Below, piece after piece: positions 1-64,000 of a stretch of DNA of 64,000 nt. The translations under genes were made by a program, and so were the position numbers. Positions within the stretch are counted from its first letter, which is position 1. Each line of letters starts with the position of its first letter. The stretch is from Candidatus Lloydbacteria bacterium RIFCSPHIGHO2_02_FULL_50_18 (GTDB taxonomy: Bacteria; Patescibacteriota; Minisyncoccia; Phycocordibacterales; UBA6899). The notes below the pieces were generated by a model that saw nothing but the letters and a program-made list of their open reading frames with translations, was not told the DNA's origin and searched no databases. The stretch spans positions 1-64,000 of the forward strand of contig MHLM01000004.1 of the NCBI GenBank assembly GCA_001821395.1. The letters are read 5' to 3'.

Positions 1-917
1 TCACGCAATGCGTCTTCAAGCGCACGTACTTCTTGTTCCTGACTTTGCAGGTGCAGAAGCGAATGTTTTTTGCGCTCTGCAACAAATGTATGCGCAAGCT
101 CGTCGAGACTCTCCGGGTTAAGGTCCAATGATTGATCTCTATCTCCAACGTCCGGTTCGCCTCCTTTTATCCAGCCATTGATGGCAAGCGCGATGGTCTT
201 TCGAAAGATCAAGAGTGCCGCTGTCTCACCAAGCCCATAGAGACTGAAGGGGTCAAAAAGTATGTAGATATTGTTTCCAATGATCTGCACGACGTCATGG
301 TCTCCATCGGAAAGAATGATACCTCGCTTTACTCCAGGGATGAGGCAGCCATAAAGGCGTCCATCTATTTCAACGGGAACATCGAATATGGTTTCGGGAT
401 TGATGGACTCAAACCTTGGTACGGGCAAGCACTCGGCAAAAATATGGAGGACATCCTCTCTGACTTTGATCGGTGAATGGAATGCCGACGGGAGCCGTTG
501 GTGAAGGATGATGCTCATCCCACCGAGGACATTTGTCGCAACTGCTTTGAGATTGTCTAAAAAAAGCGCGCTAAGTATTTCTTGCCCATCTCCCGGCTTC
601 GCCTTTTTGATCTGCACATCAGGGGGTGGTTCAGCTATCTGTGCACTTCCGTTCTTCGGTGAGAAAAACGGATAAATGCGATCACCAATGCGGCACTCCG
701 TGTCCCTTGGAATAGAATGTTTATCGATGAATGCCAAGAGGCGGTCATGAGTAAAGATGCAGACGGGGAGGGCGAATTTTTCACCGCCGAGAATGACCTC
801 GCCCATGATCTCTGATTCAATGATGGTCGCACCTGCTTTTGTGAGCAACTCCCGCGTCGAGAATGGTGCACAAAAATGTTCAGGGGGTTTTGTGCTCGAT
901 TTCGAACGTGATGCCAT
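1..917 (-). CDS. hypothetical protein (gene continues past the left window edge; start codon at 917)
   Basis: Read by hand on the minus strand as a stop-free frame of >300 codons starting ATG at 917..915 with GGAG 8 nt upstream; absent from the ORF track only because it runs off the window; no family recognised. Confidence 0.55.
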   Translation of the reverse strand, partial: MASRSKSSTKPPEHFCAPFSTRELLTKAGATIIESEIMGEVILGGEKFALPVCIFTHDRLLAFIDKHSIPRDTECRIGDRIYPFFSPKNGSAQIAEPPPDVQIKKAKPGDGQEILSALFLDNLKAVATNVLGGMSIILHQRLPSAFHSPIKVREDVLHIFAECLPVPRFESINPETIFDVPVEIDGRLYGCLIPGVKRGIILSDGDHDVVQIIGNNIYILFDPFSLYGLGETAALLIFRKTIALAINGWIKGGEPDVGDRDQSLDLNPESLDELAHTFVAERKKHSLLHLQSQEQEVRALEDALR

Positions 918-1194
918 AAGGTTTCTCCTGTGTATCAATGAGCGTTTGTCTAGACACAGTTCTGCACTAAAAACGAGAAGAAGTCAAGGGGTACTCCAGC
1001 GCCGTTTTGTTCTTGTGAGTAAGAAAAAACGCCCTATTTGTAAGGTTAAACGTGTAATTATACCAGGAGCATATTGAGGGATGGAATGAGTTTTTTTGGT
1101 AAACGAATTTCAGTAATCGCGGTTGTTTTTGTACTTACTTTCTTTATACTGTACGCAGTTGTCCCGTGAGTCCTAAGTGAATGGAGGTTTTGAG

Positions 1195-1500
1195 ATGATA
1201 TCGCCCATCGCGATTGTTAAATGTATGTATCCCGGATGCGGCAAGTGGATCGCAGGGCACCCGAAGCGCCAGTTCTGTAATGCGCATAGCAAAAAATTGC
1301 TTGAAGTGGCGAAGAGGCAATGTGAGAATGATCCACTCTTTCCGCCCCCACCGTTAGCCGGTCGACCTCCCACCCCAGAGCAAAACAGAGAAGCATCACC
1401 TCCTACCGAAACCCCCGTGCACCGGCGCGTACGGAGTGTCCATCAGCGACAGATCGAGGTATTGAAGCGAAAGATCGCAAGGAAAGCCCATGAACCATGA
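1195..1500 (+). CDS. small Cys/His-rich zinc-ribbon-like protein
   Basis: ATG at 1195 preceded by GGAGG (1181-1185); CPGCGK...CNAH motif; Pro-rich C-terminus. Confidence 0.4.
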   Translation: MISPIAIVKCMYPGCGKWIAGHPKRQFCNAHSKKLLEVAKRQCENDPLFPPPPLAGRPPTPEQNREASPPTETPVHRRVRSVHQRQIEVLKRKIARKAHEP

Positions 1501-1576
1501 TAGAGATCCGTACACGATCGTGTGCGGTTTTTTGTTTGTGGCCGATACGTATATCGTGTATTCAGTGATAGGTAAA

Positions 1577-1602
1577 AGTGCGCAGCATACTTGCTGCGCA
1601 CT
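1577..1602. terminator. bidirectional rho-independent terminator hairpin between convergent small genes
   Basis: Perfect 11-bp inverted repeat agtgcgcagca / tgctgcgcact with 4-nt loop, A-run upstream and T-rich downstream. Confidence 0.5.
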
Positions 1603-1620
1603 GTTCGTTGCGGGGGTTGA

Positions 1621-1851
1621 TCAATTAACTGCCCCGCCGAATGCCTTTTTGTAACAATTGTCGATGGCCCCGGTCACAGCCGTGAGTTCGCTTGCATTAA
1701 GGCAAGTACTCTTTGTTCCTGTCATGTGAGACGCGCTTGCCGTTGCACAACAGAGCCCGTTTTCATCGATGGCTGAAGTCATCTCAACAGTGACGCCACA
1801 GAGAGCAGCGGAAGCAATGGCTTCTGCGATTTTTGCACGATCGGTTTTCAT
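1621..1851 (-). CDS. small cysteine-rich protein (6 Cys in 76 aa), function unknown
   Basis: Complete ORF; spaced Cys pattern reminiscent of Cys-rich four-helix-bundle metal-binding proteins; low certainty. Confidence 0.35.
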   Translation of the reverse strand: MKTDRAKIAEAIASAALCGVTVEMTSAIDENGLCCATASASHMTGTKSTCLNASELTAVTGAIDNCYKKAFGGAVN

Positions 1852-2086
1852 GATGGATCCTTTCGAAGTGCGATGATTGGGTGATTGTCCGTAATGAATA
1901 TAGCATGCTTTTGACTTAAAGTCAATAGCTACGCATACGAGAGATGGCGGGGGAGGTCACAGATAATTTCCTCGCCGTCGCTCGGAAATTTCCGCGACCC
2001 CGACTCGCCGTTTTTTCTGCTGAAAAAACATGGCTCCGTCTTTCGCCCCCTTCGCAACTTGCAGTTGCTCCATCTCCACAATAATA

Positions 2087-2121
2087 AAAAACACCCTTAC
2101 GGGCGTCTTTTTATTATTGTG
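2087..2121. promoter_or_regulatory. 14-bp perfect AT-rich inverted repeat (cacaataataaaaa / tttttattattgtg) with 7-nt spacer, upstream of the Z1 ATPase gene
   Basis: Read directly; lies in the non-coding leader of the island. Confidence 0.4.
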
Positions 2122-2313
2122 GACACCCTGTCGGCAATTTGGAACCAGCTCGAAAGCTACGTCCTGCGCTCATACGAGCTCATAAAAGGCTCTGGTATCA
2201 CGATGGCGCCCAGAGAAATGGCCGCATAGTCTCACATACCGGTAATACAACCACTACAGAAATGAAGGGGTGGCGCGTAGTAGGCCTCGCTGTTCCTTGA
2301 GTGTCAAAAGGTC

Positions 2314-2319
2314 TATAAT
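2314..2319 (+). promoter_or_regulatory. candidate -10 box TATAAT only 6 nt before the Z1 start codon (near-leaderless transcript)
   Basis: TATAAT at 2314-2319, ATG at 2326; no convincing -35 at 17-bp spacing. Confidence 0.3.
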
Positions 2320-2325
2320 TGGGGC

Positions 2326-4413
2326 ATGATAACCAATGGTGAATTTTTTAACGCTACCCTTGAAGCCCTTGATTTTGAGGGTGACGACCAGCAAAGGCGT
2401 GACACCGAAGCCAATGCCGGCAACATAGTCCAAGCGGTCATGACCGCTTACGGTGCGCCGGCGGGAGGGGTTATTGACCCCACCTCAACACCCACACCTC
2501 CTCCTGTCGGACTAGTCTACGGACGTATTCAAAGCGGTAAGACTCGAGCGATGATCGCCAGTACTGCTCTTGCATTCGATAACGGTTTCCGCATTTCGGT
2601 CGTTATGACCAGCAATATAAATGATCTGGTGACACAGACGCATGGAGACTTTACGAGCGGCCTTCATGGTGTGATGACCTTCACAAAAGATGATGATCTT
2701 GGGCGTGAGGTTGAGAATGTGAAGATGCAGATGGAAAGAGGCAATGGACGCCTACTCATTGTCTGTTCTAAAGGGGCGGGAAGCCTTCAGAACGTCTCTA
2801 CTTTTCTAACCAACATTGGAGCCGGTGAGTACCCCGCAATCATCTTCGACGATGAAGGAGACCAGGCGTCTCTCGACACGAACACAGCAAGGCGCGCTCG
2901 AGGCGAAGTCGCCATAGACCCCAGTACGATAAATCGCATCATTCAGAATAATCTCAAGGGTGCTTTGATTCGTCACGTCTACGTTAGTGTTACGGGGACG
3001 CCTCAAGCTGTACTTCTCCAGAGTGTTGGGTCAACACACCGCGCTTCGTTTATCACAATGCTACCTCCCGGCAGGTCATACATTGGAGGCGATCACTTTT
3101 TCAGCACAGGTGAACCGGAGGACAATCCTGATCGTCTAATCGAAATTGTTGAGCACGATGAGAAGGATCAGCTCCTAAATATGGACGCTATCGTGCCTGA
3201 TGGATTAAGGCACTCGATACTCTTTTTCCTTGTTTCAGCCTCTGCCGCGATTCTAACAATAGGCCCCAAATCGAAAGGATATGCGCATCTATCTCACCCG
3301 AGTCTTCGGAACAATGAACAGGAGTGTGCTGAAACGCGTATAAACGTGTTCCTGGCTGAAGTCGCTTCAGCATTATTTGAGGAAGGAGAAACTGAGATTG
3401 AGAGAGAGCTACGAGCGGCCTATGAGAATCTCCGTACGACACTAGGAGATGAGACTCCTGACTTCGCCGATGTGGTAGAGACCATCAAGAAGCAACTCGC
3501 AACGAGAAAGATTCTTGTGATAAACGCAAAGGTAAAGAGACAAGGTATTGCATACGGTCCCGGCCTAAACTTCTTAATCGGCGGTAACACTTTAGGGCGA
3601 GGTATTGCGGTAAAGAACTTGCTCGTAACCTACTACGTTCGGGATGCCCGAGTGTCACAAATAGATACAATGCACCAGCATGCCCGAATGTATGGGTATC
3701 GGTTGGCGACGTTAAAGCACACTAGGCTCTTTATCCCTAGACATCTTTACTACCGCTTCAGGGATATACACGAAAGTGATACGGATCTACGGGCATTCAT
3801 CGAGGCTCACAAGGATCAGCTACCAGGCTCGTTTCCAGTTGAATATACTGAGGAGCTTCGCACGACTCGGGGGAACGTTCTTGATGTGAACAACATGGAT
3901 GCCTTGCGTCCAAGGATGCATGTGTTCCCAAATTACGTAATAGTCCCTCAAGCTGTGAGGGGCTATGAACAAACTATCGAAAGAATGCGAGCGCGGTTTG
4001 TGCTTCCTACTGCAACAGAGCATGAGCTTGCCGCCGCGTATCCTGATGGACTGGAAATAAGTAAGGATGAAGCGATTGAATTAGCAACAGGCATCAAGAC
4101 TCATTCAAAGAATACATGGAGGGATAAGACCATCGCTGTCGTTATTGGAAAAGTCGCGGCACATTACAATGATCGAGTACTCCTTCGTTTTCGAACAGCG
4201 AACAGAACGGTGGGTGTCGATGGATTTATCTCGACGGGAGCAGTCTCCGGTGATGAACTCCGCACAGCACGCGATGGAGCAATCCCAACCCTATGGATCA
4301 TGTCGGTAACGACAAGAGGTGGAGACGGGGTTCCCGCAGGAGAACGTTTTATGTACCCAACATTCATCATCCCCGAGAACTTCCCTCGACTGTTCATGTT
4401 CAATCGTGGATAA
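2326..4413 (+). CDS. Z1-domain-like SF2/P-loop NTPase, putative restriction/defence component partnered with the adjacent cytosine methyltransferase
   Basis: Walker A GRIQSGKT, DEAD-like DDEGD, TGTP and helicase motif-VI-like HQHARMYGYR; immediately upstream of a Dcm-type MTase. Confidence 0.75.
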   Translation: MITNGEFFNATLEALDFEGDDQQRRDTEANAGNIVQAVMTAYGAPAGGVIDPTSTPTPPPVGLVYGRIQSGKTRAMIASTALAFDNGFRISVVMTSNINDLVTQTHGDFTSGLHGVMTFTKDDDLGREVENVKMQMERGNGRLLIVCSKGAGSLQNVSTFLTNIGAGEYPAIIFDDEGDQASLDTNTARRARGEVAIDPSTINRIIQNNLKGALIRHVYVSVTGTPQAVLLQSVGSTHRASFITMLPPGRSYIGGDHFFSTGEPEDNPDRLIEIVEHDEKDQLLNMDAIVPDGLRHSILFFLVSASAAILTIGPKSKGYAHLSHPSLRNNEQECAETRINVFLAEVASALFEEGETEIERELRAAYENLRTTLGDETPDFADVVETIKKQLATRKILVINAKVKRQGIAYGPGLNFLIGGNTLGRGIAVKNLLVTYYVRDARVSQIDTMHQHARMYGYRLATLKHTRLFIPRHLYYRFRDIHESDTDLRAFIEAHKDQLPGSFPVEYTEELRTTRGNVLDVNNMDALRPRMHVFPNYVIVPQAVRGYEQTIERMRARFVLPTATEHELAAAYPDGLEISKDEAIELATGIKTHSKNTWRDKTIAVVIGKVAAHYNDRVLLRFRTANRTVGVDGFISTGAVSGDELRTARDGAIPTLWIMSVTTRGGDGVPAGERFMYPTFIIPENFPRLFMFNRG

Positions 4414-4464
4414 GTTGCGTCATTGCCCCTCGAGTTTTTCCCCGATTAGTTCTATAATTCATAC

Positions 4465-5568
4465 ATGTCATCAAGACGTGCTAATAAATCAAAAGATATA
4501 AAAGTTGTTGACCTGTTCTGCGGTGTTGGAGGGCTGACACACGGTCTCATTCTTGAAGGATTGGATGTGGTTGCGGGTGTAGACAATGACGTCTCCTGCC
4601 AGTTCGCATTCGAACAAAATAACTCATCAAAGTTTATATACAAAGACGTTTCAAAGTTCTCGTCGAAGGAGCTGGAGGAACTATACGGGGATGCACCTGT
4701 GAAAGTATTAGTTGGTTGCGCTCCGTGCCAACCATTTTCGGCAATAAGTAAATCAAAGGCCATCGGAAAGGATGATGACCGTAATCGATGGGCACCGTTG
4801 TACCGGTTCATAAAACTTATACAGGACACAAAACCGGATGTGGTCTCAATGGAGAACGTTCCCGATCTTTGTAATACCAAAAAGTATCCGGTCTTCGCTG
4901 ACTTCCTGAAGTCTTTATCGGTGGCGGGATATAACGTCTCATATAAGGTTGTGGACGTTTCAAGGTATGGCGTGCCGCAGAAGAGGAGAAGGATGGTTTT
5001 GCTCGCATCTCGTCTGGGAGAAATTAGTCTCATTCCAGAGACGCACGATAAAACTAACGTCGTTACCGTACGAGAAACAATTGGACACTTGGAAAATTTA
5101 AAGGATGGTGAGGTTCATAAGCTCGATGTCCTACACCGTTCAAGCAGGTTGAGTGAGATGAATAAGAGGCGAATTATTGCCACACCAAAGAATGGCGGTA
5201 GCGCAAAGAGTTGGAGCGATGACCTGATGCCTGATTGTTTCAAGCGGGATAGTGGTAAGTCATACATGACGACTGTCTATGGAAGAATGAGGTGGGACGA
5301 TGCTTCTCCTACGATAACAACACACTGCACTACGTTAGGTGCTGGTCGGTATGGTCACCCAAAACAAAACCGAGCAATCTCTCTTCGTGAAGCCGCCTTG
5401 CTTCAAAGCTTTCCTGAGTATTATCAATTTGATCCGCCTGAAAAAATTTCGATGGTTAAGACAGCGAGACATATCGGAAATGCTGTCCCAGTTCAATTGG
5501 GCCGAGTAATCGGTGAAAGTATTAAAAGGCATATCGAAACTCATAGGGCTACAGCCCGGAGGAAGTAG
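4465..5568 (+). CDS. DNA (cytosine-5)-methyltransferase
   Basis: Motif I DLFCGVGG, motif IV GCAPCQPFS, motif VI ENVPDL, motif VIII QKRRRMVLL, motif X region ISLREAALLQSFPEYY. Confidence 0.9.
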   Translation: MSSRRANKSKDIKVVDLFCGVGGLTHGLILEGLDVVAGVDNDVSCQFAFEQNNSSKFIYKDVSKFSSKELEELYGDAPVKVLVGCAPCQPFSAISKSKAIGKDDDRNRWAPLYRFIKLIQDTKPDVVSMENVPDLCNTKKYPVFADFLKSLSVAGYNVSYKVVDVSRYGVPQKRRRMVLLASRLGEISLIPETHDKTNVVTVRETIGHLENLKDGEVHKLDVLHRSSRLSEMNKRRIIATPKNGGSAKSWSDDLMPDCFKRDSGKSYMTTVYGRMRWDDASPTITTHCTTLGAGRYGHPKQNRAISLREAALLQSFPEYYQFDPPEKISMVKTARHIGNAVPVQLGRVIGESIKRHIETHRATARRK

Positions 5569-5818
5569 ATTCAGCTCGCCTAAAAAGGTAGAATGAAGGT
5601 GTCACATCCTGTGACCACATAGCCTAAACCAGGAGCAATCCTGGCATGGCCACATAAATCCTACGCGACAGAAGCGGCCTCATAGGTCGGCTCTACTCGC
5701 GTAGGTCAGGTGTCCCGAAAGGGCCCTGGGTAATGCCCGAAAGGGTGTTATCGCCGATTCTGTGGGGCCACTTCTGTACCTACAGCTTCGGGATTATCAG
5801 AAAACCTACGCGAACAAT

Positions 5819-6325
5819 ATGAGAAATTCTCACCGGGGATTCATCCCTCTGGTGGCAATCATCCTACTCGGCCTAGTGGCTGTGGGTGGAGGGGTGGTTG
5901 CGACCATATCACTTAAGGGGCACGAAAGGGCTCCTGCTTCACCCGAGCAAATCGATTCTTTGGCCCCTGTTGCGGCACGTGTCGAGAGTTCTGCCACCAC
6001 TACGACAAGTACGAGCCCGGCGGGCACTAAGCCACCCGTTGAACAGATTGAGGTAGTGACCGAAAAGCAGGTCGTTTTAGATACAAAATCCAAGGAGATC
6101 TGCGACCAAATCGCCTCGGTTCAAATCGATACCTCCAAGCAGTCCCTTGTTGAGGACATGAGAGTGCTCTGTGAGCTGATCGATAAAGGGCGCTATCAGG
6201 AGGGAGAGGAGCTTGATACGGCAACCACACGACTACATGAGAAGTGGGAGTTGTGGCTCAAGGTCCAAACGGCCCAAGAATCAGCAGAAAGCAGGGCCCA
6301 GGACATAGAAAACGGTACCAGATAG
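5819..6325 (+). CDS. membrane-anchored hypothetical protein (single N-terminal TM, Ser/Thr-rich linker, acidic C-domain)
   Basis: Track ORF 5762..6325 starts with GTG; ATG at 5819 gives MRNSHRG + TM helix; island cargo. Confidence 0.45.
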   Translation: MRNSHRGFIPLVAIILLGLVAVGGGVVATISLKGHERAPASPEQIDSLAPVAARVESSATTTTSTSPAGTKPPVEQIEVVTEKQVVLDTKSKEICDQIASVQIDTSKQSLVEDMRVLCELIDKGRYQEGEELDTATTRLHEKWELWLKVQTAQESAESRAQDIENGTR

Positions 6326-6335
6326 CCTCACACAT

Positions 6336-6445
6336 CGAATTACAGCGAATTAAAATAGGGGTCTTGGACCGAATTAAACCGAATTAAATACGGGGGTCTG
6401 GAGCGGATCAAAGCGAATTAAATCGAGGGGTATGGAATGCGCCGG
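6336..6445. repeat. iteron-like array: five CGAATTA(AA) copies, three followed by a G-run and TCTGGA-like tail
   Basis: cgaatta at 6336, 6346, 6370, 6380, 6414, read directly; just upstream of the recombinase operon. Confidence 0.5.
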
Positions 6446-6704
6446 AAACTGAAAAAATACGAGAGATCGTTATCCACAAGGGTGGCACAGGTGTGCAACC
6501 TTGTGCGATTTGTGCAGAAGCATAAACTAAAGAGGTACCTATCTGGTTAAACCAGATTAGTCTCGGAGTAAGACCCGGGCTAAACACTGAGGCTGGGAAC
6601 CTCGCTAGGCAGGGATCATCGAGAGGCTGCCATTTCATCTCACGAACGTGGGGTGCGATGGCAGTCTCTTTGCTGTTAAGCATCACACGCCGTGCACACA
6701 CGGC

Positions 6705-6884
6705 ATGCTATCTCTCGAAGAATGTAAGAAACACATACGAAGTCTGGACTTACCTGATGATGAGGTCGAAAAAATCAGGGACCTTTTGTATGCCTTTGTG
6801 GAAAGAACGCTGGACTATGGCCTTGAAAAAGGCATGTTTGTTGTTGCACATAAGCCATGTCATCCAACCGATCAAGAAAACTAG
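6705..6884 (+). CDS. possible small acidic protein upstream of / overlapping the recombinase start (excisionase/regulator-like by position only)
   Basis: Inner ATG of track ORF 6648..6884; charged helical-looking sequence; overlaps the recombinase start by 28 nt. Confidence 0.25.
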   Translation: MLSLEECKKHIRSLDLPDDEVEKIRDLLYAFVERTLDYGLEKGMFVVAHKPCHPTDQEN

Positions 6885-8458
6885 ATTCAAGCTCAGCACT
6901 AATCTATTGCCGAGTCTCCTCGGATCGCCAGGCGAAAGAGGGTCATGGACTCGATAGTCAGGAGCATCGATGTCGCGAGTACGCGAAGTCGAAGAGTTAT
7001 GAAGTGGAAGACGTATTTACCGATACCTTCAGTGGCGGCGGTGATTTCTTGAAACGGCAAGGCATGGTCGCGTTACTACATTACATAGATAAGCACCCGC
7101 ATAGAAACTATGTTGTGGTCTTCGACGACTTAAGCCGATTTGCTCGAGATGTCGCGGCTCATATAAGGCTTCGACAAGAGTTTGATAAAAGAGACACAAA
7201 GATTGAGTGCCCAAACTTCACGTTTGAAGATACGCCAGAGGGTGAATTGGTGGAGAACATTATGGCGGCACAGAATCAGTACCACAGGAAAAGCAACAGG
7301 AGACAGGTAATTCAGAAGATGAAAGCTCGACTTGAGAAGGGGTATTGGCCTCACTATCCGCCACCGGGCTACAAGCAAGCGAACGATCCAGTACACGGTA
7401 AGCTCCTAAAACCAATAGAGCCTCGGGCAAGCATAATCAGAGAAGCCTTTGAAGGGTTTGCTTCTGATCGCTTCATGACTCAGACCGACGTCATGTACTT
7501 CCTACGAGGGACTGAATATAACAATGGCAGACCTGTTTACGTGGAAGGAGTCAGGCGTCTGCTCCGCCGGGTGGTATATGCCGGTTATGTCGAGCGTGAG
7601 GAATGGGATGTGTCGAGACGTAAGGGACAGCATGAAGCACTGATTAGTTTGGAAGTGTTCGAAAAAGTCCAAGCAAAGCTCGATGGCAAGTGTAGGGTGC
7701 GCACGCGGATAAGTGACAAACTCGACTTCGCACTGAGAGGCTCAATCCTGTGTCACGAGTGTAGGCGTCCACTAACGGGAAGCTGGAGCAGAGGGAGGAG
7801 CAAGATGTACCGATTCTACCGATGTAACACGCCGTCATGCGCGCGCTATAACAAGAGCCTCAATGGTGATTTCGTGGATGAGAGATTCAAAGTGTTACTT
7901 GAGTCTGCTGTACCGCGAGCAGAACTTCTTGAACTCACACGGGCGATTGCTCTAGACGTATGGTCAAAGAGAATTAAGACCATAGATGAGCGTCGGACAG
8001 AGCTCGAGAGGAAGCTCACTGAAACACGACGGCAGGTAGAGGTATTCTCAGACCGGATCGTCAGAGCAATAGACGAATCGATGGTTCGAGTGTACGAGGA
8101 GCAAATTGTCCGAATAAGGGAAGAGGGACTTCTCATCCAAGAACAACTGCAGAAACTCGGAGTATCAGCCTCGAGCTTTGAAACCGCACTTGAAGTGGTG
8201 ATGGGATTCCTAAAAGACCCAGTGTTCATATACGAAAATGGAGACATGAACGCAAAAAGACTAGTCCTAGGACTAGTCTTCGCGGAGAAATTGGCGTTCC
8301 ATCACAAGGATGGCTTTGAAACCGCTCAAAAGCCAATGTTAATCGGGCTATTTGAACAGATTCACACCAAGGATTCCCAAGATGTGGAGATGGCGGGGGC
8401 GAACCCGCGTCCAGCAGAGAAGAGTACAAAGATCTACGTGCGTAGGTTGTCTCATTGA
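6857..8458 (+). CDS. large serine recombinase (resolvase/invertase-type catalytic domain + recombinase and zinc-ribbon C-terminal region)
   Basis: N-terminal ALIYCRVSSDRQ catalytic serine motif; 533 aa; Cys cluster CHECRRPLTG...CNTPSC; coiled-coil C-terminus. Confidence 0.9.
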   Translation: MSSNRSRKLDSSSALIYCRVSSDRQAKEGHGLDSQEHRCREYAKSKSYEVEDVFTDTFSGGGDFLKRQGMVALLHYIDKHPHRNYVVVFDDLSRFARDVAAHIRLRQEFDKRDTKIECPNFTFEDTPEGELVENIMAAQNQYHRKSNRRQVIQKMKARLEKGYWPHYPPPGYKQANDPVHGKLLKPIEPRASIIREAFEGFASDRFMTQTDVMYFLRGTEYNNGRPVYVEGVRRLLRRVVYAGYVEREEWDVSRRKGQHEALISLEVFEKVQAKLDGKCRVRTRISDKLDFALRGSILCHECRRPLTGSWSRGRSKMYRFYRCNTPSCARYNKSLNGDFVDERFKVLLESAVPRAELLELTRAIALDVWSKRIKTIDERRTELERKLTETRRQVEVFSDRIVRAIDESMVRVYEEQIVRIREEGLLIQEQLQKLGVSASSFETALEVVMGFLKDPVFIYENGDMNAKRLVLGLVFAEKLAFHHKDGFETAQKPMLIGLFEQIHTKDSQDVEMAGANPRPAEKSTKIYVRRLSH

Positions 8459-8775
8459 TTTCATGTCGTAAGGGCTAGGCAAACAAAACCTTACGAGCAC
8501 TACTCCCTTAGTTTTCGTTATCGTATTCGGGTACTACGATTCTTATCCTGAAAATATGACACGAAGGATGGGCCTATCAGGCGTACTCCCGCTTCGCGCC
8601 GTCTACTTAAGCGTAGGCGAAAGCGAAATTGTTGGCCTTAAAGTAAGGCGTCGCAATTCCACCGGTGCTTTTCTTGGCACTTTCAAGTTGTTCGCGTGAT
8701 TTACGAGACTACGAACATGCTCGGCACGCACGATATACTACTTCTTCCACTGTCGAAACATTTCATCCCCCTAAA

Positions 8776-8797
8776 TCATCCCGCTGCGGGATGATCG
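8776..8797. repeat. palindrome atcatcccgc-tg-cgggatgat
   Basis: Read directly. Confidence 0.4.
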
Positions 8798-8893
8798 GGC
8801 GAACAATTTGTCTGACAAATTGTTTTAGCCAACATCATCCAACAGCAAAATTTGTTCGGGCGAACATTTTTGTTGGACAAAAATGTTTTAGCC
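8797..8893. repeat. two tandem ~35-bp units GGGCGAAC-[11-bp perfect palindrome arms around central TG]-TTTAGCC, 61 bp apart; candidate att/operator sites
   Basis: Unit 1 8797-8830 (aacaatttgtc t gacaaattgtt); unit 2 8858-8893 (aacatttttgt tg gacaaaaatgtt). Confidence 0.5.
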
Positions 8894-8928
8894 GTAAACA
8901 AACCCATTAAATATGTCTGCATATTTTA

Positions 8929-9195
8929 CTATGCCTTATGTTGTTTCAAGAAATCATCCTTGATTTTTCGCTTGAATCTTGAGCCCCACAGACTTTTTAG
9001 AAATCGTTCTCGATTGAAGGCGTCAGCTTTGTTTTCAAATACTTCCTGATGTATACACACCAAGGAAAGTCTGTGTTTAGTCGCTGGTATTTCACCGCGC
9101 TGGTGTCTTCCGAGTCTTTTTTCTATATCTGAAGTACATCCCACATATAGCTTCAAGTCTTTTTCGCTATAGAGAATGTAAACGACATAAGGCAT
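8929..9195 (-). CDS. GIY-YIG nuclease family protein (UPF0213-like)
   Basis: YVVYILYSEKDLKLYVGCTSDIEKRLGRHQRG matches the GIY-YIG core. Confidence 0.75.
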   Translation of the reverse strand: MPYVVYILYSEKDLKLYVGCTSDIEKRLGRHQRGEIPATKHRLSLVCIHQEVFENKADAFNRERFLKSLWGSRFKRKIKDDFLKQHKA

Positions 9196-9218
9196 AACAA
9201 ACTAAATTTTCAAAGAGC

Positions 9219-9692
9219 TTATCTCAAATGTCTGCTGATCTTCTCAACCCCGCGCTTCACTTCTCTGGCAATATCGCGAAGGGCCTCACGTTTTTTTATC
9301 GACTCACGCTTGTCGCCTTTTTTCTTTCCACGGGCAATCGCAAATCGGAGTTTAATGACCCTTCCTTTATTATACATCGAAAGTGGGACTAATGTCAATC
9401 CAGCCTTTTCCTCTGCACTTGCGAGCTCAGCGAGTTCTTTTTTTGTGAGCAAAAGCCGTCGATTTCGGACCGGATTATAGTCTCCGCTGGTGTTTTGGGG
9501 CTGGTAGGGCTGAATTTCAGCGTTGATCAGAAACGCCTCCCCACCGCGTACGGTAATGTGCGCACCTTCCAGCTTGCCTCGGTGTTCTCGCAGTGATTTC
9601 ACTTCGGTACCAAAAAGCTGAATGCCCGCCTCGAAATGCTCGAGGAGTTCATAGTCAAAATGCGCCCGTTTGTGTTCGATCAAATTACTCAT
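9219..9692 (-). CDS. smpB: SsrA-binding protein SmpB
   Basis: Conserved SmpB blocks KSLREHRGKLEGAH, NPVRNRRLLLTKKE, GLTLVPLSMY; start trimmed to MSNLIEHKR (track ORF carries a 20-aa extension). Confidence 0.85.
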   Translation of the reverse strand: MSNLIEHKRAHFDYELLEHFEAGIQLFGTEVKSLREHRGKLEGAHITVRGGEAFLINAEIQPYQPQNTSGDYNPVRNRRLLLTKKELAELASAEEKAGLTLVPLSMYNKGRVIKLRFAIARGKKKGDKRESIKKREALRDIAREVKRGVEKISRHLR

Positions 9693-9829
9693 ATGGTACG
9701 GTATCGTCATACTACTACGTCTGGCGAGGAAGGAAAACAGGCAAGCCTCCATTTTTTTGCAGATTTTCCCAGTTATTCACGATATCGGGTTTTCCGCTCC
9801 GGCGGGCTCTCTGCTATACTGTCTCCAAT

Positions 9830-11911
9830 ATGGACTTTAATCAATTCAACAGGGGAGATGGGGCGGAAAAAAAAGATAAGAAGGGAAAAGACAATGGACC
9901 TGTGGCACCATCATTCTTTTCGAATATGCTCACGGTGTTATTGGTTTTTCTGCTCATTGTTTCCGCTTATTCGTTCTTTGCGGATAAAAAAGCGAAGATC
10001 GAAGTGGTCTCACTGTCGCAGCTGGCGACTGATGTGCGCCAAGTGCGTATCTCTACGATAGATATCGAGGGGACAGACTTGCATCTCACGTATGTTGACG
10101 GTATGAAAAAGGAGTCAAAAAAAGAACTTGAAGCTTCATTCTCGGATACAATGAAGAATTACGGGGTCCTGCCCGAAGAACTCTCCGCGGTAAAGGTTGC
10201 GATCAAAGAACCAAGTGGTCTCGCCTACTGGCTGTATGCACTTGCACCGTTTTTCTTCCCGCTTCTGTTCCTTGGAATCATCATTTGGTTCCTCACGCGC
10301 CAGGTAAAGCAGTCCGGTGGCATGCAGGCGTTTTCGTTTGGACAATCAAAAGCGCGCGTCATCTATCCTGATGATACGGCGCAGAAGGTCACCTTCAAGG
10401 ATGTTGCCGGCGTCAAAGAAGCAAAAGAAGAACTCCAGGAGATTGTTGAATTCTTGAGGGAGCCGAAGAAATTTTTGGAGATTGGCGCACAGATCCCGAA
10501 GGGGGTGATGCTGATGGGGGGGCCAGGTACCGGAAAGACCTTGCTCGCGCGCGCGGTCGCGGGCGAGGCGGGTGTGCCGTTCTTCCATCTTTCCGGTTCT
10601 GAATTTGTTGAAATGTTCGTTGGTGTCGGTGCATCCCGTGTACGTGATCTTTTCCGTATGGTGAAGAAGGAGGCTCCTGCAATCATTTTCATTGATGAGA
10701 TCGATGCTGTTGGACGAGTACGCGGTGGCGGAGTCGGAGGAGGAAATGACGAGCGTGAACAGACATTGAATCAAATTCTCGTCGAAATGGACGGATTTGA
10801 GCCAAACGAGAAAGTGATCGTCATGGCCGCGACCAATAGACCAGACGTGCTTGATCCTGCCTTGCTTCGCCCCGGACGTTTCGATCGCCGTGTTATCCTC
10901 GATCTCCCCGACCTTGCAGACCGTGAGCAGATATTGACCATTCACGCACGCAAAAAACCGCTTGGCGAAGACGTCAATTTGCATGTGATCGCTGAACGCA
11001 CCCCCGGATTTTCCGGTGCAGATCTGTATTCGCTCATGAACGAGGGAGCGATCCTCGCGGCGCGCGAAAGCAGAAAAAAGGTTTCGCAGTATGACCTCAT
11101 TCGCTCGATCGAGAAGGTGATGATCGGGCCTGAGCGGAAGAGTCATATCTTGAACACGGATGAGAAGAAGATCACCGCATATCATGAAGGTGGTCATGCG
11201 CTGCTTGCGTCACTCCTCGCGTACGCAGATCCTGTGCATAAGATCTCGATCATTTCACGCGGACACGCCGCCGGGTATACGCTCAAGCTTCCTCTCGAGG
11301 AACGCGTTTTCCATTCACGAAAAGAATTTCTTGATGACATTACGGTGTCCTTGGGCGGCTATGTCGCCGAGCTGATGATGTTTGATGACCTTACGACGGG
11401 TCCGTCGAATGACCTTCAGGTGGCGACAGGGCTCGCACGCGATATGGTCTCGAAATATGGAATGTCCTCAACGATGGGGCCGATCGCCTTTGAGGCTTCG
11501 GGCAGCATCTTGCTCGGGCGTGGCGGATTCGTCGAACGTGAGTATTCACAAGATGTTGCGAGACGCATTGATATTGAGGTGGAGAAGATCATGAATGACT
11601 GTTTGGTCCGCGCAAAAGACCTCCTCATCAAATATAAACCTGTGCTCGATGCGATCGCGATGGAATTGATTCGCGTGGAATCGATCGAACGGGAAGAATA
11701 CGAGAAGTTGCTCACCCTTCACGGGATAAAACCAAAGGTGAAAATAGGCGATGAAGTCTATGTTGCCCCACAGGCTAATCCGAACGCAGTGCCTACGGTG
11801 ACGCACGGACACGTTGAAAGTCATGTCGGGCTCCTAAAAGAGAAAAGCGAGGGCGAAGAGAATGACGAGATAAAACCCGTTCGTCGTCAGAAGCGACACG
11901 ACGGAACATAG
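9830..11911 (+). CDS. ftsH: ATP-dependent zinc metalloprotease FtsH
   Basis: Two N-terminal TM segments, AAA Walker A GPPGTGKT, second region of homology, HEGGHAL zinc site; start set to ATG 9830 because the track GTG at 9593 overlaps smpB. Confidence 0.95.
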
Positions 11912-11916
11912 AAACA

Positions 11917-11942
11917 AAAGACCGGCATAAGCCGGTTTTTTG
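11917..11942 (+). terminator. rho-independent terminator after ftsH
   Basis: accggc-ataa-gccggt followed by TTTTTT. Confidence 0.6.
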
Positions 11943-12028
11943 TTTCGGTAGCATGAAAGCAGTCTTTGCTATTTGTGTTGCACGATGATCTCTGGTAGAC
12001 CGAGGGAAGAGACAGACGGGAGTATGAA

Positions 12029-12430
12029 ATGGCGGAACTGCTATCTTTGAAGCCTTATGCTGCGACGATGGAAGTCTCACTTGAGCTACCGCTCATTACG
12101 ATGCAGGTCGTGCTATGTTTTGGTCCGTTCAACTCGCTTGAAAAGGCGGAAGAGTGGACCGGAGAGGTAGAACGTCTTCATCGGGGAATCGAGACCGAGG
12201 AGGTATCCAAGAGTGGCGAAGTCTTCGACGCGACGGGGCTTCCGACCGGTGCATTCGTTCGGTCGTATGTTCATGGAACGGACATCATTCAAGTTGGTCA
12301 GTCCGCGCGGAAACAGGGAAATCTTATTCCGGTAAACACACCCGAAGTTGACGCGCGCGATCTGCATATCTATGCTCTCCGGGCAATTGAAGAGGCAACA
12401 AATATGGCATTCATGGCGCTCGGTCTGTAG
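12029..12430 (+). CDS. hypothetical protein
   Basis: GGGAG 7 nt before ATG; protein-like composition; followed by a terminator. Confidence 0.45.
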   Translation: MAELLSLKPYAATMEVSLELPLITMQVVLCFGPFNSLEKAEEWTGEVERLHRGIETEEVSKSGEVFDATGLPTGAFVRSYVHGTDIIQVGQSARKQGNLIPVNTPEVDARDLHIYALRAIEEATNMAFMALGL

Positions 12431-12449
12431 CATCGTGCGGTGTCTGAAT

Positions 12450-12474
12450 CAGGGGCGCTCCCCCTGGTTTTTTC
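12450..12474 (+). terminator. rho-independent terminator
   Basis: cagggg-cgctc-cccctg then TTTTTT. Confidence 0.55.
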
Positions 12475-12518
12475 TTTGATTGAATGAAATGCAATAATAG
12501 ATTACTCTATAGGAGTTG

Positions 12519-12676
12519 TACCCACCCGTAGCAGAGTTGGTAAGCCAGCTCACTACGTGAGGCCTGGCTGGCTTTTTCGAAAATGAGCCGGCCACCGCCA
12601 GCGCATTCACACAACTCGTCTTCTCCGTTACACTACGAAGGCGATCTCGAATAGAGCGGTCGTCTTTGGAAAGGCA
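12519..12676 (+). pseudogene. degenerate tRNA 5' fragment (copy of the 5' half of the downstream tRNA-Ile) with a ~111-nt structured element inserted in its D-loop
   Basis: cccacccgtagcAgagttgg ... tagagcggtcgtcttt matches the tRNA at 12860 except D-stem mismatches; no intact 3' half. Confidence 0.5.
12541..12651 (+). ncRNA. copy 1 of a conserved ~112-nt hairpin-rich element (terminator-like hairpin + TTTTT, CACC-loop hairpin, ACACAACTCGTCTTCTCCG and CGATCTCGAA blocks)
   Basis: Same element at 58634..58746 with compensatory changes in two stems (AGCCAG/CTGGCT vs AGCCAA/TTGGCT; GCCGGC..GCCAGC vs GTCGCC..GGCGAC). Confidence 0.55.
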
Positions 12677-12857
12677 GCGAGAGATAAATGAAAGTTCTAC
12701 TTTCATTTGAATCGAGTGAACCTTTCCGTTCTTTGAGAATTTTGTGCACGCATAGCTCAGTTGGTAGAGCGGTCGTCTTTAGAAGAGCAACGAGAGATAA
12801 ATGAAAGTTCTACTTTCTTTTGAATCGAGTGAACTCTTCGCATTCTTTGAAAACTTA
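12677..12857 (+). repeat. two tandem ~110-nt units, each [~77-nt spacer with gaaagt-tct-actttc hairpin] + [tRNA 5' half]
   Basis: Spacers 12677-12745 and 12781-12857 are ~85% identical; second unit contains tRNA 5' half 12746-12780. Confidence 0.6.
12746..12780 (+). other. tRNA 5' half (acceptor GCACGCA, D-arm, anticodon stem GTCGT, loop start CTTT); its matching 3' half is at 12952..12986
   Basis: Acceptor 5' GCACGCA pairs with TGCGTGC at 12979-12985; stems GTCGT/ACGAC perfect. Confidence 0.55.
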
Positions 12858-12859
12858 GT

Positions 12860-12932
12860 CCACCCGTAGCTCAGTTGGTAGAGCGGTCGTCTTATACACG
12901 ATTGGTCCCTGGTTCGAGTCCAGGCGGGTGGA
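12860..12932 (+). tRNA. tRNA-Ile (anticodon UAU; loop CTTATAC), no encoded CCA
   Basis: Hand-folded cloverleaf: acceptor CCACCCG/CGGGTGG, D-stem GCTC/GAGC, anticodon stem GTCGT/ACGAT, T-arm CCTGG-TTCGAGT-CCAGG. Confidence 0.7.
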
Positions 12933-12951
12933 CTCAGTTTTGAAAGAATTT

Positions 12952-12986
12952 ACGACTGGTCCTAGGTTCGAGTCCTAGTGCGTGCA
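12952..12986 (+). other. tRNA 3' half (anticodon-stem 3' strand ACGAC, T-arm CTAGG-TTCGAGT-CCTAG, acceptor TGCGTGC) matching the 5' half at 12746..12780
   Basis: Read directly; separated from its 5' half by ~170 nt that contain the intact tRNA-Ile. Confidence 0.55.
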
Positions 12987-13001
12987 CAAAGATTTGAAAG
13001 G

Positions 13002-13030
13002 CCGTACGATTGGTCCCCGGTTCGACTAAG
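13002..13030 (+). pseudogene. truncated tRNA 3' fragment (ACGAT TGGTC CCCGG TTCGACT then unrelated sequence)
   Basis: Anticodon-stem 3' strand and T-arm 5' strand only; T-stem 3' strand and acceptor are missing. Confidence 0.4.
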
Positions 13031-13160
13031 AGTCAGTAGATTATTTTTTGAAAGCCGGAAGTGCTTTTTTTGAGAGGCAACGCCGCTTAATGCTTGCATG
13101 TTCAGAGTTTTTGATTAGCATGAAGAGTAGCAGCGTACATCAACAAAAAGAGGGGGTGTT

Positions 13161-13715
13161 ATGTTTTTCCTTCGAATGTTTTTATCTCTCGCGTGTGCAC
13201 TGAGTCTCTTTGGGTGCGGAAGCGTCGGATTGCTGACTGTCGATAACAAAGTAAATCTGTCCGTTGGAAGCATGGATACGGTCATCGTGCGTTATGAGGC
13301 GCTTGCAGAGCGAGTCAAGGCGGGGGAGAAGGTCGATCGAAAGTCGGCATTGCTCGCACTCGGGATACTCGATGAGAAAAAAGTGACCGTCGAGAGTCTG
13401 CGTCGCACCGATATCCAGGCATATCTTTTCGGTGGCGCATCGATCTTTGCGGGTGACACGAATGTCATTCAACTGCTTGATCACATGACCGGCGTGCGTA
13501 TTCCATTCATCGAACGTAAGGAGCATATCACCCTCTCTTCTGGGGTGTACGTTAGTACCAATGAATCCGGATATGATTTTGCCATTGTCCTCATTTTCAA
13601 AGATGGCTTCATCCGGAATGCGGACCAGATCGGGGTACTCGCGATCAATCGCACGTCGAAGCGCATCATCTGGAACCCCGCATCGCATATAGATGGTGCT
13701 CCAGGTCGTAAATAG
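13161..13715 (+). CDS. lipoprotein, function unknown
   Basis: Strong RBS AGAGGGGG; signal peptide with lipobox LFGC; antisense ORF 13182..13730 rejected. Confidence 0.6.
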   Translation: MFFLRMFLSLACALSLFGCGSVGLLTVDNKVNLSVGSMDTVIVRYEALAERVKAGEKVDRKSALLALGILDEKKVTVESLRRTDIQAYLFGGASIFAGDTNVIQLLDHMTGVRIPFIERKEHITLSSGVYVSTNESGYDFAIVLIFKDGFIRNADQIGVLAINRTSKRIIWNPASHIDGAPGRK

Positions 13716-13721
13716 TTTTTT

Positions 13722-13748
13722 CACCCCCACTCTCGTGGGGGTGTTTTC
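13722..13748 (+). terminator. rho-independent terminator
   Basis: cacccccac-tctc-gtgggggtg then TTTT. Confidence 0.6.
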
Positions 13749-13789
13749 ATTCCTATTGCGTAACTTTTCGTATGACGTAGCATGAGTGC

Positions 13790-14227
13790 ATGAATATGCA
13801 TATTCGCATCAAGCGGATCGACAAGACACTACCGCTCCCTGAATATAAAACACCCGGTGCGGCGGGTTTTGATCTCTCTGTGCGTGTGACGACGATGATA
13901 CCGGCGCATGTCATTGGCTACGTGCCGCTTAATGTCGTGATCGAGCCGCCAGAGGGTTACTATGTGGCTCTTGTTGCGCGTTCTTCGTTACATAAGCGCG
14001 GCCTCATGCCAGCCAATGGATTCGGGGTTGGTGATCGTGATTTTTGTGGCAATGGTGACGAGTACACTGCCGCATTGTTGAATTTTACTGATCATGACAT
14101 CACCATAGAGCGCGGAGACCGCATTATGCAGGTAGTGATCAGCCCGGTTGCCCGCGTCAACTTTAAAGAAGTGGACGATATGGGCAATGATGATCGCGGT
14201 GGTTTTGGTACGACGGGAGAGAGGTAG
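13790..14227 (+). CDS. dut: dUTP diphosphatase
   Basis: dUTPase motifs GAAGFDL, RSSL, GVGDRDFCG, C-terminal RGGFGTTG. Confidence 0.85.
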   Translation: MNMHIRIKRIDKTLPLPEYKTPGAAGFDLSVRVTTMIPAHVIGYVPLNVVIEPPEGYYVALVARSSLHKRGLMPANGFGVGDRDFCGNGDEYTAALLNFTDHDITIERGDRIMQVVISPVARVNFKEVDDMGNDDRGGFGTTGER

Positions 14228-14238
14228 TAATAAACCTT

Positions 14239-16461
14239 TTATTCAAAATGCGAACGCGTACGCTCTTCCAGCTGCGCCATGAGTGTCGGATATTTCGTGA
14301 GTGAAATATCTTCGCCAAGAATGCGTTTTGCTTCCTCGCGTGCTGCTTCGACCATCTTGAGGTTCTTGATTGCTTCCATGCCGATGTCGGAAATTCCCCA
14401 CTGACGTCCGCCACCAAGTTCACCCGAGCCGCGGAGCGCAAGGTCCATTTCCGAAAGTTCAAAACCATTCTTTGCGGTCGTAAGCGCCTTGAGTCGTTCA
14501 AAAGTTTTGTCGGTCTTCGTCTCAGAAAAGAGAAAGCAATATGCTTGATGGTTACTACGGATCACACGCCCGCGTAATTGGTGGAGCTGTGCAAGACCAA
14601 AGCGTTCCGCGCCCTCTATGATAATGAGTGTGGCGTTCGGGACGTTCACTCCGACTTCAACGACCGACGTTGCGACGAGAATGTCTGTATCACCCGCAGC
14701 AAAGAGCTCCATCACATCGTCTTTCTCAGACGGCTTCATTTTGCTGTGAAGTATATCGATCTGGAATTCGGGAAAGACCTTTTCCTGCAAGCGCTTCGCT
14801 TCTTCCTTGACCGATTTAGCGATGAGCGCCTGTTCTTTGTCCGGATCGGGTTCATCAATGCGCGGGCAAATGATGTACGCTTGCCGTCCCGACCGGATCT
14901 CCGCGCGGATCATTTCGTAGACCGTTTCGCGTTTTCCGGGTGGGACGATCTCGGTGATGACGGGCTTTCTTCCTGACGGCATTTGGTCAAGGATCGAAAG
15001 ATCAAGGTCGCCATAAAGCGTGAGCGCTAAGGTGCGGGGGATAGGGGTAGCGGTCATTGAGAGGAAGTGCGGCGCGCGCGTGGCGTCGCCTGTTTCTTTT
15101 TGGACAAGTTTCGCGCGTTGCTTTGTTCCGAAACGATGTTGTTCGTCGATGATGACATATGCCAAATGTTTCCATTTTACACTTTTCTGGATGAGTGCAT
15201 GTGTACCGATCACGATGGGGATCTCTCCGTTCGCGACCCATTTCAAGAATTGCGTCCGGGAAACATCGGTCCACCCTCCCGAATTCACCTTTGAGGGAAA
15301 CTTGCGGCAGCCGGACCCTGTGATAAGACCGATGGTCATTCCCGTTCCGACAAAGTATTGAATGAATGATTCAAAGTGTTGGGTCGCGAGAATTTCCGTC
15401 GGGCACATATATGCGACCTGGAGTGCCCCGTAGGTTTGTCCGCTTGGCCGTGTGGTGACGGCGGCAAACGTCGTCGCGGCGGCAACAGCGGTCTTTCCGC
15501 TGCCTACGTCGCCCTCGAGGAGACGGAGCATTGCTCGTGATGAGGCGAAGTCGGCAAAGATCGTGTTGACGGCGCGCTCTTGGGCGTCGGTAAGAGGAAA
15601 TCCCAAACGCGCAACGAATTCCTCGACCCTTTTTTTGTCGGGAGTAATAAGGAATGTCGGATTTTGCTCATACAGCATGCGCGCCTGTTGGCGTTCGAGT
15701 TGAATGAAAAAGATCTCCTCAAATGCGAAACGCTTTCGTGCGGAGAGCGAATGCCGTTCTTCGCGTGGAGCATGGAGCCATACGAGCGCCGTCGCGAGTG
15801 AGGGAAGGCTATACCGTAGGAGCACATCGGAGGGTATCGGGTCGACGAGCAAGGTAAGGATGCCGCTTGCCGTTACGCGGCGAATGGAATGATAGAACCA
15901 ACGCGAGGTGATTCCTCTCGACTCCGGATACACGGGCAAGAATCGGTCTTCGGGGTCGATCCCGCCTTCGTTGAAGAGCGATGGCCCCGTATCGCGCGGT
16001 AGTTCAGGGATCTTTTCTATTTCGGGATTGATGAGTGATATGGTCGCGCCGCGTTTTTTTACCGTTCCGGATGCGCGCACAAAATCTCCGGGCTGAACCA
16101 TCTTTGCCATGTATGCTTGGTTGAACCATATCAATTTCATTTTTCCCGTTTTGTCGCGCAGCACCGCTTCGCCCATCGGGACGTGTCCGCGGAAAGACTT
16201 TTTGGTTCCGGTCTTTTCGATCTGGCCGTAGAGGGTGACGCGTTCGCCATCCTCTGCAAGTTCGATCGCGGAGGACTTTCCCGCATCGATGTGCCGTGTA
16301 GGGAGATGATAGAGAAGGTCGCGGAGAGTGAGAAGCCCCAATTTTATCAGTGCCTTTTTTTGCGCGTCGACGAGACGAAAATGTTTTGTGATGAGGTCGG
16401 AGGGATGCATCGGAGCTTTTTCCATACCATCCATCATACGCAATAGGACGGGTGGTGTCAC
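14239..16461 (-). CDS. recG: ATP-dependent DNA helicase RecG
   Basis: N-terminal wedge/OB region, helicase motifs GDVGSGKT, DEQHRFG, QLHQLRGRVIRS. Confidence 0.9.
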   Translation of the reverse strand: MTPPVLLRMMDGMEKAPMHPSDLITKHFRLVDAQKKALIKLGLLTLRDLLYHLPTRHIDAGKSSAIELAEDGERVTLYGQIEKTGTKKSFRGHVPMGEAVLRDKTGKMKLIWFNQAYMAKMVQPGDFVRASGTVKKRGATISLINPEIEKIPELPRDTGPSLFNEGGIDPEDRFLPVYPESRGITSRWFYHSIRRVTASGILTLLVDPIPSDVLLRYSLPSLATALVWLHAPREERHSLSARKRFAFEEIFFIQLERQQARMLYEQNPTFLITPDKKRVEEFVARLGFPLTDAQERAVNTIFADFASSRAMLRLLEGDVGSGKTAVAAATTFAAVTTRPSGQTYGALQVAYMCPTEILATQHFESFIQYFVGTGMTIGLITGSGCRKFPSKVNSGGWTDVSRTQFLKWVANGEIPIVIGTHALIQKSVKWKHLAYVIIDEQHRFGTKQRAKLVQKETGDATRAPHFLSMTATPIPRTLALTLYGDLDLSILDQMPSGRKPVITEIVPPGKRETVYEMIRAEIRSGRQAYIICPRIDEPDPDKEQALIAKSVKEEAKRLQEKVFPEFQIDILHSKMKPSEKDDVMELFAAGDTDILVATSVVEVGVNVPNATLIIIEGAERFGLAQLHQLRGRVIRSNHQAYCFLFSETKTDKTFERLKALTTAKNGFELSEMDLALRGSGELGGGRQWGISDIGMEAIKNLKMVEAAREEAKRILGEDISLTKYPTLMAQLEERTRSHFE

Positions 16462-16510
16462 ATTGAATATTTTGTATGAAATCTTCGCAAATTGCGCCCC
16501 GTACTAACTA

Positions 16511-16539
16511 CATAAGGCTGCCTTATGTAGTTAGGAGGT
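16511..16539. promoter_or_regulatory. 13-bp perfect palindrome taactacataagg ctg ccttatgtagtta between apbE stop and recG start
   Basis: Read directly; overlaps the apbE stop codon. Confidence 0.35.
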
Positions 16540-17415
16540 GAACAGCGTCGCGTCAAAATTTGGTGAACGGAGCGTGGAGGAGTCCGCATTCATGATGAGG
16601 TACTCAAAGGTAAACTCTTTCATGAGAAGAGCGGGGTCTTTGAAAAAGAGCGCAGTCGTCATTGCATCGGCAAGTATCGTCGTATCTGCGACTGCCCACA
16701 CTGCGATGATATTTTTAGGCGATCGCTGTGTGTGGGGATCGATGATGTGATGCATATCTTCCCACGCGCGGCGACTCCCTGATGATCCGCAAATGCTTTT
16801 GTTCACGATATTGATCTTTCCGATCGCTAGGTTCTTGTCGATCGGATGTTCAAGCCCAATGGAAAGAGGATTGCTGCAGCTACCTCGCTGACGAATATCC
16901 CCCCCAGCATTGATATGGTACTGGTTGATACCGTGCTCTTCAAGTAGGAGCCCGACGATATCAATGATGTATCCTTTTCCGATCGCACCGAGATCAAGCT
17001 GTGTCGGAGAGAGCGCTGTAAGTTTCGGAAAGTCATAGATGAGGACGTCATCCCATGCCGGCGGTGCATGCAGTACTCCCTTTTTGAGGGAATAGTGTTT
17101 GTCGTATCCCGCTTCAACGAGCGTGTTCCCGATGAGCGGTGTCACTGCACCTGATGTTGTGTCGTACAATTCCTTATAAAGGTCGAACATCTGTTTTGCA
17201 TCGGCGGGAAGCGTGTATGCACCCGCATGATGTGCGACTTTATCAACCAGTGAGTCATCACGAAATCGTGAATAGGTCGCTTCAAAAAGCTCGATCCGTT
17301 TTCGCAGTGCAAGAAACAACTCCTGCTCTGCCGCAGAGGTCATTTCTTGGTCGATTACGATGTCCCATGATGTTCCTATCGCCTCAAAAGATCGTCTGAC
17401 TATTTCGGATTCCAT
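16531..17415 (-). CDS. apbE: FAD:protein FMN transferase (ApbE family)
   Basis: ApbE-like blocks GAIGKGY, HHIIDPHT; overlaps upstream FMN-binding protein gene (ATGA-type coupling). Confidence 0.8.
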   Translation of the reverse strand: MESEIVRRSFEAIGTSWDIVIDQEMTSAAEQELFLALRKRIELFEATYSRFRDDSLVDKVAHHAGAYTLPADAKQMFDLYKELYDTTSGAVTPLIGNTLVEAGYDKHYSLKKGVLHAPPAWDDVLIYDFPKLTALSPTQLDLGAIGKGYIIDIVGLLLEEHGINQYHINAGGDIRQRGSCSNPLSIGLEHPIDKNLAIGKINIVNKSICGSSGSRRAWEDMHHIIDPHTQRSPKNIIAVWAVADTTILADAMTTALFFKDPALLMKEFTFEYLIMNADSSTLRSPNFDATLFTS

Positions 17416-17888
17416 TATGCTTTTGCTTGTTTTACGATGCTTGCTACTGCCGCGTTGAATCCTTTTCCGGTGAGTGAGGAACCGGAGACGACGCCGATAT
17501 TGATGTCGGTGATCTTCTTTCCTGTGACGAACTCTTTGTAGCCTGCAGCAAAGACCTGCTGATAAAGGACGGATTTTTGCTCCCGTGCATTTTGTTGGAT
17601 TGAGCTATCGACAACGATCCCGTTCTTGAGCGTAAGAGTCACGGTGATGGTTTCCGTGTTTTCGGGTGTCTGGTACGCACCGTCCGCAGTGTAGACACCG
17701 TCGTTGTATGTCGGTGCGGTCACGGTTATCCCGGCAGAGGGAGCTACGGGCTTCTGCGGTTCGGTGGCAACGACAGTTGTGTTTTCCGGGGTTATCGCGA
17801 TCTGGCTGCTTTTTTTGCCGAGCGTGTAATATGCGCCGCCCGCGATCAGGACTGCGACGATGACAATGATGGGTACGAGTTTTGACAT
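17415..17888 (-). CDS. membrane-anchored FMN-binding domain protein (likely flavinylation substrate of ApbE)
   Basis: N-terminal TM helix; C-terminal SGSSLTGKGF resembles the FMN_bind S-G-A-T flavinylation motif; gene order with apbE. Confidence 0.55.
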   Translation of the reverse strand: MSKLVPIIVIVAVLIAGGAYYTLGKKSSQIAITPENTTVVATEPQKPVAPSAGITVTAPTYNDGVYTADGAYQTPENTETITVTLTLKNGIVVDSSIQQNAREQKSVLYQQVFAAGYKEFVTGKKITDINIGVVSGSSLTGKGFNAAVASIVKQAKA

Positions 17889-17914
17889 TCCTTTCTGTGG
17901 ATCATGCATAGGTG

Positions 17915-18373
17915 TTATCGAGTTATCGGTGTATTGATAATTTGTCGACTTAGCTCCTCCGGGCGAAGCTGTAACGACGCTGCGGTAATGCTCCCGTCGG
18001 GGTTTGCCTTACCGGTTACTATTATACTCTTTCCTGCCGAAAGGTCAGCCACAGACCCTGCGGCCATCAGGGTGATCGGTGTTGTCGAGGAGTAGAACAC
18101 GATTGTTGAGCCGCCACCTTGCGGTCGCACGGTAAGACTTTGTGCGTCGATATTGATGATCTCTCCACCTGAAAATCCTCCACCAGTTCGCGCGCCGCGC
18201 ATTCCGCCGGTTATACTCTGACCGACCTCTCGGTTGCCGTTCCACATACCCCCGCTTCTCGCGTTCGTAGTGCTTTCGGGAGATGTACTCTTTTTTGTGC
18301 CGATGTAATACCCTCCGCTGCCGAAAACAAGCGCACACAAGACCATTGATACGATATATTTTTGATTGTTCAT
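17915..18373 (-). CDS. secreted/membrane-anchored Gly-rich hypothetical protein
   Basis: N-terminal hydrophobic segment; start trimmed to MNNQKY. Confidence 0.4.
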   Translation of the reverse strand: MNNQKYIVSMVLCALVFGSGGYYIGTKKSTSPESTTNARSGGMWNGNREVGQSITGGMRGARTGGGFSGGEIINIDAQSLTVRPQGGGSTIVFYSSTTPITLMAAGSVADLSAGKSIIVTGKANPDGSITAASLQLRPEELSRQIINTPITR

Positions 18374-18412
18374 AAATTTTTTAACAGTAATGATATTTTT
18401 CACGAAGATCGA

Positions 18413-19639
18413 TCACTCATAACGTAGCGCTTCAATCGGATTCAGTCTCGCCGCGCGCTGCGCAGGATAGTATCCAAAGACGATGCCAATACCGGCCGAC
18501 ACTCCGAATGCCAAGAGTACCGAAGTGAGGGAGATCGATGTTTGGATAAGGCCAAGCGAACTAAACGCATAGGCGATGAGCCAGCCGAGGATGACACCGA
18601 GAAGTCCGCCAATGAACGTGAGTGCGACCGCTTCGGCAAGAAATTGTCGACTGATATCGGCACGCTTCGCTCCGATAGCTTTTCTGAGTCCTATTTCTTT
18701 TGTCCGCTCAGTGACCGTGGTCAACATCATGTTCATGATGCCTATCCCTCCCACAACGAGTGATATGCCTGCGATTGCAGAGAGGAGTAGCGTAAGTGTG
18801 GTCGTAATGCTTGATGCACTTGAGACGAGGTCCGCCTGATTTAATACACTAAAGTCCGCCATCGTGGGGTCAGTGATCTTGTGTCGCTCTGAAAGCAGCG
18901 CAGTCACGCTTTCCTGTATAGCGGTCATCGAGGCAGAGTCCGGTGCCTGGATACTTATGGTGCTCACATAAGAACCACCGGCTAATAATTTCTGAGCACT
19001 CGAAATGGGAATAAATATCATGTCATCCTGACTCCCGAACCCCGAACCACCCTTTGATTTTGTGACTCCAATGATCTTAAATTCCATCCCTTTAATGCGA
19101 ATGGTCTGACCGACGACACTGCCTGCGTCAAGGCCAAAAAGGTCGTCTCGTGTGGTGGGACCAAGTACGGCAACTTTTGCCATGCTTTGAACTTGCCCCG
19201 TACTGATAAAGGAGCCGTCATCAATTTGTATATTGCGTACATCAGGATATGCGGGGACCGTACCAACGATAGAGGTGTTCGTGTTTTTCCCTTTCGTCGT
19301 GACTTGATATCTTCCCGTGGTTTCCGGTGCAACCGCTTGTGCTGCGGTGATCGTGGCGGTTATTGCCTCCGCATCCGCTTGGGTGAGTGTGCGTGCGGTG
19401 CCGCGCCCCGCGCTTACTTGAAATCCCGGACTGCGTTGCTGTCCAGGCGAAACGATGATCAAGTTGGAACCGATCGATTGAATGCTTGCTTGGATCGTTC
19501 CCTGTGCACCTTGCCCGATCGAGATCATCGCAATAACCGAACTGATACCGATGACGATACCAAGTACGGTAAGCCCGGAACGGATCTTGTTCGAGGAGAG
19601 CGCGATGTAGGTTTCTTCAAAAATGTCTTTGTATTTCAT
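18413..19639 (-). CDS. ABC transporter permease (MacB/FtsX-type, 4 TM with large periplasmic loop)
   Basis: Topology and C-terminal FtsX-like TM cluster; adjacent to MacB-type ATPase. Confidence 0.8.
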   Translation of the reverse strand: MKYKDIFEETYIALSSNKIRSGLTVLGIVIGISSVIAMISIGQGAQGTIQASIQSIGSNLIIVSPGQQRSPGFQVSAGRGTARTLTQADAEAITATITAAQAVAPETTGRYQVTTKGKNTNTSIVGTVPAYPDVRNIQIDDGSFISTGQVQSMAKVAVLGPTTRDDLFGLDAGSVVGQTIRIKGMEFKIIGVTKSKGGSGFGSQDDMIFIPISSAQKLLAGGSYVSTISIQAPDSASMTAIQESVTALLSERHKITDPTMADFSVLNQADLVSSASSITTTLTLLLSAIAGISLVVGGIGIMNMMLTTVTERTKEIGLRKAIGAKRADISRQFLAEAVALTFIGGLLGVILGWLIAYAFSSLGLIQTSISLTSVLLAFGVSAGIGIVFGYYPAQRAARLNPIEALRYE

Positions 19640-19650
19640 ATGTGCATTGC

Positions 19651-20340
19651 TTACTGCTTGTGCGTGCGTTCAACCTCAGCGATCTTCCCGTCTCGAATAT
19701 AGACGATCCTGTCCGCATGCTCTGCCACCTCCTGTTCGTGGGTAATAATGATGATCGTCCGTCCTTCATCACGATTCAATCTTTGAAATGTCTCAAGTAC
19801 AATCTCACCGGTTTTGGTATCGAGATTCCCCGTTGGTTCATCGGCCAAAATGAGCGTCGGATCGTTTACGAGTGCACGAGCAATGGCCACGCGTTGGATC
19901 TGTCCGCCGGAAAGTTGATTTGAAAGATGTGTAAAATGTGTCTCATCAAGTCCTACCGACAGGAGCGCTTTTCGTGCGCGAGCATTACGCTCTTTTCCTT
20001 CGACTCCTTCATAAACGAGCGGAAGCATGACATTGCGCAGCACAGTAGTACGAGGGAGAAGGTTGAACGACTGAAAGACAAATCCGATATGTTCACGGCG
20101 TATGTCCGCAAGTTCATCGTCGGAAAGCGTCGAAACATCCTTGCCATCAAGTGTGTATGTTCCTGATGTTGGCGTATCGAGTGCCCCGATAATGTGCATG
20201 AGTGTTGATTTTCCAGATCCGGACGGACCCATGATCGCGACGAATTCTCCGTCTTCGACACGAAAACTGACGTCACGGAGCGCTTCGTACGCACCCTCTC
20301 CGGTACCATAGCTTTTTGAGATATGTTGTAAGTCGATCAT
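19651..20340 (-). CDS. ABC transporter ATP-binding protein (MacB/LolD-type)
   Basis: Walker [10 protein letters not shown], signature LSGGQ, Walker B ILADEPT; start set to MIDLQH (track ORF has a 91-aa extension that overlaps the upstream gene). Confidence 0.9.
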
Positions 20341-20341
20341 G

Positions 20342-22129
20342 TTAGTTGCGAAGCGCCCGTGTCGCACCGCCACCGCCGCCAAAGAGACTCGGTGCAGCAG
20401 CGGTCGCCGCTGTCGGCGCGATCGTCCTCGTGACGACAAGTGCCCCTTCGGTGATCCCGGATACGATCTCTGTAGTTGTATCATTTGACATTCCGATCTC
20501 AACGACCTGCTCTCGCGGACTAGTCTTACTGGGGACACCTTGAGCATCAGACACTTTCGTTTCCGAATCAATGATAAGGACATAAGATGCGTTTCCCCGT
20601 GACTTGACTGCACTCGCGGGAATGCTTAAAACATCTTGCTTTACATCGGTGATGACCGCTGCGTTTACCGTCATTCCCGACTTTACGCGTTCGTCTTGCG
20701 TGTCAAAAGATATTTTCACATTGTAGGTTACCACTCCCTGTGAGACGGTTCCCATAGTATCGATCTCCGCGACATTTCCGGCGATCGAAAGTCCCTCTAT
20801 CGCATCAAAGGTCAGTGTCGCCTTTTGTCCGACCGCTATTTTTGCGGCATCGACCTCATTCAGTGATATCTCTGCGATCTTTTGCTTGGTGATGAGTGTG
20901 GCGATCACTGTTGCTGAAGAAACGCTGTCGCCCTTTTTGCTGTTCAGTTTTGCGATCGTTCCATTGAATGGCGCACGAAGGTAATAATCAGCAAGTGCGT
21001 TCTTTGCATCCTGGAGAGTTGCGTTACGCTGGTCTACCGTGAGCTGCGACGAGCGCAGGTCGAGCGTGTCCGTACCCGCTTTCAGTTTTGCGAGCGATTG
21101 TGTGCCTTCATCAATTGATCGGGTCGCATCAATGATGGCATTTTTGTCATTCTTTATCGTTGTCGCCATTCCAAGAAGATCTGTGAGTAGGGTATTCGCC
21201 TTTCCCGTGTAGCTGTTTAGGGTCGCGAGTTGTGTGTCCGCAAGCGCGGGAATCTTTTTGTTATTCTGCGTCATCTGGTCTTCAAAGAATTGAATGAGAT
21301 TATTCGCGCTTTTTACCGCATCGGATATTGCGAGCGCCGTGTCATAGGTCTCAGTGATGAGTTCTTCTATGTTTGCGGGATCACTTGTGCGGGTCAGTGC
21401 CTTGAAGTCTTGAAAATTCTTGTTGTATTTCGCGAGGGCGATTTGATACTTAGTAGTTGCTTCGGTTCCATAGGTTGCGCCACGTGCATCAAAGATCGAC
21501 GCAGTGCCTGCATAATAGTCGACATTGTTCACGTTGGAGCCGCCAAGCTGTGAGTTTGGCAGATAGAGGAGGTCATGAAGACCGGTGATCATGACTGGAA
21601 GGTCAAGAAAAGCATTGGAAATACTGTTGAATCCGTCATCATATGCTTTTGTAAGGTCATCTTCCGCATTTTGTTTCGAGTTTATCGCACGGGCGAGTGC
21701 ATTCTCTGACTGGGTCAATTCCAGTTGGTCCGGAGGCTGCTGCAATTTTTCTAATGACAGTCGCGCCGTTTCAAGACTGATTGCGGCATCCCTGACCGCT
21801 TTTTCTGCATCCGTGGCATCGATCTGTGCAATGAGTGCACCCGCCTTCACCCCCTGTCCGCTCGTTGTTACCCCGAGATATACAATATCTCCCGAAACTT
21901 TTGGTTTAAGGTCGATCTGATTCACCGTCCCCACTTGCCCTGAACCGGTCACTGACGAAATGATCGTTTGTTTTGTTGCCTGGCCTATGACGTAGCGTGT
22001 CTCGGCGGCGGTCGAGGTGAGTGACACATATTCCTTGTACCCTCCGTAGCAAACGACGAGCAGAATGACGCCGCTTAAAAGCTTGTGAACAAGTATGAAA
22101 TTCTTTAGCGCGATCAGTTTGGTGTTCAT
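20342..22129 (-). CDS. efflux periplasmic adaptor (HlyD/MacA membrane-fusion family) with very long coiled-coil hairpin
   Basis: N-terminal TM anchor, beta-barrel/lipoyl-like segments flanking ~300 aa coiled coil, C-terminal Gly-rich tail. Confidence 0.75.
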   Translation of the reverse strand: MNTKLIALKNFILVHKLLSGVILLVVCYGGYKEYVSLTSTAAETRYVIGQATKQTIISSVTGSGQVGTVNQIDLKPKVSGDIVYLGVTTSGQGVKAGALIAQIDATDAEKAVRDAAISLETARLSLEKLQQPPDQLELTQSENALARAINSKQNAEDDLTKAYDDGFNSISNAFLDLPVMITGLHDLLYLPNSQLGGSNVNNVDYYAGTASIFDARGATYGTEATTKYQIALAKYNKNFQDFKALTRTSDPANIEELITETYDTALAISDAVKSANNLIQFFEDQMTQNNKKIPALADTQLATLNSYTGKANTLLTDLLGMATTIKNDKNAIIDATRSIDEGTQSLAKLKAGTDTLDLRSSQLTVDQRNATLQDAKNALADYYLRAPFNGTIAKLNSKKGDSVSSATVIATLITKQKIAEISLNEVDAAKIAVGQKATLTFDAIEGLSIAGNVAEIDTMGTVSQGVVTYNVKISFDTQDERVKSGMTVNAAVITDVKQDVLSIPASAVKSRGNASYVLIIDSETKVSDAQGVPSKTSPREQVVEIGMSNDTTTEIVSGITEGALVVTRTIAPTAATAAAPSLFGGGGGATRALRN

Positions 22130-22134
22130 AGAAA

Positions 22135-22650
22135 TTATTGGGCTACGCTCGAAGTCGATTCGGTCGCGCTTATTGATTGGTTGGGACGAGTAAATTCCGG
22201 TGGTGGCGGGAGGATGCGAATGAGACGAGCGACGATCTCCCCATGCTCATTCGGGGTTCCGATCACAACGATATATTCATCGAGCGCAAGCTCCGAGGCT
22301 GATGCCTCATCACGAAGGCGCCTTACTTCCGTGCTTTGATCGGTCGTAATGACCTTTTCGATATTGTCCGTTCCGAGCACGGTTATCGTGGGGAGGGAGA
22401 GTTTGATGATGCGCCCAATGGCACCGTGCGCATTAGGAAATCCACGGTCTCCCATCATCCCGATCCCCGGTCCGCGCGGAGCGTCTCCGAATGCGCGATA
22501 ATAATCCTCACCCATGTGATAGGAAAAACCCGCACGGTGAAAACCGACGGAGATACCGGCTTGGAACACAGCAAGGAGGATGACGAGTGCTCCGAGGACG
22601 AGCATGACGAGCGTGAATTTTTTGGAGCGTGCGAATTGTTTGATATTCAT
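22135..22650 (-). CDS. membrane-anchored hypothetical protein
   Basis: Start trimmed to MNIKQFARSKKFTLVMLVLG (signal anchor). Confidence 0.4.
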   Translation of the reverse strand: MNIKQFARSKKFTLVMLVLGALVILLAVFQAGISVGFHRAGFSYHMGEDYYRAFGDAPRGPGIGMMGDRGFPNAHGAIGRIIKLSLPTITVLGTDNIEKVITTDQSTEVRRLRDEASASELALDEYIVVIGTPNEHGEIVARLIRILPPPPEFTRPNQSISATESTSSVAQ

Positions 22651-22660
22651 AGTGGGATAG

Positions 22661-23068
22661 TTAGATGAATTGATGAGTAAAAAATGCACCTGAATTCTTT
22701 GCTGCCAGCCGGAATGTCTGCAGCATGGTAAGTAGCGCTAGCAGAATGAGCGTGAGTCCAAGCAATGGAAGCGATTCAACGAGTGTGACGCTGAATTCCC
22801 GCCAATATGAAAGCACCGCGCCGCTGTCGGAGAAGAGGAGTGAAGCATAGTCGATAAATCCCGACTCAAGCATTTTTGCCGAAGTAGATGAGACAAGAGC
22901 GAAGAGTGCTACCCCCGATGCGAAACCAAATGCGGAAAATAGTGCAAATTTGATGCGCATGATGCGCAGACGTGCTTCGTCTATCCGTGCGATCACCGAC
23001 TGATGCAATCCTAAGGGTGCCCTCACTTTTGAAAGCCGCCGAAAAAGCTCCTCATAATTTTGTTTCAT
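22661..23068 (-). CDS. putative anti-sigma factor (membrane protein immediately downstream of ECF sigma)
   Basis: Gene order; N-terminal cytoplasmic helix then two TM segments; no sequence family confirmed. Confidence 0.4.
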   Translation of the reverse strand: MKQNYEELFRRLSKVRAPLGLHQSVIARIDEARLRIMRIKFALFSAFGFASGVALFALVSSTSAKMLESGFIDYASLLFSDSGAVLSYWREFSVTLVESLPLLGLTLILLALLTMLQTFRLAAKNSGAFFTHQFI

Positions 23069-23119
23069 AAAAAGTATACGTGCGAGCAGTTATTTTGGGT
23101 GCACAAGAGGGGGAGGGAG

Positions 23120-23692
23120 CTACGTTTGTGATGGAAGGAGGAGTGCGCGGAGTTTTTCCACGGCGCGTCGTTGTTGGCTCTTCACGGTGTTCCTCGATTT
23201 TCCGAGCATCTCGGATATTTCTTCGAAGGTAAGCCCTTCTTCATAATGGAGTGTGAGTACTTCGCGTTCTGCAAAGGAGAGGATCGCGAGGGCGCGACCG
23301 AGTTCTTCCCCAAGTTCTTTCCGTGCAAAGAGTTCGTCGGGGAGTGGCTCGGGGTCTTTGGTCGTGTCGAGGATCGCGTTGCCTCCCTCGGCACTATCAA
23401 AATACGATAATGGTACGCCTTTCTTTTTGCGCAGGATGTCGACCGATGCATTATGTGCGATGGCGAGGAGCCACGTAAGAAAACGCCGATTCGTATCATA
23501 TGAGGCAAGGCGCTTCCACGCATTGATGAATACTTGCTGTGTCGCGTCTTCTGCAGTATGCGGGTCTCCCGAGAGGCGCAGGGAAAACGCATACACCGCG
23601 TCAATGTACTTTTCGACGAGTTGCGTGAATGCATCCTCGTCACCTTTCAGATATTTTTTTATCAAAATACCGTCCTCGTCGTTCATTCCCAT
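23120..23692 (-). CDS. RNA polymerase sigma factor, ECF (sigma-70 group 4) family
   Basis: Region 2 FINAWKR...FLTWLLAIAHN and region 4 LTFEEISEMLGKSRNTVKSQQRRA. Confidence 0.85.
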   Translation of the reverse strand: MGMNDEDGILIKKYLKGDEDAFTQLVEKYIDAVYAFSLRLSGDPHTAEDATQQVFINAWKRLASYDTNRRFLTWLLAIAHNASVDILRKKKGVPLSYFDSAEGGNAILDTTKDPEPLPDELFARKELGEELGRALAILSFAEREVLTLHYEEGLTFEEISEMLGKSRNTVKSQQRRAVEKLRALLLPSQT

Positions 23693-23945
23693 AAGCTAAG
23701 CATGGAATGAGCATGAGCGAAAGAAGAGCAGGCCTGAGTTCAACAATCAATTGCAACACTTGTGTGAGCGGTCGGTTATTAGAGGGGTGTTCATATTTGT
23801 GCTCCGATCTGTCTTTTGCTGTGCGGTGTTTATATTGTCTCCCTCTCTATATACAGAGAGATGGGGGATGAATATCCGAGCGGTTTTTGAACGTAAAAAG
23901 CATGATCATCGCCCCAAAGTATCGACTGTGATAAAATAAAGTATA

Positions 23946-25445
23946 GTGAATAACAAAGAACCCATCACCAGATCGAGAGATATGGCGCAGGCATCCGCAT
24001 CAGGCGCAGGTGCGGGTAGTGCGCATGCCAGGCACAGTCTGTCAAAAGTAGGACTGCTGAGAAAATATCTGACACTGGACGGGGACGAACCGAGTTTGTT
24101 TCGTCCGGTGCTGATCCTCTTCATTCTGCTGGTAAGCACCTTTGCGGTTGAACTTGGTGTCATGTTTCTGCCGTTATTCTTCTCGCTGTCACAATTTTGG
24201 GTTAGCGTGATAAGTGCGCTACTCCTCGTTGTCGTAGTGTATCCGCTGCTTATCAAATTTGTCTTCAGGGTGTTGGTTCGAGAAAGAACGGATGTGCAAA
24301 AAATAAAATGTATCGCGGAGGGCGCGTTCGAGAATCTCGTTCGCGAGGAATTACGCTACGAAATGATGGCAAAAGATCTGGAGAAATTCAAATTAGCCAT
24401 GGACAACGTTTCTGATCAGATCATTATCACCGATTCAGAAGGAATGCTGTCCTATGTTAATAAGTCGACAGAAATAATAACCGGAAAATTGCTGGAAGAC
24501 GTGATAGGAAAAAAGGCCGGTGTGCTCTGGGGGGCACCCATGACGACCGCCTTCTACGCAAACATGTGGGACACGATCAAGAAAGAAAAAAAAGTCTTCA
24601 GTGGAGAGATCCAAAATAAAAACAAAGAGGGAAAGCTCTATACCGCGATGATCAATATTTTTCCCGTGCTCGATAAAAAAGGCGAGATACTTTTTTTCGT
24701 CGGCGTAGAGCGGGACATCACGAGAGAGAAGGCGCTTGATCGGGCGCAGATCGAATTTCTGTCACTGGCGGCACACCAGTTGCGTACTCCGTTGACCGGT
24801 ATCGAGTGGACGGCCGATCTCTTTATGCGCAAGGAGCAATTGAGCGAGAACGGAATGAAATATCTTGCTGATATCCGATTTTCTGTGCAACGATTGAATA
24901 CGCTCGTCAGACTGTTTTTGAATTCCTCTCGCTTGCAGGGAGGAAAGCTGCGCGTCGAACCGCGGCCGGTTGAGGTGGTCGGCTTTGTCAGCGCTTTTCT
25001 TTCACGGTATGCGGTGGTGCATGAGAAGAAGCAGCTTCACGTTGCTTTTACGGAGCATCCGGAGAAGTTGGTCGTCATTACCGATCTCAACATGTTCGAG
25101 CAAGTCGTTCAGAATCTCATCGGGAATGCGATCGATTATACCCCGGCGGGTGGGAGTGTCACCATTGCGATCAAAGAAGAAAAGGATGACTTTCTCTTTG
25201 AGGTTCGCGACACGGGTATTGGTATCCCTGCGATCGAACAAGCACTGATCTTCGAACGGTTTAAGAGAGCAAGCAACGCGATCAGATCAAAACCGGATGG
25301 TAACGGAATGGGGCTTTACATCGTCGCGGAGACGATAAAACTCTTGGGCGGAAGGGTCTGGTTCGAGTCGACGGAGGGCGTGGGATCGACTTTTTACGCA
25401 AAAATCCCGCTGCGTGCTACAGAGATAGATACGAGGAAGTCATAA
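23946..25445 (+). CDS. sensor histidine kinase (2 TM, PAS domain, HisKA + HATPase_c)
   Basis: H-box AAHQLRTPL, N-box GNAIDYT, G-boxes DTGIGI and GMGLYIV. Confidence 0.85.
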   Translation: MNNKEPITRSRDMAQASASGAGAGSAHARHSLSKVGLLRKYLTLDGDEPSLFRPVLILFILLVSTFAVELGVMFLPLFFSLSQFWVSVISALLLVVVVYPLLIKFVFRVLVRERTDVQKIKCIAEGAFENLVREELRYEMMAKDLEKFKLAMDNVSDQIIITDSEGMLSYVNKSTEIITGKLLEDVIGKKAGVLWGAPMTTAFYANMWDTIKKEKKVFSGEIQNKNKEGKLYTAMINIFPVLDKKGEILFFVGVERDITREKALDRAQIEFLSLAAHQLRTPLTGIEWTADLFMRKEQLSENGMKYLADIRFSVQRLNTLVRLFLNSSRLQGGKLRVEPRPVEVVGFVSAFLSRYAVVHEKKQLHVAFTEHPEKLVVITDLNMFEQVVQNLIGNAIDYTPAGGSVTIAIKEEKDDFLFEVRDTGIGIPAIEQALIFERFKRASNAIRSKPDGNGMGLYIVAETIKLLGGRVWFESTEGVGSTFYAKIPLRATEIDTRKS

Positions 25446-25534
25446 GGTTAGTTAATAACTAGCTTGAGTAAATAAATGATCGTTGTTAAAATGAACCCGT
25501 GTGAGCAAGACGGTATTAACGGAACGATCGCCTA

Positions 25535-25957
25535 ATGAATAAAAACCTTATGAGTATGCAAACGATAGTACTGGTGGAGGACGACGAGATACTCGCTGAG
25601 GTGCTTGCGACCGAGCTCAGTGATGCCGGTTTTAAAGTTTTTCGGGCATCTGACGGAGAAGCCGGTTTAGCGTTGGCAAAAACAAAGAACCCGGACCTTG
25701 TCTTGCTTGATCTCATCCTCCCAAAGAAACATGGTTTTGAGGTGTTGGAGGAACTTAAGGGTTCTCCTGATACCCATCACATCGCTATTATCGTACTCAC
25801 ACTGCTCGGTGAAGACGACGACATAAAAAAAGGACTCAGTTTGGGTGCCGATGACTACATCGTTAAATCCAGTCATGCGGTGGCCGAAATTGTAGAAATG
25901 GTAAAAAGTTTTTTGTTAAAGAAAAATGCAACACCAATCCTTAAAAAGTCGAAATAA
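25535..25957 (+). CDS. single-domain response regulator (receiver only)
   Basis: VLVEDDE, phospho-acceptor LLDLILP, K in DYIVKS. Confidence 0.85.
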   Translation: MNKNLMSMQTIVLVEDDEILAEVLATELSDAGFKVFRASDGEAGLALAKTKNPDLVLLDLILPKKHGFEVLEELKGSPDTHHIAIIVLTLLGEDDDIKKGLSLGADDYIVKSSHAVAEIVEMVKSFLLKKNATPILKKSK

Positions 25958-25990
25958 TAATTCTCGTCATCTTCATTGTCGGATGCGATC

Positions 25991-26046
25991 GTCATCATTA
26001 CCGATGGCGTTTTCGACGATCGTGCTCTTTTTTTTGTTTTCTTTTT
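25991..26046 (+). terminator. hairpin (cgatcgtc ... gacgatcg) followed by long T-run after the response regulator gene
   Basis: Read directly. Confidence 0.4.
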
Positions 26047-26128
26047 TTGTGCATACGAGTAAGTCACCTTTTTATCCTTACTGCTCACACTCATGAACAC
26101 CATTCCCTGCTATCCCGAACCTGAAGGT

Positions 26129-29100
26129 ATGAAAAAGAAGATCAGCGCATTTTCTTTTGCGATACTTTGTGCGGTGATCCTTTTTTTTGGTGGGGCGAAC
26201 ACCGCCATGGCCGCAGCAAGAGTGGCTTCAGTCTCTGGTAATTGGAGTAGCACTGCGACATGGGGTGGATTGTCGGTGCCGACTTCTGCGGATACTGTCA
26301 CGATCAATAGTGGTATCACGGTCACGATAGATATTGCAGCAGCCGCCAGTACACTTACCTTTGCTGCAGTCACTACAAACAGTGCGGTAAACATAAGCGG
26401 GACAAACTCGCTTGCGGTAACCGGCCTAGTAAGCATGCCGAGACCATCGACTGGTCGAACAGCAACAATTGCTGTGGGTGCGGGGACATTCAATGCGGGC
26501 TCTCTCACGATGAGTGCGACGACCCTGGGGCGGAATGATATTTTGAGTATTTCGACCGGAACGGCCACGATAGCCGGAACGATCACTACCGGAACTACTG
26601 GCTGTCAACTGACTCTTACCGATGCCGGGACGCTGAATATCGGTGGCAACTTCACCAGTACTCCGACGCTCACGACATTTACCGGTTCTATGGTGAACTA
26701 CTATGGCAATGCCACGCAAACTATTCGACCGATCATCTATAGCAATCTCACACTCTCAGGTGCAGGCACAAAAAATTTTCCTGCAGCTGCAACGGTAAAT
26801 GGTAATTTGACTTTGAGTGGAACGGTAACGTCGACAACAGCCGCGGCAGAGATCATTGGCGGAAATCTTGACGTGGGTGCAGGGGCTACTTTTCGTACGG
26901 GAACAACGAACACTTGGACGCTTGGTGTGACGGGTACCACGAACGTCACAGGAACTCTGACGCTTGCAAATACCGGTACCAAAACATTCACCGGTGCGGT
27001 TACGCTGAATAGCGGTAGCACTTGGAGTGAGACCGGAATTGCTGCGGTGACCTTTAATGATGATCTGACAAACAACGCCACTACTTTTATGGCAAATACC
27101 GGAACGCATACCTTTGGTGGCATAACTCATACGTTAAGCGGTGCAACTACGATAGCGATTCCCGGAACGGCAACTTTCACAGGTCCTTATGCAAATAATG
27201 GAACGCTTACTGCCGCAACGCTCAGCGCAATTGGTGGAACTGCGGTTCTTACCAACAACGGTACCATAACTGTTTCTACTGCCTTGTCAGGAAGTGGCGG
27301 ATTCACTCAGGGAACTATGGGCGCATTGAATCACGGTGGTTCAACGATCGCTATCACCATATTTGAAGCTAGTGCCGTCGGGAATACGGTGAATTATACT
27401 GATGCAGCGCAGACGGTAAGAGCGGTAGCGTATGACAATCTGATCCTTTCCGGTTCTGCTGCAAAATCCATGGCCCCAGGCACTTCAGTTGCCGGTAATT
27501 TGAGCATTGCGCCTACTGGTTCAGCTTCGGCCAGTATTGCGGCAGGTCAAAATATCAGCGTTGACACATTGACACTTGGCGGCGCAGGGAAAAGTGACGG
27601 CACTTGGGGCTCAACCAGCTCTACTGCGACCAATCAGAACAATACCTATTTCGCTCCGACGACCGGCATCCTGACCGTCACGACTGATAGTCGAGTGCCC
27701 CAGGTAGCCCTGACTGCTACTGCCTCTCTGTCGACTGTTTCATATGGCTCGACGTCAACGCTCTCTTCAACGGGAGGATCCGGAACGGGGGCGGTATCAT
27801 TTTCAGTTGGTGCTTCGACCGGGTGTTCGATCACGGGGGGAGCAATTCTGAATGTAACGAATGTCTCTGGCACATGCGCGGTCACCGCAACAAAGGCTGG
27901 TGATGATACCTATAAGCCGGCATCATCGTCACCATTAACAGTTACCTTGACGAAAGCCACCCCAATCCTCTCCGTCACGAACTCACCCGTCACATACAAC
28001 GGTACATCGCAGTCGGCGACCGTGACCGGTTCAGTGTCCGGTACACCAAGCAATATCAAGTATGACGGTTCGGGAACCGCTCCCACGAACGCCGGCACAT
28101 ACGCCGTCACCGCGAACTTCACTCCCGCTGATACTACCAACTACTTCTCCCTCACCGACGCGTCGGCAGGGAGCTTCGTGATCACGAAGGTGACCCCGAC
28201 GCTCTCCGTCACGAACTCGCCCGTTGCCTATGACGCCGCACCTCATGCCGCAACTGTCTCGGGTTCCGTCGCGGGCTCCGCAAGTGCTATCCTCACGGGC
28301 GGTGCCGCATCACAAACGAACGCCGGTACCTATGCCGTCACCGCGAACTTCACGCCCGCCGACACCACGAACTATTTCTCTCTCACTGATGCGTCTGCAG
28401 GGGATTTCGTGATCACCGGAGTGGATCAGACGATAACCCTTGATGCTCTCTCGGATAAAATGCTTGGTGATCCCGATTTTGTCGTCTCAGCTACTTCCTC
28501 TTCAGGTCTGACTGTCTCATTCTCATCGCTTACTACGAGTGTTTGCACAGTGACTGATCCAACGGTACACCTTGTCTCTGTGGGAACGTGTACGATCCGC
28601 GCCGCACAAGGTGGGAGCGGTAACTACAATCCTGCTCCAAACGTAGATCAGTCATTTTCAGTCAATCATCCGGCGACAAAATTCGTCATTCTTCCACCCA
28701 CGGATGGTACAACGGATGCGCCAGTCACTGTTACTATTCAGGCACAGAAAGCGGATAATAATATCGATACCAGTTATCAGGACGATGTGACGCTCGGTAC
28801 CACCGGATCCGCATCGGGTGGCGGACTCGTTGATATCGAAAATGGCATCGGCACGAAGAATATTTCTGACATCATGGCAGAATCGATCACACTTTCGCTT
28901 GATGACTCGGAGCTTACGGGGCTTGATTTCTCATCAACGCAACCGCTCGTGTTCCACGCAGGCGCAACCGCTCAGTTTTCCCTCAGTCACCCTGCGACGT
29001 TGGCCGCAGGAGAGCGGGCACCGTACGTTGTTACTCGTCAAGACCAGTATGGCAACAACACTGCGAGCGCAACAAGCACCGTGTATTTCTTCAGTTCATC

Positions 29101-31747
29101 ATCCGGCGTGAATAAGAAATTTTATGATGCCGCATCCGGAGGAAGCATTGTTTCGTCGATCGTCATCTCCGGCGGGCAATCATCGGGGAATGTGTGGTAC
29201 TACGATGAACTAGGAGGAGAATGGACGATCACCGTATCCGATAATGCAGGAGGCCCCGATGGGAATGCTGGGGTCAATGATGCCATCGACTTACTCCAGG
29301 TAAACGCGGGTTTCGTGTCTAAATTCTTATTCAATGATCCTGGTGATATGATGGCAGGCACCCGACTTGCATATACCGTTACTCGTAAAGATCAGTTCGA
29401 TAATCTTGCCTCAGTCGGCATCACCCCCGCCTATCTTTACAGCGATTCTACCGGCACCAGCGCTCCTCAATTCTACGATTCCGCGATCGGGGGAAGCGTC
29501 ATCTCCATTCTTTCAATTCCGAACGGCTCTTCGACTGTATCCGTTTGGTATTCCGATCCGAACCCCGGGACTTGGACGGTTACCGCGTCCGATCACGCGA
29601 CCGCTCCGGACGGAGCGGCGGGTATCATTGATGCTACTGATGCGGTGGTCGTTGGTGCCGCCCCCATCGTTGCAACGCGATTCGTGATCAGACCATCGGT
29701 GAATGGAACAGTAGATGCACCGATTACGGTCACTGTGCGTGCGGAAGACGCAAACGGAAATGTTGATACGTCGTATCAAGAAGATGTGACGTTGAATGCA
29801 GATGGTTCTGCCTCAGGTGACGGACTAGTGAATATCGTCAACGGCGTTGGCACTATCGCGCTCGCTGATACTGTTCCGGAAGATGTGAATCTTTCGCTCA
29901 CTGACAGCGAAGCAACCGGTCTCGATTTCTCGTCAATGCGGGTAGTGACCTTTGCTCCCGGTGCCGTCGCACAATTCTTGCTTGATAATCCGGGTGATGC
30001 TGCTGCCGGTATGCGCATCGCATACAATGTCACACGTCTAGATCAGTATGGTAACTCGGTGTCATCCGGGGCAACAACGGTTCATCTCTATAGCACGTCA
30101 GACGGAGTGAATAAAAAGTTCTATGATGCGGCGATCGGAGGCAGCGCGATCACGTCGATCGTCATTCCGAACGGTTTCTCTTCCGTCGGATTCTGGCAGT
30201 ACGATGAAAAGAGCGGCAACTGGTTCGTTACGGCTTCCGATAATGCTACGGTACCCGACGGTGCGGACAATATAGATGATGCGAGCGACGCCATCACCGT
30301 GCAACCGGCAGCCCTTGCGGCATTTGTGCTTAATGAACCGGGAAATATGACCGCGGGTACGCGACTGGGCTACACGGTCACGCGCCGGGACCAATTCGAG
30401 AACCAGGTTACGAGTGGTGTGGCTCTTGCATATCTCTACTCATCTTCACCTGCGACGACAACTGCGTTCTATGCGGCAGCGACCGGAGGGTCACCAACGA
30501 CCTTTATCACCATCAATGACGGCAATGCGGTCGGTAATTTCTGGTACTACGATGAGACGGACGGCACTTGGCTTGTGACCGTCTCTGATTCGGCCGTCGC
30601 GCCTGATGGTGCCGTCGGTGTACGTGATGGGTCTGACCTGGTATCAGTGAGCGCAACGCCAATCACGGCAACTCGTTTCGTGATCCTTCCCGTATCATCG
30701 GTGCAGGTAGGCTCGCCTGCGACGGTTACCGTGGAGGCACAGGATAATGCGGGGAATATTGATACTACCTACCAGTCTGATGTGATGCTTCATGCAAGCG
30801 GATCGGCGACCGGAGACGGACTGGTGAACATCGTGAATGGCGTGGGGACAATGACCCTCAGGGATGCAGTTGCGGAAGCAGTTACATTGTCGCTTTCTGA
30901 CACGGAAGACACTCTTCTTGATGTGTCTTCGACTCGGCTGCTTACCTTTACCGCGACCCCTGTTGTTCCATCGTCAGGTGGTATCGGGAGCACTGCATCC
31001 ACCCCGGCACCGGCCCCCTTCGTTCCACGCGTTACGGGAGTGCAGATCTCGGGGGTAGCATTTCCGCAAGCATTCATCCATGTTCTTGCGACCTCGGGAG
31101 AAGGATCGGCAATGCAAGGTCAAACGACTGCTACTGCGAACGGCTCGTTCTCATTGTTGTTGAAAAATGTGAAAGTAGGTGCCGGCTCCTACGGTATCAT
31201 CGGCATTGATAAGCTTGGATTCACAACTCAGACGAGAGTGTTCAACGCGAATTATGCGAATAAAGATACATTGCTCGATCTCGGTGCGCTACTGCTTTCT
31301 CCAACACTCAATCTCGTTCATCCGACGGTGCGAAAGAGCGATGTAGTGGGATTTGTGGGGATGGCGGGACCAAGGTACGCTGTTGACGTAGAGATTGACG
31401 GAGAGTCCGCAACTGCTCGTACCGTAGCGTCTGCTGACGGCTCCTACAAGGTACTCTTCCCGACCGGCGAACTCGCGCTGGGTAGTCATACGGTTCGAGT
31501 GCGCCAGACATCACCAAGCGGTAAACAGAGTGAAAATTCACCTCAAAAGATATTCACCGTTACAAGCCTTTTCACTCCGCAGACTGATTTTAATCAAGAT
31601 GGTATAATCAATGTACAAGACTGGAGCATCTTCATCTCACGATGGATGTCTTCTATCGAGGCGACGCGTCTGCTTGATGACCTGAATAATGACGGTAAAG
31701 TGGATGTCTCGGATCTCAGCATCTTCGTTCGCACAATTAAAAGATAG
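26129..31747 (+). CDS. giant repetitive cell-surface protein (Thr/Gly/Ala-rich beta-repeat N-region, Ig-like tandem domains, C-terminal dockerin-like double calcium-binding repeat)
   Basis: Signal peptide after MKKKIS (RBS GAAGGT); internal repeats; C-terminal DFNQDGIINVQDWSIF...DLNNDGKVDVSDLSIF matches the dockerin repeat pattern. Confidence 0.85.
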   Translation: MKKKISAFSFAILCAVILFFGGANTAMAAARVASVSGNWSSTATWGGLSVPTSADTVTINSGITVTIDIAAAASTLTFAAVTTNSAVNISGTNSLAVTGLVSMPRPSTGRTATIAVGAGTFNAGSLTMSATTLGRNDILSISTGTATIAGTITTGTTGCQLTLTDAGTLNIGGNFTSTPTLTTFTGSMVNYYGNATQTIRPIIYSNLTLSGAGTKNFPAAATVNGNLTLSGTVTSTTAAAEIIGGNLDVGAGATFRTGTTNTWTLGVTGTTNVTGTLTLANTGTKTFTGAVTLNSGSTWSETGIAAVTFNDDLTNNATTFMANTGTHTFGGITHTLSGATTIAIPGTATFTGPYANNGTLTAATLSAIGGTAVLTNNGTITVSTALSGSGGFTQGTMGALNHGGSTIAITIFEASAVGNTVNYTDAAQTVRAVAYDNLILSGSAAKSMAPGTSVAGNLSIAPTGSASASIAAGQNISVDTLTLGGAGKSDGTWGSTSSTATNQNNTYFAPTTGILTVTTDSRVPQVALTATASLSTVSYGSTSTLSSTGGSGTGAVSFSVGASTGCSITGGAILNVTNVSGTCAVTATKAGDDTYKPASSSPLTVTLTKATPILSVTNSPVTYNGTSQSATVTGSVSGTPSNIKYDGSGTAPTNAGTYAVTANFTPADTTNYFSLTDASAGSFVITKVTPTLSVTNSPVAYDAAPHAATVSGSVAGSASAILTGGAASQTNAGTYAVTANFTPADTTNYFSLTDASAGDFVITGVDQTITLDALSDKMLGDPDFVVSATSSSGLTVSFSSLTTSVCTVTDPTVHLVSVGTCTIRAAQGGSGNYNPAPNVDQSFSVNHPATKFVILPPTDGTTDAPVTVTIQAQKADNNIDTSYQDDVTLGTTGSASGGGLVDIENGIGTKNISDIMAESITLSLDDSELTGLDFSSTQPLVFHAGATAQFSLSHPATLAAGERAPYVVTRQDQYGNNTASATSTVYFFSSSSGVNKKFYDAASGGSIVSSIVISGGQSSGNVWYYDELGGEWTITVSDNAGGPDGNAGVNDAIDLLQVNAGFVSKFLFNDPGDMMAGTRLAYTVTRKDQFDNLASVGITPAYLYSDSTGTSAPQFYDSAIGGSVISILSIPNGSSTVSVWYSDPNPGTWTVTASDHATAPDGAAGIIDATDAVVVGAAPIVATRFVIRPSVNGTVDAPITVTVRAEDANGNVDTSYQEDVTLNADGSASGDGLVNIVNGVGTIALADTVPEDVNLSLTDSEATGLDFSSMRVVTFAPGAVAQFLLDNPGDAAAGMRIAYNVTRLDQYGNSVSSGATTVHLYSTSDGVNKKFYDAAIGGSAITSIVIPNGFSSVGFWQYDEKSGNWFVTASDNATVPDGADNIDDASDAITVQPAALAAFVLNEPGNMTAGTRLGYTVTRRDQFENQVTSGVALAYLYSSSPATTTAFYAAATGGSPTTFITINDGNAVGNFWYYDETDGTWLVTVSDSAVAPDGAVGVRDGSDLVSVSATPITATRFVILPVSSVQVGSPATVTVEAQDNAGNIDTTYQSDVMLHASGSATGDGLVNIVNGVGTMTLRDAVAEAVTLSLSDTEDTLLDVSSTRLLTFTATPVVPSSGGIGSTASTPAPAPFVPRVTGVQISGVAFPQAFIHVLATSGEGSAMQGQTTATANGSFSLLLKNVKVGAGSYGIIGIDKLGFTTQTRVFNANYANKDTLLDLGALLLSPTLNLVHPTVRKSDVVGFVGMAGPRYAVDVEIDGESATARTVASADGSYKVLFPTGELALGSHTVRVRQTSPSGKQSENSPQKIFTVTSLFTPQTDFNQDGIINVQDWSIFISRWMSSIEATRLLDDLNNDGKVDVSDLSIFVRTIKR
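27940..28440 (+). repeat. in-frame tandem repeats of ~231 nt (77 aa) inside the giant gene
   Basis: Near-identical DNA at 28111-28220 and 28342-28440. Confidence 0.6.
28675..31000 (+). repeat. three ~1-kb (about 333-aa) tandem domain repeats inside the giant gene
   Basis: Blocks beginning ATKFVILPPTDG (28675), ATRFVIRPSVNG (29677), ATRFVILPVSSV (30670), each with a conserved VNIVNGVGT / FYDAAIGGS subdomain. Confidence 0.6.
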
Positions 31748-31758
31748 CAATCATTGTC

Positions 31759-33480
31759 ATGTCGCATCAGTACACCGGTATGTCTGTCGGGCAACATCTC
31801 CTTTTTGGTGTGATTGCCGCCATCTTCGCTTTTTCTGCCCCAGTAATGGCGTCTGCCGCATCATACGATCTTACTGTCGATAAAGACACTTTCGTCATCG
31901 GGGACACGTTCAATGTCGATGTAAAAATAGCAAGTGCTGATGTGGGTATCAATGCTGCTCAGGCGACCATCACCTACCCCAACGATATCCTCCTGGTGAC
32001 CAATCTCGACAAAGGGAATTCCGCATTCAATTTTTGGCTTCAGGGTCCTGAATACGCCAACGAAACCGGACGAGTGACATTCATTGGAGGAAGCCAGAAC
32101 AGTATCTCAGGGAAAGCTCTTCCCGTGCTCCGGATCACTTTCAAGGTGAAAGGGGCTGGACCGATCGCGATCATCTTTTCTGACGGTGCGGTTACCGCGA
32201 GCGACGGAAGCGGTACGAACGTCCTTTCCGCGATGAACGGCCTGCATCTAACAAGCATCACGAAGCAGGATGCAACGTTCATTAAACCTCCCCAGATCGA
32301 ACGCCCGGCAACGCCGTCGGTCGTGCTACCCGTGAAGCCGGTGATCACCGTCCCCCTCTACCCGGAACAGGAAAAATGGAGCAATGTATCCGCACGATTC
32401 TTTGTAAGTTGGAAATTGCCGTCCGATGTCACCGCGGTTGCAGTGGCGCTCAATAAGACCCCTCTTTCATCACCAGCGGTGTCGGAAGGACTTTTCGAAC
32501 TCAAAGAGTTCGCTCCGCTTCAGGATGGGGTCTATTATCTTCATGCGCGCTTTATGAACGACGAAGGATGGGGGAAGGCCCTCCATTATCGTATCGCTGT
32601 CGACACACTGCCCCCACCGCTTTTTAAGATCGACATTGCCGCACTGAGCGATAATCCTACTCCAACAGTGGTCACAAACGTGGAGGATGCGCTTTCGGGT
32701 ATCTCTAGCGTAGTATTTCTTGTTGATGACAAGGAAGTACTTCAAACTGCAAGTACGTCAGCAAAACTGCCCCCCGTAGGTCCAGGATCGCACGTATTGC
32801 GGGTGAAAGTCATTGACCGTGCGGGGAATAGCTCCGAGGAGAGCACCTCATTTGAGATCACACCGCTTCCGACGCCGATCATAGAATTTCTTTCCGTTTC
32901 TGCTACCCTCGAAGAACCCGTTATTGCACTTGGAAAATCCATTCCAAATGCATTCATTGATGTCAGCGTATTGAACGCTCTGCAACAGGAGATATTGAAG
33001 GATACCGTTGAAAGTGACACTTCAGGAGTCTGGAGAGTGAACCTAGGGCAATCGCTCCATTCTGGGAAATACACGCTTGCGGTAACCGCTCGGGACGTGC
33101 GTGGGGCATTAAGCTATCCCACCAAAGACGGAGCATTCAGGGTGCGACCGCAAGTGGTGCTGTCGTTCGGAGGGCTTATCGATCTTAGTTGGTTGGAGAT
33201 ATTTCTTATCACATTAGTCTTCATTATCGTTGGAGGAGGTCTTGCCGCATGGCGCTATGTTTCGGAGAAGCGGGTTCGAGAAGCGTACAAGATCGTCGTG
33301 AGCCAGGATGTTGAAAAGTTTGGCTCCATGCTCTCGTCTTCTCTGAAAGAACTTGGGGCCATACAAAGAGTTCCCGAGCCGGGTCGGTCAGCAAAGGTAG
33401 CGTCACTCGTTGCATCGATGAAAGATCGGGTCGCAAAATTGAAAAAGTATATCGGTACGGAGGTGAGTAAAATGAAGTAA
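31759..33480 (+). CDS. cohesin-like domain membrane-anchored surface protein (signal peptide, N-terminal cohesin-like beta-sandwich, Ig-like domains, C-terminal TM anchor)
   Basis: N-terminal region YDLTVDKDTFVIGDTFNVDVKIASADVGINAAQATITYPNDILLV...VLRITFKVKGAG resembles cohesin modules; C-terminal TM helix + basic tail. Confidence 0.6.
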   Translation: MSHQYTGMSVGQHLLFGVIAAIFAFSAPVMASAASYDLTVDKDTFVIGDTFNVDVKIASADVGINAAQATITYPNDILLVTNLDKGNSAFNFWLQGPEYANETGRVTFIGGSQNSISGKALPVLRITFKVKGAGPIAIIFSDGAVTASDGSGTNVLSAMNGLHLTSITKQDATFIKPPQIERPATPSVVLPVKPVITVPLYPEQEKWSNVSARFFVSWKLPSDVTAVAVALNKTPLSSPAVSEGLFELKEFAPLQDGVYYLHARFMNDEGWGKALHYRIAVDTLPPPLFKIDIAALSDNPTPTVVTNVEDALSGISSVVFLVDDKEVLQTASTSAKLPPVGPGSHVLRVKVIDRAGNSSEESTSFEITPLPTPIIEFLSVSATLEEPVIALGKSIPNAFIDVSVLNALQQEILKDTVESDTSGVWRVNLGQSLHSGKYTLAVTARDVRGALSYPTKDGAFRVRPQVVLSFGGLIDLSWLEIFLITLVFIIVGGGLAAWRYVSEKRVREAYKIVVSQDVEKFGSMLSSSLKELGAIQRVPEPGRSAKVASLVASMKDRVAKLKKYIGTEVSKMK

Positions 33481-33504
33481 GAATTATTTCTTTGTTCAAC
33501 AAAA

Positions 33505-33529
33505 ACCAGCATGACAGTGCTGGTTTTTT
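33505..33529 (+). terminator. rho-independent terminator
   Basis: accagca-tgacag-tgctggt then TTTTTT. Confidence 0.65.
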
Positions 33530-33673
33530 ATGTGCGGAGGGGGCGAGATGTTCGACGCCTACTGCGTCAGTACCCGTTTCCCATTTTCTCAACATAAGAA
33601 TGTCTCGAAAATAGGGGAGAACGGCTTCGAATCTCGCACGAAAGTCGAGCAGTCGACTTTCTCTCCTCCGCAT

Positions 33674-33707
33674 AAAAAAATCACGCTCATGCGAGCGGAT
33701 TTTTAAA
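33674..33707 (-). terminator. hairpin + T-run immediately downstream of the minus-strand type II tRNA
   Basis: Minus strand ccgctcgcatgagcg followed by ATTTTTTT. Confidence 0.45.
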
Positions 33708-33796
33708 TGCGGAGGGGGCGAGATTCGAACTCGCGGACCGTTTAACGGGTCGACAGTTTAGTAAACTGTTGATTTAAACCACTCATCCACCCCTCC
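33708..33796 (-). tRNA. type II (long variable arm) tRNA, Ser-like; anticodon loop TTACTAA gives nominal anticodon ACU (unusual); CA after the discriminator
   Basis: Hand-folded: acceptor GGAGGGG/CCCCTCC, 3-bp D-stem, anticodon stem ACAGT/ACTGT, long arm, T-arm GCGAG-TTCGAAT-CTCGC. Confidence 0.5.
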
Positions 33797-33829
33797 CTGA
33801 TTCCTGTACTGTAGCATAAAATGCAGCCA

Positions 33830-34360
33830 TGAAAGAGAGAGGGCGGGAATTGGTCACAAGTCATACCATCTCCAGTTAACTCTTTCTGCTCACAGAAGTT
33901 TCAAAGGTCAGTCCTTGGCCCTGCCTGCGCAGGCAGGTTTGAAAGGTCTCTCCTTGGAAACTGATTCGGAAGACCTTAACGAGAGATGGTATCACTAAGC
34001 GTATGCGGAGCAAGGCTCCTTATCCGTTAAGTGCACCACGGAGAGGGCGGGAATTTCTCGGCTTACAGCCGCAATACACCTTTGCGATTTATTCAGCATA
34101 AGAATGCTTCACAAATATCACCACGAGGAGTACTTCATTTTTCTAAGACGGAGTACCGTTAAGAAAAATTGGTCGCGCAAAGCTTTTCGAATCTCTTTGC
34201 GAGAGGGCGGATGCGGTCACGAGTTACTAAGCTTTTTATTTCGCTTCGCTCATAAAAATCTAAGTACTCTCGACCCCGACTCGGCTACGACCTTCGACGA
34301 GCTCAGGTCGGCTTCGCGCCTCCGTCTTTCGAATCCCGCCCTCTCGCGCAATGGCATATT
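33830..34360. repeat. array of partial copies of the tRNA-Ser 3' end, plus an 18-bp palindrome cctgcctgc|gcaggcagg at 33920-33937
   Basis: Copies at 33831-33860, 34038-34066 and 34199-34230 are direct (same orientation as the gene); 34340-34356 is inverted. Confidence 0.55.
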
Positions 34361-34381
34361 AAAAAAGACCTTTCGGTCATT

Positions 34382-34471
34382 TTTAAGCCATTGGCGGAGA
34401 GGGCGGGATTCGAACCCGCGAGGGGTTTTATCCCCTGCCACGTTAGCAGTGTGGTGCCTTCAGCCGCTCGG
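34382..34471 (-). tRNA. tRNA-Ser (anticodon GCU), CCA encoded
   Basis: Hand-folded type II cloverleaf: acceptor GGAGAGG/CCTCTCC, loop CTGCTAA, long arm, T-arm GCGGG-TTCGAAT-CCCGC. Confidence 0.8.
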
Positions 34472-34581
34472 CCACCTCTCCAAAATATTATTGCTCATGT
34501 AACTTAGCATATTGAGCGCTACTTATCAAAGTACCCCAAGAGAAAGCAGCATTTGGGAAGTTCTGGCTATTTCCCGCGAAC

Positions 34582-35271
34582 ATGCTAATTTGTGTCGAGA
34601 ACTATTTATGGGGGTTTCACGTGGATCTTTGTCATCTCGCGGTAGAAAAAAACGTGCGGGCGTTCATGAATATTATTGTGGAGACTTGCCGCAGGCTTGA
34701 CGTCGAGGTACTCCTCTGCGAGGGTGATCGTGTTGAATATGGCGGTATTTACAGCAATGGATATTTTGGCAACATAAGCCCTCTCTCTGTGCGTTACGCA
34801 GTTGCCGTTGGAAAGCCGACGTCTCTGTGGCTTCCTGTTGCGCTGCATGAATTCTGTCACTTGGAACAATGGGCTGAGGGCGCTCCCGTTTGGATCGATC
34901 AGGAGTTTTCAAAGACAATGTGTGCCTTTGATCTGGTGATGGAATGGTGTGGGGGTAAGGACCTGTCAAAAGAAGAGGTAATCCGACTTGTTCGCCTTGC
35001 GCGCGAGTTGGAGCGGGATTGTGAAGAACGCGCACTCCGGAAGATCACGCAGTTTGAGCTTCCGCTCGATCCTCTCGAGTACACACAAAAGGCAAATAGC
35101 TATTTGTTCTTTTATACCGCCATGATTGAGACGAAACAATGGTACGTCCGTGCGCCGTATGAGGTTCCCGAAGTGTGGACGTTGATGCCCACCATACTTT
35201 TGCCGGCGGGCGATTACGATACGCTTCCTGGGGAATACCTCGAGGCATTCAAGAAGCATCTCTTTGCATAG
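34582..35271 (+). CDS. hypothetical protein with HExxH-like motif (HEFCH)
   Basis: Complete ORF, start uncertain (alternative ATG 34666); no family recognised. Confidence 0.4.
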   Translation: MLICVENYLWGFHVDLCHLAVEKNVRAFMNIIVETCRRLDVEVLLCEGDRVEYGGIYSNGYFGNISPLSVRYAVAVGKPTSLWLPVALHEFCHLEQWAEGAPVWIDQEFSKTMCAFDLVMEWCGGKDLSKEEVIRLVRLARELERDCEERALRKITQFELPLDPLEYTQKANSYLFFYTAMIETKQWYVRAPYEVPEVWTLMPTILLPAGDYDTLPGEYLEAFKKHLFA

Positions 35272-35292
35272 CCGCGATATATTCGCGGTTTT

Positions 35293-35961
35293 TTAATGCG
35301 CGACGGCAAGCGCAAGAATACGCTTCGGTTTCCAGACCCTTACGACCCGCCGCGCCTCACTCATCGTGGCGCCGGTGGTGATGACATCGTCGATAAGGAT
35401 GACCGTTTTTCCGAATAGTTTTTCGCCGTCGCGGATGTCGAATGCATTGGCGACATTTTGGGCGCGCTTTACTCTTCCTCTCGCTTTTACCTGCTGGAGG
35501 ACCTCTTTCTTCTTATAGAGCACGTTTCTTGGGGCGGAGATGCGCATCCCATCCGCCTTTCCGCATTTTACGATAGTTTCGGCGATGATCGCTGCATGGT
35601 TGTACCCGCGCGACGCAAGCGCTTTCTTATTCGCAGGAATAGGGAGCAGTATGATCTCTTCACCAAGATGTTTCCCCCCTTTTATGAGCTGCTTGAAGAA
35701 TTCACGATAGAGTGCCGTTCCGAAATATCGTCCAAGCGCACGCCTCCGGTGGTATTTGAGTGCCCAGATCGCTTTTTTGACAAGTGGTTGTTGATAGTCA
35801 AAGAGTATCGCCGTCGTCCCCGAAAGCGCCTTCGCTTTTGTGGTAATCGCGCGTTCGCAGATGGCGCAGAGAGCGCTTCCTTCCCGACCACAGCCGATAC
35901 ACCGTTCGGGGAAAATAAACGAAAGAATGTCTTCCCATATCATATTTACCACAGTGTACAT
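35293..35961 (-). CDS. comF: ComF family protein (phosphoribosyltransferase-type competence protein)
   Basis: N-terminal CxxC...CxxC zinc finger, C-terminal PRTase motif VILIDDVITTGAT. Confidence 0.8.
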   Translation of the reverse strand: MYTVVNMIWEDILSFIFPERCIGCGREGSALCAICERAITTKAKALSGTTAILFDYQQPLVKKAIWALKYHRRRALGRYFGTALYREFFKQLIKGGKHLGEEIILLPIPANKKALASRGYNHAAIIAETIVKCGKADGMRISAPRNVLYKKKEVLQQVKARGRVKRAQNVANAFDIRDGEKLFGKTVILIDDVITTGATMSEARRVVRVWKPKRILALAVAH

Positions 35962-36059
35962 GCCTTTATCGTCCCCGCAAGGTGGTACGCTGGCGTTCTC
36001 GCTCTTGTAGTCCCCACCTCGACTTCACTATTGATTTTATGCCGTGGTATGATTGTGTC

Positions 36060-37175
36060 ATGCCGAATCCGTTTGAAAAATTACTTGCCTCGTTCGCACC
36101 AAAAAAAGGGGGGAATGGCGTCGTGGGGGTGGACATTGGAAGCGCATTCATTAAGGTCGTAGAGTTGCACAAAAAGAATGGTAAGGCGGTGCTCGATACC
36201 TACGGCGAGATCGCTCTTGGTCCGCTTGCATCCCTTGAGGTTGGACAGGCGACAAACCTCACGACGGACAAGCTCGTTGAAGCGACGAATGATCTCTTTC
36301 TTGAAGCCAACGTCAAAAGTCGAAATCTCGTTTTTTCCCTTCCGCTTACATCGACCTTGGTGACGGTCATTGAAATGCCCGATGTCGGAGAGGCTAAATT
36401 GAAAGACATGATCCCGATGGAGGCGCGAAAGTATATCCCAACGTCTGTATCTGAAGTATCACTTTCACATTGGGTTATACCGAAGATCTCGCGTACCTAT
36501 ATCGATCCTGATAAGGCTGATGCGGAAAAAGGGGCACCTGCGAAGGTGGATGTGCTCCTTGCCGCAGTGCACAATGATGTGTTGGCAAAATACACCGATA
36601 TCGCCAAAAAACTTGGTGCAACGGCAACCGCATTTGAGATCGAGATATTTTCTACTATCCGTTCAACGATGAGCCGTGATACTACGGCGACGATGGTCGT
36701 TGATATCGGGGCGGGAAATACAAAGATCGCGATCGTTGAAGAAGGCGTTTTGCGGAGTTCTCATCTTATTAACGTAGGGTCCCAAGACGCAACGCTTGCA
36801 CTTTCACGTGCAAAAAGCATCAGCCTCCTCAGGGCGGAGGAGATAAAGCGCGAGTTCGGACTCTTGGGTGATCCGTCGGATGCATCGATCGCGGAGATCA
36901 CACGACTAGCTGTGGAACGCATCTTTTCCGAAGCAAGCCGAATTATGATGAACTACCAGCATGAAAAGCGCGTCAGTATCAATCGTGTCGTGCTTTCCGG
37001 AGGAGGGGTACTCATGAAGGGTGTCATGGATCTTGCGCAAAAAAGTTTTGAGACGACGGTGGTTAATGGTGATCCGTTTGCAAAGGTTGAGTCGCCTGCC
37101 GCCATCACTCCGCTCCTCAAGGAGTCCGGACCTGAGTTTGCGGTCGCCATTGGACTTGCGCTTCGAAATCTGTAG
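36060..37175 (+). CDS. pilM: type IV pilus assembly protein PilM (actin-like ATPase)
   Basis: VGVDIGSAFIKVVEL N-terminal actin fold start, DIGAGNTKIAIVE second phosphate motif; start trimmed to ATG 36060. Confidence 0.85.
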   Translation: MPNPFEKLLASFAPKKGGNGVVGVDIGSAFIKVVELHKKNGKAVLDTYGEIALGPLASLEVGQATNLTTDKLVEATNDLFLEANVKSRNLVFSLPLTSTLVTVIEMPDVGEAKLKDMIPMEARKYIPTSVSEVSLSHWVIPKISRTYIDPDKADAEKGAPAKVDVLLAAVHNDVLAKYTDIAKKLGATATAFEIEIFSTIRSTMSRDTTATMVVDIGAGNTKIAIVEEGVLRSSHLINVGSQDATLALSRAKSISLLRAEEIKREFGLLGDPSDASIAEITRLAVERIFSEASRIMMNYQHEKRVSINRVVLSGGGVLMKGVMDLAQKSFETTVVNGDPFAKVESPAAITPLLKESGPEFAVAIGLALRNL

Positions 37176-37265
37176 TCGAGATCAAAAACCCGCATCTCTT
37201 TTTACTCAACTGTAGACAACTTCCTCGCAAAGTTTCTCTATTTCTTGTAAAATAAGGGTCTAGGA

Positions 37266-37973
37266 ATGCAAAATTCATTCGATACATCATTTATTCCGCA
37301 ACAGCCACTGCTTAAGGTGGCGGGGTTTGACCGCCGTCGCGAGTCGCTGAATCTCGCAATAGTGCTTTCGCTTGGCGCGTTTTTTATCGTACTTTTTGTC
37401 GCGGTGGGCGTCTATTTCTTTCATCGGAAGGTAGTGGGAGAGGTGCTTGCGCTTGCCGTGGAACTAGAGGATAAAGAAAAATTGATCGACATCGACGAGA
37501 TCGATCGTCTTAAGAGCGTCGATCTTCGTATCGTGGCAGCAAAAAATCTACTTCAAGATCATACGGTATTTACGATCATTCTTAATTTTCTGGAGGCGGG
37601 AACACTGAAAAACATAGGAATAACATCACTTTCCTACGCAAATAGTCCAGGCGGTTCTATTGTAAGTCTCGTCGCAGAGGCGCCAACCTACGAAGCGGTT
37701 TATTCGCAGGGAGAAACGTGGAGGAGCATGAAACCATTGGTTGAGAAAGTCGATATCTCCTCGGTTGTTCTTGCGGAAGCAACCGGTGTTGTTACTTTTA
37801 TTACAAAGATCACGATCAATCATGGTTTGACGCGTTATGCTGAATTTTTGAAGTCGGAAAAGATGAGTAAAAATGAGGAAATTACCGAGCCGGGTATTAT
37901 TCCGGTAATGAATGACCAATTCGAATTAGACGGAACGACATCATCCATACCAGTTAGTCCAGCCGCGCTATGA
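37266..37973 (+). CDS. PilN-like pilus assembly protein (single TM, coiled coil)
   Basis: Position after pilM, bitopic topology. Confidence 0.5.
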   Translation: MQNSFDTSFIPQQPLLKVAGFDRRRESLNLAIVLSLGAFFIVLFVAVGVYFFHRKVVGEVLALAVELEDKEKLIDIDEIDRLKSVDLRIVAAKNLLQDHTVFTIILNFLEAGTLKNIGITSLSYANSPGGSIVSLVAEAPTYEAVYSQGETWRSMKPLVEKVDISSVVLAEATGVVTFITKITINHGLTRYAEFLKSEKMSKNEEITEPGIIPVMNDQFELDGTTSSIPVSPAAL

Positions 37974-38533
37974 TCAATAGATATCTCACTCCCGTGTTTC
38001 TCATGATCCTTTCGGGGGCAGTATATGTCATCTGGGTTGATGCACCATACAAAGATATTGCAGCACAACAAGCAAAGGCGGAGGTGTTGCGAGGCTACAT
38101 CGCTGATGCCGATAATGCACAGGAAGAATTACAAAAGATTGCGGCGCAGTATGATGCATTCCCCCCAGATGGTGATCGTCGTCTTCAGGTATTACTCCCC
38201 AAGGAGATCGATACCGTCCGTCTCATCATCGATGTGAATGAGATCGCCGCGCGTCATGGCATGGGCGTTAATGATCCGATGGTCGGGAAAGCGGCGACCG
38301 ATGAGTCGCGACCGCAAGCATACGTTCCGTACTCATTGAGTTTCAAAACGACCGCTACCTACGATGTATTTCGCGATTTTCTTGCTGACCTCGAACGATC
38401 GCTCGCGTTGCGTGATATTGTAACGGTGGAATTCTCTTCAGTCGCTTCTATCGCGGCTAGTAGCGGGTCGCAGCCTCCTGATGTCGCTATATTTAATTTC
38501 AGCATACATATCGTCAGTTACGGACTTCACTAA
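37970..38533 (+). CDS. PilO-like pilus assembly protein
   Basis: Single N-terminal TM, coiled coil, gene order; 4-nt overlap with upstream gene. Confidence 0.5.
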   Translation: MINRYLTPVFLMILSGAVYVIWVDAPYKDIAAQQAKAEVLRGYIADADNAQEELQKIAAQYDAFPPDGDRRLQVLLPKEIDTVRLIIDVNEIAARHGMGVNDPMVGKAATDESRPQAYVPYSLSFKTTATYDVFRDFLADLERSLALRDIVTVEFSSVASIAASSGSQPPDVAIFNFSIHIVSYGLH

Positions 38534-38534
38534 C

Positions 38535-38972
38535 ATGCATATGACCAAACAAGTTTTACTCGATATCCTTATCGTTCTCGTAGCCCCGATCATCCTCGTG
38601 GTGGGTTATTTGTATGTTGGAGCAGATAAAATGTCTTCTCTCTTTCTTGTGGCGCCACTTGATGTTGCTGCACTCCCCGGCGGAAACGGTGAAGAGATGG
38701 GGGCGAAAAGTACGGCTGCATTGAACGAACTTAGGTCAATTCATTTTGATGAAGCTCTTTTTTCTGACCCTACCTTCCAGTCGCTTATCGATTTCACCGG
38801 GTCTATCAGTACGACTACTGCTGGACGTCGCTATCCATTCTCGACACCCGATGAAGTAAAAATACTCTTGAAAAGGTCAGTCCAATCGGAGCCTGCCTCA
38901 TCGCAGAAGAATGGTGGTGCGGTAGTAAGTTCTACCGTTAAGATCGATACGGTCAAAAAGATCGCAAATTAG
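38535..38972 (+). CDS. membrane-anchored hypothetical protein (PilP-position)
   Basis: Start trimmed to ATG 38535 just after upstream stop. Confidence 0.4.
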   Translation: MHMTKQVLLDILIVLVAPIILVVGYLYVGADKMSSLFLVAPLDVAALPGGNGEEMGAKSTAALNELRSIHFDEALFSDPTFQSLIDFTGSISTTTAGRRYPFSTPDEVKILLKRSVQSEPASSQKNGGAVVSSTVKIDTVKKIAN

Positions 38973-39247
38973 ATCGCGTTCGTTAAGGATGATGTGCGAA
39001 AAGGATGTAGTGTACGGCCTCATACTTATTCAGAACAACTGACACCGCATAACCCTTGTTTCACTTGGGGTGTTTTTTTGTTATCATAAAGCTATAGAAG
39101 ATCCGAGGTCCTTGGGCGGAAATCGTATCAGCGTTCCACGTTATCACCCACTCATATGAAGTACATGGCGGTCAAAGTATATTTACATAATCATAAGAAT
39201 GACCTTGATCTCTTACCGGGAGATAGTCATTTTTTGCCAACAACAAG

Positions 39248-40993
39248 ATGAGCTTTCCTCTATTTTTGGCACAAAAAGGATTGTTCCGCGAAGATGATAT
39301 TCCTGAATTGACGAAGGAGGCTGAAAAAGCGCTCGGAGGCATCGACGAGGTGCTTTCTCGCGGTGGTATGAGCGGAGATGATATTCTTACGCTCAAAAGT
39401 GAGTATTATGGAATGCCCGCTCGAACACTTGATGGCACCAAGATTCCCGTTGATGTGCTGAAGTATATTCCTGAAGATTCCGCACGACATTATCAGGTCG
39501 CCCCACTTTCGGTGGAAAATCAGATCCTCGAGATAGGTATCGTCGACCCTGATATGACGCAGGCGCGTGATGCCGTGCAATTCATCGCTGCGAAGCTCGG
39601 AATGCCTTTTAAATTCTTCCTCATTACGCAGACCGACTTCAATCAGATCCTTGTACAGTATCAAAATCTTTCGGGTGAGGTGGGAAAAGCGCTTTCCGAG
39701 CTGGGCACCGGAGAACATAAGGAGCTTACCGAGGCCTCGGCACAGGGTGATGTTTCAACGATCGACGAACATGCACGCGTTGATGTAAAAGGGGAGGAAT
39801 CAAGGATCGTTGAAGATGCACCGGTCACCAAAATCGTTGCCGTGATATTGAAACACGCCGTTGAGGGTAATGCGTCAGATGTGCATATCGAACATACGGG
39901 GGAGAAGGTCCGTGTGCGTTTTCGTGTCGATGGCGTCATGTATACCTCGCTTATTTTGCCCGTGAATGTCCATAGTGCCGTCGTTGCGCGCATCAAAATA
40001 TTGGCCCAGCTGAAATTGGACGAAAAGCGAAAGCCTCAGGATGGGCGCTTCTCTGCGCGGATGGATGACAAGAAAGTTGATTTCCGTGTCTCTACATTCC
40101 CAGCGTATTATGGCGAAAAGGTCGTGATGCGTATTCTGGATACCGGAAAGGGTGTAAAATCGCTCGATCAGATGGGTCTTTCCGCGGAGCATTTAAAGCT
40201 CTTGCGCGATGCGATCAGTACCCCGTACGGTCTTATTTTGGTGACGGGTCCGACCGGATCGGGAAAATCAACAACGCTGTATTCCATGCTGAACGAGCTT
40301 GATCGCGAAAAACGCAATGTGATCAGTCTTGAGGATCCGGTCGAGTACAATATCCCCGGAGTGAGCCAGTCACAAGTACGTCCCGAGATAGGGTATACCT
40401 TTGCGAGCGGACTTCGCTCGATCCTTCGTCAGGACCCCGATATCATCATGGTGGGAGAGATCCGCGATAAAGAGACTGCTCAGCTTGCGATACAGGCGGC
40501 ACTCACCGGGCATCTTGTGTTTTCGACGCTACATACGAACAACGCGGCAGGCGTCATTCCTCGTCTTATCGACATGGAAGTCGACCCATACCTCATCGCA
40601 CCAACCCTCATCATGGCGCTAGGTCAGCGACTGTTGCGTACGATGTGTCCCGAGTCGAAAAGCCCCGTACCGCTGACCGAAAGCATGAGATTGATGATCG
40701 AGAAGCAGCTTTCCGATCTCCCGAAGGAAGCACGCGACCTCATTACAATACCGGATCATGTATATGAAGCCGTCCCGTCTCCCTCGTGTCCGTCAGGAAC
40801 AAAGGGGCGCACGGCCGTATTTGAATTTTTGAAAATGGATCGAGATCTTGAGCATATTGTACTCACAAATCCTGTTGAGCAGGCGGTATATGAGGCGGCG
40901 CGGGCCAAGGGAATGCTTACTATGAAGGATGATGCCATTAAGAAGGCTTTTGAGGGCATAATTCCGTTCGAAGAGATCAACAACATCGTCTGA
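39248..40993 (+). CDS. pilB: type IV pilus assembly ATPase PilB (GspE family)
   Basis: N-terminal GSPII domain, Walker A GPTGSGKSTT, Asp box, Walker B and His box, tetracysteine CPESKSP...CPSG. Confidence 0.9.
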   Translation: MSFPLFLAQKGLFREDDIPELTKEAEKALGGIDEVLSRGGMSGDDILTLKSEYYGMPARTLDGTKIPVDVLKYIPEDSARHYQVAPLSVENQILEIGIVDPDMTQARDAVQFIAAKLGMPFKFFLITQTDFNQILVQYQNLSGEVGKALSELGTGEHKELTEASAQGDVSTIDEHARVDVKGEESRIVEDAPVTKIVAVILKHAVEGNASDVHIEHTGEKVRVRFRVDGVMYTSLILPVNVHSAVVARIKILAQLKLDEKRKPQDGRFSARMDDKKVDFRVSTFPAYYGEKVVMRILDTGKGVKSLDQMGLSAEHLKLLRDAISTPYGLILVTGPTGSGKSTTLYSMLNELDREKRNVISLEDPVEYNIPGVSQSQVRPEIGYTFASGLRSILRQDPDIIMVGEIRDKETAQLAIQAALTGHLVFSTLHTNNAAGVIPRLIDMEVDPYLIAPTLIMALGQRLLRTMCPESKSPVPLTESMRLMIEKQLSDLPKEARDLITIPDHVYEAVPSPSCPSGTKGRTAVFEFLKMDRDLEHIVLTNPVEQAVYEAARAKGMLTMKDDAIKKAFEGIIPFEEINNIV

Positions 40994-41271
40994 ACTTTGT
41001 TTTTGGCGCATTGCTCGGCCTTCCCTTGGCAGGATTGGAAGCAGTATAACCCATACAGCTTCTCAATCACTGCCGCAGTCCAGACCTTCGCACTGCATCC
41101 AAAAACAAAGTTCAGATATTGCTCGGATATGAGCTTTTCCCGCACCTTATGATGCACCCACTTGCAGAGACGGGTCGAAAATCGCGCTACGCGCGGTCTC
41201 AGGACGGGTTGATTATTCCCTATGGTTATGAGTTGTATGAAAAGAGAGAAGTCATGATATTATAAACGCAT

Positions 41272-41673
41272 ATGCCAAAAGAAAAAAAAGAACCCACGAT
41301 CCTTATTATCGACGATGATTCATTTCTTCTCGATATGTATGCCTTAAAGTTTTCCCAGAAGAATTTTCATGTGACGACGGCATCCGGTACGCTCGAAGCT
41401 CTTGAAAAACTGCGCGGCGGATTTGTTCCGGAGATCATGGTTGTCGATCTCGTAATGCCGGCAATGGACGGGTTTGAATTCCTCGAAGTCGTGCGGGGAG
41501 AAAAGCTCGTGAAGGACTCATTGGTGATCATCCTCTCCAATCTTGGCGAACAGGAGGATATCGACCGCGGACTCGGACTTGGTGCGGCCGGGTACATCAT
41601 AAAGGCATCCGCTACGCCATCTGAGGTGGTGGAAAAAGTATCGGAAGTGCTCGGAAAGAGAGATAAAAAATAA
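41272..41673 (+). CDS. single-domain CheY-like response regulator
   Basis: ILIIDDD, VVDLVMP phospho-acceptor Asp, K in YIIKAS. Confidence 0.8.
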   Translation: MPKEKKEPTILIIDDDSFLLDMYALKFSQKNFHVTTASGTLEALEKLRGGFVPEIMVVDLVMPAMDGFEFLEVVRGEKLVKDSLVIILSNLGEQEDIDRGLGLGAAGYIIKASATPSEVVEKVSEVLGKRDKK

Positions 41674-41687
41674 GACAAACCTATCAT

Positions 41688-42758
41688 ATGACCCAAGCTG
41701 AGTATAAAAAAGAACTAGAGGATCTCGTGCTGACGGTTATCCATGAAGGCGCTTCCGACCTGCATCTCGTTGTGGGTCGCCACCCGACGATCCGTGTTTC
41801 CGGAGAATTGATCCCGCTGGTCAAAAAACCACTACTCACACCCGAAGTGACGGAGGGATTGATAAGGGAATTGCTTACCGAAGAGATCTTCGTCAAATTC
41901 AAGCAGGATAAGGAGGTAGACTTTTCATTCTCTTTCGGTAAGGAGGCGCGTTTCCGCGGAAACGGTTTTTTTCAAAAAGGTACGATCGCAGTGGCACTCC
42001 GTCTCATTCCGAAGAAGATCAAAACTCTTCAGGAGCTTGCTTTGCCTCCGGTCTTGGAAATGTTCACCAAGCGAAAGCAAGGATTCTTTTTGGTCGTCGG
42101 TCCGGTTGGGCAGGGAAAATCGACCACACTTGCCGCAATGATCGAAATGATCAATCGCGAGCGTGCAGAGAACATCATCACCATCGAGGATCCGATCGAG
42201 TACGTGTTCACACCTGATCGTTCGATCATCAGTCAGCGTGAAGTGCATTTTGACACGAAGGATTTTCAGATCGCGTTGCATGCATGTTTTCGAGAGGACA
42301 TCGACATCATCTTGATCGGTGAAATGCGAGGACTTGAAACGATCTCGACGGCAGTGACCGCTGCTGAGACGGGGCATATGGTATTTTCGACGCTCCATAC
42401 CAACAATGCGTCACAAACGATCGACCGCATTATCGACTCATTTCCTCCTGAGCAGCAAGACCAGATCCGTGTCCAGCTTGCTGGTTCGCTCGCGGGAATA
42501 TTCTCACAACGTCTCGTTCCACGCATCTCCGGCGGTCTCGTTCCGGCATATGAACTCTTGATCAACAACAATGCAGTGGCCAACTTGATCCGTGAGCGTC
42601 GTACGCACGAGATACCGATGGTCATCGAGACGGGAATGGAGCTCGGCATGATCGATATGAACCGATCACTCGCGGAGCTCGTACGCGCAGGGGAGATCAC
42701 GGCGGAGAATGCGTATTTGCACTCCTTCAATCCGCGGTCACTCGAGCGAATGATCTAA
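41688..42758 (+). CDS. pilT: twitching motility ATPase PilT
   Basis: Walker A GPVGQGKSTT, TIEDPIEY, GEMRG, His box HMVFSTLHT. Confidence 0.9.
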   Translation: MTQAEYKKELEDLVLTVIHEGASDLHLVVGRHPTIRVSGELIPLVKKPLLTPEVTEGLIRELLTEEIFVKFKQDKEVDFSFSFGKEARFRGNGFFQKGTIAVALRLIPKKIKTLQELALPPVLEMFTKRKQGFFLVVGPVGQGKSTTLAAMIEMINRERAENIITIEDPIEYVFTPDRSIISQREVHFDTKDFQIALHACFREDIDIILIGEMRGLETISTAVTAAETGHMVFSTLHTNNASQTIDRIIDSFPPEQQDQIRVQLAGSLAGIFSQRLVPRISGGLVPAYELLINNNAVANLIRERRTHEIPMVIETGMELGMIDMNRSLAELVRAGEITAENAYLHSFNPRSLERMI

Positions 42759-42769
42759 CCATGACTTTC

Positions 42770-43080
42770 ATTTTTCGCGCCTCACTTTGTTACGGGGCCC
42801 CAGCGACTCGGTCAACATATATGAATATGTCTTCCTTGTCGCTTTCCCCGCGCCTCGTGACGCATCGAAAAATGAAAGTCATGAAGGGTGTCGTTGTTCG
42901 ACGCCTCGCCCTGTATCAAAAAATAGGCCTCAGGTCTTATGTCGTGGGTCCGACAAACGTACTTTGAGTACGTCTGCTCGGACACCACTTCCTTGACGCC
43001 TCGTATTGCATCAGAAACCACGTCGAATTTGCATCTAATGCTCAACGCCTCGTGACGTATCGAAAAATGGAAGTGCTCTT
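42770..43080. repeat. intergenic repeat cluster: two 30-nt direct repeats CGCCTCGTGACG(C/T)ATCGAAAAATG(A/G)AAGT and related GACGCCTCGT-core variants
   Basis: 30-mers at 42851-42880 and 43046-43075; related cores at ~42900 and ~42995. Confidence 0.55.
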
Positions 43081-43238
43081 GTGGCGCCTTGAGTACTGAA
43101 TTTTAGCAGTACGCTTATGGTATATCAAAAAATATTACTTCATATCGTTGATTGCTCGAATGTACTCCGAATATGTCTATCGGATATCGCCGCGTAAGGA
43201 GCCACCCTTCTTTGGTGGTTCGTTTTTATAAAGATGCT

Positions 43239-43244
43239 GTATAA
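43239..43244 (+). promoter_or_regulatory. candidate -10 box (cTGTATAAT) for pilC
   Basis: TATAAT 33 nt upstream of the pilC ATG; no good -35. Confidence 0.3.
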
Positions 43245-43276
43245 TATACTGGTCAGCTAAGTGACATCAACCACAT

Positions 43277-44488
43277 ATGCTTTATCGTTACAAATCCATT
43301 GATCAGTTAAGTGGAGAGGAGAAGTCCGGCACCATCGATGCGGCCTCAGTGGATATCGCGATAGGCTCGCTTCAGCGTCGAAAGTTGATCATCGTCTCTA
43401 TCGTCCCCGCAGACAACGTTCCGTTTTATGAAAAGATGATGTCGATCGGGCAAAAGGTCGCATATCGCGATGTCGTTATTTTGTCGCGCCAGATAGCGAC
43501 ACTCTTCAATGCGCAGGTCTCTGCGCTCCGTGTTTTTCAGCTACTCTCCCTTGAGGCGGAAAATGATATTCTCAAAGTACGCCTGAATGAGGTGACCGAA
43601 GATATTCAGGGCGGAATGTCTCTTTCCGATGCGCTCCATCGACATTCCGATATTTTCTCTGATTTTTATGTAAACATGGTGCGTGCGGGTGAGGAGTCAG
43701 GTAATCTTTCCAATACATTCAACTACCTCGCCGATTATCTTGATCGTTCGTTTGAACTTGTGTCAAAAACAAAGAATGCCCTGATCTACCCCGCTTTTGT
43801 TGTGGTGGTATTCATTATCGTGATGATCTTGATGCTGGTGATCGTCATACCAAAACTGTCAGCGATCATTACGGAGACCGGTAAAGAGCTTCCTTTTTAT
43901 ACAAAGGTCACGATCGGCGCCTCGAACTTTCTTATCCACTATGGCTTGTTCCTGCTCGTTATCGTGGTTATCGGAGTCTTTGCGCTCCTTCGTTTTATGA
44001 GCACTGATAAGGGAAAGGAAGCACTTTCTCAATTTTCCCTTACTCTTCCCTATATTGGCGATTTATACAAGAAGCTCTATCTCGCGCGTATCGCCGACAA
44101 CTTGAACACGATGCTTACATCGGGTATCGCCGTGGTGCGCGCGGTCGAGATAGCGGCTTCTGTCGTGGGGAATAAGGTCTATGAATCCATCCTGCTCGAG
44201 GTCTCGTCCGATGTGCGAACAGGTGTGTCGCTGTCACAGGCGATGAGTAAGCACCCAAAGGAGATTCCGGGGATCATGGTGCAGATGATCAAGGTGGGTG
44301 AGGAAACGGGAGAGGTGGGAAATATTCTTGAAACACTTTCAAAATTCTATAAACGAGAGGTTGATAACGCGGTTGAAACACTGATATCACTCATCGAGCC
44401 TGCAATGATCATCATGCTTGGACTTGGTGTGGGAGGGCTTCTGGTTTCGGTGCTGATGCCTATTTACGACATCGCCGGCTCCTTCTAG
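43277..44488 (+). CDS. pilC: type IV pilus platform protein PilC (GspF family)
   Basis: Two GspF repeats, three TM segments. Confidence 0.9.
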   Translation: MLYRYKSIDQLSGEEKSGTIDAASVDIAIGSLQRRKLIIVSIVPADNVPFYEKMMSIGQKVAYRDVVILSRQIATLFNAQVSALRVFQLLSLEAENDILKVRLNEVTEDIQGGMSLSDALHRHSDIFSDFYVNMVRAGEESGNLSNTFNYLADYLDRSFELVSKTKNALIYPAFVVVVFIIVMILMLVIVIPKLSAIITETGKELPFYTKVTIGASNFLIHYGLFLLVIVVIGVFALLRFMSTDKGKEALSQFSLTLPYIGDLYKKLYLARIADNLNTMLTSGIAVVRAVEIAASVVGNKVYESILLEVSSDVRTGVSLSQAMSKHPKEIPGIMVQMIKVGEETGEVGNILETLSKFYKREVDNAVETLISLIEPAMIIMLGLGVGGLLVSVLMPIYDIAGSF

Positions 44489-44519
44489 TCAAGAGTTCGC
44501 TAAGGTCGCGTCTACGTCG

Positions 44520-44700
44520 TTATCTGCGGAACGAACCCCGCTCGTCGTACTCCGAGTACGCCTCGGGAGGTGTCGTTCCTTGATGCCTCGTATCCACGAT
44601 CTTATCGGACTTTTGGGTGCGGCCTGCTCGCGGACCCTGTCACTTGGTCAACATATTTGCGTCAGCATCTTCCTTTTTTCCATTTTGGAACGACTTCCGT
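44520..44700. repeat. second copy of the pil-locus intergenic repeat family (GAGTACGCCTCGG ... TTCCTTGATGCCTCGTATCC ... GGTCAACATATTTG)
   Basis: Matches blocks in 42775-43010. Confidence 0.5.
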
Positions 44701-44766
44701 TGTTCTTTTTCTTAGGTTTGGTTAAAAAGACTCATATCGCATATAATACCTTCATCTATAAAGCGT

Positions 44767-45630
44767 ATGAATGCTATTGAAATTAAAAAATTATCAAAAG
44801 AGTATTATACGGTGGTTGGCACCGTGGCTGCGGTGCATGAGCTTTCGCTTACCGTTCCGAGCGGAAGCGTCTTCGGATTTCTCGGTCCGAATGGGGCCGG
44901 TAAGACGACGGCGATGAAAATGTTCGTCGGACTCACGGAGCCATCGTCGGGAGAGATCACTATCGCCGGGGGAAGCCCGAAAGACATTCTTACGAGGAAG
45001 CGCATCGGTTTTATGCCGGAGTCGCCCTCATTCTACGCGTATCTTTCGGGAAGAGAGTTTCTCGAACTGGTCGCTGCGATCTTTGGAACGGCAAATGCGA
45101 CCTCGCGTATCAATGAAGTGCTGAAAGAGGTCGACTTGGTCGGGAGGGAAGGGCGACAGATCCGCACGTACTCAAAGGGGATGCTGCAGCGGCTGGGCCT
45201 TGCACAGGCCATCCTTAATGATCCGGATATTCTCTTCCTTGATGAACCGCTTGACGGACTTGATCCGCTGGGGCGCGCGGAGATCAAGCAGGTCATCATT
45301 GCGCTCAAGGAGCGAGGGAAGACCGTTTTTCTCAATTCACACATCCTCGCCGATGTCGCAGAGATCTGTGATCAGGTCGGGATCATCGACAAGGGGTGTC
45401 TCATCGCTTGTGAGAGTCCTGAGATACTGTCAAAGGGCTATCGTGATCTTGAGGATGCATTTGTGCATATTATAAAGAACAAACGAGATATTTCAGGTGT
45501 CGGACATAAGCAAATGCAAATGGATGAAATTCGAGACGTGGGGGATGAGACGAGGAAGACGTATTCTGATACGTTGACTGAGTCTCGGGGGCCCCACAAC
45601 GAAGAAGTTCGCCATTTACATAAGTCCTAA
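44767..45630 (+). CDS. ABC transporter ATP-binding protein (ABC-2 exporter type)
   Basis: Walker A GPNGAGKTT, signature YSKGMLQRL, Walker B LFLDEPLDGLDP. Confidence 0.85.
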   Translation: MNAIEIKKLSKEYYTVVGTVAAVHELSLTVPSGSVFGFLGPNGAGKTTAMKMFVGLTEPSSGEITIAGGSPKDILTRKRIGFMPESPSFYAYLSGREFLELVAAIFGTANATSRINEVLKEVDLVGREGRQIRTYSKGMLQRLGLAQAILNDPDILFLDEPLDGLDPLGRAEIKQVIIALKERGKTVFLNSHILADVAEICDQVGIIDKGCLIACESPEILSKGYRDLEDAFVHIIKNKRDISGVGHKQMQMDEIRDVGDETRKTYSDTLTESRGPHNEEVRHLHKS

Positions 45631-45635
45631 TTATT

Positions 45636-46406
45636 ATGATGAACAGGATCCTCGCCATTGCTCGTAATACCTTTCGCGAAACGCTGCGTGACCGCATCTT
45701 GTGGTCGGCGCTCGTCGTCATGCTCGCGCTCATCGCATTTTCGCTTTTTGTCGGTTCGGTTTCATTGGGACAAGACCAGCGCATGATCATTGATTTTGGC
45801 TTGACCGCGATCTATCTGCTGCAGATCTTCGTTGCTATCTTCATCGGCTCGATGCTCATGTACCGCGAGGTTGACCGTAAGACATTCTTTCTGATCATTC
45901 CGAAGCCGATCCATCGGGAAGAGATCATTCTGGGAAAATGCCTTGGTCTCACCGCTACCACTATCGCGGTAACGGCCCTTTCGACCCTCGCACTTTTTTG
46001 TATCCTGTTCATAAGGGGGATTCATGGCGCATACCTTGCGATCCTCCTCTCGGTCCTCCTCTCGGTGTTCGAATCGGTCATTCTGATACTTCTTTCGATC
46101 TTGCTGTCGGGGCTAACCTCCCCGATCCTTGCCGCCATCTATACTATTGCCTTCTTTTTGATCGGTCATTCAAGCGACATCCTACGGACACTGATCGCTG
46201 CGCAAGAGTCGGCGGTGTCAGGTTTTTTCTTGAGTACGGCGTATTACGTCATGCCGAATCTCGAGAAATTCAACATTCGTAATGAGGTGGTGTATGGCGT
46301 GCTTCCCGATACGCGCGGTATTGCCGTTTCGGTTCTCTATGCGTTTTGCTATTCCGTCTTTCTTTTCCTTCTTGCGCGTGCCATGTTTAATAAAAAAGAG
46401 TTTTAA
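45636..46406 (+). CDS. ABC-2 family transporter permease (6 TM)
   Basis: Hydropathy and gene order. Confidence 0.7.
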   Translation: MMNRILAIARNTFRETLRDRILWSALVVMLALIAFSLFVGSVSLGQDQRMIIDFGLTAIYLLQIFVAIFIGSMLMYREVDRKTFFLIIPKPIHREEIILGKCLGLTATTIAVTALSTLALFCILFIRGIHGAYLAILLSVLLSVFESVILILLSILLSGLTSPILAAIYTIAFFLIGHSSDILRTLIAAQESAVSGFFLSTAYYVMPNLEKFNIRNEVVYGVLPDTRGIAVSVLYAFCYSVFLFLLARAMFNKKEF

Positions 46407-46472
46407 TTTCTTGCGACAAAGAGGTGATCCCTTAGCTTTGGAAGGTGTCACCTCAGAAATACCACCACTCTA

Positions 46473-47309
46473 ATGATCTTACATCCCCGCACATTCAACA
46501 TCGTCATGGTACTCGCCCCCCTCTTGTTTCTAGGCGCGTCCATCGGGGCGCAGCTTCGGTATGACGCGGTGCTGATGGAGCATTTTAACCTCCGGGAGCC
46601 GATGCATCGTTTCATCATGCCCGCTCCGGTCGTTCGCTATTTTGCTTTTGGATTTGAGAATATCCTCGCCGATTATTATTGGGTTTCCGCCATTCAGGAT
46701 CTCAACAAATGGGATAGACGTGATACATATTATCCGGAATATTTTCGTATCATTGCGACGCTCGACCCAAAATTTGAATACCCGTATACTTTTGCCGCAT
46801 TGACCATTCCGTCAAAAAAAAATCCCGAGTCGCTTACTTGGCTTGCTGATATTAGTGAGCGGGGGATGGTGGCACTCCCGTCAAGTTGGCAGATACCGTT
46901 CTACACCGGCTTAGAGTTTCACACCGTCGGGAGATTATACGAGCGAGCTGCGTATTATCTTGGTATCGCTTCTGCTATAGAATCAAGTCCGGAAGCGGCA
47001 CGTACCGCATATGGACTTTTTCTGCTTCATTCATCGACTGACTACGAGCGGTCACGCGCACTGTTCACTGCGATCTATGAAACTACCGATAGTCAGGAGA
47101 CCAAAAAGATAGCGCAAGAACGTATCATATTGCTCGATTTTATCGAAGCTGTTGATAGGGCATCGGAACTATATAAAGATCGCCATTTGATATATCCCGA
47201 ATCCCTTGAAGTGCTGGCAAGCGATGGGTTGATCCAAGTCCCTCCTGACCTCATCAAGCGATTTCCCATTGAGATAGACCTTCAAACTGGAAAAGCCTCT
47301 TTGTTGTAG
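46473..47309 (+). CDS. hypothetical protein with N-terminal TM/signal segment
   Basis: Complete ORF, no family recognised. Confidence 0.45.
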   Translation: MILHPRTFNIVMVLAPLLFLGASIGAQLRYDAVLMEHFNLREPMHRFIMPAPVVRYFAFGFENILADYYWVSAIQDLNKWDRRDTYYPEYFRIIATLDPKFEYPYTFAALTIPSKKNPESLTWLADISERGMVALPSSWQIPFYTGLEFHTVGRLYERAAYYLGIASAIESSPEAARTAYGLFLLHSSTDYERSRALFTAIYETTDSQETKKIAQERIILLDFIEAVDRASELYKDRHLIYPESLEVLASDGLIQVPPDLIKRFPIEIDLQTGKASLL

Positions 47310-47509
47310 CCATTTCTGTGAACGGAGCAGCCGTTGCGGCCTGAGTCCCCACCCTCCTCCCTCGTGTGCAAGTACGACATAAAATACTCATGGTTATCCA
47401 CACCTCTTACATGCGGGAAATGTCCCGCGTGGTACCATTAATACATTGCCTGCTTCGGCTAATGAGGCAGATATATCTTGGTAATTATTAATTATTATTT
47501 AAATTTTTT

Positions 47510-48049
47510 ATGATGTTTATTTCATTGAAAAATCGTACGAAGGGTTTCACCCTGATCGAGCTCCTCGTTGTGATCGCGATCATCGGTATTCTGTCGTCCG
47601 TCGTGCTTGCATCGCTCTCGACTGCGCGGGCAAAGTCACGTGACGCAAAGCGCATCTCGGACCTTGGTCAGGTACAGCTTGCACTCGAGCTTTACTTCGA
47701 TTCAGCTCAAAGTTATCCGATCAGTGCGGCGGCTGCTCCGTACGTGATTCCCGCAGCTCTTGCGCCAACGTATATTCCGCTAGTTCCCGTTACTCCTGGA
47801 GGCGCGACTGCATACCAGTACCTCGGATTAGGGACTCCCGCAGCGAACATATATCCTAATTGTACCGTTGTTACGTGCAATTCGTATGGACTTTTTGCCG
47901 AGCTTGAGCGCAACGATAATACCATCGTTACGACGGACACTGACACTATCACTTCCGGCGTTGTTATCAGAGGTGATTCAGTCGCCTGTTTGGTGGCTGC
48001 TGCAGCAGCCGGTGCGGGACTTGAGCGTTGTTACGATATTAGGCCGTAA
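47510..48049 (+). CDS. pilA: type IV major pilin (prepilin-type N-terminal cleavage/methylation domain)
   Basis: Leader MMFISLKNRTKG then FTLIELLVVIAIIGILSSVVLASL. Confidence 0.85.
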   Translation: MMFISLKNRTKGFTLIELLVVIAIIGILSSVVLASLSTARAKSRDAKRISDLGQVQLALELYFDSAQSYPISAAAAPYVIPAALAPTYIPLVPVTPGGATAYQYLGLGTPAANIYPNCTVVTCNSYGLFAELERNDNTIVTTDTDTITSGVVIRGDSVACLVAAAAAGAGLERCYDIRP

Positions 48050-48085
48050 TACGGTTTTCATGGATCTCATTCGCGATTCGAAAAA

Positions 48086-48116
48086 CACCCCGAGCTCATG
48101 CTCGGGGTGTTTTTTG
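48086..48116 (+). terminator. rho-independent terminator after the pilin gene
   Basis: caccccgagc-tcat-gctcggggtg then TTTTTT. Confidence 0.7.
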
Positions 48117-48437
48117 TTTCCTTGAACCCCCCTCCAATGTCAAGGTTTAACCTTGACAAAAAATGATGAAAATATGGCTATAAATGGTAAATAAAAGCGT
48201 GTCAGTAGACTTTGCTTTCGTGTGCTTGCTTTGACTTCAGAGCTTTTGGGCCGACGTAGTATCTTACTGCCATTGTATTGAGGATAGCCTGCAAATATGA
48301 AGTTTTTTGGGGACATCACTGTTGAGCGCCGATGAACGAAATTTGAACAAGGGTGAGAGATCCATTAGCACTGCGCCGTTCGTGCCCTGCATAACTGTCG
48401 CAGTGATCTGCGGTACTCATGGTATAATTGTTGCTAT

Positions 48438-49265
48438 ATGGATGGTTATCATTTGGTTCTTCTTGCATTGACATTCGTTCTTGGTGTCTCTATCGGGAGC
48501 TTCGTGAACGTACTTATTTTTCGCCTGCGCAGCGGTTCTCGGCTCACTGGACGCTCTAAGTGCATGTCCTGCGGGAGGACGCTCACTCCGTGGATGCTCA
48601 TTCCGCTTTTCTCGTTTTGTTATCAGCGCGGGAAATGTGCATACTGCGGAGCGCGTATCGCACTTCAGTATCCGCTCGTAGAGATCATCCTCGGAATGCT
48701 CTACGTCGTCATTGCGCTCGTTCACGGGTACGACCCTCTTCAGACCTCGGTCAGCCAGACTTTTTTTGTGCTTGGTGACATGGTCATTTGGACGACATTG
48801 CTCGCCGTTACCGTCTACGACCTCCGACACAAGATCATACCTGATAGCTTCTCCCTTTTCCTTGCCGCTACGGCAGGTATGTTGTTGCTCGTGAAGTGGA
48901 AGTTAGGAATACTCCCCACTGCCTATTTGCCATTTTGGGAAACGATGCCCTCATGGATAGACCTTCTTGCGGGACCACTAGTGGCGGCACCGTTCGCTCT
49001 GCTCTGGTTCTTTTCGGGTGGGCGCGCGATGGGGTTAGGTGACGCGAAGCTCGTCTGGGGGATTGCTTGGTTCTTGGGTTTTGCGGAGGGCATTTCTTCC
49101 GTCATTCTTGCGTTCTGGGTCGCGTTCTTCCCCAGCCTCATGCTGTTGTTACTTCGATCAAAGCATTTTACAATGAAAAGCGAGATACCCTTTGCACCCT
49201 TTCTTGTGGCTGGAGCGTTTCTCGCATATGTATTTCAGATCAATATCTTGAATTGGACATTTTAA
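48438..49265 (+). CDS. pilD: prepilin peptidase / N-methyltransferase PilD (A24 family)
   Basis: Tetracysteine CMSCGR...CAYCG, multiple TM, conserved Asp-containing GLGDAKL. Confidence 0.85.
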   Translation: MDGYHLVLLALTFVLGVSIGSFVNVLIFRLRSGSRLTGRSKCMSCGRTLTPWMLIPLFSFCYQRGKCAYCGARIALQYPLVEIILGMLYVVIALVHGYDPLQTSVSQTFFVLGDMVIWTTLLAVTVYDLRHKIIPDSFSLFLAATAGMLLLVKWKLGILPTAYLPFWETMPSWIDLLAGPLVAAPFALLWFFSGGRAMGLGDAKLVWGIAWFLGFAEGISSVILAFWVAFFPSLMLLLLRSKHFTMKSEIPFAPFLVAGAFLAYVFQINILNWTF

Positions 49266-49308
49266 TATGCGTACATTTTTACCGATACAAAAGTGCGAGA
49301 GAAGAACG

Positions 49309-49953
49309 ATGATTAACCTCGATACTCCTTGTGGGAGGGGCACACGATCCTACCCCGTCACCGCGGGATTCACCCTTCTGGAGATGCTTGTTACACTGTC
49401 TATCTTTGTGATAATCACTTCAACGCTGTTGATCAGTTATAGTGGCTTCAATAAGCATCTCAGTGTTGATACGCTTGCGCACGAGATCGGTCAATGGATC
49501 CGTGATGCTCAGGTTTCTGCGATGAGCGTGAAGAGTGCGAGGACGGTTGCGGGAATGTATCCGGGCTATGGGGTCCATTTCACACTCAGCGATCCAGGGA
49601 AATTCATTTTTTTTGCCGACTTGGACAGCGATGATCAATACGACCCCGGTGTTTGTGGTGCGGCAGGATCGGAGTGTGAACGAGAAATAGTGTTAACCCA
49701 AGGAAATAAGATCGATGCTCTTTGCGGGGTGACCACGGGTGGTATTTTCACTGCAAAATGTCTTTCGCCGAATGGCGCATCGAGCGTGTTCGATATCGTC
49801 TTTACGCGTCCTGATCCGGATGCTGTTATCAGTGGAGACCTGAACGGTGGGGCTTCGAGCGGATACAGTAGCGCACGCATCACGATCGTTTCGCTCCAGG
49901 GGTATCGTCGCACCGTCGAAGCATGGATCACGGGGCAGATATCTATTCAATGA
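49309..49953 (+). CDS. pseudopilin / minor pilin
   Basis: TAGFTLLEMLVTLSIFVIITS. Confidence 0.7.
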   Translation: MINLDTPCGRGTRSYPVTAGFTLLEMLVTLSIFVIITSTLLISYSGFNKHLSVDTLAHEIGQWIRDAQVSAMSVKSARTVAGMYPGYGVHFTLSDPGKFIFFADLDSDDQYDPGVCGAAGSECEREIVLTQGNKIDALCGVTTGGIFTAKCLSPNGASSVFDIVFTRPDPDAVISGDLNGGASSGYSSARITIVSLQGYRRTVEAWITGQISIQ

Positions 49954-50612
49954 TCAATTCCAACATGAAATTTTCACTTCGCAACGATAATCAAAAAAAG
50001 ATCAATGACACGGGTGGGTTCACCCTGCTCGAAATGCTCGTTTCGACCTCACTCTTCATCGTCGCCATGCTCGTTATCGTGAGCGCGCTTATCTCGCTCG
50101 AGACGGCAAGTAGAAAAGCGCGAACGATCCGTATTGCCGCAGATAATGTGAGCGCCGCTGTCAGTTCGATGTCGCGTGCAATTCGCATGGGTAGTTATAT
50201 TCATTGCGGGTGCACAGGAACGCACGCAGTGCTTGCTGCGCCGCAGGACTGTGAGATCAGCGGTGCAGGTACGGGAGAGCTCCCGGCTAGTGGTGGTACC
50301 TGTCTTGCATTCGAGGCTCAGAACGGAAATCCGCTGATAGACAGTGATCAGTACGTCTATCGGTTGTGGAACAACCGCATTCAGCGCTCAGTTAATAGTG
50401 GTGACGACTGGCTCGATATGACCGCGCCGGAGATCAGGATCGATGCTCTCGCCTTTTACGTTGGGGGGACGGAACTCAACGAGAACCAGCCGTATGTGAC
50501 CATGCTCGTCCGTGGAACAGCGACCTCTCCGATTGTAAAGATTAATACAACATTCGATATCGAGACCACCGTCGCCGTGCGCACCCCAAACCTTAATCTC
50601 TTCATTCCATGA
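49950..50612 (+). CDS. pseudopilin / minor pilin
   Basis: GGFTLLEMLVSTSLFIVAML; ATGA overlap with upstream gene. Confidence 0.7.
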   Translation: MINSNMKFSLRNDNQKKINDTGGFTLLEMLVSTSLFIVAMLVIVSALISLETASRKARTIRIAADNVSAAVSSMSRAIRMGSYIHCGCTGTHAVLAAPQDCEISGAGTGELPASGGTCLAFEAQNGNPLIDSDQYVYRLWNNRIQRSVNSGDDWLDMTAPEIRIDALAFYVGGTELNENQPYVTMLVRGTATSPIVKINTTFDIETTVAVRTPNLNLFIP

Positions 50613-51205
50613 CTTGCATAAAAACAACCAGACCAAGCACCGCTGGATTCACCTTGATCGAAGCACTCGCCTCGATCACGCTTTTGGTGATGGCGATATC
50701 GGGGCCTATGGTGCTTTCCGCACAGAGTCTTCGCGTTTCGCGCGAAGCTCGTCTTCAACTTGAGGCGACGCAGCTTGCGGAGGAAGGTATCGAGATCGTC
50801 CATTCTTTGCGCGACGACAATTCCGCCGATGGCACACCTTGGATGACTGACATTTTGAGTGAGTGTAGTAATCCTGCTCAGCCTTGCATTGCAGATATCA
50901 CTGAACATTCCGGACTGAGCAGTACGGCGTGGCATCATAATGCACTGAAGAGCTGTGCTTCCGCTTGTGCATCCTTGGCGTCGCTCTACAAACACAATGT
51001 AAGCGGAATATATCGGCAAAAGACGAGTGGCTTTGGAGCAGGTTGGACAAAAAGTGATTTCACTCGGCTCATCACGCTGACGGAAGTTGTCGCGGGGCGT
51101 GAAGTGAAGGTGACCTCGACGGTGACGTACAAAGGCTATTCCGGTCAGACACGGACGATCACGGTGACCGGGGATCTCTATAATTGGTTCCCAGACCTCC
51201 ACTAA
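50609..51205 (+). CDS. pseudopilin / minor pilin
   Basis: TAGFTLIEALASITLLVMAIS; ATGA overlap. Confidence 0.7.
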   Translation: MTCIKTTRPSTAGFTLIEALASITLLVMAISGPMVLSAQSLRVSREARLQLEATQLAEEGIEIVHSLRDDNSADGTPWMTDILSECSNPAQPCIADITEHSGLSSTAWHHNALKSCASACASLASLYKHNVSGIYRQKTSGFGAGWTKSDFTRLITLTEVVAGREVKVTSTVTYKGYSGQTRTITVTGDLYNWFPDLH

Positions 51206-51209
51206 ATGT

Positions 51210-51743
51210 ATGCAAACAATCCGACAAAAATCGTCATGCGAAAAAAAAGAGGGATTCATCCTGCTGCTCACTGTACTGGTCACGAGTGTGATCCTGGCCA
51301 TCAGTTTTAGTATTTTTAGCATCAGTTTGAAGGAGTTGATCATGGCGTCGTTTCTAAAAAATTCCGCACAGGCATTCGCTGCCGCCGATCGCGGGGTCGA
51401 GTGCGCGCTCTTTTGGGATAGAACTCCGACCCCGGTAAATCCGCAAAGCGGAATTACTTATACGATATTTGCCACGTCGAGCGCTTATCAGGCGCCGACA
51501 AATTTATCTAATGCGACCTGTGATGGGATTCAGCTCGATACCTCTGCTTGGTTGGTAAGCGGGCTGACTACGACACAGGGGAAGACCGTATTTCAGATCT
51601 CGTTCGCAGATTTGACCTGCGTAGAGGTATCGGTGCTTAAGGATAGCGGTGAAACAACGGTGACTGCGAACGGTTTCAATACTTGCAACGCATCGAGTGA
51701 GCGAAAAACACAGCGCACTATTCAAGTTCGTACGAATCTGTGA
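51210..51743 (+). CDS. pilin-like protein (PilX-like minor pilin?)
   Basis: KEGFILLLTVLVTSVILAIS degenerate prepilin-like N-terminus. Confidence 0.5.
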   Translation: MQTIRQKSSCEKKEGFILLLTVLVTSVILAISFSIFSISLKELIMASFLKNSAQAFAAADRGVECALFWDRTPTPVNPQSGITYTIFATSSAYQAPTNLSNATCDGIQLDTSAWLVSGLTTTQGKTVFQISFADLTCVEVSVLKDSGETTVTANGFNTCNASSERKTQRTIQVRTNL

Positions 51744-51819
51744 TCGGCGTGCACCTTGAGCTCTGCCCCTCACTATTTTTTGAGGATGCATTTTTTCATT
51801 CTGTGCAGTATTGCGGTGA

Positions 51820-53865
<2,046 letters not shown>

Positions 53866-53881
53866 GGTCGTATAAAAAACA

Positions 53882-53909
53882 AGGAGCATAATGCTCCTCG
53901 TGGGTTTTT
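53882..53909. terminator. weak hairpin (aggagcat a atgctcct) + T-run after ligA, also downstream of the minus-strand small ORF
   Basis: Read directly. Confidence 0.35.
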
Positions 53910-53914
53910 CTGTC

Positions 53915-54223
53915 TCAGCGGTATGAGTTCAGCATGGTCACAATCTGCGCCATGATGGCGTATTGTTGGCATTGTGGCACGACTATCCATTTGTTTGATC
54001 TAAAGTCAGTTGCGTTCATGATGATCTCACGAAAGTGTGGGACCTGACTTCGTGGGATAGTCAATGGCGGAAACCCTGCTTCTTGAGGAGAAACTAATTC
54101 CGCGATCAGCTCAATTGCCTGGGCCTGGTCGGACTTACTTGATCCGCAGTTTTGCAGTTGCTTCGCTTCGGCTTGAAGCCACTCTTTGATCCCCACAAAT
54201 TGTTCCGCTGGCATCGTATTCAC
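53915..54223 (-). CDS. hypothetical protein
   Basis: Complete ORF, no family recognised. Confidence 0.35.
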   Translation of the reverse strand: MNTMPAEQFVGIKEWLQAEAKQLQNCGSSKSDQAQAIELIAELVSPQEAGFPPLTIPRSQVPHFREIIMNATDFRSNKWIVVPQCQQYAIMAQIVTMLNSYR

Positions 54224-54317
54224 TGTGTGCCCCCTTGTGTTCAGTTGATTCCTGAATCTATTTACCCCAATTATGCAAATCTGTCAATCGTACGCAGTGA
54301 GGGAGAAATAGTGTAAT

Positions 54318-54611
54318 ATGAAGACCATGCTCACGAAAGATGATATCAAACACCTCTCCACACTCGCGCGGATCGCGGTTTCGGAAGCAGAGGAGGAAAG
54401 TCTTGCAAAGGACCTTGATGCTGTCCTCGGCTACGTTTCTGAGGTTGCCGCGGTCGCGACCCAAAAAGATGCTATCCCCCCGGCGGGCGATCTGCGTAAT
54501 ATCATGCGTGATGATGACGATGTCCATCCCGGCGGCGAGTTTACCGATATGATCCTCAAGAACGCGCCCGACACTGAAGACGGTTATTTCAAGGTAAAGC
54601 AGATATTTTAA
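54318..54611 (+). CDS. gatC: aspartyl/glutamyl-tRNA amidotransferase subunit C
   Basis: GatC hallmark LTKDDIKHLSTLARIAVSEAEEESL ... NAP...DGYFKVKQI. Confidence 0.85.
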   Translation: MKTMLTKDDIKHLSTLARIAVSEAEEESLAKDLDAVLGYVSEVAAVATQKDAIPPAGDLRNIMRDDDDVHPGGEFTDMILKNAPDTEDGYFKVKQIF

Positions 54612-54623
54612 TTCGCGCACCGT

Positions 54624-56060
54624 ATGTCTATCGATATTTCAAAACTGACCATCACGCTTGCTGCAAAAGCGCTTCGAGCAAAAGACTTCTCGTCAAAGGA
54701 GCTCACGGAGGCGGTGCTCACGGAGGCAAAAGCAAAGAACAAAGCTATCAACGCGTATGCGGAGATCTTTGATGATGCGATGGCGCTGGCGGCACATGCG
54801 GATGATATGCTCGCGAAGGGGGATGCCCCAATATTGGCGGGTATCCCGATCGCGATCAAAGATAATATGCTCTACAAGGGGCATGAGTCGACCTCCGGCT
54901 CAAAGATATTGCGCGGACATATCGCCGCCTACAGCGGAACGGCAGTGGAGAGATTGCTCTCGTGCAGAGCGGTCATCATCGGGCGTACGAACATGGACGA
55001 GTTTGCAATGGGGAGTTCAACAGAAACATGCTCATATGGACCGGTAAAAAATCCGATTGATACTACGCGCGTACCCGGCGGCTCGTCAGGCGGATCTGCG
55101 GCATCCGTGGTGATGGGTGGGGCGCTTGGTTCTTACGGCTCTGATACCGGTGGTTCTATTCGTCAGCCAGCCTCTTTGTGCGGTCTGGTGGGGCTGAAGC
55201 CCACTTACGGAGCAGTATCGCGCTCAGGGCTTATGTCGCTTGCGTCATCCTTTGACCAGATCGGACCGTTCGGAAAGACCGTGGCCGATGCACAGCTGCT
55301 CTTTGATGCAGTCCGCGGGCATGATCCGATGGATAGTACGACGGTCCCGGAAGGGCATAGTCTGCGAAAGGCGAAGCCGCTTGGTGAAAAATTAACCATC
55401 GGTGTGCCAGAATCACTGATCGCCACGGACGGAATCGATGAAGATGTTCGTGCGAACTTCCGTGCACAGATCGCCGCACTCCGTTCACAGGGGCACACAA
55501 TAAAAAATATTGATCTTCCGCTGATCGCTCGCTCGCTCGCTGTCTACTATATTATTATGCCTGCCGAGGCATCCGCGAACCTTGCACGTTTTGACGGTAT
55601 TCGCTACGGATTCTCTAAAGAGGCGGATAAGCTCATTGAGGTGTACATGAATTCGCGAGGGGAGGGATTTGGTAAAGAGACGCGCAGGAGAATACTGCTC
55701 GGGACATATGTGCTTTCGGCCGGATACTATGATGCATACTACAATAAGGCGGTCGCCGTGCGTCGTATGATTCGTGACGAATTGGATCGAGCGTTCGAGA
55801 GTGTCGACGTGATCGCAACCCCCACCTCACCGTCTCCCGCGTTCAAGATAGGAGAAAAGATCGCTAATCCGCTCAAAATGTACATTGAAGACATTTTTAC
55901 GGTATCGGCAAACATCGCGGGGGTACCGGGAATTTCCGTCCCCGGCGGTACGGTGATCCGTGATGGTGTCTCACTTCCTGTTGGTATCCAATTCATGGCC
56001 GCAGCGTTCCAAGAGGATGCCTTGTTCCGCATGGGAACCGCCATTGAACAAAGTATATGA
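54624..56060 (+). CDS. gatA: aspartyl/glutamyl-tRNA amidotransferase subunit A (amidase signature family)
   Basis: Amidase signature GGSSGGSAASV, catalytic Ser-cisSer-Lys context, gene order after gatC. Confidence 0.9.
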   Translation: MSIDISKLTITLAAKALRAKDFSSKELTEAVLTEAKAKNKAINAYAEIFDDAMALAAHADDMLAKGDAPILAGIPIAIKDNMLYKGHESTSGSKILRGHIAAYSGTAVERLLSCRAVIIGRTNMDEFAMGSSTETCSYGPVKNPIDTTRVPGGSSGGSAASVVMGGALGSYGSDTGGSIRQPASLCGLVGLKPTYGAVSRSGLMSLASSFDQIGPFGKTVADAQLLFDAVRGHDPMDSTTVPEGHSLRKAKPLGEKLTIGVPESLIATDGIDEDVRANFRAQIAALRSQGHTIKNIDLPLIARSLAVYYIIMPAEASANLARFDGIRYGFSKEADKLIEVYMNSRGEGFGKETRRRILLGTYVLSAGYYDAYYNKAVAVRRMIRDELDRAFESVDVIATPTSPSPAFKIGEKIANPLKMYIEDIFTVSANIAGVPGISVPGGTVIRDGVSLPVGIQFMAAAFQEDALFRMGTAIEQSI

Positions 56061-56713
56061 GCGAGGAAAAAGGAAACGATAAAGCAAAAGCGAAGCCCCC
56101 CGTCATTATCTCGACCGGGTTGGGGCAACAGGTCGGAGAGATCGTCCTCATCGTATTATTCCTTTCTATTCTTTCCGGTGCGGTAAGTTTGCTGCTCGGT
56201 TTTTTTGGTGATGGCGACATCTACGGTCTTAGGGCTACGTTCGCACATCTTTATGCGGTCGCGAATATGGTAGCAACAGTCATTGCGATGGTCGCTATCG
56301 TCATTGCAATCTATTCCTTCATGCGTATCAGTGAGATCGCGGGGGAAGAGACCAAAAAACTCGGGCTCGCACTCAATTGGAATAGTGAACGGAAGCAAAA
56401 AAATGCGCGCTGGTCGCGCGTAGAAACTTATATGACATCACTGAATCCCTCCGATTGGAAGATCGCGATACTCGAAGCGGATAATATTCTCGACGAGGTG
56501 GTTGAGCGGATGGGTTATATCGGTGAAACACTGGGTGAGCGCATGAAAAAGATCGAGGCGAGTGATTTCCCGTATCTGGAGGATGCATGGACGGCACATA
56601 AGACGCGTAATTCGATCGCGCACAAAGGAACGGATTATGAGCTTAGTCGAAGTGAGGCGGAGCGCGTGATCAACATGTATCATCGCATATTTACGGAATT
56701 GGGTTATTTGTAG
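56057..56713 (+). CDS. hypothetical membrane protein (3 TM + cytoplasmic C-domain)
   Basis: Overlaps gatA stop (ATGA). Confidence 0.5.
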   Translation: MSEEKGNDKAKAKPPVIISTGLGQQVGEIVLIVLFLSILSGAVSLLLGFFGDGDIYGLRATFAHLYAVANMVATVIAMVAIVIAIYSFMRISEIAGEETKKLGLALNWNSERKQKNARWSRVETYMTSLNPSDWKIAILEADNILDEVVERMGYIGETLGERMKKIEASDFPYLEDAWTAHKTRNSIAHKGTDYELSRSEAERVINMYHRIFTELGYL

Positions 56714-56811
56714 GAGAGATTTGATTTTGAACTGAAATATGCTATAAATTGCATACCGTCGATGTATGCAGCATACCTCGACGGTACTCGGATGAATTGG
56801 CGCTTCGCTCA

Positions 56812-56870
56812 TTTTCGTGATGATGTTCATAAAAGCAAGCACGCTTTCTTTTATGAACATCATCACGAAA
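56812..56870. repeat. 23-bp perfect inverted repeat (tttcgtgatgatgttcataaaag / cttttatgaacatcatcacgaaa) with 12-nt spacer
   Basis: Read directly; lies 30 nt upstream of tRNA(CAU). Confidence 0.6.
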
Positions 56871-56902
56871 GATCTGCATATTGCGCCGACTCATCATCGT
56901 TT

Positions 56903-56979
56903 GTCGACGTAGCTCAGTTGGTTAGAGCGCGGGACTCATAAGCCCGAGGTCGGAGGATCGTTCCCTCCCGTCGACACCA
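56903..56979 (+). tRNA. tRNA with anticodon CAU (Met/Ile2/fMet class), CCA encoded
   Basis: Acceptor GTCGACG/CGTCGAC, D-arm GCTC..GAGC, loop CTCATAA; unusual T-loop ATCGTTC and A31·G39 mismatch. Confidence 0.6.
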
Positions 56980-57111
56980 TCCAATAGGCATTATCGCGTT
57001 GGTAGTGGACTATCGGTGAATAATTTGCAGTGGTAAGAAGAAAATCCTTCTTTTCACCGCGGCATTCGCAAAAAATGATAATAGATGCTATTCTCATTTT
57101 GTCGCTTATTT

Positions 57112-57185
57112 GCGGTGGTAGCTCAATTGGTTAGAGCACCCGCCTGTCACGTGGGAGGTTGCGAGTTCGAGTCTCGTCCGCCGCG
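57112..57185 (+). tRNA. tRNA-Asp (anticodon GUC)
   Basis: Acceptor GCGGTGG/CCGCCGC (G·U), loop CTGTCAC, T-arm GCGAG-TTCGAGT-CTCGT. Confidence 0.85.
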
Positions 57186-57192
57186 CAAATAC

Positions 57193-57218
57193 AAAAAAAC
57201 TGCTTTTGCAGTTTTTTT
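57193..57218 (+). terminator. rho-independent terminator after tRNA-Asp
   Basis: aaaaaaactgc-tttt-gcagttttttt. Confidence 0.6.
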
Positions 57219-57235
57219 GTGTTTGCACGGTGGAG

Positions 57236-57262
57236 GAAGCATCTGCATGCTTCCGACGAGAC
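57236..57262. repeat. palindrome ggaagcat-ctgc-atgcttcc followed by an inverted copy of the tRNA-Asp T-arm/3' end (gacgagactcgaactcgc)
   Basis: 18-nt exact reverse complement of tRNA-Asp 57161-57178. Confidence 0.55.
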
Positions 57263-57329
57263 TCGAACTCGCCATCACCATGATGAGTACTTCCAATTTC
57301 ATACTCTCTGTAGTCGTTGAAATTTAGGT

Positions 57330-57385
57330 CGCTCCATAAAGCCTGCGATGACGATCTCGAATAAGCTTCGCTTCTCGTCCGTCCC
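57330..57385. repeat. third, fragmentary copy of the tRNA-associated element family (CTGCGATGACGATCTCGAATAAGC + TTCGCTTCTCGTCCG)
   Basis: Matches the 3' block of the elements at 12541-12651 and 58634-58746. Confidence 0.45.
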
Positions 57386-57393
57386 GTAAATAC

Positions 57394-57417
57394 AAAAAGT
57401 ACCTAAAGGTACTTTTT
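57394..57417. terminator. bidirectional terminator hairpin aaaaagtacc-taaa-ggtacttttt (downstream of minus-strand tRNA-Met)
   Basis: Read directly. Confidence 0.55.
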
Positions 57418-57424
57418 GTTCTTG

Positions 57425-57495
57425 TTGCGGGACCTGGAATCGAACCAGGGCCTTCAGGTTATGAGCCTGACGAGGTACCGCTCCTCTATCCCGCT
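57425..57495 (-). tRNA. tRNA-Met (anticodon CAU); 1-72 pair mismatched (A·A), so possibly initiator-type
   Basis: Hand-folded: D-stem GAGG/CCTC, anticodon stem TCAGG/CCTGA, loop CTCATAA, T-arm CCTGG-TTCGATT-CCAGG. Confidence 0.6.
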
Positions 57496-57588
57496 ATATT
57501 CACACCACGGTCAACTTTGTTTGATACGCGGATTGTAGCCAAAAAATCGATTTTTCGCAAGCGCGAATCTTTGGTATGCTATAGCAGT

Positions 57589-58209
57589 ATGAACGCGCTC
57601 GAAAAATTGATGCATTCTCGCCTAGCAAACATTTTACTCGGTACCTTCCTTTTTACTCTCTGGATGCTCTTCGTGTGGGTGCATATTCGTGCATTCATTG
57701 ATACGGACAAGTTCGCGTATCTGGTCTTTTGTGTTTCAGAGTCTTTACAGGCAATTCTTTTCCTTTTCCGCTCGATGCCAAAAGTGGTATCCATGGACCC
57801 CTTCGATTGGCTCGTTGCGGGAGGGGGGACACTCACTCCGCTTTTGTTGCGTCCGACGGACGTGCTTTTATGGGGGCACGGGGACATCATCGTTGTCGGC
57901 GCGGTGATCATCCAGATCATTGCATTGCTTTCGCTCAATAGGAGTTTTGCGCTCGTCGCTGCAAACAGATCGATCAAGACGCTTGGCGCGTATCGTATTG
58001 TGAGGCATCCAATGTACGCAAGCTACATTTTTCTTTTTTCAGGATATTTTTTGCTCAATGCGTCGATGATGAATGCGGGGCTGATCATCTTTGCTTGGGT
58101 ATTCATGGGCCTTCGACTTATAAGGGAAGAGAAGCTCTTGTCGGAAGACGTTGCATACCAGGAATACAAAAAACAGGTCAAATGGAGGCTGATTCCGTTT
58201 GTTTATTGA
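57589..58209 (+). CDS. isoprenylcysteine carboxyl methyltransferase (ICMT)/phospholipid methyltransferase family membrane protein
   Basis: C-terminal RHPMY...EE..L...FG..Y..Y motif, multi-TM; start uncertain (track ORF begins 57517). Confidence 0.65.
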   Translation: MNALEKLMHSRLANILLGTFLFTLWMLFVWVHIRAFIDTDKFAYLVFCVSESLQAILFLFRSMPKVVSMDPFDWLVAGGGTLTPLLLRPTDVLLWGHGDIIVVGAVIIQIIALLSLNRSFALVAANRSIKTLGAYRIVRHPMYASYIFLFSGYFLLNASMMNAGLIIFAWVFMGLRLIREEKLLSEDVAYQEYKKQVKWRLIPFVY

Positions 58210-58300
58210 AAAATTGAACATTTAGAAGAAATAGTGTACGATTTTGCTTGTTGTTCCATTTGCCTGCTTGATATTTACTGTTCAGCTGTTTGTTGCAGAG

Positions 58301-58326
58301 AATATTTGAAGTGCCGTCGTAGCTGT
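58301..58326 (+). repeat. partial upstream duplicate of the tRNA-Thr(GGU) leader + first 13 nt
   Basis: atttgaagtgccgtcgtagct repeated at 58338-58362 where it continues into the intact tRNA. Confidence 0.55.
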
Positions 58327-58348
58327 TTTGGTAGATAACATTTGAAGT

Positions 58349-58424
58349 GCCGTCGTAGCTCAGCTGGTAGAGCATCTCCATGGTAAGGAGAAGGTCCCCG
58401 GTTCGATCCCGGGCGACGGCTCCA
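58349..58424 (+). tRNA. tRNA-Thr (anticodon GGU), CCA encoded
   Basis: Acceptor GCCGTCG/CGACGGC, loop ATGGTAA, T-arm CCCGG-TTCGATC-CCGGG. Confidence 0.85.
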
Positions 58425-58436
58425 TGATCGGGATAG

Positions 58437-58485
58437 TGTGCCGCCTTAGCTCAGTTGGCAAAAGAAAGTCAGACAGCTCACTCGT
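58437..58485 (+). pseudogene. partial 5' duplicate of tRNA-Thr(CGU) (first 23 nt) followed by a degenerate anticodon-arm-like hairpin
   Basis: gtgtgccgccttagctcagttgg identical to 58531-58553; then cactcg-tta-cgagtg. Confidence 0.5.
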
Positions 58486-58534
58486 TACGAGTGTTGAGGA
58501 AGATGGTGTAAAATAGTGAACAATTGAATAGTGT

Positions 58535-58610
58535 GCCGCCTTAGCTCAGTTGGTAGAGCATCTCACTCGTAACGAGAAGGTCCGCAGTTCGATCCTGCGA
58601 GGCGGCTCCA
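58535..58610 (+). tRNA. tRNA-Thr (anticodon CGU), CCA encoded
   Basis: Acceptor GCCGCCT/AGGCGGC, loop CTCGTAA, T-arm CGCAG-TTCGATC-CTGCG; A31·C39 mismatch. Confidence 0.75.
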
Positions 58611-58620
58611 AGTAAATAGT

Positions 58621-58803
58621 TTCGCTCAGTTGGTAAGCCAAGTCCGCAAAGCCAGACACTGGGTTGGCTTTTTCGTAGCAGTGTCGCCCACCGGCGACGC
58701 ACCACACAACTCGTCTTCTCCGCTACGCTGCGAAAACGATCTCGAATAGAGCATCTCACTCGTAACGAGAAGGTCCGCAGTTCGATCCTGCGAGGCGGCT
58801 CTA
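58621..58803 (+). pseudogene. partial copy of tRNA-Thr(CGU) lacking the 5' acceptor strand and ending CTAG instead of CCA, with the ~113-nt structured element inserted in the D-loop
   Basis: gctcagttgg | element | tagagcatctcactcgtaacgagaaggtccgcagttcgatcctgcgaggcggctctag. Confidence 0.55.
58634..58746 (+). ncRNA. copy 2 of the conserved ~112-nt hairpin-rich element
   Basis: Aligns with 12541..12651 over full length with stem-preserving substitutions. Confidence 0.55.
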
Positions 58804-58923
58804 GAAAAAGAACGTAGTATTTTTTTGTCCGCCTCAAGAAAATAACTGCTTGTTTTCTGGCAGGATCGAATAGCGAAGCTAAAAAGCCGCGCATATGCGC
58901 GGCTTTGTGTACTCACTCATTTC

Positions 58924-59403
58924 TCATGAAAGTTTTCCGGAGAAGAATAAGCGTCGAAGGATGCAGGGAATGAGGAGTATATTCCCCAGCAGAAAGAGTA
59001 GCGACCCCATCCATCGGCAAATGTCTCCGATGCTGACGAGATTGACTCCTCCCTCGAAAGGGTAGTCGAGCCATTTGCCCCACCACCTGATCGCGATACC
59101 TGGCGCGCCTTCCGGTATGTACTTCTCCCAATCGGGGAAATCGACCCGAATATGATCTGCGAGAAAGAGCAGCTTTCCGTCGGAAACGAATTTGCGCGGA
59201 GTCCCGTAGTTGGTCATGATAAATCCGGGTGTTTCAGAAATGACCGGCATAACTCCGTCGTTCACTTCGACCACAACTCCGTTCATGACGATCCCCCATG
59301 CATTCAATGCCAGGCCGGTCACAACAAGAAGGGCGAGCATGGTATCAACGAGACCCCACATCGTACGATCTCTCGTCAAAGAGAGTGTGTTTTTCAATCC
59401 CAC
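58924..59403 (-). CDS. hypothetical membrane protein (N- and C-terminal TM segments)
   Basis: Complete ORF; no family confidently recognised. Confidence 0.45.
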   Translation of the reverse strand: MGLKNTLSLTRDRTMWGLVDTMLALLVVTGLALNAWGIVMNGVVVEVNDGVMPVISETPGFIMTNYGTPRKFVSDGKLLFLADHIRVDFPDWEKYIPEGAPGIAIRWWGKWLDYPFEGGVNLVSIGDICRWMGSLLFLLGNILLIPCILRRLFFSGKLS

Positions 59404-59581
59404 TGAAGTCTCCTGTGTAATTTATCTAGTGTAATTATATCTCAATTTATTCAATTTGTCAATAATACCGTAATACTTCGTAAGACTCGTATGGTCTTTC
59501 GGACGTCGGAAAACGTTGGAGATGAGTCATGATGGGCTTGTTGTTCTTTACATTTTGTTTCTCACGTGTTACTCATAGTTT

Positions 59582-60274
59582 ATGTCGAAACACCAACAAT
59601 TCTGGGATAGAGAGTATAAGACATCTGAATACTTAATGCTTTCCGATGAACCGGCTGAAGATCTGGAGAAGTTTTGCCGTTTCCTTGAACGTAATCACGG
59701 GAAGAAATATTTGAACGTCACCACACGCGTGCTCGATCTCGGGTGCGGTAACGGCCGCAACCTCATTTATCTTGTGCAGAATTACGGAATGCGAGGAGTA
59801 GGGTACGACATTTCCGGCGAGGGGATCAAAATAGCGAAACGCGCGTCAGCGGAGCTTCCGATCGTTTATACTGCGCGGACGATCGAAGGAACGATTGATA
59901 TGCCCGATCATTCGGTGGATATCGTCCTCGATATGATGACTTCGCACTTCCTTCGGGAGAAGGAGCGTGAAGCATTGCGTAATGAGATACTGCGGGTGTT
60001 GAAACCCGGCGGATGGCTCTTTTTTAAATCTTTTCTTGCCGAAGAGGACATGCATGTGAAGCGTCTGCTGAAGGAAAATCCCGCTGATGAAAAAGACTCC
60101 TATATCCACCCGGAACTTGGTCTTTATGAACACGTGTGGACAGGAGAGTCGCTCCATGAGTTTTTTTCGGCTGATTTTATGATTGAGAAGATCGAACGTT
60201 CATTCAAGCATATTCGTGACGGGAAGCCATGGAAGAGACGTACAGTATCGGTATATCTACGAAAGCCATTTTAG
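59582..60274 (+). CDS. class I SAM-dependent methyltransferase
   Basis: Motif I VLDLGCGNGRN, motif post-I GYDIS, motif II IVLD. Confidence 0.8.
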   Translation: MSKHQQFWDREYKTSEYLMLSDEPAEDLEKFCRFLERNHGKKYLNVTTRVLDLGCGNGRNLIYLVQNYGMRGVGYDISGEGIKIAKRASAELPIVYTARTIEGTIDMPDHSVDIVLDMMTSHFLREKEREALRNEILRVLKPGGWLFFKSFLAEEDMHVKRLLKENPADEKDSYIHPELGLYEHVWTGESLHEFFSADFMIEKIERSFKHIRDGKPWKRRTVSVYLRKPF

Positions 60275-60394
60275 AAAAAAGACCCCAAGCGGGTCTTTTT
60301 TGACACCAAAAAGATTCTCTTGCAAAACGGTGGCACTTCGTTAGGATGATGTCAGATTGTTGTTTTACAGATTCTTCATTATGGGAGGTATGAC

Positions 60395-63013
60395 ATGTGG
60401 CCATTTAAACCTCGTAAGGAAACGCCTGAGGAAAAAAAAGAGAGCGGAGACCGGCGCGAATCGGACTTGTTCAAACGGCTCTTTCTCGCGACGTGGAACT
60501 TCATCGTTGGTATCGTGTGTTTTTTCGGACGATTGGTGAGACGATTTCTCGTCACTGTTGGTGTTATGGTGCTCCTCATCGGAGGGTGCTACTTCTTTGC
60601 CGAAGACATCATTCGCGGAATAGACAATTGGAAACCGCAATTCTTCGATGCACACATCGGAAGTGATCGGGTAGCAGTCTCGCGATTGCATGACCCCGGA
60701 TACTTTGCCGAGCAAACGGACTTTGTGTCTGAGGACCAACGGTCGGTTGCGTGTATCTCATCGCCGGAGCGCCGCGTGCTCATCACTGATCCCGCTGCTA
60801 TCCCGCCGTTATTCAAAGATGCGATCATCGCATCCGAGGACAAACGTTTTTATGAACACGAAGGTGTTGATAAGGAGGGCGTGATACGAGCAACGATCAA
60901 GCGATATTTCTTGCACACGAGTTCATCGGGTGCGTCGACGCTGACTATGCAGATGGCCAAAGACCTTCGCCACGGTGCCGGTCGCGCGTCTACTCCAAAA
61001 GAGAAGGTGGGCGATATCATCATGGCGTTGCGCATCGAGCAAGAGTTTTCCAAAGGGCAGCTGCTCGAAAAATATACGAACACCCCATACTTGGGGCGCG
61101 GGGCGTACGGGATCGAGGCCGCAAGCCGTGTGTATTTCGGTAGACCGGCGAAAGACCTCAAGCTGCACCAGGTTGCGTTCATTGTCTCATTGATCAACAA
61201 GCCGGGACTTCCGGACCGTTCGTTCGCGAACGATCGTTCGGCGAAGACTCGTGAGCAGGTCCGTGCCGCGAATTGGCAAGAGGTGAAGCATGGAACGCGT
61301 CGTGTGCTTGAGCTTATGTCCGATGAAGAAAAGATCACTGCCGATGACTATACACGTGCGGCGGATGCTATCGACAATAGTTTACGCGCGGAAGTATTAC
61401 CGCGCGGAACGAACTGTGGTACGAATGGCTACTTTGCCGAATACGTGCGTCAAGACTTGATCAAGCGTGGTTTTCGCGTCGATAAGGGTGGCTTCACCGT
61501 GCCGATCACTCGTGATGACGGTATTCAGGATGCGCTTGAAAAAGCCGTGAACATGACGACGAACACGTATCTTGCCCGACATGTTGGCGATCCGGATAAC
61601 GGAGAGTTGCGTGCCGGTGCGGTGGCGATCGAGTTTACCGGGGACGTGCTTGGTGAGGTTGGGAATATCGACTTCAGAAAATTCAAGTATGACGTGATGG
61701 CGCAAGGTTTTCGTTCGCCCGGTTCGACATTCAAGCCGTTCGTATACGCTGGGCTGATCGAACGATTGGTGGAAGAAGCGCTTGCTGCAGATCATCCACC
61801 TGAAACACTTGATGACATCGTCGCGGAGGTGACAAGAAAATGTGTTGTGCTTGATGCCCCGATCGCTGTAGGGATGGGGCGTGGTCGTGCACCAAAATGG
61901 ATCCAAAATTTTCACTCGAACAGTGAACCTTTGTATCGAGGACAGATCTCTTGCTCCCTTGCGATTGCAGAATCGCGGAATGCCGCAGCAATGCGAGCCG
62001 GACAGCAGGCGGGCATAAAGAATGTACTGAGTCTCCTGTACGATCGTTTGGGGATGCCGAGAGATCCGAACCATGTGTGTCTTCCATACCCAACGACCGC
62101 AATCGGTGCTTGTGACATGAATCCGCTCAGAATGTCCGTTGCTGCCGCGCTTGCAAATGGCGGATTTAAAGTTACGCCGCGATTCATGAACGATGTTTGC
62201 AAGGGTGGAAAGTCGTTGCTCTATAAAGATGACAATGGCGGACAGCGGGATTGTGATACGAAAGGTGATCATCGTGAGCCCTTGGAGCGCGTTATTCATC
62301 CTGCGGTCGCAGCAACGACCATTGAGATGCTGAGAGGCCCTCTTGACCAGCCAACGGGCACTGTGCACAGCTTGCGTACCGGTATTATTCCGGGGCTTGA
62401 TCCGCTCAGTCCTGAGACATGGAAGATAAAGCCCGCCGACAAAAAGAAACGGCAACTCGTATTTTCCATTGAAGAAGCGGGAGAGATCGCCGGGAAGACT
62501 GGTACTGCGACGAATGCAGACGGACGCACCTCCGATGTATGGCTCCTCTTGTTCATTCCCGGTCCGACTGCACAGCCGGAAAAAGGGATCATGCTCATCT
62601 TCTGGATGGGCAAGGACTCGAAGGATCATCCGCTCGGTGAGCGCGGGTCTACCGGAGGCAAAGGGTTTGCCGAAACAGGTGGGCGCAATTGGACCCATTC
62701 AGCAGCAACAGTGCTCGCATTCCTGCAAAAAGAGCGCGGATACCTCCAGCCCGGATTCAAGTTCCAGCCCATGATGAAGGATGAAGTGCTCTTGGGTTTT
62801 GAAGCCAAGAGATACACTGAGCCACAGCAGGAGGTCTATCCAGAGCCCGATGGGACCCCCGTTGATGGTTCGGTGGTCATTGATCCATCGGATCCGGCAA
62901 CACCCCCGGAGCTTCTTAAGGAACTTCCGGAAGAAGAGCTATCGGAACTTCCCTCCTCTACGGCCTCTGCGCCGATAGATGGAGAGCAGCCACCGGCTAT
63001 GCTGAAGGATTGA
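60395..63013 (+). CDS. class A penicillin-binding protein (PBP1A-type bifunctional transglycosylase/transpeptidase)
   Basis: N-terminal TM; GT51 motifs IASEDKRFYEHEGVD, GASTLTMQMAKDL, KYTNTPYLGRGAYGIEAAS; transpeptidase SPGSTFKPF, KTGTA. Confidence 0.9.
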   Translation: MWPFKPRKETPEEKKESGDRRESDLFKRLFLATWNFIVGIVCFFGRLVRRFLVTVGVMVLLIGGCYFFAEDIIRGIDNWKPQFFDAHIGSDRVAVSRLHDPGYFAEQTDFVSEDQRSVACISSPERRVLITDPAAIPPLFKDAIIASEDKRFYEHEGVDKEGVIRATIKRYFLHTSSSGASTLTMQMAKDLRHGAGRASTPKEKVGDIIMALRIEQEFSKGQLLEKYTNTPYLGRGAYGIEAASRVYFGRPAKDLKLHQVAFIVSLINKPGLPDRSFANDRSAKTREQVRAANWQEVKHGTRRVLELMSDEEKITADDYTRAADAIDNSLRAEVLPRGTNCGTNGYFAEYVRQDLIKRGFRVDKGGFTVPITRDDGIQDALEKAVNMTTNTYLARHVGDPDNGELRAGAVAIEFTGDVLGEVGNIDFRKFKYDVMAQGFRSPGSTFKPFVYAGLIERLVEEALAADHPPETLDDIVAEVTRKCVVLDAPIAVGMGRGRAPKWIQNFHSNSEPLYRGQISCSLAIAESRNAAAMRAGQQAGIKNVLSLLYDRLGMPRDPNHVCLPYPTTAIGACDMNPLRMSVAAALANGGFKVTPRFMNDVCKGGKSLLYKDDNGGQRDCDTKGDHREPLERVIHPAVAATTIEMLRGPLDQPTGTVHSLRTGIIPGLDPLSPETWKIKPADKKKRQLVFSIEEAGEIAGKTGTATNADGRTSDVWLLLFIPGPTAQPEKGIMLIFWMGKDSKDHPLGERGSTGGKGFAETGGRNWTHSAATVLAFLQKERGYLQPGFKFQPMMKDEVLLGFEAKRYTEPQQEVYPEPDGTPVDGSVVIDPSDPATPPELLKELPEEELSELPSSTASAPIDGEQPPAMLKD

Positions 63014-63038
63014 GCAATAGCGTATCTTTGTTTGACCC

Positions 63039-63071
63039 ACTCCGAGTATGAATATACTCGGAGTTTTTTTG
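63039..63071 (+). terminator. rho-independent terminator after the PBP gene
   Basis: actccgagtat-gaat-atactcggagt then TTTTTTT. Confidence 0.7.
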
Positions 63072-63199
63072 TATTTACCATTATGAAAAGTATATCGGTC
63101 GATATATATTACATAATTGTTTTCATGGGTATGGGGCAGGTTGCTTTTTTGTGTATGAACGTTAGTGTGGAGAGAGAATCGTTTTTTGAAAAGGCATTC

Positions 63200-64000
63200 A
63201 TGCAAAAGATCATTTTACGGATCATTGCGGTACTGATGTGCAGTGCCCCGCTTCATGCACTCTGTGCGAATGAAGCTGTGGAGCCACTGTCTCGTGCCGA
63301 ATACATCCTCGCAAAGATCAAAGAAGGTGATGCAGTCTGTGCGAACGCCCCGCTTACTCCAGCGGTCGAAGTTGATGTCGAAAAGGGAGTTAAAAATAGT
63401 GCGCCTACGAGCCGCATTACTGAGCGCCCAGTCGTACTTTGTGCATATAGTGAGCAAATGAAGACTTGGCAGGTCATAGAATTGCGCATGCAATATCCTG
63501 TGCCGAAGGATTACGTTACGTGTGTGAAAAACGCACCGACCATCGATCTCCGCAAGGATTGCGTTTTGCCTTACCGGGTGGTGACTCCCGGCTACCGCGT
63601 CCTCCACCTTCGTGGGTATGGAATCACGCGGATGATTTTCGATGTGTATGCGGACAATGCGTCGAGTGAGAAACTCACCGTATATCGCACGCGGCACCTG
63701 TGGCTCGATGATGTTGCGCTTGCATCGGGTGATGTCGAGCGCATTATCGCCACGGCTGGTGCAAAAAATTACACGCCGTATCATCCTGATCTCGGCGATC
63801 CCGAATTGGTAGACATTGGTACGCAATTCTTGTATGAGACGATAGCGGCGGTGAGACAAGAGCTGGGTAGTGACGTGTCGGACCCACTAACGGTCCGCTC
63901 ACGGGCGTTCCCCGATCGTGCGCTTGCGGACGTCGTTCCTTGGGAGACACCCTTGGCGCTTGCGGTCATCGAGCAGATGGACGACAAAACATTTCTCGAA
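63200..64000 (+). CDS. secreted hypothetical protein (runs past the right window edge)
   Basis: Read by hand as a stop-free frame from ATG 63200 with signal peptide MQKIILRIIAVLMCSAPLHA; not in the track because incomplete; antisense track ORF 63215..63859 rejected. Confidence 0.5.
   Translation, partial: MQKIILRIIAVLMCSAPLHALCANEAVEPLSRAEYILAKIKEGDAVCANAPLTPAVEVDVEKGVKNSAPTSRITERPVVLCAYSEQMKTWQVIELRMQYPVPKDYVTCVKNAPTIDLRKDCVLPYRVVTPGYRVLHLRGYGITRMIFDVYADNASSEKLTVYRTRHLWLDDVALASGDVERIIATAGAKNYTPYHPDLGDPELVDIGTQFLYETIAAVRQELGSDVSDPLTVRSRAFPDRALADVVPWETPLALAVIEQMDDKTFLE

Follow-up and report, generated by a model that had tools for sequence, protein, structure and literature searches.

The tRNA-Ile(UAU) locus in the analysed window, the whole 64-kb stretch of DNA, was found to be a nest of tRNA genes extending from 12522 to 13059, where one intact copy (C) lies inside the two halves of a second copy (B), which in turn lie inside the decayed halves of a third (A). 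The genome is that of a Candidatus Lloydbacteria member (CPR/Parcubacteria). We read the locus as three stacked generations of a single-copy tRNA-Ile(UAU) gene that arose by serial disrupt-and-replace insertion, and assign this reading a probability of roughly 60%. In this scheme, a ~160-bp cassette bearing a complete B-type tRNA-Ile(UAU) would have interrupted an original C-type gene (A) between positions 34/35 and 39; the B gene would later have been interrupted at the same point by a ~170-bp cassette with a C-type tRNA (C) as its cargo. A preliminary description of this DNA had proposed, as one of two options, that a small element carrying a tRNA inserted repeatedly into the homologous tRNA at its anticodon loop, and this is supported in outline by relatives in uninterrupted, one-level and reversed-order states.

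All elements named in that description were found at the positions given, on the forward strand. The left edge of the locus is marked by an intrinsic-terminator-like hairpin (12446–12470, terminator scan), which ends the upstream ORF at 12029–12430. The outer, oldest copy, of C-type, starts with the A 5′ fragment at 12522–12542 (positions 1–21, acceptor CCACCCG, 19/21 identical to C), is interrupted by a structured D-loop insert of 109 nt (12543–12651, precisely between GGTA and GAGC) and resumes with positions 20–34 plus one T (12652–12667), of which 12652–12666 match positions 20–34 of C at 15/15 nucleotides, before it is broken in the anticodon loop. The outer degenerate 5′ fragment is thus real. 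Spacer S1 (12668–12745), the left part of the B cassette, follows with a ~58-nt hairpin (12668–12727) and an 18-nt left inverted repeat that constitutes the B leader. The B 5′ half (12746–12780, acceptor GCACGCA) comprises positions 1–34 of a B-type tRNA plus one T and is identical at 34/34 nucleotides to the intact B-type genes at loci L022, L049 and L050. Spacer S2 (12781–12859), the left part of the C cassette, again consists of a hairpin and a left inverted repeat, attctttgaaaacttagt; it shares the fold architecture of S1 and, as had been estimated, about 85% of its sequence (67/79 identical).

Copy C (12860–12932), the only intact tRNA-Ile(UAU), was recognised by both ARAGORN and Rfam (tRNA, 69.4 bits). 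It is followed by the 19-nt trailer Tc (12933–12951; identical at 19/19 positions in L049), which the inverted-repeat scan revealed as the right-hand repeat and with which the C cassette ends. The B 3′ half (12952–12986, acceptor TGCGTGC) covers B-type positions 39–73, agrees with intact B-type tRNAs at 35/35 nucleotides and pairs with the B 5′ half at 7/7 acceptor positions, whereas B/C cross-combinations leave mismatches at 3/7. After the 19-nt trailer Tb (12987–13005; 18–19/19 in L049, L050 and L066), the right end of the B cassette, the A 3′ half with positions 39–73 and a trailer remnant occupies 13006–13059. The existence of this outer 3′ fragment was corroborated, but it is not truncated as previously stated: it is of full length but decayed, and its trailer keeps TTTTGAAAG in register with the other 54-nt units. 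Compared with C, its first 21 nt agree at 19/21 positions and its last 14 nt at 6/14, the decay setting in after about position 59. Copy C is presumably the only working tRNA-Ile(UAU) copy at the locus, and on sequence grounds A and B are dead remnants.

The three 3′ units repeat with a period of exactly 54 nt and the 5′ units with one of 113–114 nt. A 26-nt spacer core and a 27-nt 5′-half core occur twice each, with 0 occurrences expected from shuffles. The nested arrangement is not an assembly artefact, because the 730-nt intergenic region is 100% identical in four independent assemblies (ENA, NCBI GCA_001818945.1, JGI and Logan).

The inserted unit is a discrete cassette of ~160–170 bp containing no gene besides the tRNA. 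Its order is a ~58-nt hairpin, then the tRNA flanked by inverted repeats of 17–18 nt. The foot of the S1 hairpin abuts the break, and its predicted fold has an energy of −25.4 kcal/mol (z = −3.7); comparison of S1, S2 and the L053 copy shows covariation in its basal and apical stems. The L050/L075 spacer looks unrelated in sequence and has the same architecture as S1 and S2. The inverted repeat spanning C was confirmed, here as 25 nt at 92%, and C with its flanks is predicted to fold into an extended acceptor helix of ~25 bp (z = −5.9). Such inverted-repeat flanks were seen in cassette copies only, and the left-end block was found only after broken 5′ halves. Two other identities of the spacer were considered and rejected. 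A decayed tRNA 3′ half had been hinted at by a weak Rfam alignment; nhmmer finds no tRNA similarity in the spacer, and the L053 hairpin is also unlike a T-arm. A spacer-encoded peptide was suggested by an ATG-led frame of 38 codons in S1, the start of which is not kept in L053 in an alignment read by eye.

Both insertion junctions lie 0–2 nt from the helix feet. The left junction passes from ...CGTCTT(T) into the hairpin and the right one from the trailer into ACGA..., without a shared core. All left junctions come after ...GTCGTCTT, the left flank always being TCTT(T/A). Loop nucleotides 35–38 (ATAC) are absent at every right junction, even beside pristine halves; the insertion junction is evidently non-conservative, with the loop ATAC lost. 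The same 19-nt trailer boundary recurs across independent layers and genomes.

The tRNA-Ile(UAU) core was detected in 51 species-level genomes, and every genome with a taxon name belongs to the CPR. The UAU anticodon, which had been regarded as uncommon, is indeed unusual for bacteria in general but common in the CPR. When the B halves are rejoined, they are identical at 69/69 positions to intact tRNA-Ile(UAU) genes in other CPR genomes. B and C differ by compensated changes at three acceptor pairs and two T-stem pairs, and the sole intact tRNA-Ile(UAU) is of B-type in several CPR genomes and of C-type in several others. Element-borne variants of this tRNA exist, as exemplified by the phage contig L064. 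The host itself is a bacterium, as tmRNA and SmpB show. The 64-kb window also encodes type IV pilus genes.

Comparison with relatives, resting on ~10 informative loci, revealed stepwise states of the locus. For the empty site, L010 has an uninterrupted anticodon loop with the same terminator and leader upstream, on a contig that stops at tRNA position 47, so that the 3′ side of this tRNA lies outside the data. The A 5′ fragment occupies the place held by the intact tRNA in L010 and L076. A one-level state, B inside a C-type gene, is seen in L075 together with L066 and in L050; the outer 3′ half in L066, orthologous to the A 3′ half of the window, is pristine (35/35). The window represents the state of C inside B inside A. 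In L049, the order is B, a C-type 3′ half and a B-type 3′ half, which reverses the nesting order of the window.

The right junction of the ‘C-in-B’ arrangement is identical over 79 consecutive nucleotides between the window and L049, and that of ‘B-in-C’ matches at 71–72/75 positions between the window and L049, L050 and L066. The flanking ORF133 has 32% identity between the window and L049; between the window and L069, it is 24% identical and the downstream protein 69%. The two flanks of the tRNA-Ile locus evidently have discordant histories. The same cassettes and junctions in distant relatives point to a small, horizontally spreading replacement of an essential tRNA gene. Sequence comparison thereby documents that the copies are nested, that the cassette is discrete, that the remnants decay and that the junctions are shared horizontally.

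Strict nested symmetry did not hold as a rule: 5′ and 3′ remnants occur independently in relatives. L053 has one 5′ unit only, L049 has 3′ units only, and L050 has one 5′ unit and two 3′ units, an asymmetry that requires additional deletions or duplications. The outer units of L050 are decayed, as is A in the window. S1 and S2, both in the window, are 85% identical, compared with 76% for S1 and its L053 counterpart, a closeness that local copying or gene conversion would explain as well as import would. Scans of species-representative genomes with the exact 5′-half sequence gave no other interrupted copy (0 matches), and a metagenome scan for 3′ arrays gave one match, apparently the L049 contig again, and nothing new.

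The D-loop insert of A is built from a terminator-like hairpin and a branched domain, and contains a promoter-like sequence match, TTCACA-N17-TACACT, at 12606–12634. It is known in four copies, namely in A, at 58636–58747 of the window in tRNA-Thr(CGU), in L050 and in L053; a covariance-model search for further inserts returned only these. Double compensatory changes were observed in 8/31 predicted pairs. The insert is present in L075 and absent from L076, though the flanking protein of L076 is 100% identical. The D-loop insert and the cassette hairpin are candidates for new structured DNA or RNA elements. The tRNA-Thr, tRNA-Asp and tRNA-Ser genes in the window are also flanked by fragments and small structured inserts. 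Breaks occur in all single-stranded loops (D, anticodon, variable and T) and at several tRNA genes; the disruption pattern is apparently not specific to tRNA-Ile(UAU).

As a means of spread within the serial disrupt-and-replace reading, we infer recombination through the outer halves. The outer tRNA halves of a nested allele would act as homology arms, allowing DNA imported from another lineage to enter, by recombination, any intact tRNA-Ile(UAU) gene whose type matches. A ‘B-in-C’ allele would convert C-type genes and a ‘C-in-B’ allele B-type genes; with such reciprocal conversion, the layers must therefore alternate between B and C, and the alternation would be explained. Same-type halves two layers apart may also recombine with each other and collapse one side. 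The homology arms are short, at 27–34 nt on the left and about 10–35 nt on the right, and, as a point against this best explanation, such lengths would be marginal for RecA-type recombination. If a circular or tandem form of the cassette existed, its junction would read GAAAGAATTT followed directly by AGAAGAGCAACG; the search for a donor molecule, a free cassette or an enzyme for the first insertion yielded none.

We tentatively consider it possible that the cassette is a protein-free selfish or adaptive element, consisting of a tRNA gene and two stem-loops, which spreads between CPR lineages as a ‘tRNA-in-tRNA’ allele with the remnants of the previous target as homology arms, ‘B-in-C’ and ‘C-in-B’ endlessly overwriting each other. 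Its driver may be conflict over tRNA-Ile(UAU) with anticodon nucleases or phages or, alternatively, a trans-acting nuclease cutting the loops of tRNA genes. If so, the small inserts at tRNA-Thr, tRNA-Asp and tRNA-Ser, in the D-loop, T-loop or elsewhere, could belong to the same loop-targeting class.

The absence of ATAC bears on the view, unlikely in our estimation, that the nest consists of scars of integrative elements, either conventional or of the tRNA-dependent-lysogeny type: with the help of a site-specific recombinase, phages or plasmids would have integrated at the anticodon loop on two occasions, on the second of them within the tRNA that the element had brought, and their bodies would later have been deleted, with att-proximal DNA and the element tRNA remaining. 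Disruptive anticodon-loop integration with a very short core, possibly only 5′-CTT, and compensation by an element tRNA is documented (PMC10865867). The common sequence preceding all left junctions, the tRNA-Ile(UAU) variant on a phage contig and classical-looking duplications of tRNA positions ~57–73 at 180–240 nt downstream in seven CPR loci would all suit such scars. Conservative recombination, however, cannot lose ATAC, which is gone at every right junction; the 19-nt boundary is the same in independent layers and genomes, and the next 3′ half begins immediately after the trailer, leaving no space for the body of an element. No integrase was found near the locus or in the fetched flanks of 51 loci. 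Among viral contigs, the spacer left end, the D-loop insert and the X element gave 0 matches, and the Z element gave three chance matches without extended similarity. A larger autonomous element was rejected, given that tRNA halves are never kilobase-separated among 56 loci and that the 28 tested ORFs of the window include no integrase, transposase or reverse transcriptase, the only recombinase being one at the tmRNA gene. An ORF of 222 aa adjoining tRNA-Ile in L077–L080, which had been considered as a LAGLIDADG endonuclease, revealed only an N-terminal HTH domain in sequence searches of Pfam, NCBIfam, PHROGs and PDB. It is quite improbable that no dedicated mobile unit exists and that the nest reflects the combined effect of local tandem duplication or slippage and of recombination, illegitimate or guided by microhomology, between loops prone to hairpins and foreign tRNA DNA, the conserved hairpins being ordinary expression or processing signals. 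The exact period of the 3′ units, an extra L050 3′ unit whose trailer matches that of its neighbour at 18/19 positions, the greater likeness of S1 and S2 to each other than to orthologous counterparts and the breaks in all single-stranded loops of several tRNA genes are in line with a local origin, but local duplication cannot produce B/C differences that are compensated across both halves, or 79-nt identical junctions amid 32% identical flanking proteins, and the cassette boundaries recur in different layers.

A functional role for B, and perhaps for A, as a split or intron-containing tRNA is hardly credible; RNase P and a 3′-processing nuclease would have to excise C, and the halves would then be ligated, or kept in contact, as RNA. 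While the B halves are pristine and perfectly complementary, the leader–trailer helix around C would bring them together and group I introns are frequent in the tRNA anticodon loops of Patescibacteria (PMC13011429), none of eight splice registers each for B and A gives the 7-nt loop CTTATAC, and the only register keeping the anticodon UAU puts U at position 37. The intervening 171 nt consist of a tRNA and a hairpin, with no group I core and no Rfam intron family, and inspection revealed no bulge-helix-bulge motif. The outer A and outer L050 units are decayed, and B encloses an intact gene of the same isotype, which makes a split copy unnecessary. The giant intron containing another tRNA gene, which the preliminary description had been unable to tell apart from insertion, was accordingly rejected on loop reconstruction (ATAC is absent even from pristine halves), remnant decay and the absence of any match to an intron family.

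CPR bacteria (Patescibacteria) have very small genomes and single-copy tRNA genes, and therefore an event that breaks such a gene must repair the tRNA at once. The locus displays a compact solution, in which the incoming DNA brings the replacement gene, and this has been repeated and is seen across lineages. If spread works as proposed above, an essential tRNA would be exchanged between organisms whose flanks are too diverged to recombine, leaving behind a readable stratigraphy of past tRNA genes. In practical terms, such repeats break assemblies, tRNA finders report the innermost gene only, and comparable pieces beside other tRNA genes may be annotated wrongly.

Arrays of partial tRNAs at genomic islands are well known. 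Partial tRNA genes left by tRNA-targeting integrative elements have been reviewed for prokaryotes (PMC9897764), and the displaced fragments beside an intact tRNA, in particular the 3′ arrays of L049 and the ~57–73 duplications, resemble these. Classical integration, however, rebuilds the tRNA from an element-borne 3′ segment and leaves fragments on one side only, at kilobase separation, whereas in the window matching 5′ and 3′ halves stand on either side of an entire replacement gene, and the units directly adjoin one another. The classical att test at the window junctions gave no shared core, with 4 nt missing. A comparison with single-stranded DNA transposons of the IS200/IS605 type, or their miniature derivatives, noted two stem-loops in the cassette, junctions at helix feet, no duplication and a left flank that is always TCTT(T/A), but also a loss of target nucleotides and no sequence relationship between the two hairpins; no Y1 (HUH) transposase was detected among the tested ORFs of the 64-kb window. 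Unlike in a MITE, the inverted repeats flank the tRNA while the insert runs ~60 nt further left, and the target shows a 4-nt loss and no duplication.

Archaeal split and permuted tRNA genes, such as those of Nanoarchaeum equitans and Caldivirga, have complete, functional halves that are joined by a splicing endonuclease at a bulge-helix-bulge. The window shares with them separately encoded halves, breaks near the anticodon loop and complementary flanks; it differs in that loop nucleotides are missing from its halves, which degenerate over time and enclose an intact gene, and in that the host is a bacterium. Manual pairing at the window junctions produced a bulge of 5 nt with an irregular helix instead of the 3-4-3 pattern. 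Group I intron homing in Patescibacteria has the same target, anticodon-loop positions 34–38 of CPR tRNA genes (PMC13011429), and the spread proposed here would likewise use the two parts of the interrupted gene as homology arms. In the window, in contrast to a group I intron, which usually measures 200 nt or more, the exons are incomplete, a ribozyme core is missing and function would be restored by the cargo tRNA rather than by splicing; an Rfam search of 12400–13200 at E ≤ 10 returned tRNA matches only and no RF00028 group I intron, and no endonuclease was identified.

The closest known logic to the tRNA-Ile(UAU) cassettes is that of phage tRNA-dependent lysogeny. In actinobacteriophages, the target is a host tRNA gene present in a single copy; the element enters it in the region of the anticodon loop and itself provides a tRNA of that isotype (Guerrero-Bustamante & Hatfull 2024, PMC10865867). 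There, a phage of ~40–60 kb integrates by means of a tyrosine integrase, with a short common core at both junctions, whereas the unit in the window measures ~170 bp, four loop nucleotides are lost, neither integrase nor prophage was found and CTT is present at the left junction only. The likeness lies in the outcome: the target is not rebuilt, B and A in the window both being incomplete and split, and an intact tRNA-Ile(UAU) forms the cargo. The authors of that study suggest that a second copy may insert into the tRNA gene carried by the element itself, and a nested layout would result.

The region holds one intact tRNA, tRNA-Ile(UAU) at 12860-12932 (copy C), identified by ARAGORN and Rfam. 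Reading of the sequence combined with repeat analysis placed, on its 5' side, positions 1-21 of the outermost copy A (12522-12542), a 109-nt insert within the A D-loop (12543-12651), A positions 20-34 plus a T (12652-12667), spacer S1 (12668-12745), the 5' half of the middle copy B (12746-12780) and spacer S2 (12781-12859). On the 3' side follow the 19-nt trailer Tc (12933-12951), the B 3' half (12952-12986), the 19-nt trailer Tb (12987-13005) and the A 3' half with a trailer remnant (13006-13059), these 3' units recurring with an exact 54-nt period. A 27-nt 5'-half core and a 26-nt spacer core were each present in two copies, with none in shuffled sequence. The 730-nt intergenic region was 100% identical in four independent assemblies, several short contigs ending inside it in the same comparison. 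The nesting of tRNA halves around an intact tRNA-Ile(UAU), as described preliminarily, was confirmed by ARAGORN/Rfam, the repeat analysis and the four identical assemblies.

Judged by sequence comparison, the B and A halves are real former genes, chance fragments being ruled out. The B halves are identical to the intact tRNA-Ile(UAU) of the related genomes L022, L049 and L050 (34/34 and 35/35), and their acceptor strands pair at 7/7 positions, with 3/7 mismatched in B/C cross-combinations. B and C differ at five stem pairs, three in the acceptor and two in the T stem, each difference being compensated. The sole intact tRNA-Ile(UAU) is B-type (acceptor GCACGCA) in several CPR genomes and C-type (CCACCCG) in several others. 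Copy A is C-type and old: 2/21 bases of its 5' fragment are unlike C (both in the D stem-loop), its D-loop carries the insert and, over the final 14 nt of the 3' half, the match to C is only 6/14.

A scan of species-representative genomes recovered the 24-nt 5' core unchanged from 51 genomes, each with an intact UAU loop and all those with a taxon name belonging to CPR. A tRNA-Ile(UAU) is therefore a regular feature of this radiation, and the suggested rarity of UAU for Ile holds for bacteria in general but not for CPR. No other species-representative genome scanned had an interrupted copy with that exact 5' sequence. The orthologous locus was defined as that downstream of a homologue of ORF133, the upstream flanking ORF (12029-12430). 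Comparison of relatives for the empty site, as proposed earlier, identified L010 (86% ORF133 identity), with the same terminator and leader and a gene that runs uninterrupted up to the end of the contig at position 47. L012, L018 and L056 have the intact gene only; in L075+L066 and in L050, B lies inside a C-type gene whose outer 3' half is pristine (L066) or decayed (L050); in the window, C lies inside B inside A; and L022 has B inside B. In L049, intact B is followed by a C-type and then a B-type 3' half, without 5' remnants, and L053, in a different genomic context, retains a 5' remnant, spacer and B only. Many MAG contigs (L014, L027, L029/L052, L032, L035, L059, L066 and L070) end inside tRNA-Ile(UAU) or within about 100 nt of it, L029 and L052 being two contigs of one MAG that both end in it. 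This fits assembly breakage by repeated tRNA pieces, so that public MAGs probably understate how often nested loci occur.

Between the window and L049, the C 3' half, Tc and the start of the B 3' half are identical over 79 consecutive nt, with ORF133 only 32% identical and the nesting order reversed. The B 3' half, Tb and the start of the C-type 3' half match at 71-72/75 positions between the window and L049, L050 and L066. These comparisons show that the junctions are shared horizontally among CPR lineages. The tRNA locus further appears to be a recombination boundary, since its two flanking genes are discordant against the same relative, L069 (ORF133, 24% amino-acid identity; downstream protein at 13161-13715, 69%).

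What was inserted is a discrete unit with a structure of its own. A hairpin of about 58 nt starts each spacer 0-1 nt past the break, its basal stem covarying between copies (GGAAAGG/CCTTTCC, GAAGAG/CTCTTC, GGGGAGG/CCTTCC), as does its apical stem; the L050/L075 spacer is divergent in sequence with the same architecture. The hairpin is followed, 2 nt later, by the tRNA together with the 17-18-nt inverted repeats on either side of it. These repeats lengthen the acceptor stem into a helix of about 25 bp (z = -5.9), which stops 2 nt short of the right junction. This long flank pairing is present in the cassette copies (window C and B, L022, L050, L053, L051) and absent from the native loci L012, L018 and L062. 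The left-end block of the spacer was never seen without a broken 5' half ahead of it.

We conclude that the locus records successive rounds of disruption and replacement by a very small cassette that carries a tRNA and is shared among CPR lineages. The earlier proposal of repeated insertion of such an element into the anticodon loop of its homologue proves right in outline, given the stepwise states and shared junctions in relatives, and there is good support for the historical reading, in which the nested halves are pseudogene remnants that enclose a working gene. The other option raised, a tRNA whose giant intron contains another tRNA, was not borne out: in neither B nor A does any excision register restore CTTATAC, the sole register retaining the anticodon UAU giving U at position 37, and ATAC is absent even beside pristine halves, namely window B and the outer 3' half of L066, which matches intact C-type genes at 35/35 positions. 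An Rfam search of the region matched tRNA as the sole family, and the analogous inserts of relatives matched none; the tRNA introns known from Patescibacteria lie in other tRNAs and are genuine group I introns (PMC13011429). A larger element that moved by simple site-specific recombination is likewise disfavoured, because the loss of ATAC renders the cassette junction non-conservative, the nested units abut with no space for an element body, and a search of 28 window ORFs turned up neither an integrase nor a transposase nor a reverse transcriptase, the sole recombinase being one of the large serine type at the tmRNA gene.

Primary insertion of the cassette would have been a rare event, and we infer that nested alleles then spread via recombination through the outer halves. 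Such recombination would explain the identical junctions in distant hosts, the obligatory B/C alternation and the one-sided collapse of nested loci; the 5' side of L049 could have been lost by recombination between the two B-type 5' halves. The window also contains type IV pilus genes, of a kind generally linked to DNA uptake. One relative (L077-L080) has a 222-aa ORF (L078 2149-2817) between the ORF133 homologue and tRNA-Ile(UAU), an N-terminal HTH being its only detectable domain; its C-terminal part contains VAGFFLYWGEGAKG, somewhat like a LAGLIDADG motif, a likeness for which profile and PDB sequence searches gave no support.

Small inserts are not confined to this gene. The D-loop insert of copy A (about 110 nt) has a second window copy at 58636-58747 (77% identical to 12543-12651), at the same position between GGTA and GAGC in an additional, 5'-truncated tRNA-Thr(CGU) copy; L050, L053 and L075 have it as well. 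Double compensatory changes affect 8/31 of its predicted pairs. It is present in strain L075 and absent from strain L076, the flanking upstream protein being 100% identical and the leader too; the L076 empty site is precise at tRNA position 21/22 (...cagttggta/gagcggtcg). Both tRNA-Thr genes, tRNA-Asp and tRNA-Ser(GCU) of the window are flanked by their own fragments and small inserts, some of which recur in other genomes. The tRNA-Thr(CGU) locus (58422-58810) is layered like that of tRNA-Ile: leader and positions 1-20 (fragment at 58440-58459), then about 75 nt; leader and intact gene (58535-58607); a 16-nt trailer and positions 10-21; the second copy of the D-loop insert; and positions 22-73 (58749-58801), by eye identical to the intact gene. 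Upstream of tRNA-Thr(GGU) (58349-58421) lie its own leader (atttgaagt) and a degenerate 5' fragment, gccgtcgtagctgttttggtagataac (58301-58348), whose altered D-arm pattern gtagctgtYttggtagRta recurs in tRNA-Ile 5' fragments of L022 and L062. At tRNA-Asp (57187-57400), the terminator is followed by an insert of about 130 nt (57233-57360) and a duplicate of the gene's own 3' end and trailer (ttctcgtccgtcccg/taaatacaaaaag); a related insert, 'X', follows tRNA-Ile in L020 and L068 (gagcatctgcatgct...gactcgaa).

The tRNA-Ser(GCU) 3' end (attcccgccctctc) occurs at least three times in the interval between the two tRNA-Ser genes (33700-34400, minus strand). An element of about 58 nt in this interval (34119-34178) is found again within the T-loop of a tRNA-Ile remnant in L022 and beside the L049 tmRNA gene, and its internal hairpin covaries. 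ARAGORN assigned the unusual anticodon ACU (A34) to a tRNA-Ser at 33709-33796 (minus strand), beside tRNA-Ser(GCU) and the fragment array; this tRNA-Ser(ACU) could be a paralogue that has mutated. Partial copies within 250 nt of tRNA-Ile occur at about 12/51 CPR loci; in one class (L015, L017, L020, L044, L046, L068), the intact gene is followed by a 110-165-nt insert and a duplicate of positions ~57-73. None of these inserts matches Rfam; common sequence blocks are shared by L017/L046 (by eye) and L020/L068 (profile match). Elsewhere, window 2326-8770, with a Z1-domain protein, a C5 DNA methylase and a LOOT RNA match (5621-5752), looks like an element integrated at ssrA with defence-type genes.

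No description of this nested tRNA arrangement was found in the searchable literature; the idea that it exemplifies a hitherto unrecognised class of elements, protein-free and directed at the loops of tRNA genes, is a tentative one, which we consider rather unlikely. The phage-like IMG/VR contig L064 (8435-9903) carries a tRNA-Ile(UAU) with the CPR core and a third acceptor variant, GCATCCT, beside tRNA-Arg(UCU) and an RNA ligase, together with a phiEco32-type amidoligase/ATP-grasp cluster; its gene content hints at conflict over tRNAs reading A-ending codons. In tRNA-dependent lysogeny, integration into the anticodon loop destroys the host tRNA, for which the element's own tRNA compensates, and the authors suggest that the element tRNA may itself be the target of a second integration (PMC10865867). 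This is the closest documented logic to that of the window cassette.

Follow-up and report, generated by a model that had tools for sequence, protein, structure and literature searches.

The two loci in the window

The window, by which we mean the whole stretch of 64,000 nucleotides that was analysed, comes from Candidatus Lloydbacteria bacterium RIFCSPHIGHO2_02_FULL_50_18 (GCA_001821395.1 MHLM01000004.1:1-64000), and its genes include those for tmRNA, FtsH, RecG, dUTPase and GatA. Candidatus Lloydbacteria bacterium RIFCSPHIGHO2_01_FULL has proteins that match two of those encoded in the window with 100% identity, and the two loci described below are present with identical sequence in contigs of GCA_001818945.1. 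The window thus represents part of a chromosome of a groundwater bacterium of the Candidate Phyla Radiation (CPR; Patescibacteria). At each of these loci a small insert on the plus strand interrupts the D-loop of a tRNA copy. The insert of the Ile type (copy 1, 12541-12653) is made up of a TA (12541-12542), a 109-nt core (12543-12651) and a second TA (12652-12653), and is bounded by GTTGG (last base 12540) and GAGC (first base 12654). The insert of the Thr type (copy 2, 58634-58748) is built in the same way, with a TA (58634-58635), a 111-nt core (58636-58746) and a second TA (58747-58748) between GTTGG (last base 58633) and GAGC (first base 58749). Their covariance model scores are 120.8 and 127.4 bits, respectively. 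Both contain the exact 20-mer CACACAACTCGTCTTCTCCG, for which the number expected from shuffled sequence is 0.00, and the exact 16-mer CGATCTCGAATAGAGC, for which it is 0.14.

A first-pass annotation of this DNA had described two full copies at the same D-loop position, aligning end to end and each containing a GC hairpin followed by TTTTT, a second hairpin with a CACC loop and conserved sequence blocks, and all of these features are present. It had overlooked the TA on either side of each copy, which becomes apparent when the interrupted loop, GTTGG-TA-[AGCC...CTCGAA]-TA-GAGC, is set against the ordinary D-loop, GTTGG-TA-GAGC. A third, fragmentary copy had been placed at 57330-57385, between tRNA-Asp and tRNA-Met. 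It does exist, but with a different extent: it is a 5'-truncated or decayed right end at about 57322-57363 (+), in which the last ~40 nt of the element (..GGTCGCTCC..CTGCGATGACGATCTCGAA, about 57322-57361) are followed by TA.

Further copies in related bacteria

A search for further copies had been proposed in the first-pass annotation, and three more are present in public collections. A pattern scan of 185,579 species genomes returned a sole true match, in a Lloydbacteria MAG (L007; JAYSTI010000017.1), where the copy lies at 5706-5818 on the minus strand, at the same D-loop site as copy 1 and in a locus syntenic with the window at ~78% nucleotide identity. The pattern scan of metagenomes added two more copies. 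One of them (L013) interrupts the anticodon loop of a 5'-truncated tRNA-Thr(UGU) located right after the intact gene, in the arrangement ...CACTTTTG-TA-[element]-TA-AAGTGAAGG. The other (L016) sits in the loop of an unrelated hairpin, as GGTCCTG-TA-[element]-TA-AGGACC, and its flank is homologous to positions 33568-33633 (-) of the window, where the hairpin is uninterrupted (GACGC-AGTAG-GCGTC). This brings the total to five full copies from four genomes or metagenome contigs, with cores of 109-117 nt. Because both scans demanded an exact 22-base pattern, diverged relatives would escape them. A covariance model built from the five copies and run over the window and ~280 kb of related DNA detected no additional copy, blastn found the element absent from phages and plasmids, and the core 16-mer gave chance-level matches only in viral contigs. 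The comparison with Rfam that the first-pass annotation had proposed returned no known family on the element at either locus, neither at the gathering threshold nor at E values up to 10. As so far known, the element is confined to Lloydbacteria-like CPR bacteria from groundwater.

Insertion sites and empty sites

The Ile copies of the window and L007 are orthologous, so that the five full copies represent four independent insertion sites. The first and last bases of the element are identical in all of them, and the truncated copy at about 57322-57363 carries the same right end. The only consensus shared by the targets is (G/T)G-TA-R. Three kinds of site are used: the D-loop of tRNA-Ile and tRNA-Thr(CGU) (AGTTGGTA-GAGC, with the junction before GAGC), the anticodon loop of tRNA-Thr(UGU) in L013 (TTGTA-AAGTG, with the junction before AAGTG), and the hairpin of L016 (GGTCCT-GTA-AGGACC, with the junction before AGGACC). 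At all three, the TA closes the hairpin loop directly before the 3' strand of the stem. All copies lie in sense orientation relative to the tRNA sequence, and in each resolved case the paralogue or orthologue without the element has one TA.

The cleanest proof of insertion is provided by a close relative (L053, in which a neighbouring protein is 86% identical), where the matching promoter and leader (81% identity) continue as CCACCCGTAGCTCAGTTGGTAGAGCGGTCGTCTTATACACG without a break; L053 thus shows the orthologous Ile site in its empty form. In addition, L036 carries a plain tRNA-Ile without the element, L033, L035 and L037 show other arrangements from which the element is absent, and the Thr locus is free of it both in a strain of the same species (L041) and in a relative (L042). 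The earlier suggestion that the element is mobile is thus upheld by the combination of identical ends at three kinds of target site with the orthologous empty site of L053.

State of the host tRNA copies

That the host tRNA copies are truncated or nested had also been missed in the first-pass annotation. Copy 1 interrupts a dead 5' half of tRNA-Ile(UAU), the outermost one, in its D-loop. The 5' part of this dead tRNA ('A'; 12522-12540, +; CCACCCGTAGCAGAGTTGG) has its D-stem GCTC mutated to GCAG, and the continuation behind the element (12654-12666, +; GAGCGGTCGTCTT) stops in the anticodon loop at the start of a nested tRNA cassette; this second cut is accompanied by decay of the 3' half. The L007 host resembles it in being cut within the anticodon loop and decayed in its 3' half. 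At the Thr locus the sole 5' part left of the host is a remnant at 58623-58633 (+; CGCTCAGTTGG), and the acceptor strand is missing. The 3' part of this truncated tRNA-Thr(CGU) copy (58749-58808, +) forms, together with the preceding TA, a 55-nt match to the intact gene at 58535-58610 and is followed by the native trailer as in L042. In L013, too, the 5' acceptor strand is missing from the host, and its D-loop is shortened.

Every interrupted copy is accompanied by an intact tRNA gene of its own kind, either adjacent to it or nested within it. Since the native tRNA-Thr(CGU) trailer, which follows the single gene in L042, stands behind the interrupted copy in the window, the interrupted copy marks the old position of the gene, with the intact copy upstream. 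Most simply, a partial tRNA copy would first have become redundant and would then have received the element. Hits on working tRNA genes would be lost, so that the element survives only in tRNA copies that are already redundant.

Structure of the element

RNAalifold predicts a four-helix consensus fold for the five copies, in which 96.5% of the pair cells hold standard pairs vs 24-48% when the partners are slid. The first hairpin, P1 (helix 1), extends over 12542-12574 (+) in copy 1 (AAGCCAG...CTGGCTT), begins with the A of the left TA and varies at its tip, and a T-run behind it lends it a terminator-like appearance; this terminator-like hairpin is found at the 5' end of the element and not at its 3' end. 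The P1 consensus is AAGCCAR...YTGGCTT, with 100% of cells paired, two pairs changed on both sides and an invariant U.G pair. Part of P1 belongs to an internal 12-mer, CTGGCTTTTTCG (12568-12579, +), whose reverse complement matches the joined ends CGAA-TA-AGCCAG (11/12). The relationship holds in all five copies, in which the internal YTGGCTTTTTCG (YTGGCTT-T-TTCG) is complementary to CGAA-TA-AGCCAR at 11 of the 12 positions, with the single mismatch facing the T of the TA; the corresponding pairs of the consensus fold are 3-9/36-42 and 44-47/116-119. The right end CGAA (12648-12651, +) pairs accordingly with TTCG at 12576-12579 in an invariant 4-bp closing helix (helix 2). The second hairpin, P2 (helix 3; 12587-12602, +; GCCGGC CACC GCCAGC in copy 1), has 6 bp and a loop of CACC or CGCC, and three of its six pairs are changed on both sides. 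It is followed by the conserved block CACACAACTCGTCTTCTCCG (12608-12627, +), the last 18 nt of which are invariant in all five copies. Within this block, TCGTCTTC (12616-12623, +) can pair with GAAGGCGA (12637-12644, +; consensus partner GAAGRCGA) to form P4 (helix 4), which shows no covariation. When a single strand is folded in this way, the model brings both junctions together on a single continuous helix, at the foot of a three-way junction that unites P1, the 4-bp closing helix and P2/P4.

The compensatory changes on which this fold rests comprise five pairs in which both partners have changed, P2 accounting for three, and the observed covariation score was reached by none of 500 shuffles. 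P4 and the closing helix are uninformative in this respect because they are invariant. As the five sequences fall into two clades, about four or five independent compensatory events are represented, which makes the evidence real, if thin. The first-pass annotation had listed two sets of paired substitutions between the window copies. AGCCAG/CTGGCT versus AGCCAA/TTGGCT is correct, but the second, in P2, is not fully so, as GCCGGC..GCCAGC of copy 1 holds one C.A mismatch; covariation in P2 emerges from the five-copy set (GTCGCC/GGCGAC, GTCTGC/GCAGAC and GTCCGC/GCGGAC). The same annotation took covariation as the signature of a selected RNA structure. The covariation is real, but it does not distinguish the fold of an RNA from that of a DNA strand. 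The view of the element as a discrete, conserved and structured unit is supported. A novel small RNA is conceivable, although the terminator-like hairpin stands at the 5' end.

An alternative long-range helix, UUCGUAG/CUACGAA, was rejected in favour of the RNAalifold fold, since by our own count its middle position pairs in only two of the five copies. The element contains no ORF: no reading frame is conserved across the copies on either strand, and the copies differ from each other by indels of 1, 4 and 7 nt. Terminal inverted repeats are absent as well, the left end (AGCCAAGTC..) matching the reverse complement of the right end (TTCGAGATCG..) at ~6 of 13 positions in our own comparison, and dyad symmetry around the TA, of the kind that att sites of serine integrases would be expected to show, is weak (about 4/13). 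The motifs CCACC(C)GCC and ACTCG are suggestive of derivation from an inverted tRNA 3' end.

Proposed mechanism and alternative explanations

With moderate confidence, we interpret the element as a new non-autonomous mobile DNA element that has neither an ORF nor terminal inverted repeats and recombines at a TA core. The lack of inverted repeats, the presence of the same dinucleotide at both junctions, the short target motif and the fixed orientation point to a circle-type recombination at a 2-bp core. In this scheme, conservative recombination at the TA would proceed through an excised circle or a folded single strand, and the recombinase would be supplied in trans and not by the element itself. 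The junction of the circle would read ..ACGATCTCGAA-TA-AGCCAAGTC.. (..CGATCTCGAA-TA-AGCCA..) and the excised allele of the Thr remnant agtttCGCTCAGTTGGTAGAGCATCTC, and the fold that brings the ends together could serve as the substrate of recombination or as the shape of a transcript. No recombinase carrying the element ends was found in ~300 kb of Lloydbacteria DNA, among ~40 window ORFs or by scanning GTDB or JGI with a right-end pattern, and solitary left or right ends are absent from the 470 kb searched. In favour of the proposed scheme, the genome does encode at least one serine recombinase, a large one at 6857-8458 of the window, in an island next to the tmRNA gene. A link between this island and the element was rejected, as the window contains no repeat of the tmRNA 3' end; a 7-nt match (AAGCCAA) near the end of the island was treated as chance.

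Several observations sit less easily with such a mechanism. Recombinases that act on double-stranded DNA at a dinucleotide core need no hairpins, which leaves the covarying stems and the pairing of the ends unaccounted for. Elements of the IS110 type are normally specific for at least 10 nt of target, whereas the targets here share ~4 nt and a hairpin context. The family is also very small, and the high conservation of the orthologous Ile copy is unusual for a parasitic relic. The targets are linked by hairpin-loop context and not by a long sequence, which may keep a single-strand mechanism, HUH-type or attC-like, in play. An element of this kind (IS200/IS605-type, HUH or integron-attC-like), whose folded top strand on the lagging-strand template would enter extruded hairpin loops, is nevertheless unlikely. 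It would suit the covarying hairpins, the way in which both ends pair with a guide-like stretch inside the element, the use of hairpin loops as targets and the absence of inverted repeats, and both window copies lie on the G-rich (+) strand, with lagging-strand-template polarity. However, this strand argument is based on two or three copies only, and the geometry of IS608 is not that of the element, in which P1 starts at the very first base and leaves no space for a left guide, and the left and right hairpins are dissimilar. Nor is there a GTT core as in attC, or a Y1 transposase or IntI among the window ORFs scanned. The first-pass annotation had also considered the arm of an att site. In its developed form, this proposal describes a miniature integrative unit of ~190-200 bp, a circle of element plus partial tRNA that would recombine with the resident tRNA, leaving an intact gene and pushing the old 3' part aside, with the element as the attP-side arm. 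The order at the window Thr locus and in L013, an intact tRNA followed by a 12-26 nt spacer and a 5'-truncated copy with the element, is as this model would have it, as is the native trailer behind the interrupted and not the intact copy; tRNA-Thr(CGU) is moreover an integration hotspot, which in L041 carries a different 155-nt insert with a duplicated 3' end. What makes the integrative unit quite improbable is that the Ile locus and L016 have gained 111-119 nt by simple insertion and nothing more, that the precise ends remain unchanged at three different positions in the tRNA sequence, and that the TA is all that element and target have in common, too short for the overlap region of a tyrosine integrase. 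The att-arm suggestion is not supported, since the same 109-117 nt unit is in itself a simple insertion and its targets share only 2 bp.

Movement at the RNA level, as a tRNA intron that is transcribed in the tRNA precursor, excised by itself or by host enzymes once its ends meet, and spread by reverse insertion, has a very low probability in our assessment. The constant sense orientation, the choice of loops that are exposed in the folded tRNA (D-loop and anticodon loop), the intron-like design in which the ends are gathered by pairing to one internal strand, and the invariant U.G pair of P1, which favours folding of the plus strand, would all agree with it, and Patescibacteria are rich in tRNA introns (PMC13011429). 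However, four of the five host copies could not give a tRNA even after exact removal of the element, owing to 5' truncation, D-stem mutation or an extra split in the anticodon loop, and this disfavours the intron reading: the window Thr and L013 copies lack the 5' acceptor strand, with the D-loop of L013 shortened too, and the window Ile copy has its broken D-stem and decayed 3' half, the L007 copy being split in the anticodon loop as well. Exact RNA removal at the Ile remnant would join GCAGAGTTGG-TA-GAGCGG, with the remnant-specific GCAG. Each copy also has an intact tRNA gene of its kind beside or inside it, no group I, group II or self-cleaving ribozyme family of Rfam matches up to E = 10, no choice of boundaries gives an insert ending in G as group I splicing requires, and inspection reveals no 4-bp helix between the 5' end of the element and the variable 3' exons, as a bulge-helix-bulge would need. 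No group II introns, which in bacteria usually supply reverse transcriptase, are reported for Patescibacteria (PMC13011429). The label 'intron-like' in the first-pass annotation, if taken in the sense of splicing, is thus not supported. Less probable still is an immobile regulatory module of the host, i.e., a terminator plus promoter or a small RNA serving tRNA operons and copied a few times by recombination. The orthologous copy is 91% conserved as compared with 59-67% for adjacent non-coding DNA, P1 resembles a terminator, the Ile copies contain a promoter-like TTCACA-17-TACACT, and the insert separates the native promoter from the sole intact tRNA-Ile(UAU), all of which would fit such a module. 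Yet segmental copying does not place an element precisely between two TAs in three loops of unrelated context, Thr-type copies have not kept the promoter-like hexamers, no plus-strand gene lies downstream at the Thr locus, and a simple terminator scan did not flag P1. A broader proposal, which we regard as speculative and rather unlikely, is that the element, the nested tRNA-in-tRNA cassettes and neighbouring T-loop inserts together form an unrecognised tRNA-loop-targeting mobilome in CPR bacteria, in which the element would be either the bacterial counterpart of archaeal 'transposable tRNA introns', excised or transferred at the RNA level, or the self-folding substrate that a new kind of structure-specific recombinase would insert into hairpin loops.

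Comparison with known systems

For a non-autonomous element that recombines at a TA core, the closest working analogues would be, by comparison of features, the ssr9 module of ISPpu9 and non-autonomous IS607-like units. ISPpu9, an IS110-family element of Pseudomonas putida, has an AG core and targets REP palindromes, and its ssr9 small RNA gene moves as a mini-circle with the transposase acting in trans (PMC12288879). Like the element described here, ssr9 is a small, transposase-less module of the size of an RNA gene with short conserved end boxes and no terminal inverted repeats; both have the same dinucleotide at the two junctions (contributed once by the target and once by the element), a single orientation and palindromic targets. 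The element departs from ISPpu9/ssr9 in its core, which is TA in place of AG, and in its targets, hairpin loops of tRNA origin with ~4 nt in common. Neither a DEDD transposase nor a bridge/seek RNA was identified for it, and its invariant single-stranded block would be unable to guide it to three different targets. In IS110-type mini elements, 29 + 16 bp of ends are sufficient (PMC11187229). The junctions agree with those of IS110/IS1111 elements in having the same dinucleotide on both sides, no inverted repeats and oriented insertion; a DEDD transposase is absent from the window ORFs scanned and from the called genes of the fetched loci. A self-encoded guide RNA of the bridge/seek type was considered unlikely, as element-target matches extend over only 4-5 nt (e.g., CAACT vs AGTTG), the variation in P2 does not follow that of the target, and the same invariant block could not select all three.

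IS607 uses a serine TnpA, a GG core within TGGG, a circular intermediate and precise joints without inverted repeats (PMC10690162). It resembles the element in the lack of inverted repeats and of true target duplication, in its strict core dinucleotide and in its short upstream preference (TGGG vs (G/T)GTA), and the element likewise has a dinucleotide common to its junction and its target. In contrast, IS607 carries tnpA and usually tnpB, while the element has no ORF, and the ends of IS607 have no counterpart to the structural covariation of the element. A serine recombinase gene is present in the window, but it is of the large type and no link to the element was found, whereas IS607 TnpA is of the small serine type. 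Miniature elements that duplicate TA, such as those of the IS630/Tc1 type, including Correia of Neisseria and RUP of pneumococcus, are ~100-150 bp long, have no ORF and clear terminal inverted repeats, and may carry terminators or promoters. The short core (109-117 nt), the absence of an ORF and the TA on both sides of all five copies are shared with these MITEs. A MITE in the strict sense was rejected, since terminal inverted repeats are missing (~6/13), the choice of target is structured and the orientation is fixed. A PATE of the IS200/IS605 kind was set aside because P1, at base 1, leaves no room for a guide tetranucleotide and P1, P2 and P4 are unlike each other, and an integron attC cassette because its core is G-TA (cut after G), it forms no array and IntI is absent from the scanned ORFs, in spite of the analogous pairing of the junction with an internal segment.

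Archaeal bulge-helix-bulge introns of the transposable type (Thermoproteales) reside in functional tRNA hosts and are spliced by the EndA endonuclease. They share with the element the occurrence of related short inserts at varied positions (D-, anticodon- and T-loops) of different tRNA genes. Membership of this class was excluded, as the hosts here are bacterial and are truncated or decayed pseudogenes, and inspection shows no conserved pairing of the 5' end of the element with the three 3' exons. The tRNA group I introns of Patescibacteria are full-length ribozymes (subgroup IA) located at anticodon-loop positions such as 35/36 of functional tRNAs, and their self-splicing has been shown (PMC13011429). 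The element shares with them the phylum and the location inside a tRNA gene loop, and differs from them in its dead hosts and in the use of D-loops at two of the four sites. A group I intron was rejected on the absence of any Rfam Intron_gpI match up to E = 10, the length of ~110 nt and the lack of a boundary ending in G. Self-cleaving ribozymes (hammerhead, twister, pistol, hatchet and HDV-like) gave no covariance-model match; for the hammerhead in particular, NUH triplets (GUA and AUA) are present at both junctions, yet there is no conserved CUGAUGA/GAAA core.

CPR genomes are tiny and streamlined, yet the Lloydbacteria lineage carries many remnants of dead tRNAs along with small structured insertions in tRNA loops. 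Judging by the Rfam and literature searches, this would be the first such small non-autonomous mobile element of the phylum, and it offers a clean case in which the ends are exact, the orthologous site is found empty and the structure covaries. The element further illustrates how an essential single-copy tRNA locus can absorb insertions, in that only redundant copies are hit and the Ile insert stands between the promoter and the working gene. A recombinase that prefers TA at the edge of a hairpin loop would, if found, be of mechanistic interest and a possible tool. For genome annotation, the warning is that tRNA pseudo-copies with inserts in CPR bacteria are not necessarily introns.

A possible host role at the Ile locus

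The Ile copy is much better conserved than its surroundings. Between the window and L007, 101 of its 111 positions are identical (91%) vs 61/91 and 48/81 for the flanking non-coding DNA (59-67%), and the neighbouring genes have ~78% nucleotide identity. By our own arithmetic, the 10 differences compare with about 40 expected, which is far outside chance. The Ile copy is therefore either under selection or was gained recently at the same site in both lineages. The element is preceded by the native tRNA-Ile promoter, TTGAAT-17-TACTCT, which L053 shares, and followed by the only intact tRNA-Ile(UAU). In all copies the P1 stem (GCCAR/YTGGC) is followed by TTTTT, and P1 with this T-run would probably stop transcription coming from the upstream tRNA promoter; a consensus terminator scan did not flag P1 because its loop is longer than 8 nt. 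The Ile copies carry the promoter-like sequence TTCACA-17-TACACT (window; 12606-12634, +) or TTCCCA-17-TACACT (L007), a consensus match only, which the Thr-type copies lack. Judged from these motifs, it is plausible that the copy has a host role at the Ile locus, in which the intact gene would be expressed by read-through or, after termination, by restart from the internal promoter. A host role acquired in this way would explain the unusual conservation of the Ile copy.

A nested tRNA-Ile locus

At the tRNA-Ile(UAU) locus of the window (12522-13060), three 5' halves of the gene (at 12522, 12746 and 12860) are followed by three 3' halves (at 12898, 12952 and 13006), the innermost pair being the only one that makes up an intact tRNA-Ile gene (12860-12933). 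A structured spacer of about 80 nt with a covarying stem lies 3' of each outer 5' half (12522 and 12746), and about 18 nt follow each 3' half. The corresponding loci are found at 5440-5900 on the minus strand of L007, a Lloydbacteria MAG carrying an orthologous copy of the 112-nt element, at 12686-12832 of L033, a relative without the element, and at 2050-2101 of L053, a close relative with an uninterrupted tRNA-Ile. The intact tRNA-Ile of L007 and L033 equals the middle halves of the window, which are separated at the anticodon loop and have lost ATAC there. A 172-nt cassette, consisting of spacer, tRNA and trailer, has therefore been inserted in the resident tRNA-Ile at its anticodon loop. 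Acceptor types alternate across the locus (CCACCCG / GCACGCA / CCACCCG), and the inner tRNA-Ile is flanked by a leader and a trailer that are inverted repeats of each other. The locus looks like a tRNA gene replacing its own kind, an arrangement that may be stranger than the 112-nt element itself.

In many metagenome contigs of the window's species and its relatives, the contig breaks inside or just 5' of the tRNA-Ile locus (the contig ends of L032 and L033; L047-L052), as would be expected when short reads are assembled across repeated tRNA halves. Such loci are therefore probably under-represented in MAGs.

Inserts and fragments at other tRNA genes

Small inserts of a second family, each about 72 nt long and folding into two hairpins, occupy the T-loop of tRNA-Ser-like remnants that adjoin the two intact tRNA-Ser genes of the window (33527-33660 and 34039-34117, minus strand). 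The two inserts share 71% identity. In the metagenome contig L016, the 112-nt element lies in the TGTAA loop of a hairpin homologous to that of the 72-nt inserts, and thus constitutes an insert within an insert. The whole of 33.5-34.4 kb abounds in fragments of tRNA-Ser. For a tRNA-Ser at 33709-33796 (minus strand), ARAGORN gives the anticodon ACT, which is unusual in bacteria; a tRNA-Ser(GCT) of the normal type is located at 34392-34481. Directly downstream of the intact tRNA-Asp, an inverted copy of its T-arm and 3' end (57240-57275; ggcgagttcgagtctcgtcgg on the minus strand) adjoins the truncated third copy of the 112-nt element.

In L041, another strain of the window's species, the region 1590-1830 holds a tRNA-Thr(CGU) whose 3' end is a variant, GATTCTGCGAGGTGGCTCC. 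Next come a 155-nt insert, a second copy of this 3' end beginning in the T-loop, and different downstream DNA. Integrative elements leave such a pattern behind, and it marks tRNA-Thr(CGU) as an integration hotspot.

Upstream motifs and a likely island

Several tRNA genes (Thr-GGU, Thr-CGU and Ile) in several genomes are preceded by a D-arm-like motif, GCTGT(T/C)TTG(G/A)TAGATAAC, found at 58309-58340 of the window and in the relatives L035 (14078-14105), L037 (12231-12262) and L042 (6682-6710 and 6824-6842). Often the motif is itself preceded by a duplicate of the leader and of the initial 12 nt of the tRNA. Because TGGTAGATA is similar to an extended -10 box, tRNA genes of Lloydbacteria may have partial 5' tRNA duplicates as their promoters.

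Window positions 2326-8770 likely represent an integrated island. It encodes a Z1-domain protein at 2326-4413 and a C-5 cytosine methylase at 4465-5568, as well as a LOOT RNA (5621-5752) and, at 6857-8458, a large serine recombinase.

Follow-up and report, generated by a model that had tools for sequence, protein, structure and literature searches.

One of the closest described counterparts of this locus is a surface system of Ruminococcus flavefaciens, in which the anchored single-cohesin protein ScaE, with CttA and ScaB as partners, holds a non-enzymatic adhesin by its C-terminal dockerin; the partner dockerin is preceded by an accessory module (X-Doc), and the partner genes lie in one cluster. 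The two adjacent genes described here, A and B, likewise combine a single-cohesin anchor with a non-enzymatic dockerin protein in clustered genes, and cohesins of R. flavefaciens turn up in both the fold and the profile searches. ScaE, however, is anchored to peptidoglycan by the sortase/LPXTG route, whereas B has a transmembrane (TM) helix and a conserved, predicted cytoplasmic tail; CttA is a cellulose binder within a genuine cellulosome that has multi-cohesin scaffoldins; and the ScaE/CttA system, which is non-CPR, comes without the attached two-component genes that usually accompany A/B. OlpA/OlpC of Clostridium thermocellum (PDB 3ul4, 4dh2) similarly uses a single surface cohesin to display one dockerin-bearing protein, and these structures rank 8 and 33 among the Foldseek matches of B, but OlpA/OlpC relies on an SLH-domain anchor, an enzyme as cargo, unlinked many-to-one partners and sigmaI/RsgI regulation. 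Modules at work outside cellulose degradation, as A/B would be, are known from the glycosidase/toxin pairs of Clostridium perfringens (2vo8, 2jh2, 2ozn) and from Archaeoglobus fulgidus (2xdh); structurally, the B cohesin comes closest to that of C. perfringens GH33 (E 1.5e-8, TM 0.71-0.81), and the family dockerin profile matches 2jnk/2ozn. These pairs link secreted enzymes to one another, whereas A/B would link a membrane anchor to an adhesin-like fibre as a strictly syntenic, one-to-one pair spanning a whole radiation.

Three further comparisons are instructive. The eukaryotic TMEM132 proteins, which carry a signal peptide, a cohesin, three BIG domains, a TM segment and a cytoplasmic tail, have been suggested to connect adhesion with the inside of the cell (PMC6030884). 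B has nearly the same domain order (cohesin, Ig stalk, TM, tail), a resemblance of architecture only, and TMEM132 differs in possessing an extra N-terminal conserved region. We know of no dockerin partner of TMEM132 in vertebrates. In Southlakia epibionticum, the dockerin-domain protein SEML1_0315 is essential in Tn-seq, as reported in a paper that does not mention cohesins (PMC10633639). SEML1_0315 resembles the present case as an envelope protein of a cultivated Patescibacterium that joins a dockerin to Ig-like domains, and its gene immediately follows those of a PAS histidine kinase and a response regulator, as A does here; it differs in its length of 927 aa, in its one predicted TM segment and in its surroundings, with no adjacent cohesin gene listed and the next gene on the other strand. 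Finally, the head of A recalls autotransporter passengers (pertactin, Vag8, Hap, TibA, Ag43) at a sequence identity of only 10-17%, but A, which would be anchored by its dockerin, lacks the C-terminal beta-barrel translocator that together with a beta-helix passenger defines a type V adhesin, and there is no outer membrane for a barrel to insert into. We regard A/B as a variant of cohesin-dockerin surface display that is non-cellulosomal and TM-anchored, and apparently undescribed: searches of the searchable literature for cohesin or dockerin with CPR, Patescibacteria, Parcubacteria, Saccharibacteria and related names found no description of the cassette, and their sole pertinent yield was one mention of the dockerin domain of SEML1_0315.

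In the window, the whole 64-kb stretch of DNA that was analysed, which derives from a Candidatus Lloydbacteria MAG, gene A (26129..31747; this and all protein-coding features below lie on the plus strand) encodes a giant, putatively secreted cargo protein. The longest ORF (26093..31747, 1884 aa in the ORF analysis of the window) contains at position 26129 the likely start, Met13, preceded by a GAAGG Shine-Dalgarno-like motif; read from Met13, the protein begins with a classic signal peptide (MKKKISAF..., 26129..26212), recognizable by sequence reading and a hydrophobicity scan of its core, with cleavage predicted between AMA and AA. At the other end, positions 31583..31744 encode a dockerin module identified by Pfam, motifs and the family profile. 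We looked for two segments of ~22 residues, each a 12-residue EF-hand-like Ca2+ loop (D1, N/D3, D/N5, D/N9, D12) followed by a helix, and found DFNQDGIINVQD-WSIFISRW, with its loop at aa 1832-1843, and DLNNDGKVDVSD-LSIFVRTI, with its loop at aa 1863-1874, both with the canonical Ca-loop positions as judged by column frequencies in 78 family members. Pfam Dockerin_1 (PF00404) scores 23.4 bits against a cut-off of 22.9 on the whole protein (aa 1831-1880) and 27.7 bits (E 3.2e-6) on its isolated last 110 aa; all 79 of the 79 orthologous C-termini match PF00404 (best E 1.1e-11), and the family profile aligns to the solved dockerins 4fl4_A, 2y3n_B, 1daq and 2vn6_B. A homologue search with the C-terminal 284 aa returned 6 proteins only, too few for a deep dockerin alignment. 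The preliminary description had read this C-terminus as a two-repeat type I dockerin: the dockerin holds, whereas the type I label is not established for the pair, and the systematic difference between the helices of the two segments (L-x-R-W vs L-R-T-L) argues against the symmetric dual-binding pattern of type I. The Ig-like domain or domains just before the dockerin (31025..31582), kept in 79 of 81 partner proteins and represented by a family profile that weakly matches a Bap-like surface protein, may be an analogue of the X module of X-Doc dyads and, with the mix of types among the cohesin matches of B, count among the reasons for withholding the type I label.

Gene B (31759..33480), which starts 11 nt past the stop codon of A, encodes a 573-aa putative type-I membrane anchor protein tipped by a cohesin and 100% identical to the hypothetical protein A2845_01055 of a Candidatus Lloydbacteria MAG. 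The cohesin-like N-terminus noted at the outset is borne out by fold and by family. The AF2 model of aa 29-185 (pLDDT 92.5, pTM 0.83) is all-beta, as expected of the nine-stranded beta-sandwich (jelly-roll) of cohesins, and its best 50 Foldseek matches in the PDB include nothing but cohesins (probability 1.00, E 1.5e-8 to 4e-6), among which types I, II and III and the non-cellulosomal ones score about alike. B itself gives no match to PF00963 (Cohesin) at E<=1, but the profile matches 35 of 48 aligned full-length relatives (best E 6.9e-11); six relatives examined individually reach 25.3-37.1 bits (cut-off 24.1) over residues ~29-189, and one (P0002), 63% identical to B over 561 aa, matches at aa 42-145. 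The domain (~aa 33-170, 31855..32268), delimited from model, Foldseek, Pfam in relatives and invariant columns, contains the invariant motif TASDGSGTN at aa 146-154. The rest of the protein agrees with the initial view of a signal-peptide protein with a TM anchor and a basic tail: hydrophobicity scans place a signal segment at aa 14-32 and a single TM helix at ~aa 473-495 (33175..33243), domain matches (Big_13, Big_7, Y_Y_Y, OmpL47-type) define a stalk of Ig-like domains at aa ~200-468 (32356..33162), and alignment columns reveal a conserved 77-aa tail (33247..33477), predicted to be cytoplasmic, with 17 K/R vs 8 D/E (net +9) and an invariant Tyr564.

We posit that A and B are probably cognate partners, a cohesin-dockerin pair of non-cellulosomal kind from which the ultra-small Candidatus Lloydbacteria cell builds a surface fibre in two pieces. 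After export, the C-terminal TM helix of B would hold the protein in the cytoplasmic membrane, its Ig-like stalk keeping the N-terminal cohesin clear of the membrane, and A would be secreted through Sec; the Ca2+-loaded dockerin of A, backed by the conserved Ig-like domain, could then plug into the cohesin of B, so that the Ig-repeat shaft and the pertactin-like beta-helix head would point outward. Across the lineage, the base (Ig-like domain and dockerin) and the socket are conserved while head and shaft are swapped or resized, which would make the system a universal mount for lineage-specific adhesins that most likely attach to host cells or other surfaces. The domain identities, topology signals and synteny are established by the analysis; physical A-B binding, its dependence on Ca2+, an adhesive role and regulation through the neighbouring kinase and CheY-like protein are inferences.

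These two neighbours, reported from the start as lying directly upstream of the pair, are confirmed by Pfam. The sensor histidine kinase (23946..25445) has N-terminal hydrophobic, membrane-like segments followed by PAS, HisKA and HATPase_c domains, and the response regulator (25535..25957) has a receiver domain (Response_reg) only, the combination of a two-component system. Of 54 related loci, 49 have a receiver-only regulator as the immediate neighbour of the pair, and 47 have a histidine kinase no more than 5 kb away. The arrangement invites a reading as an adhesion-signalling device in which the tail of B talks to the CheY-like regulator or the kinase and either reports the load or engagement of the adhesin or alters adhesion from inside; this reading extends the fibre model and is compatible with the same binding. 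It draws on the linkage, on the order of kinase, regulator and dockerin protein that recurs in S. epibionticum, on the conserved tail with its invariant Tyr564, on the absence of a DNA-binding output domain from the regulator, and on the mutual similarity of the flanking regulators (46-53% identical, vs ~40% for other receivers in the same loci), 61 of 77 of which fall into one cluster, although the separation of that cluster is modest. Yet linkage could simply reflect transcriptional or post-translational control of expression via an unlinked output, the kinases differ greatly in size and number of PAS domains, and contact of the tail with regulator or kinase is a postulate peculiar to this reading; we regard the device as possible but unlikely. 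Bolder still, and likewise unlikely, is the idea that the cassette is the conserved, integrin-like host-attachment organ of Patescibacteria, a universal membrane socket with a signalling tail and interchangeable heads that couples fibre force or engagement to the two-component system in one or both directions; if so, this link might govern how cells pass between a free and a host-attached life. A connection to the downstream type IV pilus genes (pilM, pilO) was considered and rejected: no pilus genes are listed near the related loci, and the receiver encoded close to pilM and pilO shares only ~33% identity with the regulators of the cassette.

What A carries above its base bears on whether the fibre is adhesive or architectural. 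The N-terminal region (~aa 41-545, 26213..27727) is predicted to form a right-handed beta-helix head, rich in T/G/A/S/N, that has only 30 charged residues in 525, hardly any conserved acidic or basic positions and an internal duplication at an offset of 231 aa; the best fold matches of the model are adhesins, autotransporter adhesins above all. Weak phmmer matches to VIM beta-lactamase in the PDB were judged spurious. In the shaft, the in-frame 231-nt and ~1-kb repeats first noted in the DNA are real: copies at 28085/28316 are 84% identical over 101 nt at a spacing of 231 nt, and copies at 29073/30072 are 70% identical over 94 nt at a spacing of 999 nt. The former correspond to MBG/Big_3_5-type domains of 77-78 aa (aa 541-783, 27713..28441; Pfam MBG_3 36 bits, Big_3_5 weak) with 66-83% aa identity, the latter to a 333-aa super-repeat in ~2.4 copies (aa 861-1644, 28673..31024) with 50-58% aa identity, each copy consisting of one Ig-like unit of ~100 aa and two units of 116 aa. 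Tandem Repeats Finder reports no array in 26000-33600, so a hypervariable tandem array was rejected, and the proposal that the repeats are prone to length variation is unsupported because the copies are too diverged for slippage; judged by their sequences, both are diverged domain duplications rather than unstable arrays. Units homologous to those of the super-repeat are present in 45 of 81 partner proteins, and the only variation seen in their number is between lineages. Such repetitive Ig-like domains, together with the near-universal presence of the cassette at one locus per genome among those retrieved, would suit a structural envelope coat, with the cargo an S-layer-like or spacer protein tethered through cohesin and dockerin for architecture and not for ligand binding. 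We consider this very unlikely: partner proteins range from 447 to >3300 aa and only 8 of 81 share the distal head of A, a variability typical of host or ligand recognition rather than of coats that form a lattice, and the head is closest to autotransporter adhesins.

The fibre model presupposes that A and B are partners, a point strongly supported by their strict synteny: the pair recurs in all related genomes examined, and a dockerin-ending gene lies directly upstream of the cohesin gene in 80 of 80 distinct related loci for which upstream DNA is available, in keeping with the two-component pair proposed at the outset. One could nonetheless suppose that the neighbours do not bind, that the dockerin has another partner (a cohesin, a glycan or the host), that the cohesin recruits other proteins, and that adjacency reflects co-regulation only. 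Binding is, after all, what we infer, and cellulosomes as a rule have promiscuous cohesin-dockerin partners encoded apart from each other. This strikes us as highly improbable, given adjacency kept across very divergent lineages and the presence of each module only once per locus and per window (a six-frame HMM scan of the 64 kb found exactly one dockerin and one cohesin). Mutual information further suggests that residue 6 of dockerin loop 1 covaries with the S/K of DG[S/K]GTN in the cohesin, giving G/S and nonG/KR classes, a signal confounded with clade and only marginally stronger than in control domains. A minimal complex of cellulosome type for degrading polysaccharides can be all but dismissed, since Pfam found no glycoside hydrolase (GH), lyase (PL), esterase (CE) or CBM family and no catalytic domain in A or B, 64 kb hold one cohesin and one dockerin without the multi-cohesin scaffoldin of a cellulosome, and the head, nearly devoid of conserved acidic or basic residues, is adhesin-like, all of which fits the preliminary description's preference for attachment over cellulolysis.

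Patescibacteria (CPR) account for a large part of bacterial diversity, and their cultivated members live attached to host cells; to our knowledge, how they attach is largely unexplained beyond type IV pili. Our analysis suggests that the dockerin/cohesin cassette is a lineage-wide mount for variable attachment proteins, a strictly conserved two-gene module that would set lineage-specific adhesin heads on one membrane socket, nearly always next to a kinase and a CheY-like regulator. It offers a possible context for the essential dockerin protein of Southlakia and would extend cohesin-dockerin biology to a TM-anchored, one-to-one, non-enzymatic use. The ~75-aa dockerin and ~140-aa cohesin are tractable targets for binding experiments, the heads can be assayed against candidate hosts, and the G/S and nonG/KR classes may represent a family of possibly orthogonal pairs for protein engineering.

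A promoter and terminator scan of 23600-34600 gave nothing above shuffled expectation, and the operon boundaries therefore rest on gene spacing and on convergent tRNAs. The downstream end of the cassette is marked by a convergent tRNA-Ser on the minus strand (33709..33796), and a second tRNA-Ser follows at 34392-34481.

Protein A, the giant dockerin-bearing cargo, and protein B, the cohesin-bearing membrane anchor encoded downstream, are both present as the preliminary description had them. Gene A (26093..31747, + strand) is an ORF of 1884 aa; the start first assigned, 26129, corresponds to Met13, which is preceded by a GAAGG motif and is the first residue of a textbook signal peptide, MKKKISAFSFAILCAVILFFGGANTAMA with the cut before AA. 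Gene B (31759..33480, + strand; 573 aa) begins 11 nt after the A stop codon, and its product shows 100% identity to hypothetical protein A2845_01055 from a Candidatus Lloydbacteria MAG, which places the window in the candidate phyla radiation (Patescibacteria). The two genes immediately before A, in the same orientation, encode, as was also noted at the outset, a histidine kinase with PAS, HisKA and HATPase_c domains (23946..25445) and a response regulator (25535..25957) that is receiver-only, with no output domain. Two tRNA-Ser genes, convergent with the cohesin gene, bound the locus downstream: one called as tRNA-Ser(ACU), with an unusual A34 (33709-33796, − strand; Rfam tRNA, 55.8 bits), adjoins tRNA-Ser(GCU) (34392-34481).

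The dockerin predicted at the A C-terminus is upheld by several comparisons. Pfam Dockerin_1 matches aa 1831-1880 (model positions 2-54 of 57) at 23.4 bits in the whole protein, against a cut-off of 22.9, and at 27.7 bits (E = 3.2e-6) in the last 110 residues alone. Its segments, DFNQDGIINVQD-WSIF and DLNNDGKVDVSD-LSIF, contain the Ca2+-ligand positions of the dockerin F-hand, which are near-invariant in both segments among 78 related C-termini (D1 100%, N3 85-86%, D5 92-95%, D/N9 90-98%, D12 100%); all 79 of 79 related C-termini match PF00404 individually. A profile of these C-termini retrieves the solved dockerins 4fl4_A (E = 3e-7), 2y3n_B, 1daq, 2vn6_B, 5lxv_B and 6kgc_B, and also generic EF-hand proteins.

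The cohesin assigned to B stands on its predicted fold and its relatives: B itself has no Pfam Cohesin match, the sole membership feature that is absent. PF00963 is nevertheless matched by 35 of 48 aligned members of its family, several of which NCBI names "cohesin domain-containing protein"; six that were checked score 25.3-37.1 bits (gathering score 24.1) at residues ~29-189, one of them sharing 63% identity with B throughout its length. The AlphaFold2 model of aa 29-185 is confident (pLDDT 92.5, pTM 0.83) and all-beta, and its 50 best PDB matches are without exception cohesins (probability 1.00, E = 1.5e-8 to 4e-6). These include types I, II and III and non-cellulosomal modules of C. perfringens and A. 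fulgidus, so the original "type I" label is not established. The B family is large and well conserved (E-values down to 1e-227); a library clustered at 50% contains 3,239 representatives at E<=1e-30, a count that takes in Ig-repeat giants matched solely via their Ig domains; the top 150 relatives are mostly full-length proteins of ~570-600 aa matched in a single stretch.

Beyond the cohesin, B continues with a Pro-rich linker, Ig-like domains (Big_13, 51 bits; Big_7, Y_Y_Y and OmpL47-type matches) and the anchor originally proposed, one TM helix at ~aa 473-495 followed by a conserved, net basic tail of 77 aa in which Tyr564 is invariant. Residues 195-290 (window 32341-32628) rank with the best-conserved parts of the anchor family (invariant Y201, W207, W218, D223, G257, F265, N267, D282, P286) and have no family assignment of their own, the sole match being a weak SiiE-like Ig hit spanning the region. 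A shorter anchor form of ~470-490 aa (P0014-P0020 and others; loci L024, L025, L030, L034, L039, L049, L052, L075 and L080) matches B only as far as residue ~375-384 and seems to be missing part of the Ig stalk; its dockerin partners are those most similar to the window's. Giants of 4,000-7,300 aa among the best profile matches (P0247, P0271, P0327, P0358, P0366) carry 30-49 tandem copies of the stalk domains, so B-type stalk domains also serve in very long repeat proteins.

Related loci were retrieved through homology to B only, by three encoding-contig look-ups and a scan limited to one genome per species, which yielded 159 relatives, of which 80 loci were kept, one per genome, and their upstream content was then examined. 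In all 80 distinct loci with upstream DNA, the window included, a single same-strand dockerin ORF abuts the cohesin gene, with the dockerin 0-7 residues from its C-terminus; three further loci, which start at a contig end, lie outside this count. Each locus has one dockerin and one cohesin, as does the entire 64-kb window. The host MAGs are Ryan-, Giovannoni-, Magasanik-, Nealson-, Wolfe-, Jorgensen-, Buchanan-, Staskawicz-, Uhr-, Colwell-, Yonath-, Harrison-, Adler-, Nomura- and Lloydbacteria. Third-party MAGs labelled "uncultured Candidatus Saccharibacteria" or "Gammaproteobacteria" (L009, L012, L014, L026, L066, L077, L081 and others, one record being an 886-kb chromosome) carry the same CPR-type cassette; their content is CPR-like, and their labels are probably unreliable and may be wrong.

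Invariant synteny plus domain identity makes A-B binding a strong inference, and we consider it probable that A and B associate as a cognate complex at the surface. Mutual information between the domains is greatest at dockerin loop-1 position 6 and the S/K of the invariant cohesin motif DG[S/K]GTN (55 G/S, 14 nonG/(K or R), 2 G/(K or R), 0 nonG/S). The peak of 0.57 is only modestly above control domains (0.34, 0.48), and the nonG/(K or R) minority is also the short-cargo class, so a single lineage split could account for the covariation.

Among the 54 loci with both flanks available, a receiver-only regulator directly adjoins the pair in 49 (19 upstream, 24 downstream, 6 both) and a histidine kinase lies <=5 kb away in 47. 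The flanking regulators are mutually 46-53% identical, compared with ~40% for the remaining receivers of these loci, and a single cluster takes in 61 of 77; a second receiver-only regulator in the window (41272-41673), near pilus genes, is ~33% identical to them. This linkage identifies the four-gene module of kinase, regulator, dockerin cargo and cohesin anchor as the real conserved unit. We infer an adhesive role for the A-B system, and any signalling role likewise.

The in-frame 231-nt and ~1-kb repeats reported in gene A are real and represent domain duplications, the former MBG-type domains of 77-78 aa (66-83% aa identity) and the latter a 333-aa super-repeat of ~2.4 copies (50-58% aa identity) with nested 116-aa units. 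The proneness to length variation attributed to them is not supported: DNA identity is limited to ~100-nt stretches at 70-84% and TRF finds no tandem array, which makes slippage-type instability unlikely. Copy numbers differ among lineages (MBG 0-5, Ig unit 0-5, 116-aa unit 0-10), so that over long evolutionary times A changes length as modules are gained and lost. The A head (aa 36-560; relatives P0127-P0246) is an unnamed beta-helix surface module widespread in many phyla, which Pfam covers only by weak G8 matches and which elsewhere combines with T9SS sorting domains, PG_binding_1 or dockerin.

The closest working analogues are single-cohesin anchors, R. flavefaciens ScaE, which holds the adhesin CttA through X-Doc, and C. 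thermocellum OlpA and OlpC, both among the PDB structural matches of the B model. Unlike these, A and B form a strict one-to-one gene pair with near-constant two-component linkage throughout a bacterial radiation, the cargo is an adhesin-like fibre, not an enzyme, and anchoring is by a TM helix followed by a conserved, predicted cytoplasmic tail in place of a sortase or SLH anchor. Non-cellulosomal cohesin-dockerin pairs are already established, and the B architecture mirrors, in resemblance only, that of eukaryotic TMEM132 (PMC6030884). In Southlakia epibionticum, a cultivated Saccharibacterium, epibiotic growth requires the dockerin-domain protein SEML1_0315, whose gene directly follows those of a PAS kinase and a response regulator; that study does not mention cohesins (PMC10633639). 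SEML1_0315 resembles A, by description, in gene order and dockerin domain, and is at most a candidate ortholog. The searchable literature yielded no description of the cassette. It fits best as a TM-anchored cohesin-dockerin display system, one-to-one and non-enzymatic, that is conserved across Patescibacteria together with its two-component linkage and is built from modules that are themselves known.

Divergent from the kinase gene, a minus-strand group (20342-23692) comprises a sigma factor of the ECF type (23120-23692), a pair of small membrane ORFs (22135-23068), among which may be an anti-sigma factor, and, at 20342-22129, a membrane-fusion protein of the HlyD family. A type IV pilus or competence cluster (35293-38533) contains a ComF-like phosphoribosyltransferase (− strand), then PilM, an unannotated ORF and PilO (+ strand); related loci show no pilus genes in their gene tables, so its closeness to the cassette appears coincidental. 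The window also encodes a LOOT sRNA match (5621-5752, + strand; 51.9 bits, just above the gathering score of 46.4) and a full-length tmRNA (8382-8770, − strand; 119.9 bits). Most bacteria decode AUA with a lysidine-modified CAU tRNA; ARAGORN finds here a tRNA-Ile(UAU) (12860-12933, + strand), an uncommon decoding solution.

Follow-up and report, generated by a model that had tools for sequence, protein, structure and literature searches.

The window, by which we mean the whole stretch of 64,000 nucleotides that was analysed, carries on its minus strand two type II tRNA genes, as the earlier note had proposed. Both were called by ARAGORN, and both exceed the Rfam RF00005 gathering score of 29 bits that we used as the threshold for the two type II calls:

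34392..34481, minus strand: tRNA-Ser(GCU), with an encoded CCA (ARAGORN; Rfam tRNA, 54.1 bits)
33709..33796, minus strand: tRNA-Ser(ACU), type II, with G73 and the anticodon loop TTACTAA (ARAGORN; Rfam, 55.8 bits)

Contigs from Rifle groundwater, one of them from NCBI assembly GCA_001818945.1, have the same sequence as the window, and the relatives that share its synteny carry the labels Candidatus Lloydbacteria or Parcubacteria.

For the tRNA-Ser(ACU) gene, two readings had been offered, a decaying island-borne paralogue or an unusual decoder. The first is contradicted by the presence of the gene in four genomes (the window and loci L016, L018 and L055), whose alignment contains compensatory changes in the acceptor, anticodon, T and variable stems around an invariant TTACTAA; in L055, the anticodon stem shows an A-T to G-C change. 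Judged from this alignment, tRNA-Ser(ACU) is a conserved gene and not a decaying copy, and its reading as a putative unusual decoder, with G73 and a long variable arm, stands. The gene coexists with tRNA-Ser(GCU), and codon use in the window is standard (AGT 115, AGC 128, AGA 71, AGG 58). The codons AGA and AGG are both used, and inosine at position 34 of tRNA-Ser(ACU) would misread AGA; the simplest solution would therefore be an A34 that is left unmodified and reads AGU. A conserved tRNA-Ser with A34 in a split codon box raises a decoding question for these organisms.

The last 23 or so nucleotides of tRNA-Ser(GCU), from the T loop to the CCA, are the source sequence of a series of copies at this locus. 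The sequence GAGAGGGCGGGA occurs four times in the 64 kb, at 33837, 34041, 34397 (within the gene) and, inverted, at 34334; in shuffled sequences its mean count is 0.26, and none of 100 shuffles reached four. A weaker direct copy, GCGAGAGGGCGG, lies at 34199-34210. The three direct partial copies described in the earlier note were reproduced, although the ranges given for them were somewhat too wide compared with the tRNA-derived cores, which we place at 34199-34211, 34039-34055 and 33837-33851. The inverted copy that forms a palindrome with the 3’ end of tRNA-Ser(GCU) was confirmed as well, with arms of 31 nt (34328-34358 and 34384-34414) that are 87% complementary around a 25-nt spacer, and so was the inverted tRNA 3’ segment past tRNA-Asp, where 57255-57272 on the minus strand is 100% identical to positions 50-67 of that tRNA. 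The tRNA-Ser(ACU) gene has copies of its own 3’ end, one direct (33534-33549) and one inverted and interrupted by a hairpin (33626-33671), which had been overlooked. A 79-nt repeat joins 33535-33613 to 34039-34117 with 71% identity, and pieces of tRNA are present at every tRNA locus in the window.

The tRNA 3’-end copies belong to short, conserved fold-back cassettes of about 140-190 nt that do not code for protein; each inverted copy is the 5’ arm of such a cassette and each direct copy the 3’ arm. Read on the tRNA strand, a cassette consists of a terminator-like hairpin (T1), an inverted copy (arm B), a conserved structured body and the direct copy, and terminator-like hairpins are found on both of its sides. 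The sequence inverted in arm B extends from position 57, in mid-T loop, across the acceptor 3’ strand and on into the trailer, the inverted segment of the tRNA 3’ terminal portion being about 20 nt long, and arm B is frequently split by a conserved 22-nt hairpin, hp1 (GAAAGTGCC-CTGC-GGCACTTTC). The direct copy always starts after C56 of the T loop, at the centre of TTCGAA. Two families are distinguished by their bodies. In family 1, a long hairpin (hp2) is followed by GGTGTACTG and a 5-bp hairpin with the loop TGTAA (hp3); in family 2, the body reads GAAAGACGGAG...GAGTCGGGGTCGAGA...GTGACC. The complete 5’ part of family 1 comprises T1, an acceptor-5’-like strand, a single A, hp1, GT, a T-stem-5’-like strand and ATTCGAA, and its 3’ part comprises the long and variable hp2, GGTGTAC(T/A)G, hp3 (a 5-bp stem with the loop TGTAA or TGTAG), CGAA(A)T and the T-stem 3’ and acceptor 3’ strands. 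Folds of single sequences agree with this structure. Paired in a single strand, the arms form a T- or Y-shaped hairpin, the stem of which has the sequence of the tRNA acceptor and T stems; arm B pairs with the direct copy or with arm A (the stretch from G57 of the T loop to the trailer), so that inverted copies of the target imitate the target, as they do in single-strand attachment sites.

Three cassettes, two of them degraded, are stacked behind tRNA-Ser(GCU) in the window, and tRNA-Ser(ACU) has one that is intact; variant cassettes are found at tRNA-Asp, tRNA-Thr and the tmRNA gene. Their parts are as follows:

34349..34391, minus strand: T1 of tRNA-Ser(GCU), A-run, short hairpin and T-run, forming the centre of the long palindrome (sequence, inverted repeat)
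34328..34348, minus strand: arm B of cassette A, CGCGAGAGG-GCGGG-ATTCGAA on the tRNA strand, without hp1
34212..34327, minus strand: body of cassette A, family 2, AGACGGAGG...GAGTCGGGGTCGAGA...GTGACCGCA (homology)
34199..34211, minus strand: direct copy 1, TCCGCCCTCTCGC, the arm with which cassette A closes
34036..34198, minus strand: cassette B, a family 1 remnant (covariance-model match at 34054-34131, 33.6 bits, E 2.4e-6)
34186-34198, minus strand: AAAGAG-ATTCGAA of cassette B
34176-34185, minus strand: 5’ strand of hp2 of cassette B
34119-34175, minus strand: foreign mini-element of 57-58 nt that interrupts hp2 of cassette B
34079-34118, minus strand: remainder of hp2 of cassette B
34072-34078, minus strand: TGTATTG of cassette B
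34059-34071, minus strand: hp3 of cassette B, CGGC-TGTAA-GCCG
34036-34058, minus strand: AGAAATT and direct copy 2, CCCGCCCTCTCCG, of cassette B
33835..33996, minus strand: remnant C, with direct copy 3, AATTCCCGCCCTCTCTC, at 33835-33851 (repeats)
33673..33707, minus strand: T1 of tRNA-Ser(ACU), a bidirectional terminator-like hairpin and palindrome centre (terminator scan, both strands)
33532..33671, minus strand: cassette of tRNA-Ser(ACU), family 1, intact (covariance model, 134 bits, E 2.6e-33; fold)
33663-33671, minus strand: arm B of this cassette, GCGGAGGAG
33640-33661, minus strand: its hp1
33626-33637, minus strand: its GCGAG-ATTCGAA
33574-33625, minus strand: its hp2, followed by GGGTACTG
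33554-33568, minus strand: its hp3, followed by GAACAT
33532-33547, minus strand: its direct copy, CTCGCCCCCTCCGCAC
33500..33529, no strand assigned: T2, the bidirectional terminator-like hairpin at which the locus ends; it also follows a convergent gene of 573 aa
57187..57419, plus strand: cassette of tRNA-Asp, in the order T1, arm B (TGCACGGTGGA-[GGAAGCATCTGCATGCTTCC]-GACGAGACTCGAACTCGC), body, direct copy and terminator (18-nt perfect inverted match at 57255-57272; palindromes at 57174-57237 and 57392-57419)
1941..2112, minus strand: family 2 cassette based on the 3’ end of the tmRNA, in the order T1, arm B (GTGGAGATGG-[hairpin]-GGGGGCG), body and direct copy CCCCCGCCATCTC (sequence comparison)

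With T1 included, cassette A spans 34199-34391. Its arm B repeats, in inverted orientation, the T loop, the T-stem 3’ strand and the acceptor 3’ strand of tRNA-Ser(GCU), and its direct copy 1 forms a perfect 12-bp inverted repeat with 34336-34347. The body of cassette A has homologues in L042 (7121-7217, 73%), in the unit of L055 and, by alignment, in the tmRNA cassette of the window. Family 2 is found in at least five places, namely unit A of tRNA-Ser(GCU), the window tmRNA, L042, L064 and L055, where the unit lies behind tRNA-Ser(ACU) and is flanked by a perfect 20-nt repeat. Cassette B, from which T1, arm B and hp1 are missing, is 78-91% identical to modules of L033, L027 and L029, and the 58-nt mini-element inside it is 94.8% identical to L029 1886-1943. 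In remnant C, a long imperfect hairpin (33859-33996) precedes direct copy 3, and 33991-34039 matches L024 3495-3542 at 84%. The body of the tRNA-Asp cassette ends in CGATCTCGAAT-AAGCTTCGCTT; its direct copy, CTCGTCCGTCCCG, is a reading by eye that is absent from the BLAST matches. Between the tmRNA gene and the tmRNA cassette there now sits a recombinase island.

The motif GAAAGT-N10-ACTTTCGT-N5-ATTCGAA was scanned over 185,579 species genomes and gave 19 loci, all of them in Patescibacteria, against a chance expectation that we calculate as about 0.3. Almost every one of these loci lies just downstream of a tRNA gene and on the same strand. The same motif had no match in 2.9 million viral contigs, and a viral origin of the cassette was rejected on this count. 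In the 385 kb of fetched loci, the covariance model R1 has 35 matches with E<1e-3, and at 23 of 40 tRNA genes a same-strand match starts between -5 and +47 nt downstream, a frequency that is biased upward because the loci were found via the motif itself. The model also recovered cassettes behind tRNAs that had not been used for fetching loci, and the tRNA types with cassettes are Ser, Tyr, Gln, Pro, Arg, Lys, Cys, Leu, Trp and Gly. The cassette family is widespread and apparently undescribed: our literature searches for such elements in Patescibacteria returned no relevant description. Group I introns in anticodon loops have been reported (PMC13011429).

Covariation supports the structure as a whole. 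The proportion of paired cells is 84.8%, compared with 58.7% in shuffles, the cells changed on both sides number 315 compared with 101, and the covariation score is 0.392 compared with 0.07-0.10 when the partners are slid. All five helices covary beyond the shuffled and slid controls, in an alignment that was itself fitted to the model. For the two arm helices, which come from tRNAs, covariation is trivial; the helices that do not depend on the tRNA (hp1, the base of hp2, and hp3) covary as well. Pairing reaches 98.9% in hp1, in which G-U pairs are almost absent, and 88.8% in hp3, at the base of which a U-G pair is the most frequent state. Of 15 cassettes, 12 have a slightly better fold on the tRNA strand than on its complement.

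These features would also suit a structured non-coding RNA gene that accompanies each tRNA and mimics its acceptor/T minihelix, the arrays being gene duplications, and we regard this main rival as possible but less likely than the reading that we favour. Such an RNA would be made by read-through or from the opposite strand and would act in processing, as a decoy or in regulation. The five covarying helices and the conserved junction sequences speak for an RNA, as do the fixed position and strand behind tRNA genes, the slightly better fold of the tRNA strand and the preference for U-G at the base of hp3, and four loci (L023, L028, L030 and L033) have a tRNA and a cassette without an intervening terminator. 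At the orthologous tRNA-Ser(GCU), moreover, the cassette is 73-91% identical between relatives and the flanking protein genes only 65-68%. There is also a precedent in E. coli, where every rtT repeat of the tyrT operon contains the tRNA 3’ end. Against an RNA, about 80% of the cassette copies lie behind a canonical A-run/hairpin/T-run, and a scan of the locus found no sigma-70-like promoter. The complementarity of arm B extends into the genomic trailer and not into the mature CCA, truncated and interrupted copies are common, and in L030 the arm overlaps the tRNA 3’ end, so the cassette and the tRNA cannot both mature from one transcript. Rfam offered no relatives either.

Several more specific molecules were considered and set aside. 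Permissive Rfam scans for known RNA families (group I intron, small ribozymes, rtT, tmRNA-like) returned only tRNAs and chance matches. By eye, the order of strands at the three-way junction of the cassette is not that of a hammerhead. A mini-tRNA or permuted tRNA on the same strand does not agree with arm B, which holds the reverse complement of the T loop; because the loops that are reverse-complemented there include non-palindromic ones (TTCGAGT in Asp, TTCGATC in Thr), arm B is an inverted copy. A minihelix RNA from the opposite strand fits tRNA-Asp and fails for tRNA-Ser(ACU) and L007. A guide RNA of an RNA-guided recombinase or nuclease was dismissed, such a gene being absent nearby.

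The earlier note had interpreted the direct copies as the footprint of successive integrase-mediated insertions at a tRNA 3’ end, and one part of this interpretation was borne out. Two sister strains are, up to the tRNA, 99.85% (L004, over 2.6 kb) and 97.3% (L005) identical to the window, and both diverge from it exactly after ...CTCCGCCA, their sequence past the CCA end being a conserved element. When metagenome contigs were scanned with this junction, 24 loci were obtained, in which a nearly identical element abuts the CCA end of many different tRNA-Ser genes and of one tRNA-Asp. Its genes include those for a large serine recombinase and a LexA/CI-like repressor; in the relative L043, where it occupies the orthologous tRNA-Ser(GCU), the reading frame of the 527-aa large serine recombinase runs into the tRNA. 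One IMG/VR viral contig of 55.9 kb carries the same element end, and the far end of this prophage-like element did not fall within the fetched loci. The tmRNA gene of the window has the same layout, with a recombinase gene (6857-8458) that runs into the tmRNA 3’ end and a 6.3-kb island that has TCCAC at both ends. The CCA end of tRNA-Ser(GCU) is a real hot spot, then, used as an attachment site by a prophage-like element in sister strains, in a process that is distinct from the cassettes. That cassette and prophage-like element are separate entities is seen in L037, where the element is attached at the outer end of a cassette.

What did not survive is the reading of the copies themselves as scars of cargo islands whose cargo was later deleted, which is largely refuted and which we consider highly improbable. 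It can draw on the direct repeats of the tRNA 3’ end, which bound inserted DNA as in an array of attachment sites and with which stacked insertions would agree, on the strain polymorphism precisely at the CCA end, on the recombinase-bearing prophage-like element at the same tRNA in relatives and on the island of the same layout at the window tmRNA gene. Yet serine recombinases do not require long identity, the DNA between the repeats is a compact, conserved and covarying module found behind many tRNAs and in many lineages and not a random residue, the prophage-like element abuts the CCA end and leaves the tRNA complete, and the L037 prophage is attached outside a cassette. A search for an integrase or cargo between the copies found no credible gene in 33500-34391 and none by Pfam or among called genes in 25-46 kb and the other large ORFs; the one recombinase that the window contains is that of the tmRNA gene, at a distance of 26 kb. 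More generally, no recombinase, transposase or reverse transcriptase linked to the cassettes was found by Pfam, among called genes or in the window. The palindrome was also considered as an attachment site of a serine recombinase and rejected: 18-45 nt separate its halves, and the right half-sites, as inferred, bear no relation to those on the left.

The arms follow the tRNA beside which they lie. In most loci, arm B differs from the adjacent tRNA by 0-2 mismatches, and it is often closer to that tRNA than the downstream copy is (0 versus 2 mismatches in L007, 0 versus 3 in L021 and in L024). In L007, from a related species, the tRNA-Ser(GCU) differs from that of the window in the acceptor and T stem and is followed by a terminator-like hairpin, a split inverted copy of its own 3’ end, 55 nt and a direct copy; the hairpin GAAAGT...ACTTTC-GT that splits this inverted copy is the one that splits the inverted copy of tRNA-Ser(ACU) in the window. 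Over the 3.3 kb that end at 57060, the window and L064 agree at 99.5%; L064 has a different tRNA-Asp allele, accompanied by a perfect direct repeat that is at least 54 nt long and spans the tRNA end, the trailer and T1.

Local duplications and extensions of palindromes could also result if templates are switched at hairpins of tRNA genes under heavy transcription, which would make the cassettes functionless, immobile by-products that the same process keeps perfect. This is an improbable account of the family, even though repeat boundaries do coincide with hairpin apices (the T-loop centre, the T1 apex in L016 and a point just beyond the hp1 apex in L030), the repeat of L064 is perfect and local, and other tRNA loci of the window hold nested or partial duplications that end in D and anticodon loops. 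It cannot explain an identical hp1, junction and body behind unrelated tRNAs across classes of Patescibacteria.

Arrays of cassettes suggest how units may be added and lost. Behind tRNA-Lys in L024 there are three units that decay outward, with a repeating unit of arm A, T1, arm B with or without hp1, body and next arm A. In the window, the family 2 unit lies between tRNA-Ser(GCU) and a family 1 unit; in the syntenic loci L033 and L007, the family 1 unit is directly behind tRNA-Ser(GCU), and cassette A is therefore the later, tRNA-proximal arrival. Truncated and interrupted copies are common, and the cassette content varies between relatives and strains. Types of hp2 are common to different tRNA types in different genomes, from which we infer that bodies move or recombine between loci and that arms are re-specified. 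Since neither a clean pair of empty and filled sites nor an excised form of the cassette was seen among the loci compared, we infer mobility only.

The reading that we favour, to which we give an even chance, is that the cassettes are single-strand fold-back DNA elements that copy their arms from the local tRNA gene. New cassettes would be inserted beside the tRNA gene, and older ones would be pushed outward, truncated, interrupted and left to decay, a stacking that would yield the row of direct and inverted copies. The tRNA-specific arms would be copied from the local tRNA gene and not imported, as suggested by the way in which they follow each tRNA and its trailer and by the perfect repeat of at least 54 nt in L064. 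The active form would be single-stranded DNA of the tRNA-sense strand, because the cassettes are flanked by terminators, no promoter was detected, hp1 has few G-U pairs and truncated copies are common. Several observations stand beside this reading as counterpoints, among them the negative results for a linked recombinase, transposase or reverse transcriptase and for a pair of empty and filled sites. Conservation of the cassette above that of the flanking genes at an orthologous locus is what would be expected of a function selected by the host, for example an RNA; the better fold of the tRNA strand and the U-G pair of hp3 are equally compatible with RNA; and mutation by template switching, rather than selection, could keep the hairpins perfect.

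More broadly, and tentatively, we propose that Patescibacteria carry undescribed cassettes tied to tRNA and tmRNA genes, with locally templated arms around a conserved structured core, which may be either target-copying mobile DNA or tRNA-specific companion molecules such as decoys or spare templates of the 3’ end. The idea of a spare template would suit genes whose 3’ ends are repeatedly struck by integrating elements. If the proposal is true, a radiation with very small genomes spends sequence behind a large part of the tRNA genes examined (23 of 40, in loci selected by the motif) on a conserved structured element, and an element that rewrites its own ends for each tRNA would represent either a new and harmless form of selfish targeting of essential genes or a new class of tRNA-linked molecules. 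In practice, cassette repeats break metagenome assemblies at tRNA loci and can be misread as pseudo-tRNAs or as scars of attachment sites.

The cassettes resemble several known systems, each in part. They share with tandem arrays of attachment sites at tRNA genes, as known from integrase accretion and cis-mobilizable elements, the direct repeats of the 3’ end, the stacking, the intact tRNA and the strain polymorphism, but they are non-coding, only 140-190 nt long, conserved in structure, free of an integrase and provided with an inverted copy of the site. Like the rtT repeats of tyrT, they are repeated units downstream of a tRNA that each contain a tRNA 3’ end; unlike them, they occur at many tRNAs and have an inverted arm and conserved hairpins, usually behind a terminator, and they have no sequence or model match to rtT. 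Short non-coding multicopy hairpin elements that often lie near terminators are known as MITE, REP/BIME, Correia and RPE repeats, whereas the terminal inverted repeats of the cassettes are variable and correspond to the 3’ end of the upstream tRNA. The T-shaped hairpins of parvoviruses (AAV ITR) and rolling-hairpin concatemers also have a long stem closed by two small hairpins, with sense and antisense copies alternating around hairpins, but this resemblance is one of shape only, the cassettes being chromosomal and without a Rep-like protein. In the attP(+) of phage CTX and the attC of integrons, as in the cassettes, paired inverted copies imitate a double-stranded target, structure is conserved over sequence and arrays are formed; the target of the cassettes is the end of a tRNA gene instead of dif or attI, and their arms are specific to each tRNA.

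In L064, a strain locus that is 99.5% identical to the window over 3.3 kb up to position 57060, the sequence past that point (L064 3279-3758) carries a different tRNA-Asp allele, whose acceptor and T stems are other than the window's and which has its own family 2 cassette (one of the two body types of these fold-back units). The tRNA-Asp gene and its cassette have been swapped together, as one block. Immediately upstream of tRNA-Met, the window holds a 58-nt palindrome (56813-56870) that is 93% complementary.

In the related species represented by L007, tRNA-Ser(GCU) adjoins the response-regulator gene in the opposite orientation (window 25535-35271 versus L007 448-6648), and a 5-kb gene set unlike the window's separates tRNA-Ser(GCU) from the 201-aa protein's homologue. 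The entire stretch between the response-regulator and 201-aa-protein anchors is variable, and it is inverted in L007 relative to the window.

At the tmRNA locus, a 6.3-kb island separates the tmRNA 3' end from the gene's own family 2 cassette, and both island junctions have TCCAC in common. The cargo includes a large serine recombinase, a Z1-domain protein, a C5 DNA methylase and a LOOT RNA.

1941-2112, family 2 cassette of tmRNA
2120-8381, island
5621-5752, LOOT RNA
6857-8458, large serine recombinase gene
8382-8770, tmRNA gene

The 58-nt mini-element that interrupts cassette B, the family 1 remnant behind tRNA-Ser(GCU), recurs close to cassettes in three genomes, in both orientations and with up to 94.8% identity to the copy in L029, another fetched locus. 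Its plus strand in the window reads CACCACGAGGAGTACTTCATTTTTCTAAGACGGAGTACCGTTAAGAAAAATTGGTCG.

Window 34119-34175, mini-element (57 nt in these coordinates)
L029 1886-1943, mini-element
L064 ~3530-3590, mini-element

An insert of ~110 nt is present twice in the window (12543-12651 and 58636-58746; 77% identity between copies), each time within the D loop of an incomplete tRNA copy: tRNA-Ile in one case, tRNA-Thr(CGU) in the other. A terminator-like hairpin opens the insert and CGATCTCGAAT closes it; this closing sequence is also found at 57352-57362, before the tRNA-Asp direct copy.

Behind tRNA-Thr(CGU), a copy of the gene's own positions 10-21 is followed by this insert and then by a perfect 55-nt copy of positions 20-74 (58624-58801); a hairpin-split inverted copy lies at ~58830-58875. 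Strain locus L063 differs from the window by only nine mismatches, two of them inside the 55-nt copy. Both tRNA-Thr genes are preceded by short 5' fragments carrying upstream flanks.

58313-58324, tRNA-Thr 5' fragment/flank
58440-58491, tRNA-Thr 5' fragment/flank

The arrangement at tRNA-Ile(UAU) is nested (12521-13030).

12860-12933, tRNA-Ile gene, anticodon TAT

Two additional 5' halves covering positions 1-34 lie upstream, each accompanied by a repeated spacer of ~80 nt, and two additional 3' halves lie downstream; GCACGCA, the acceptor strand in 5' half 2, and TGCGTGC, its counterpart in 3' half 2, match each other. It looks as if the anticodon loops of older tRNAs had received insertions of whole tRNAs. 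Bacteria usually rely on lysidine to read AUA, and a tRNA-Ile with a TAT anticodon is uncommon among them.
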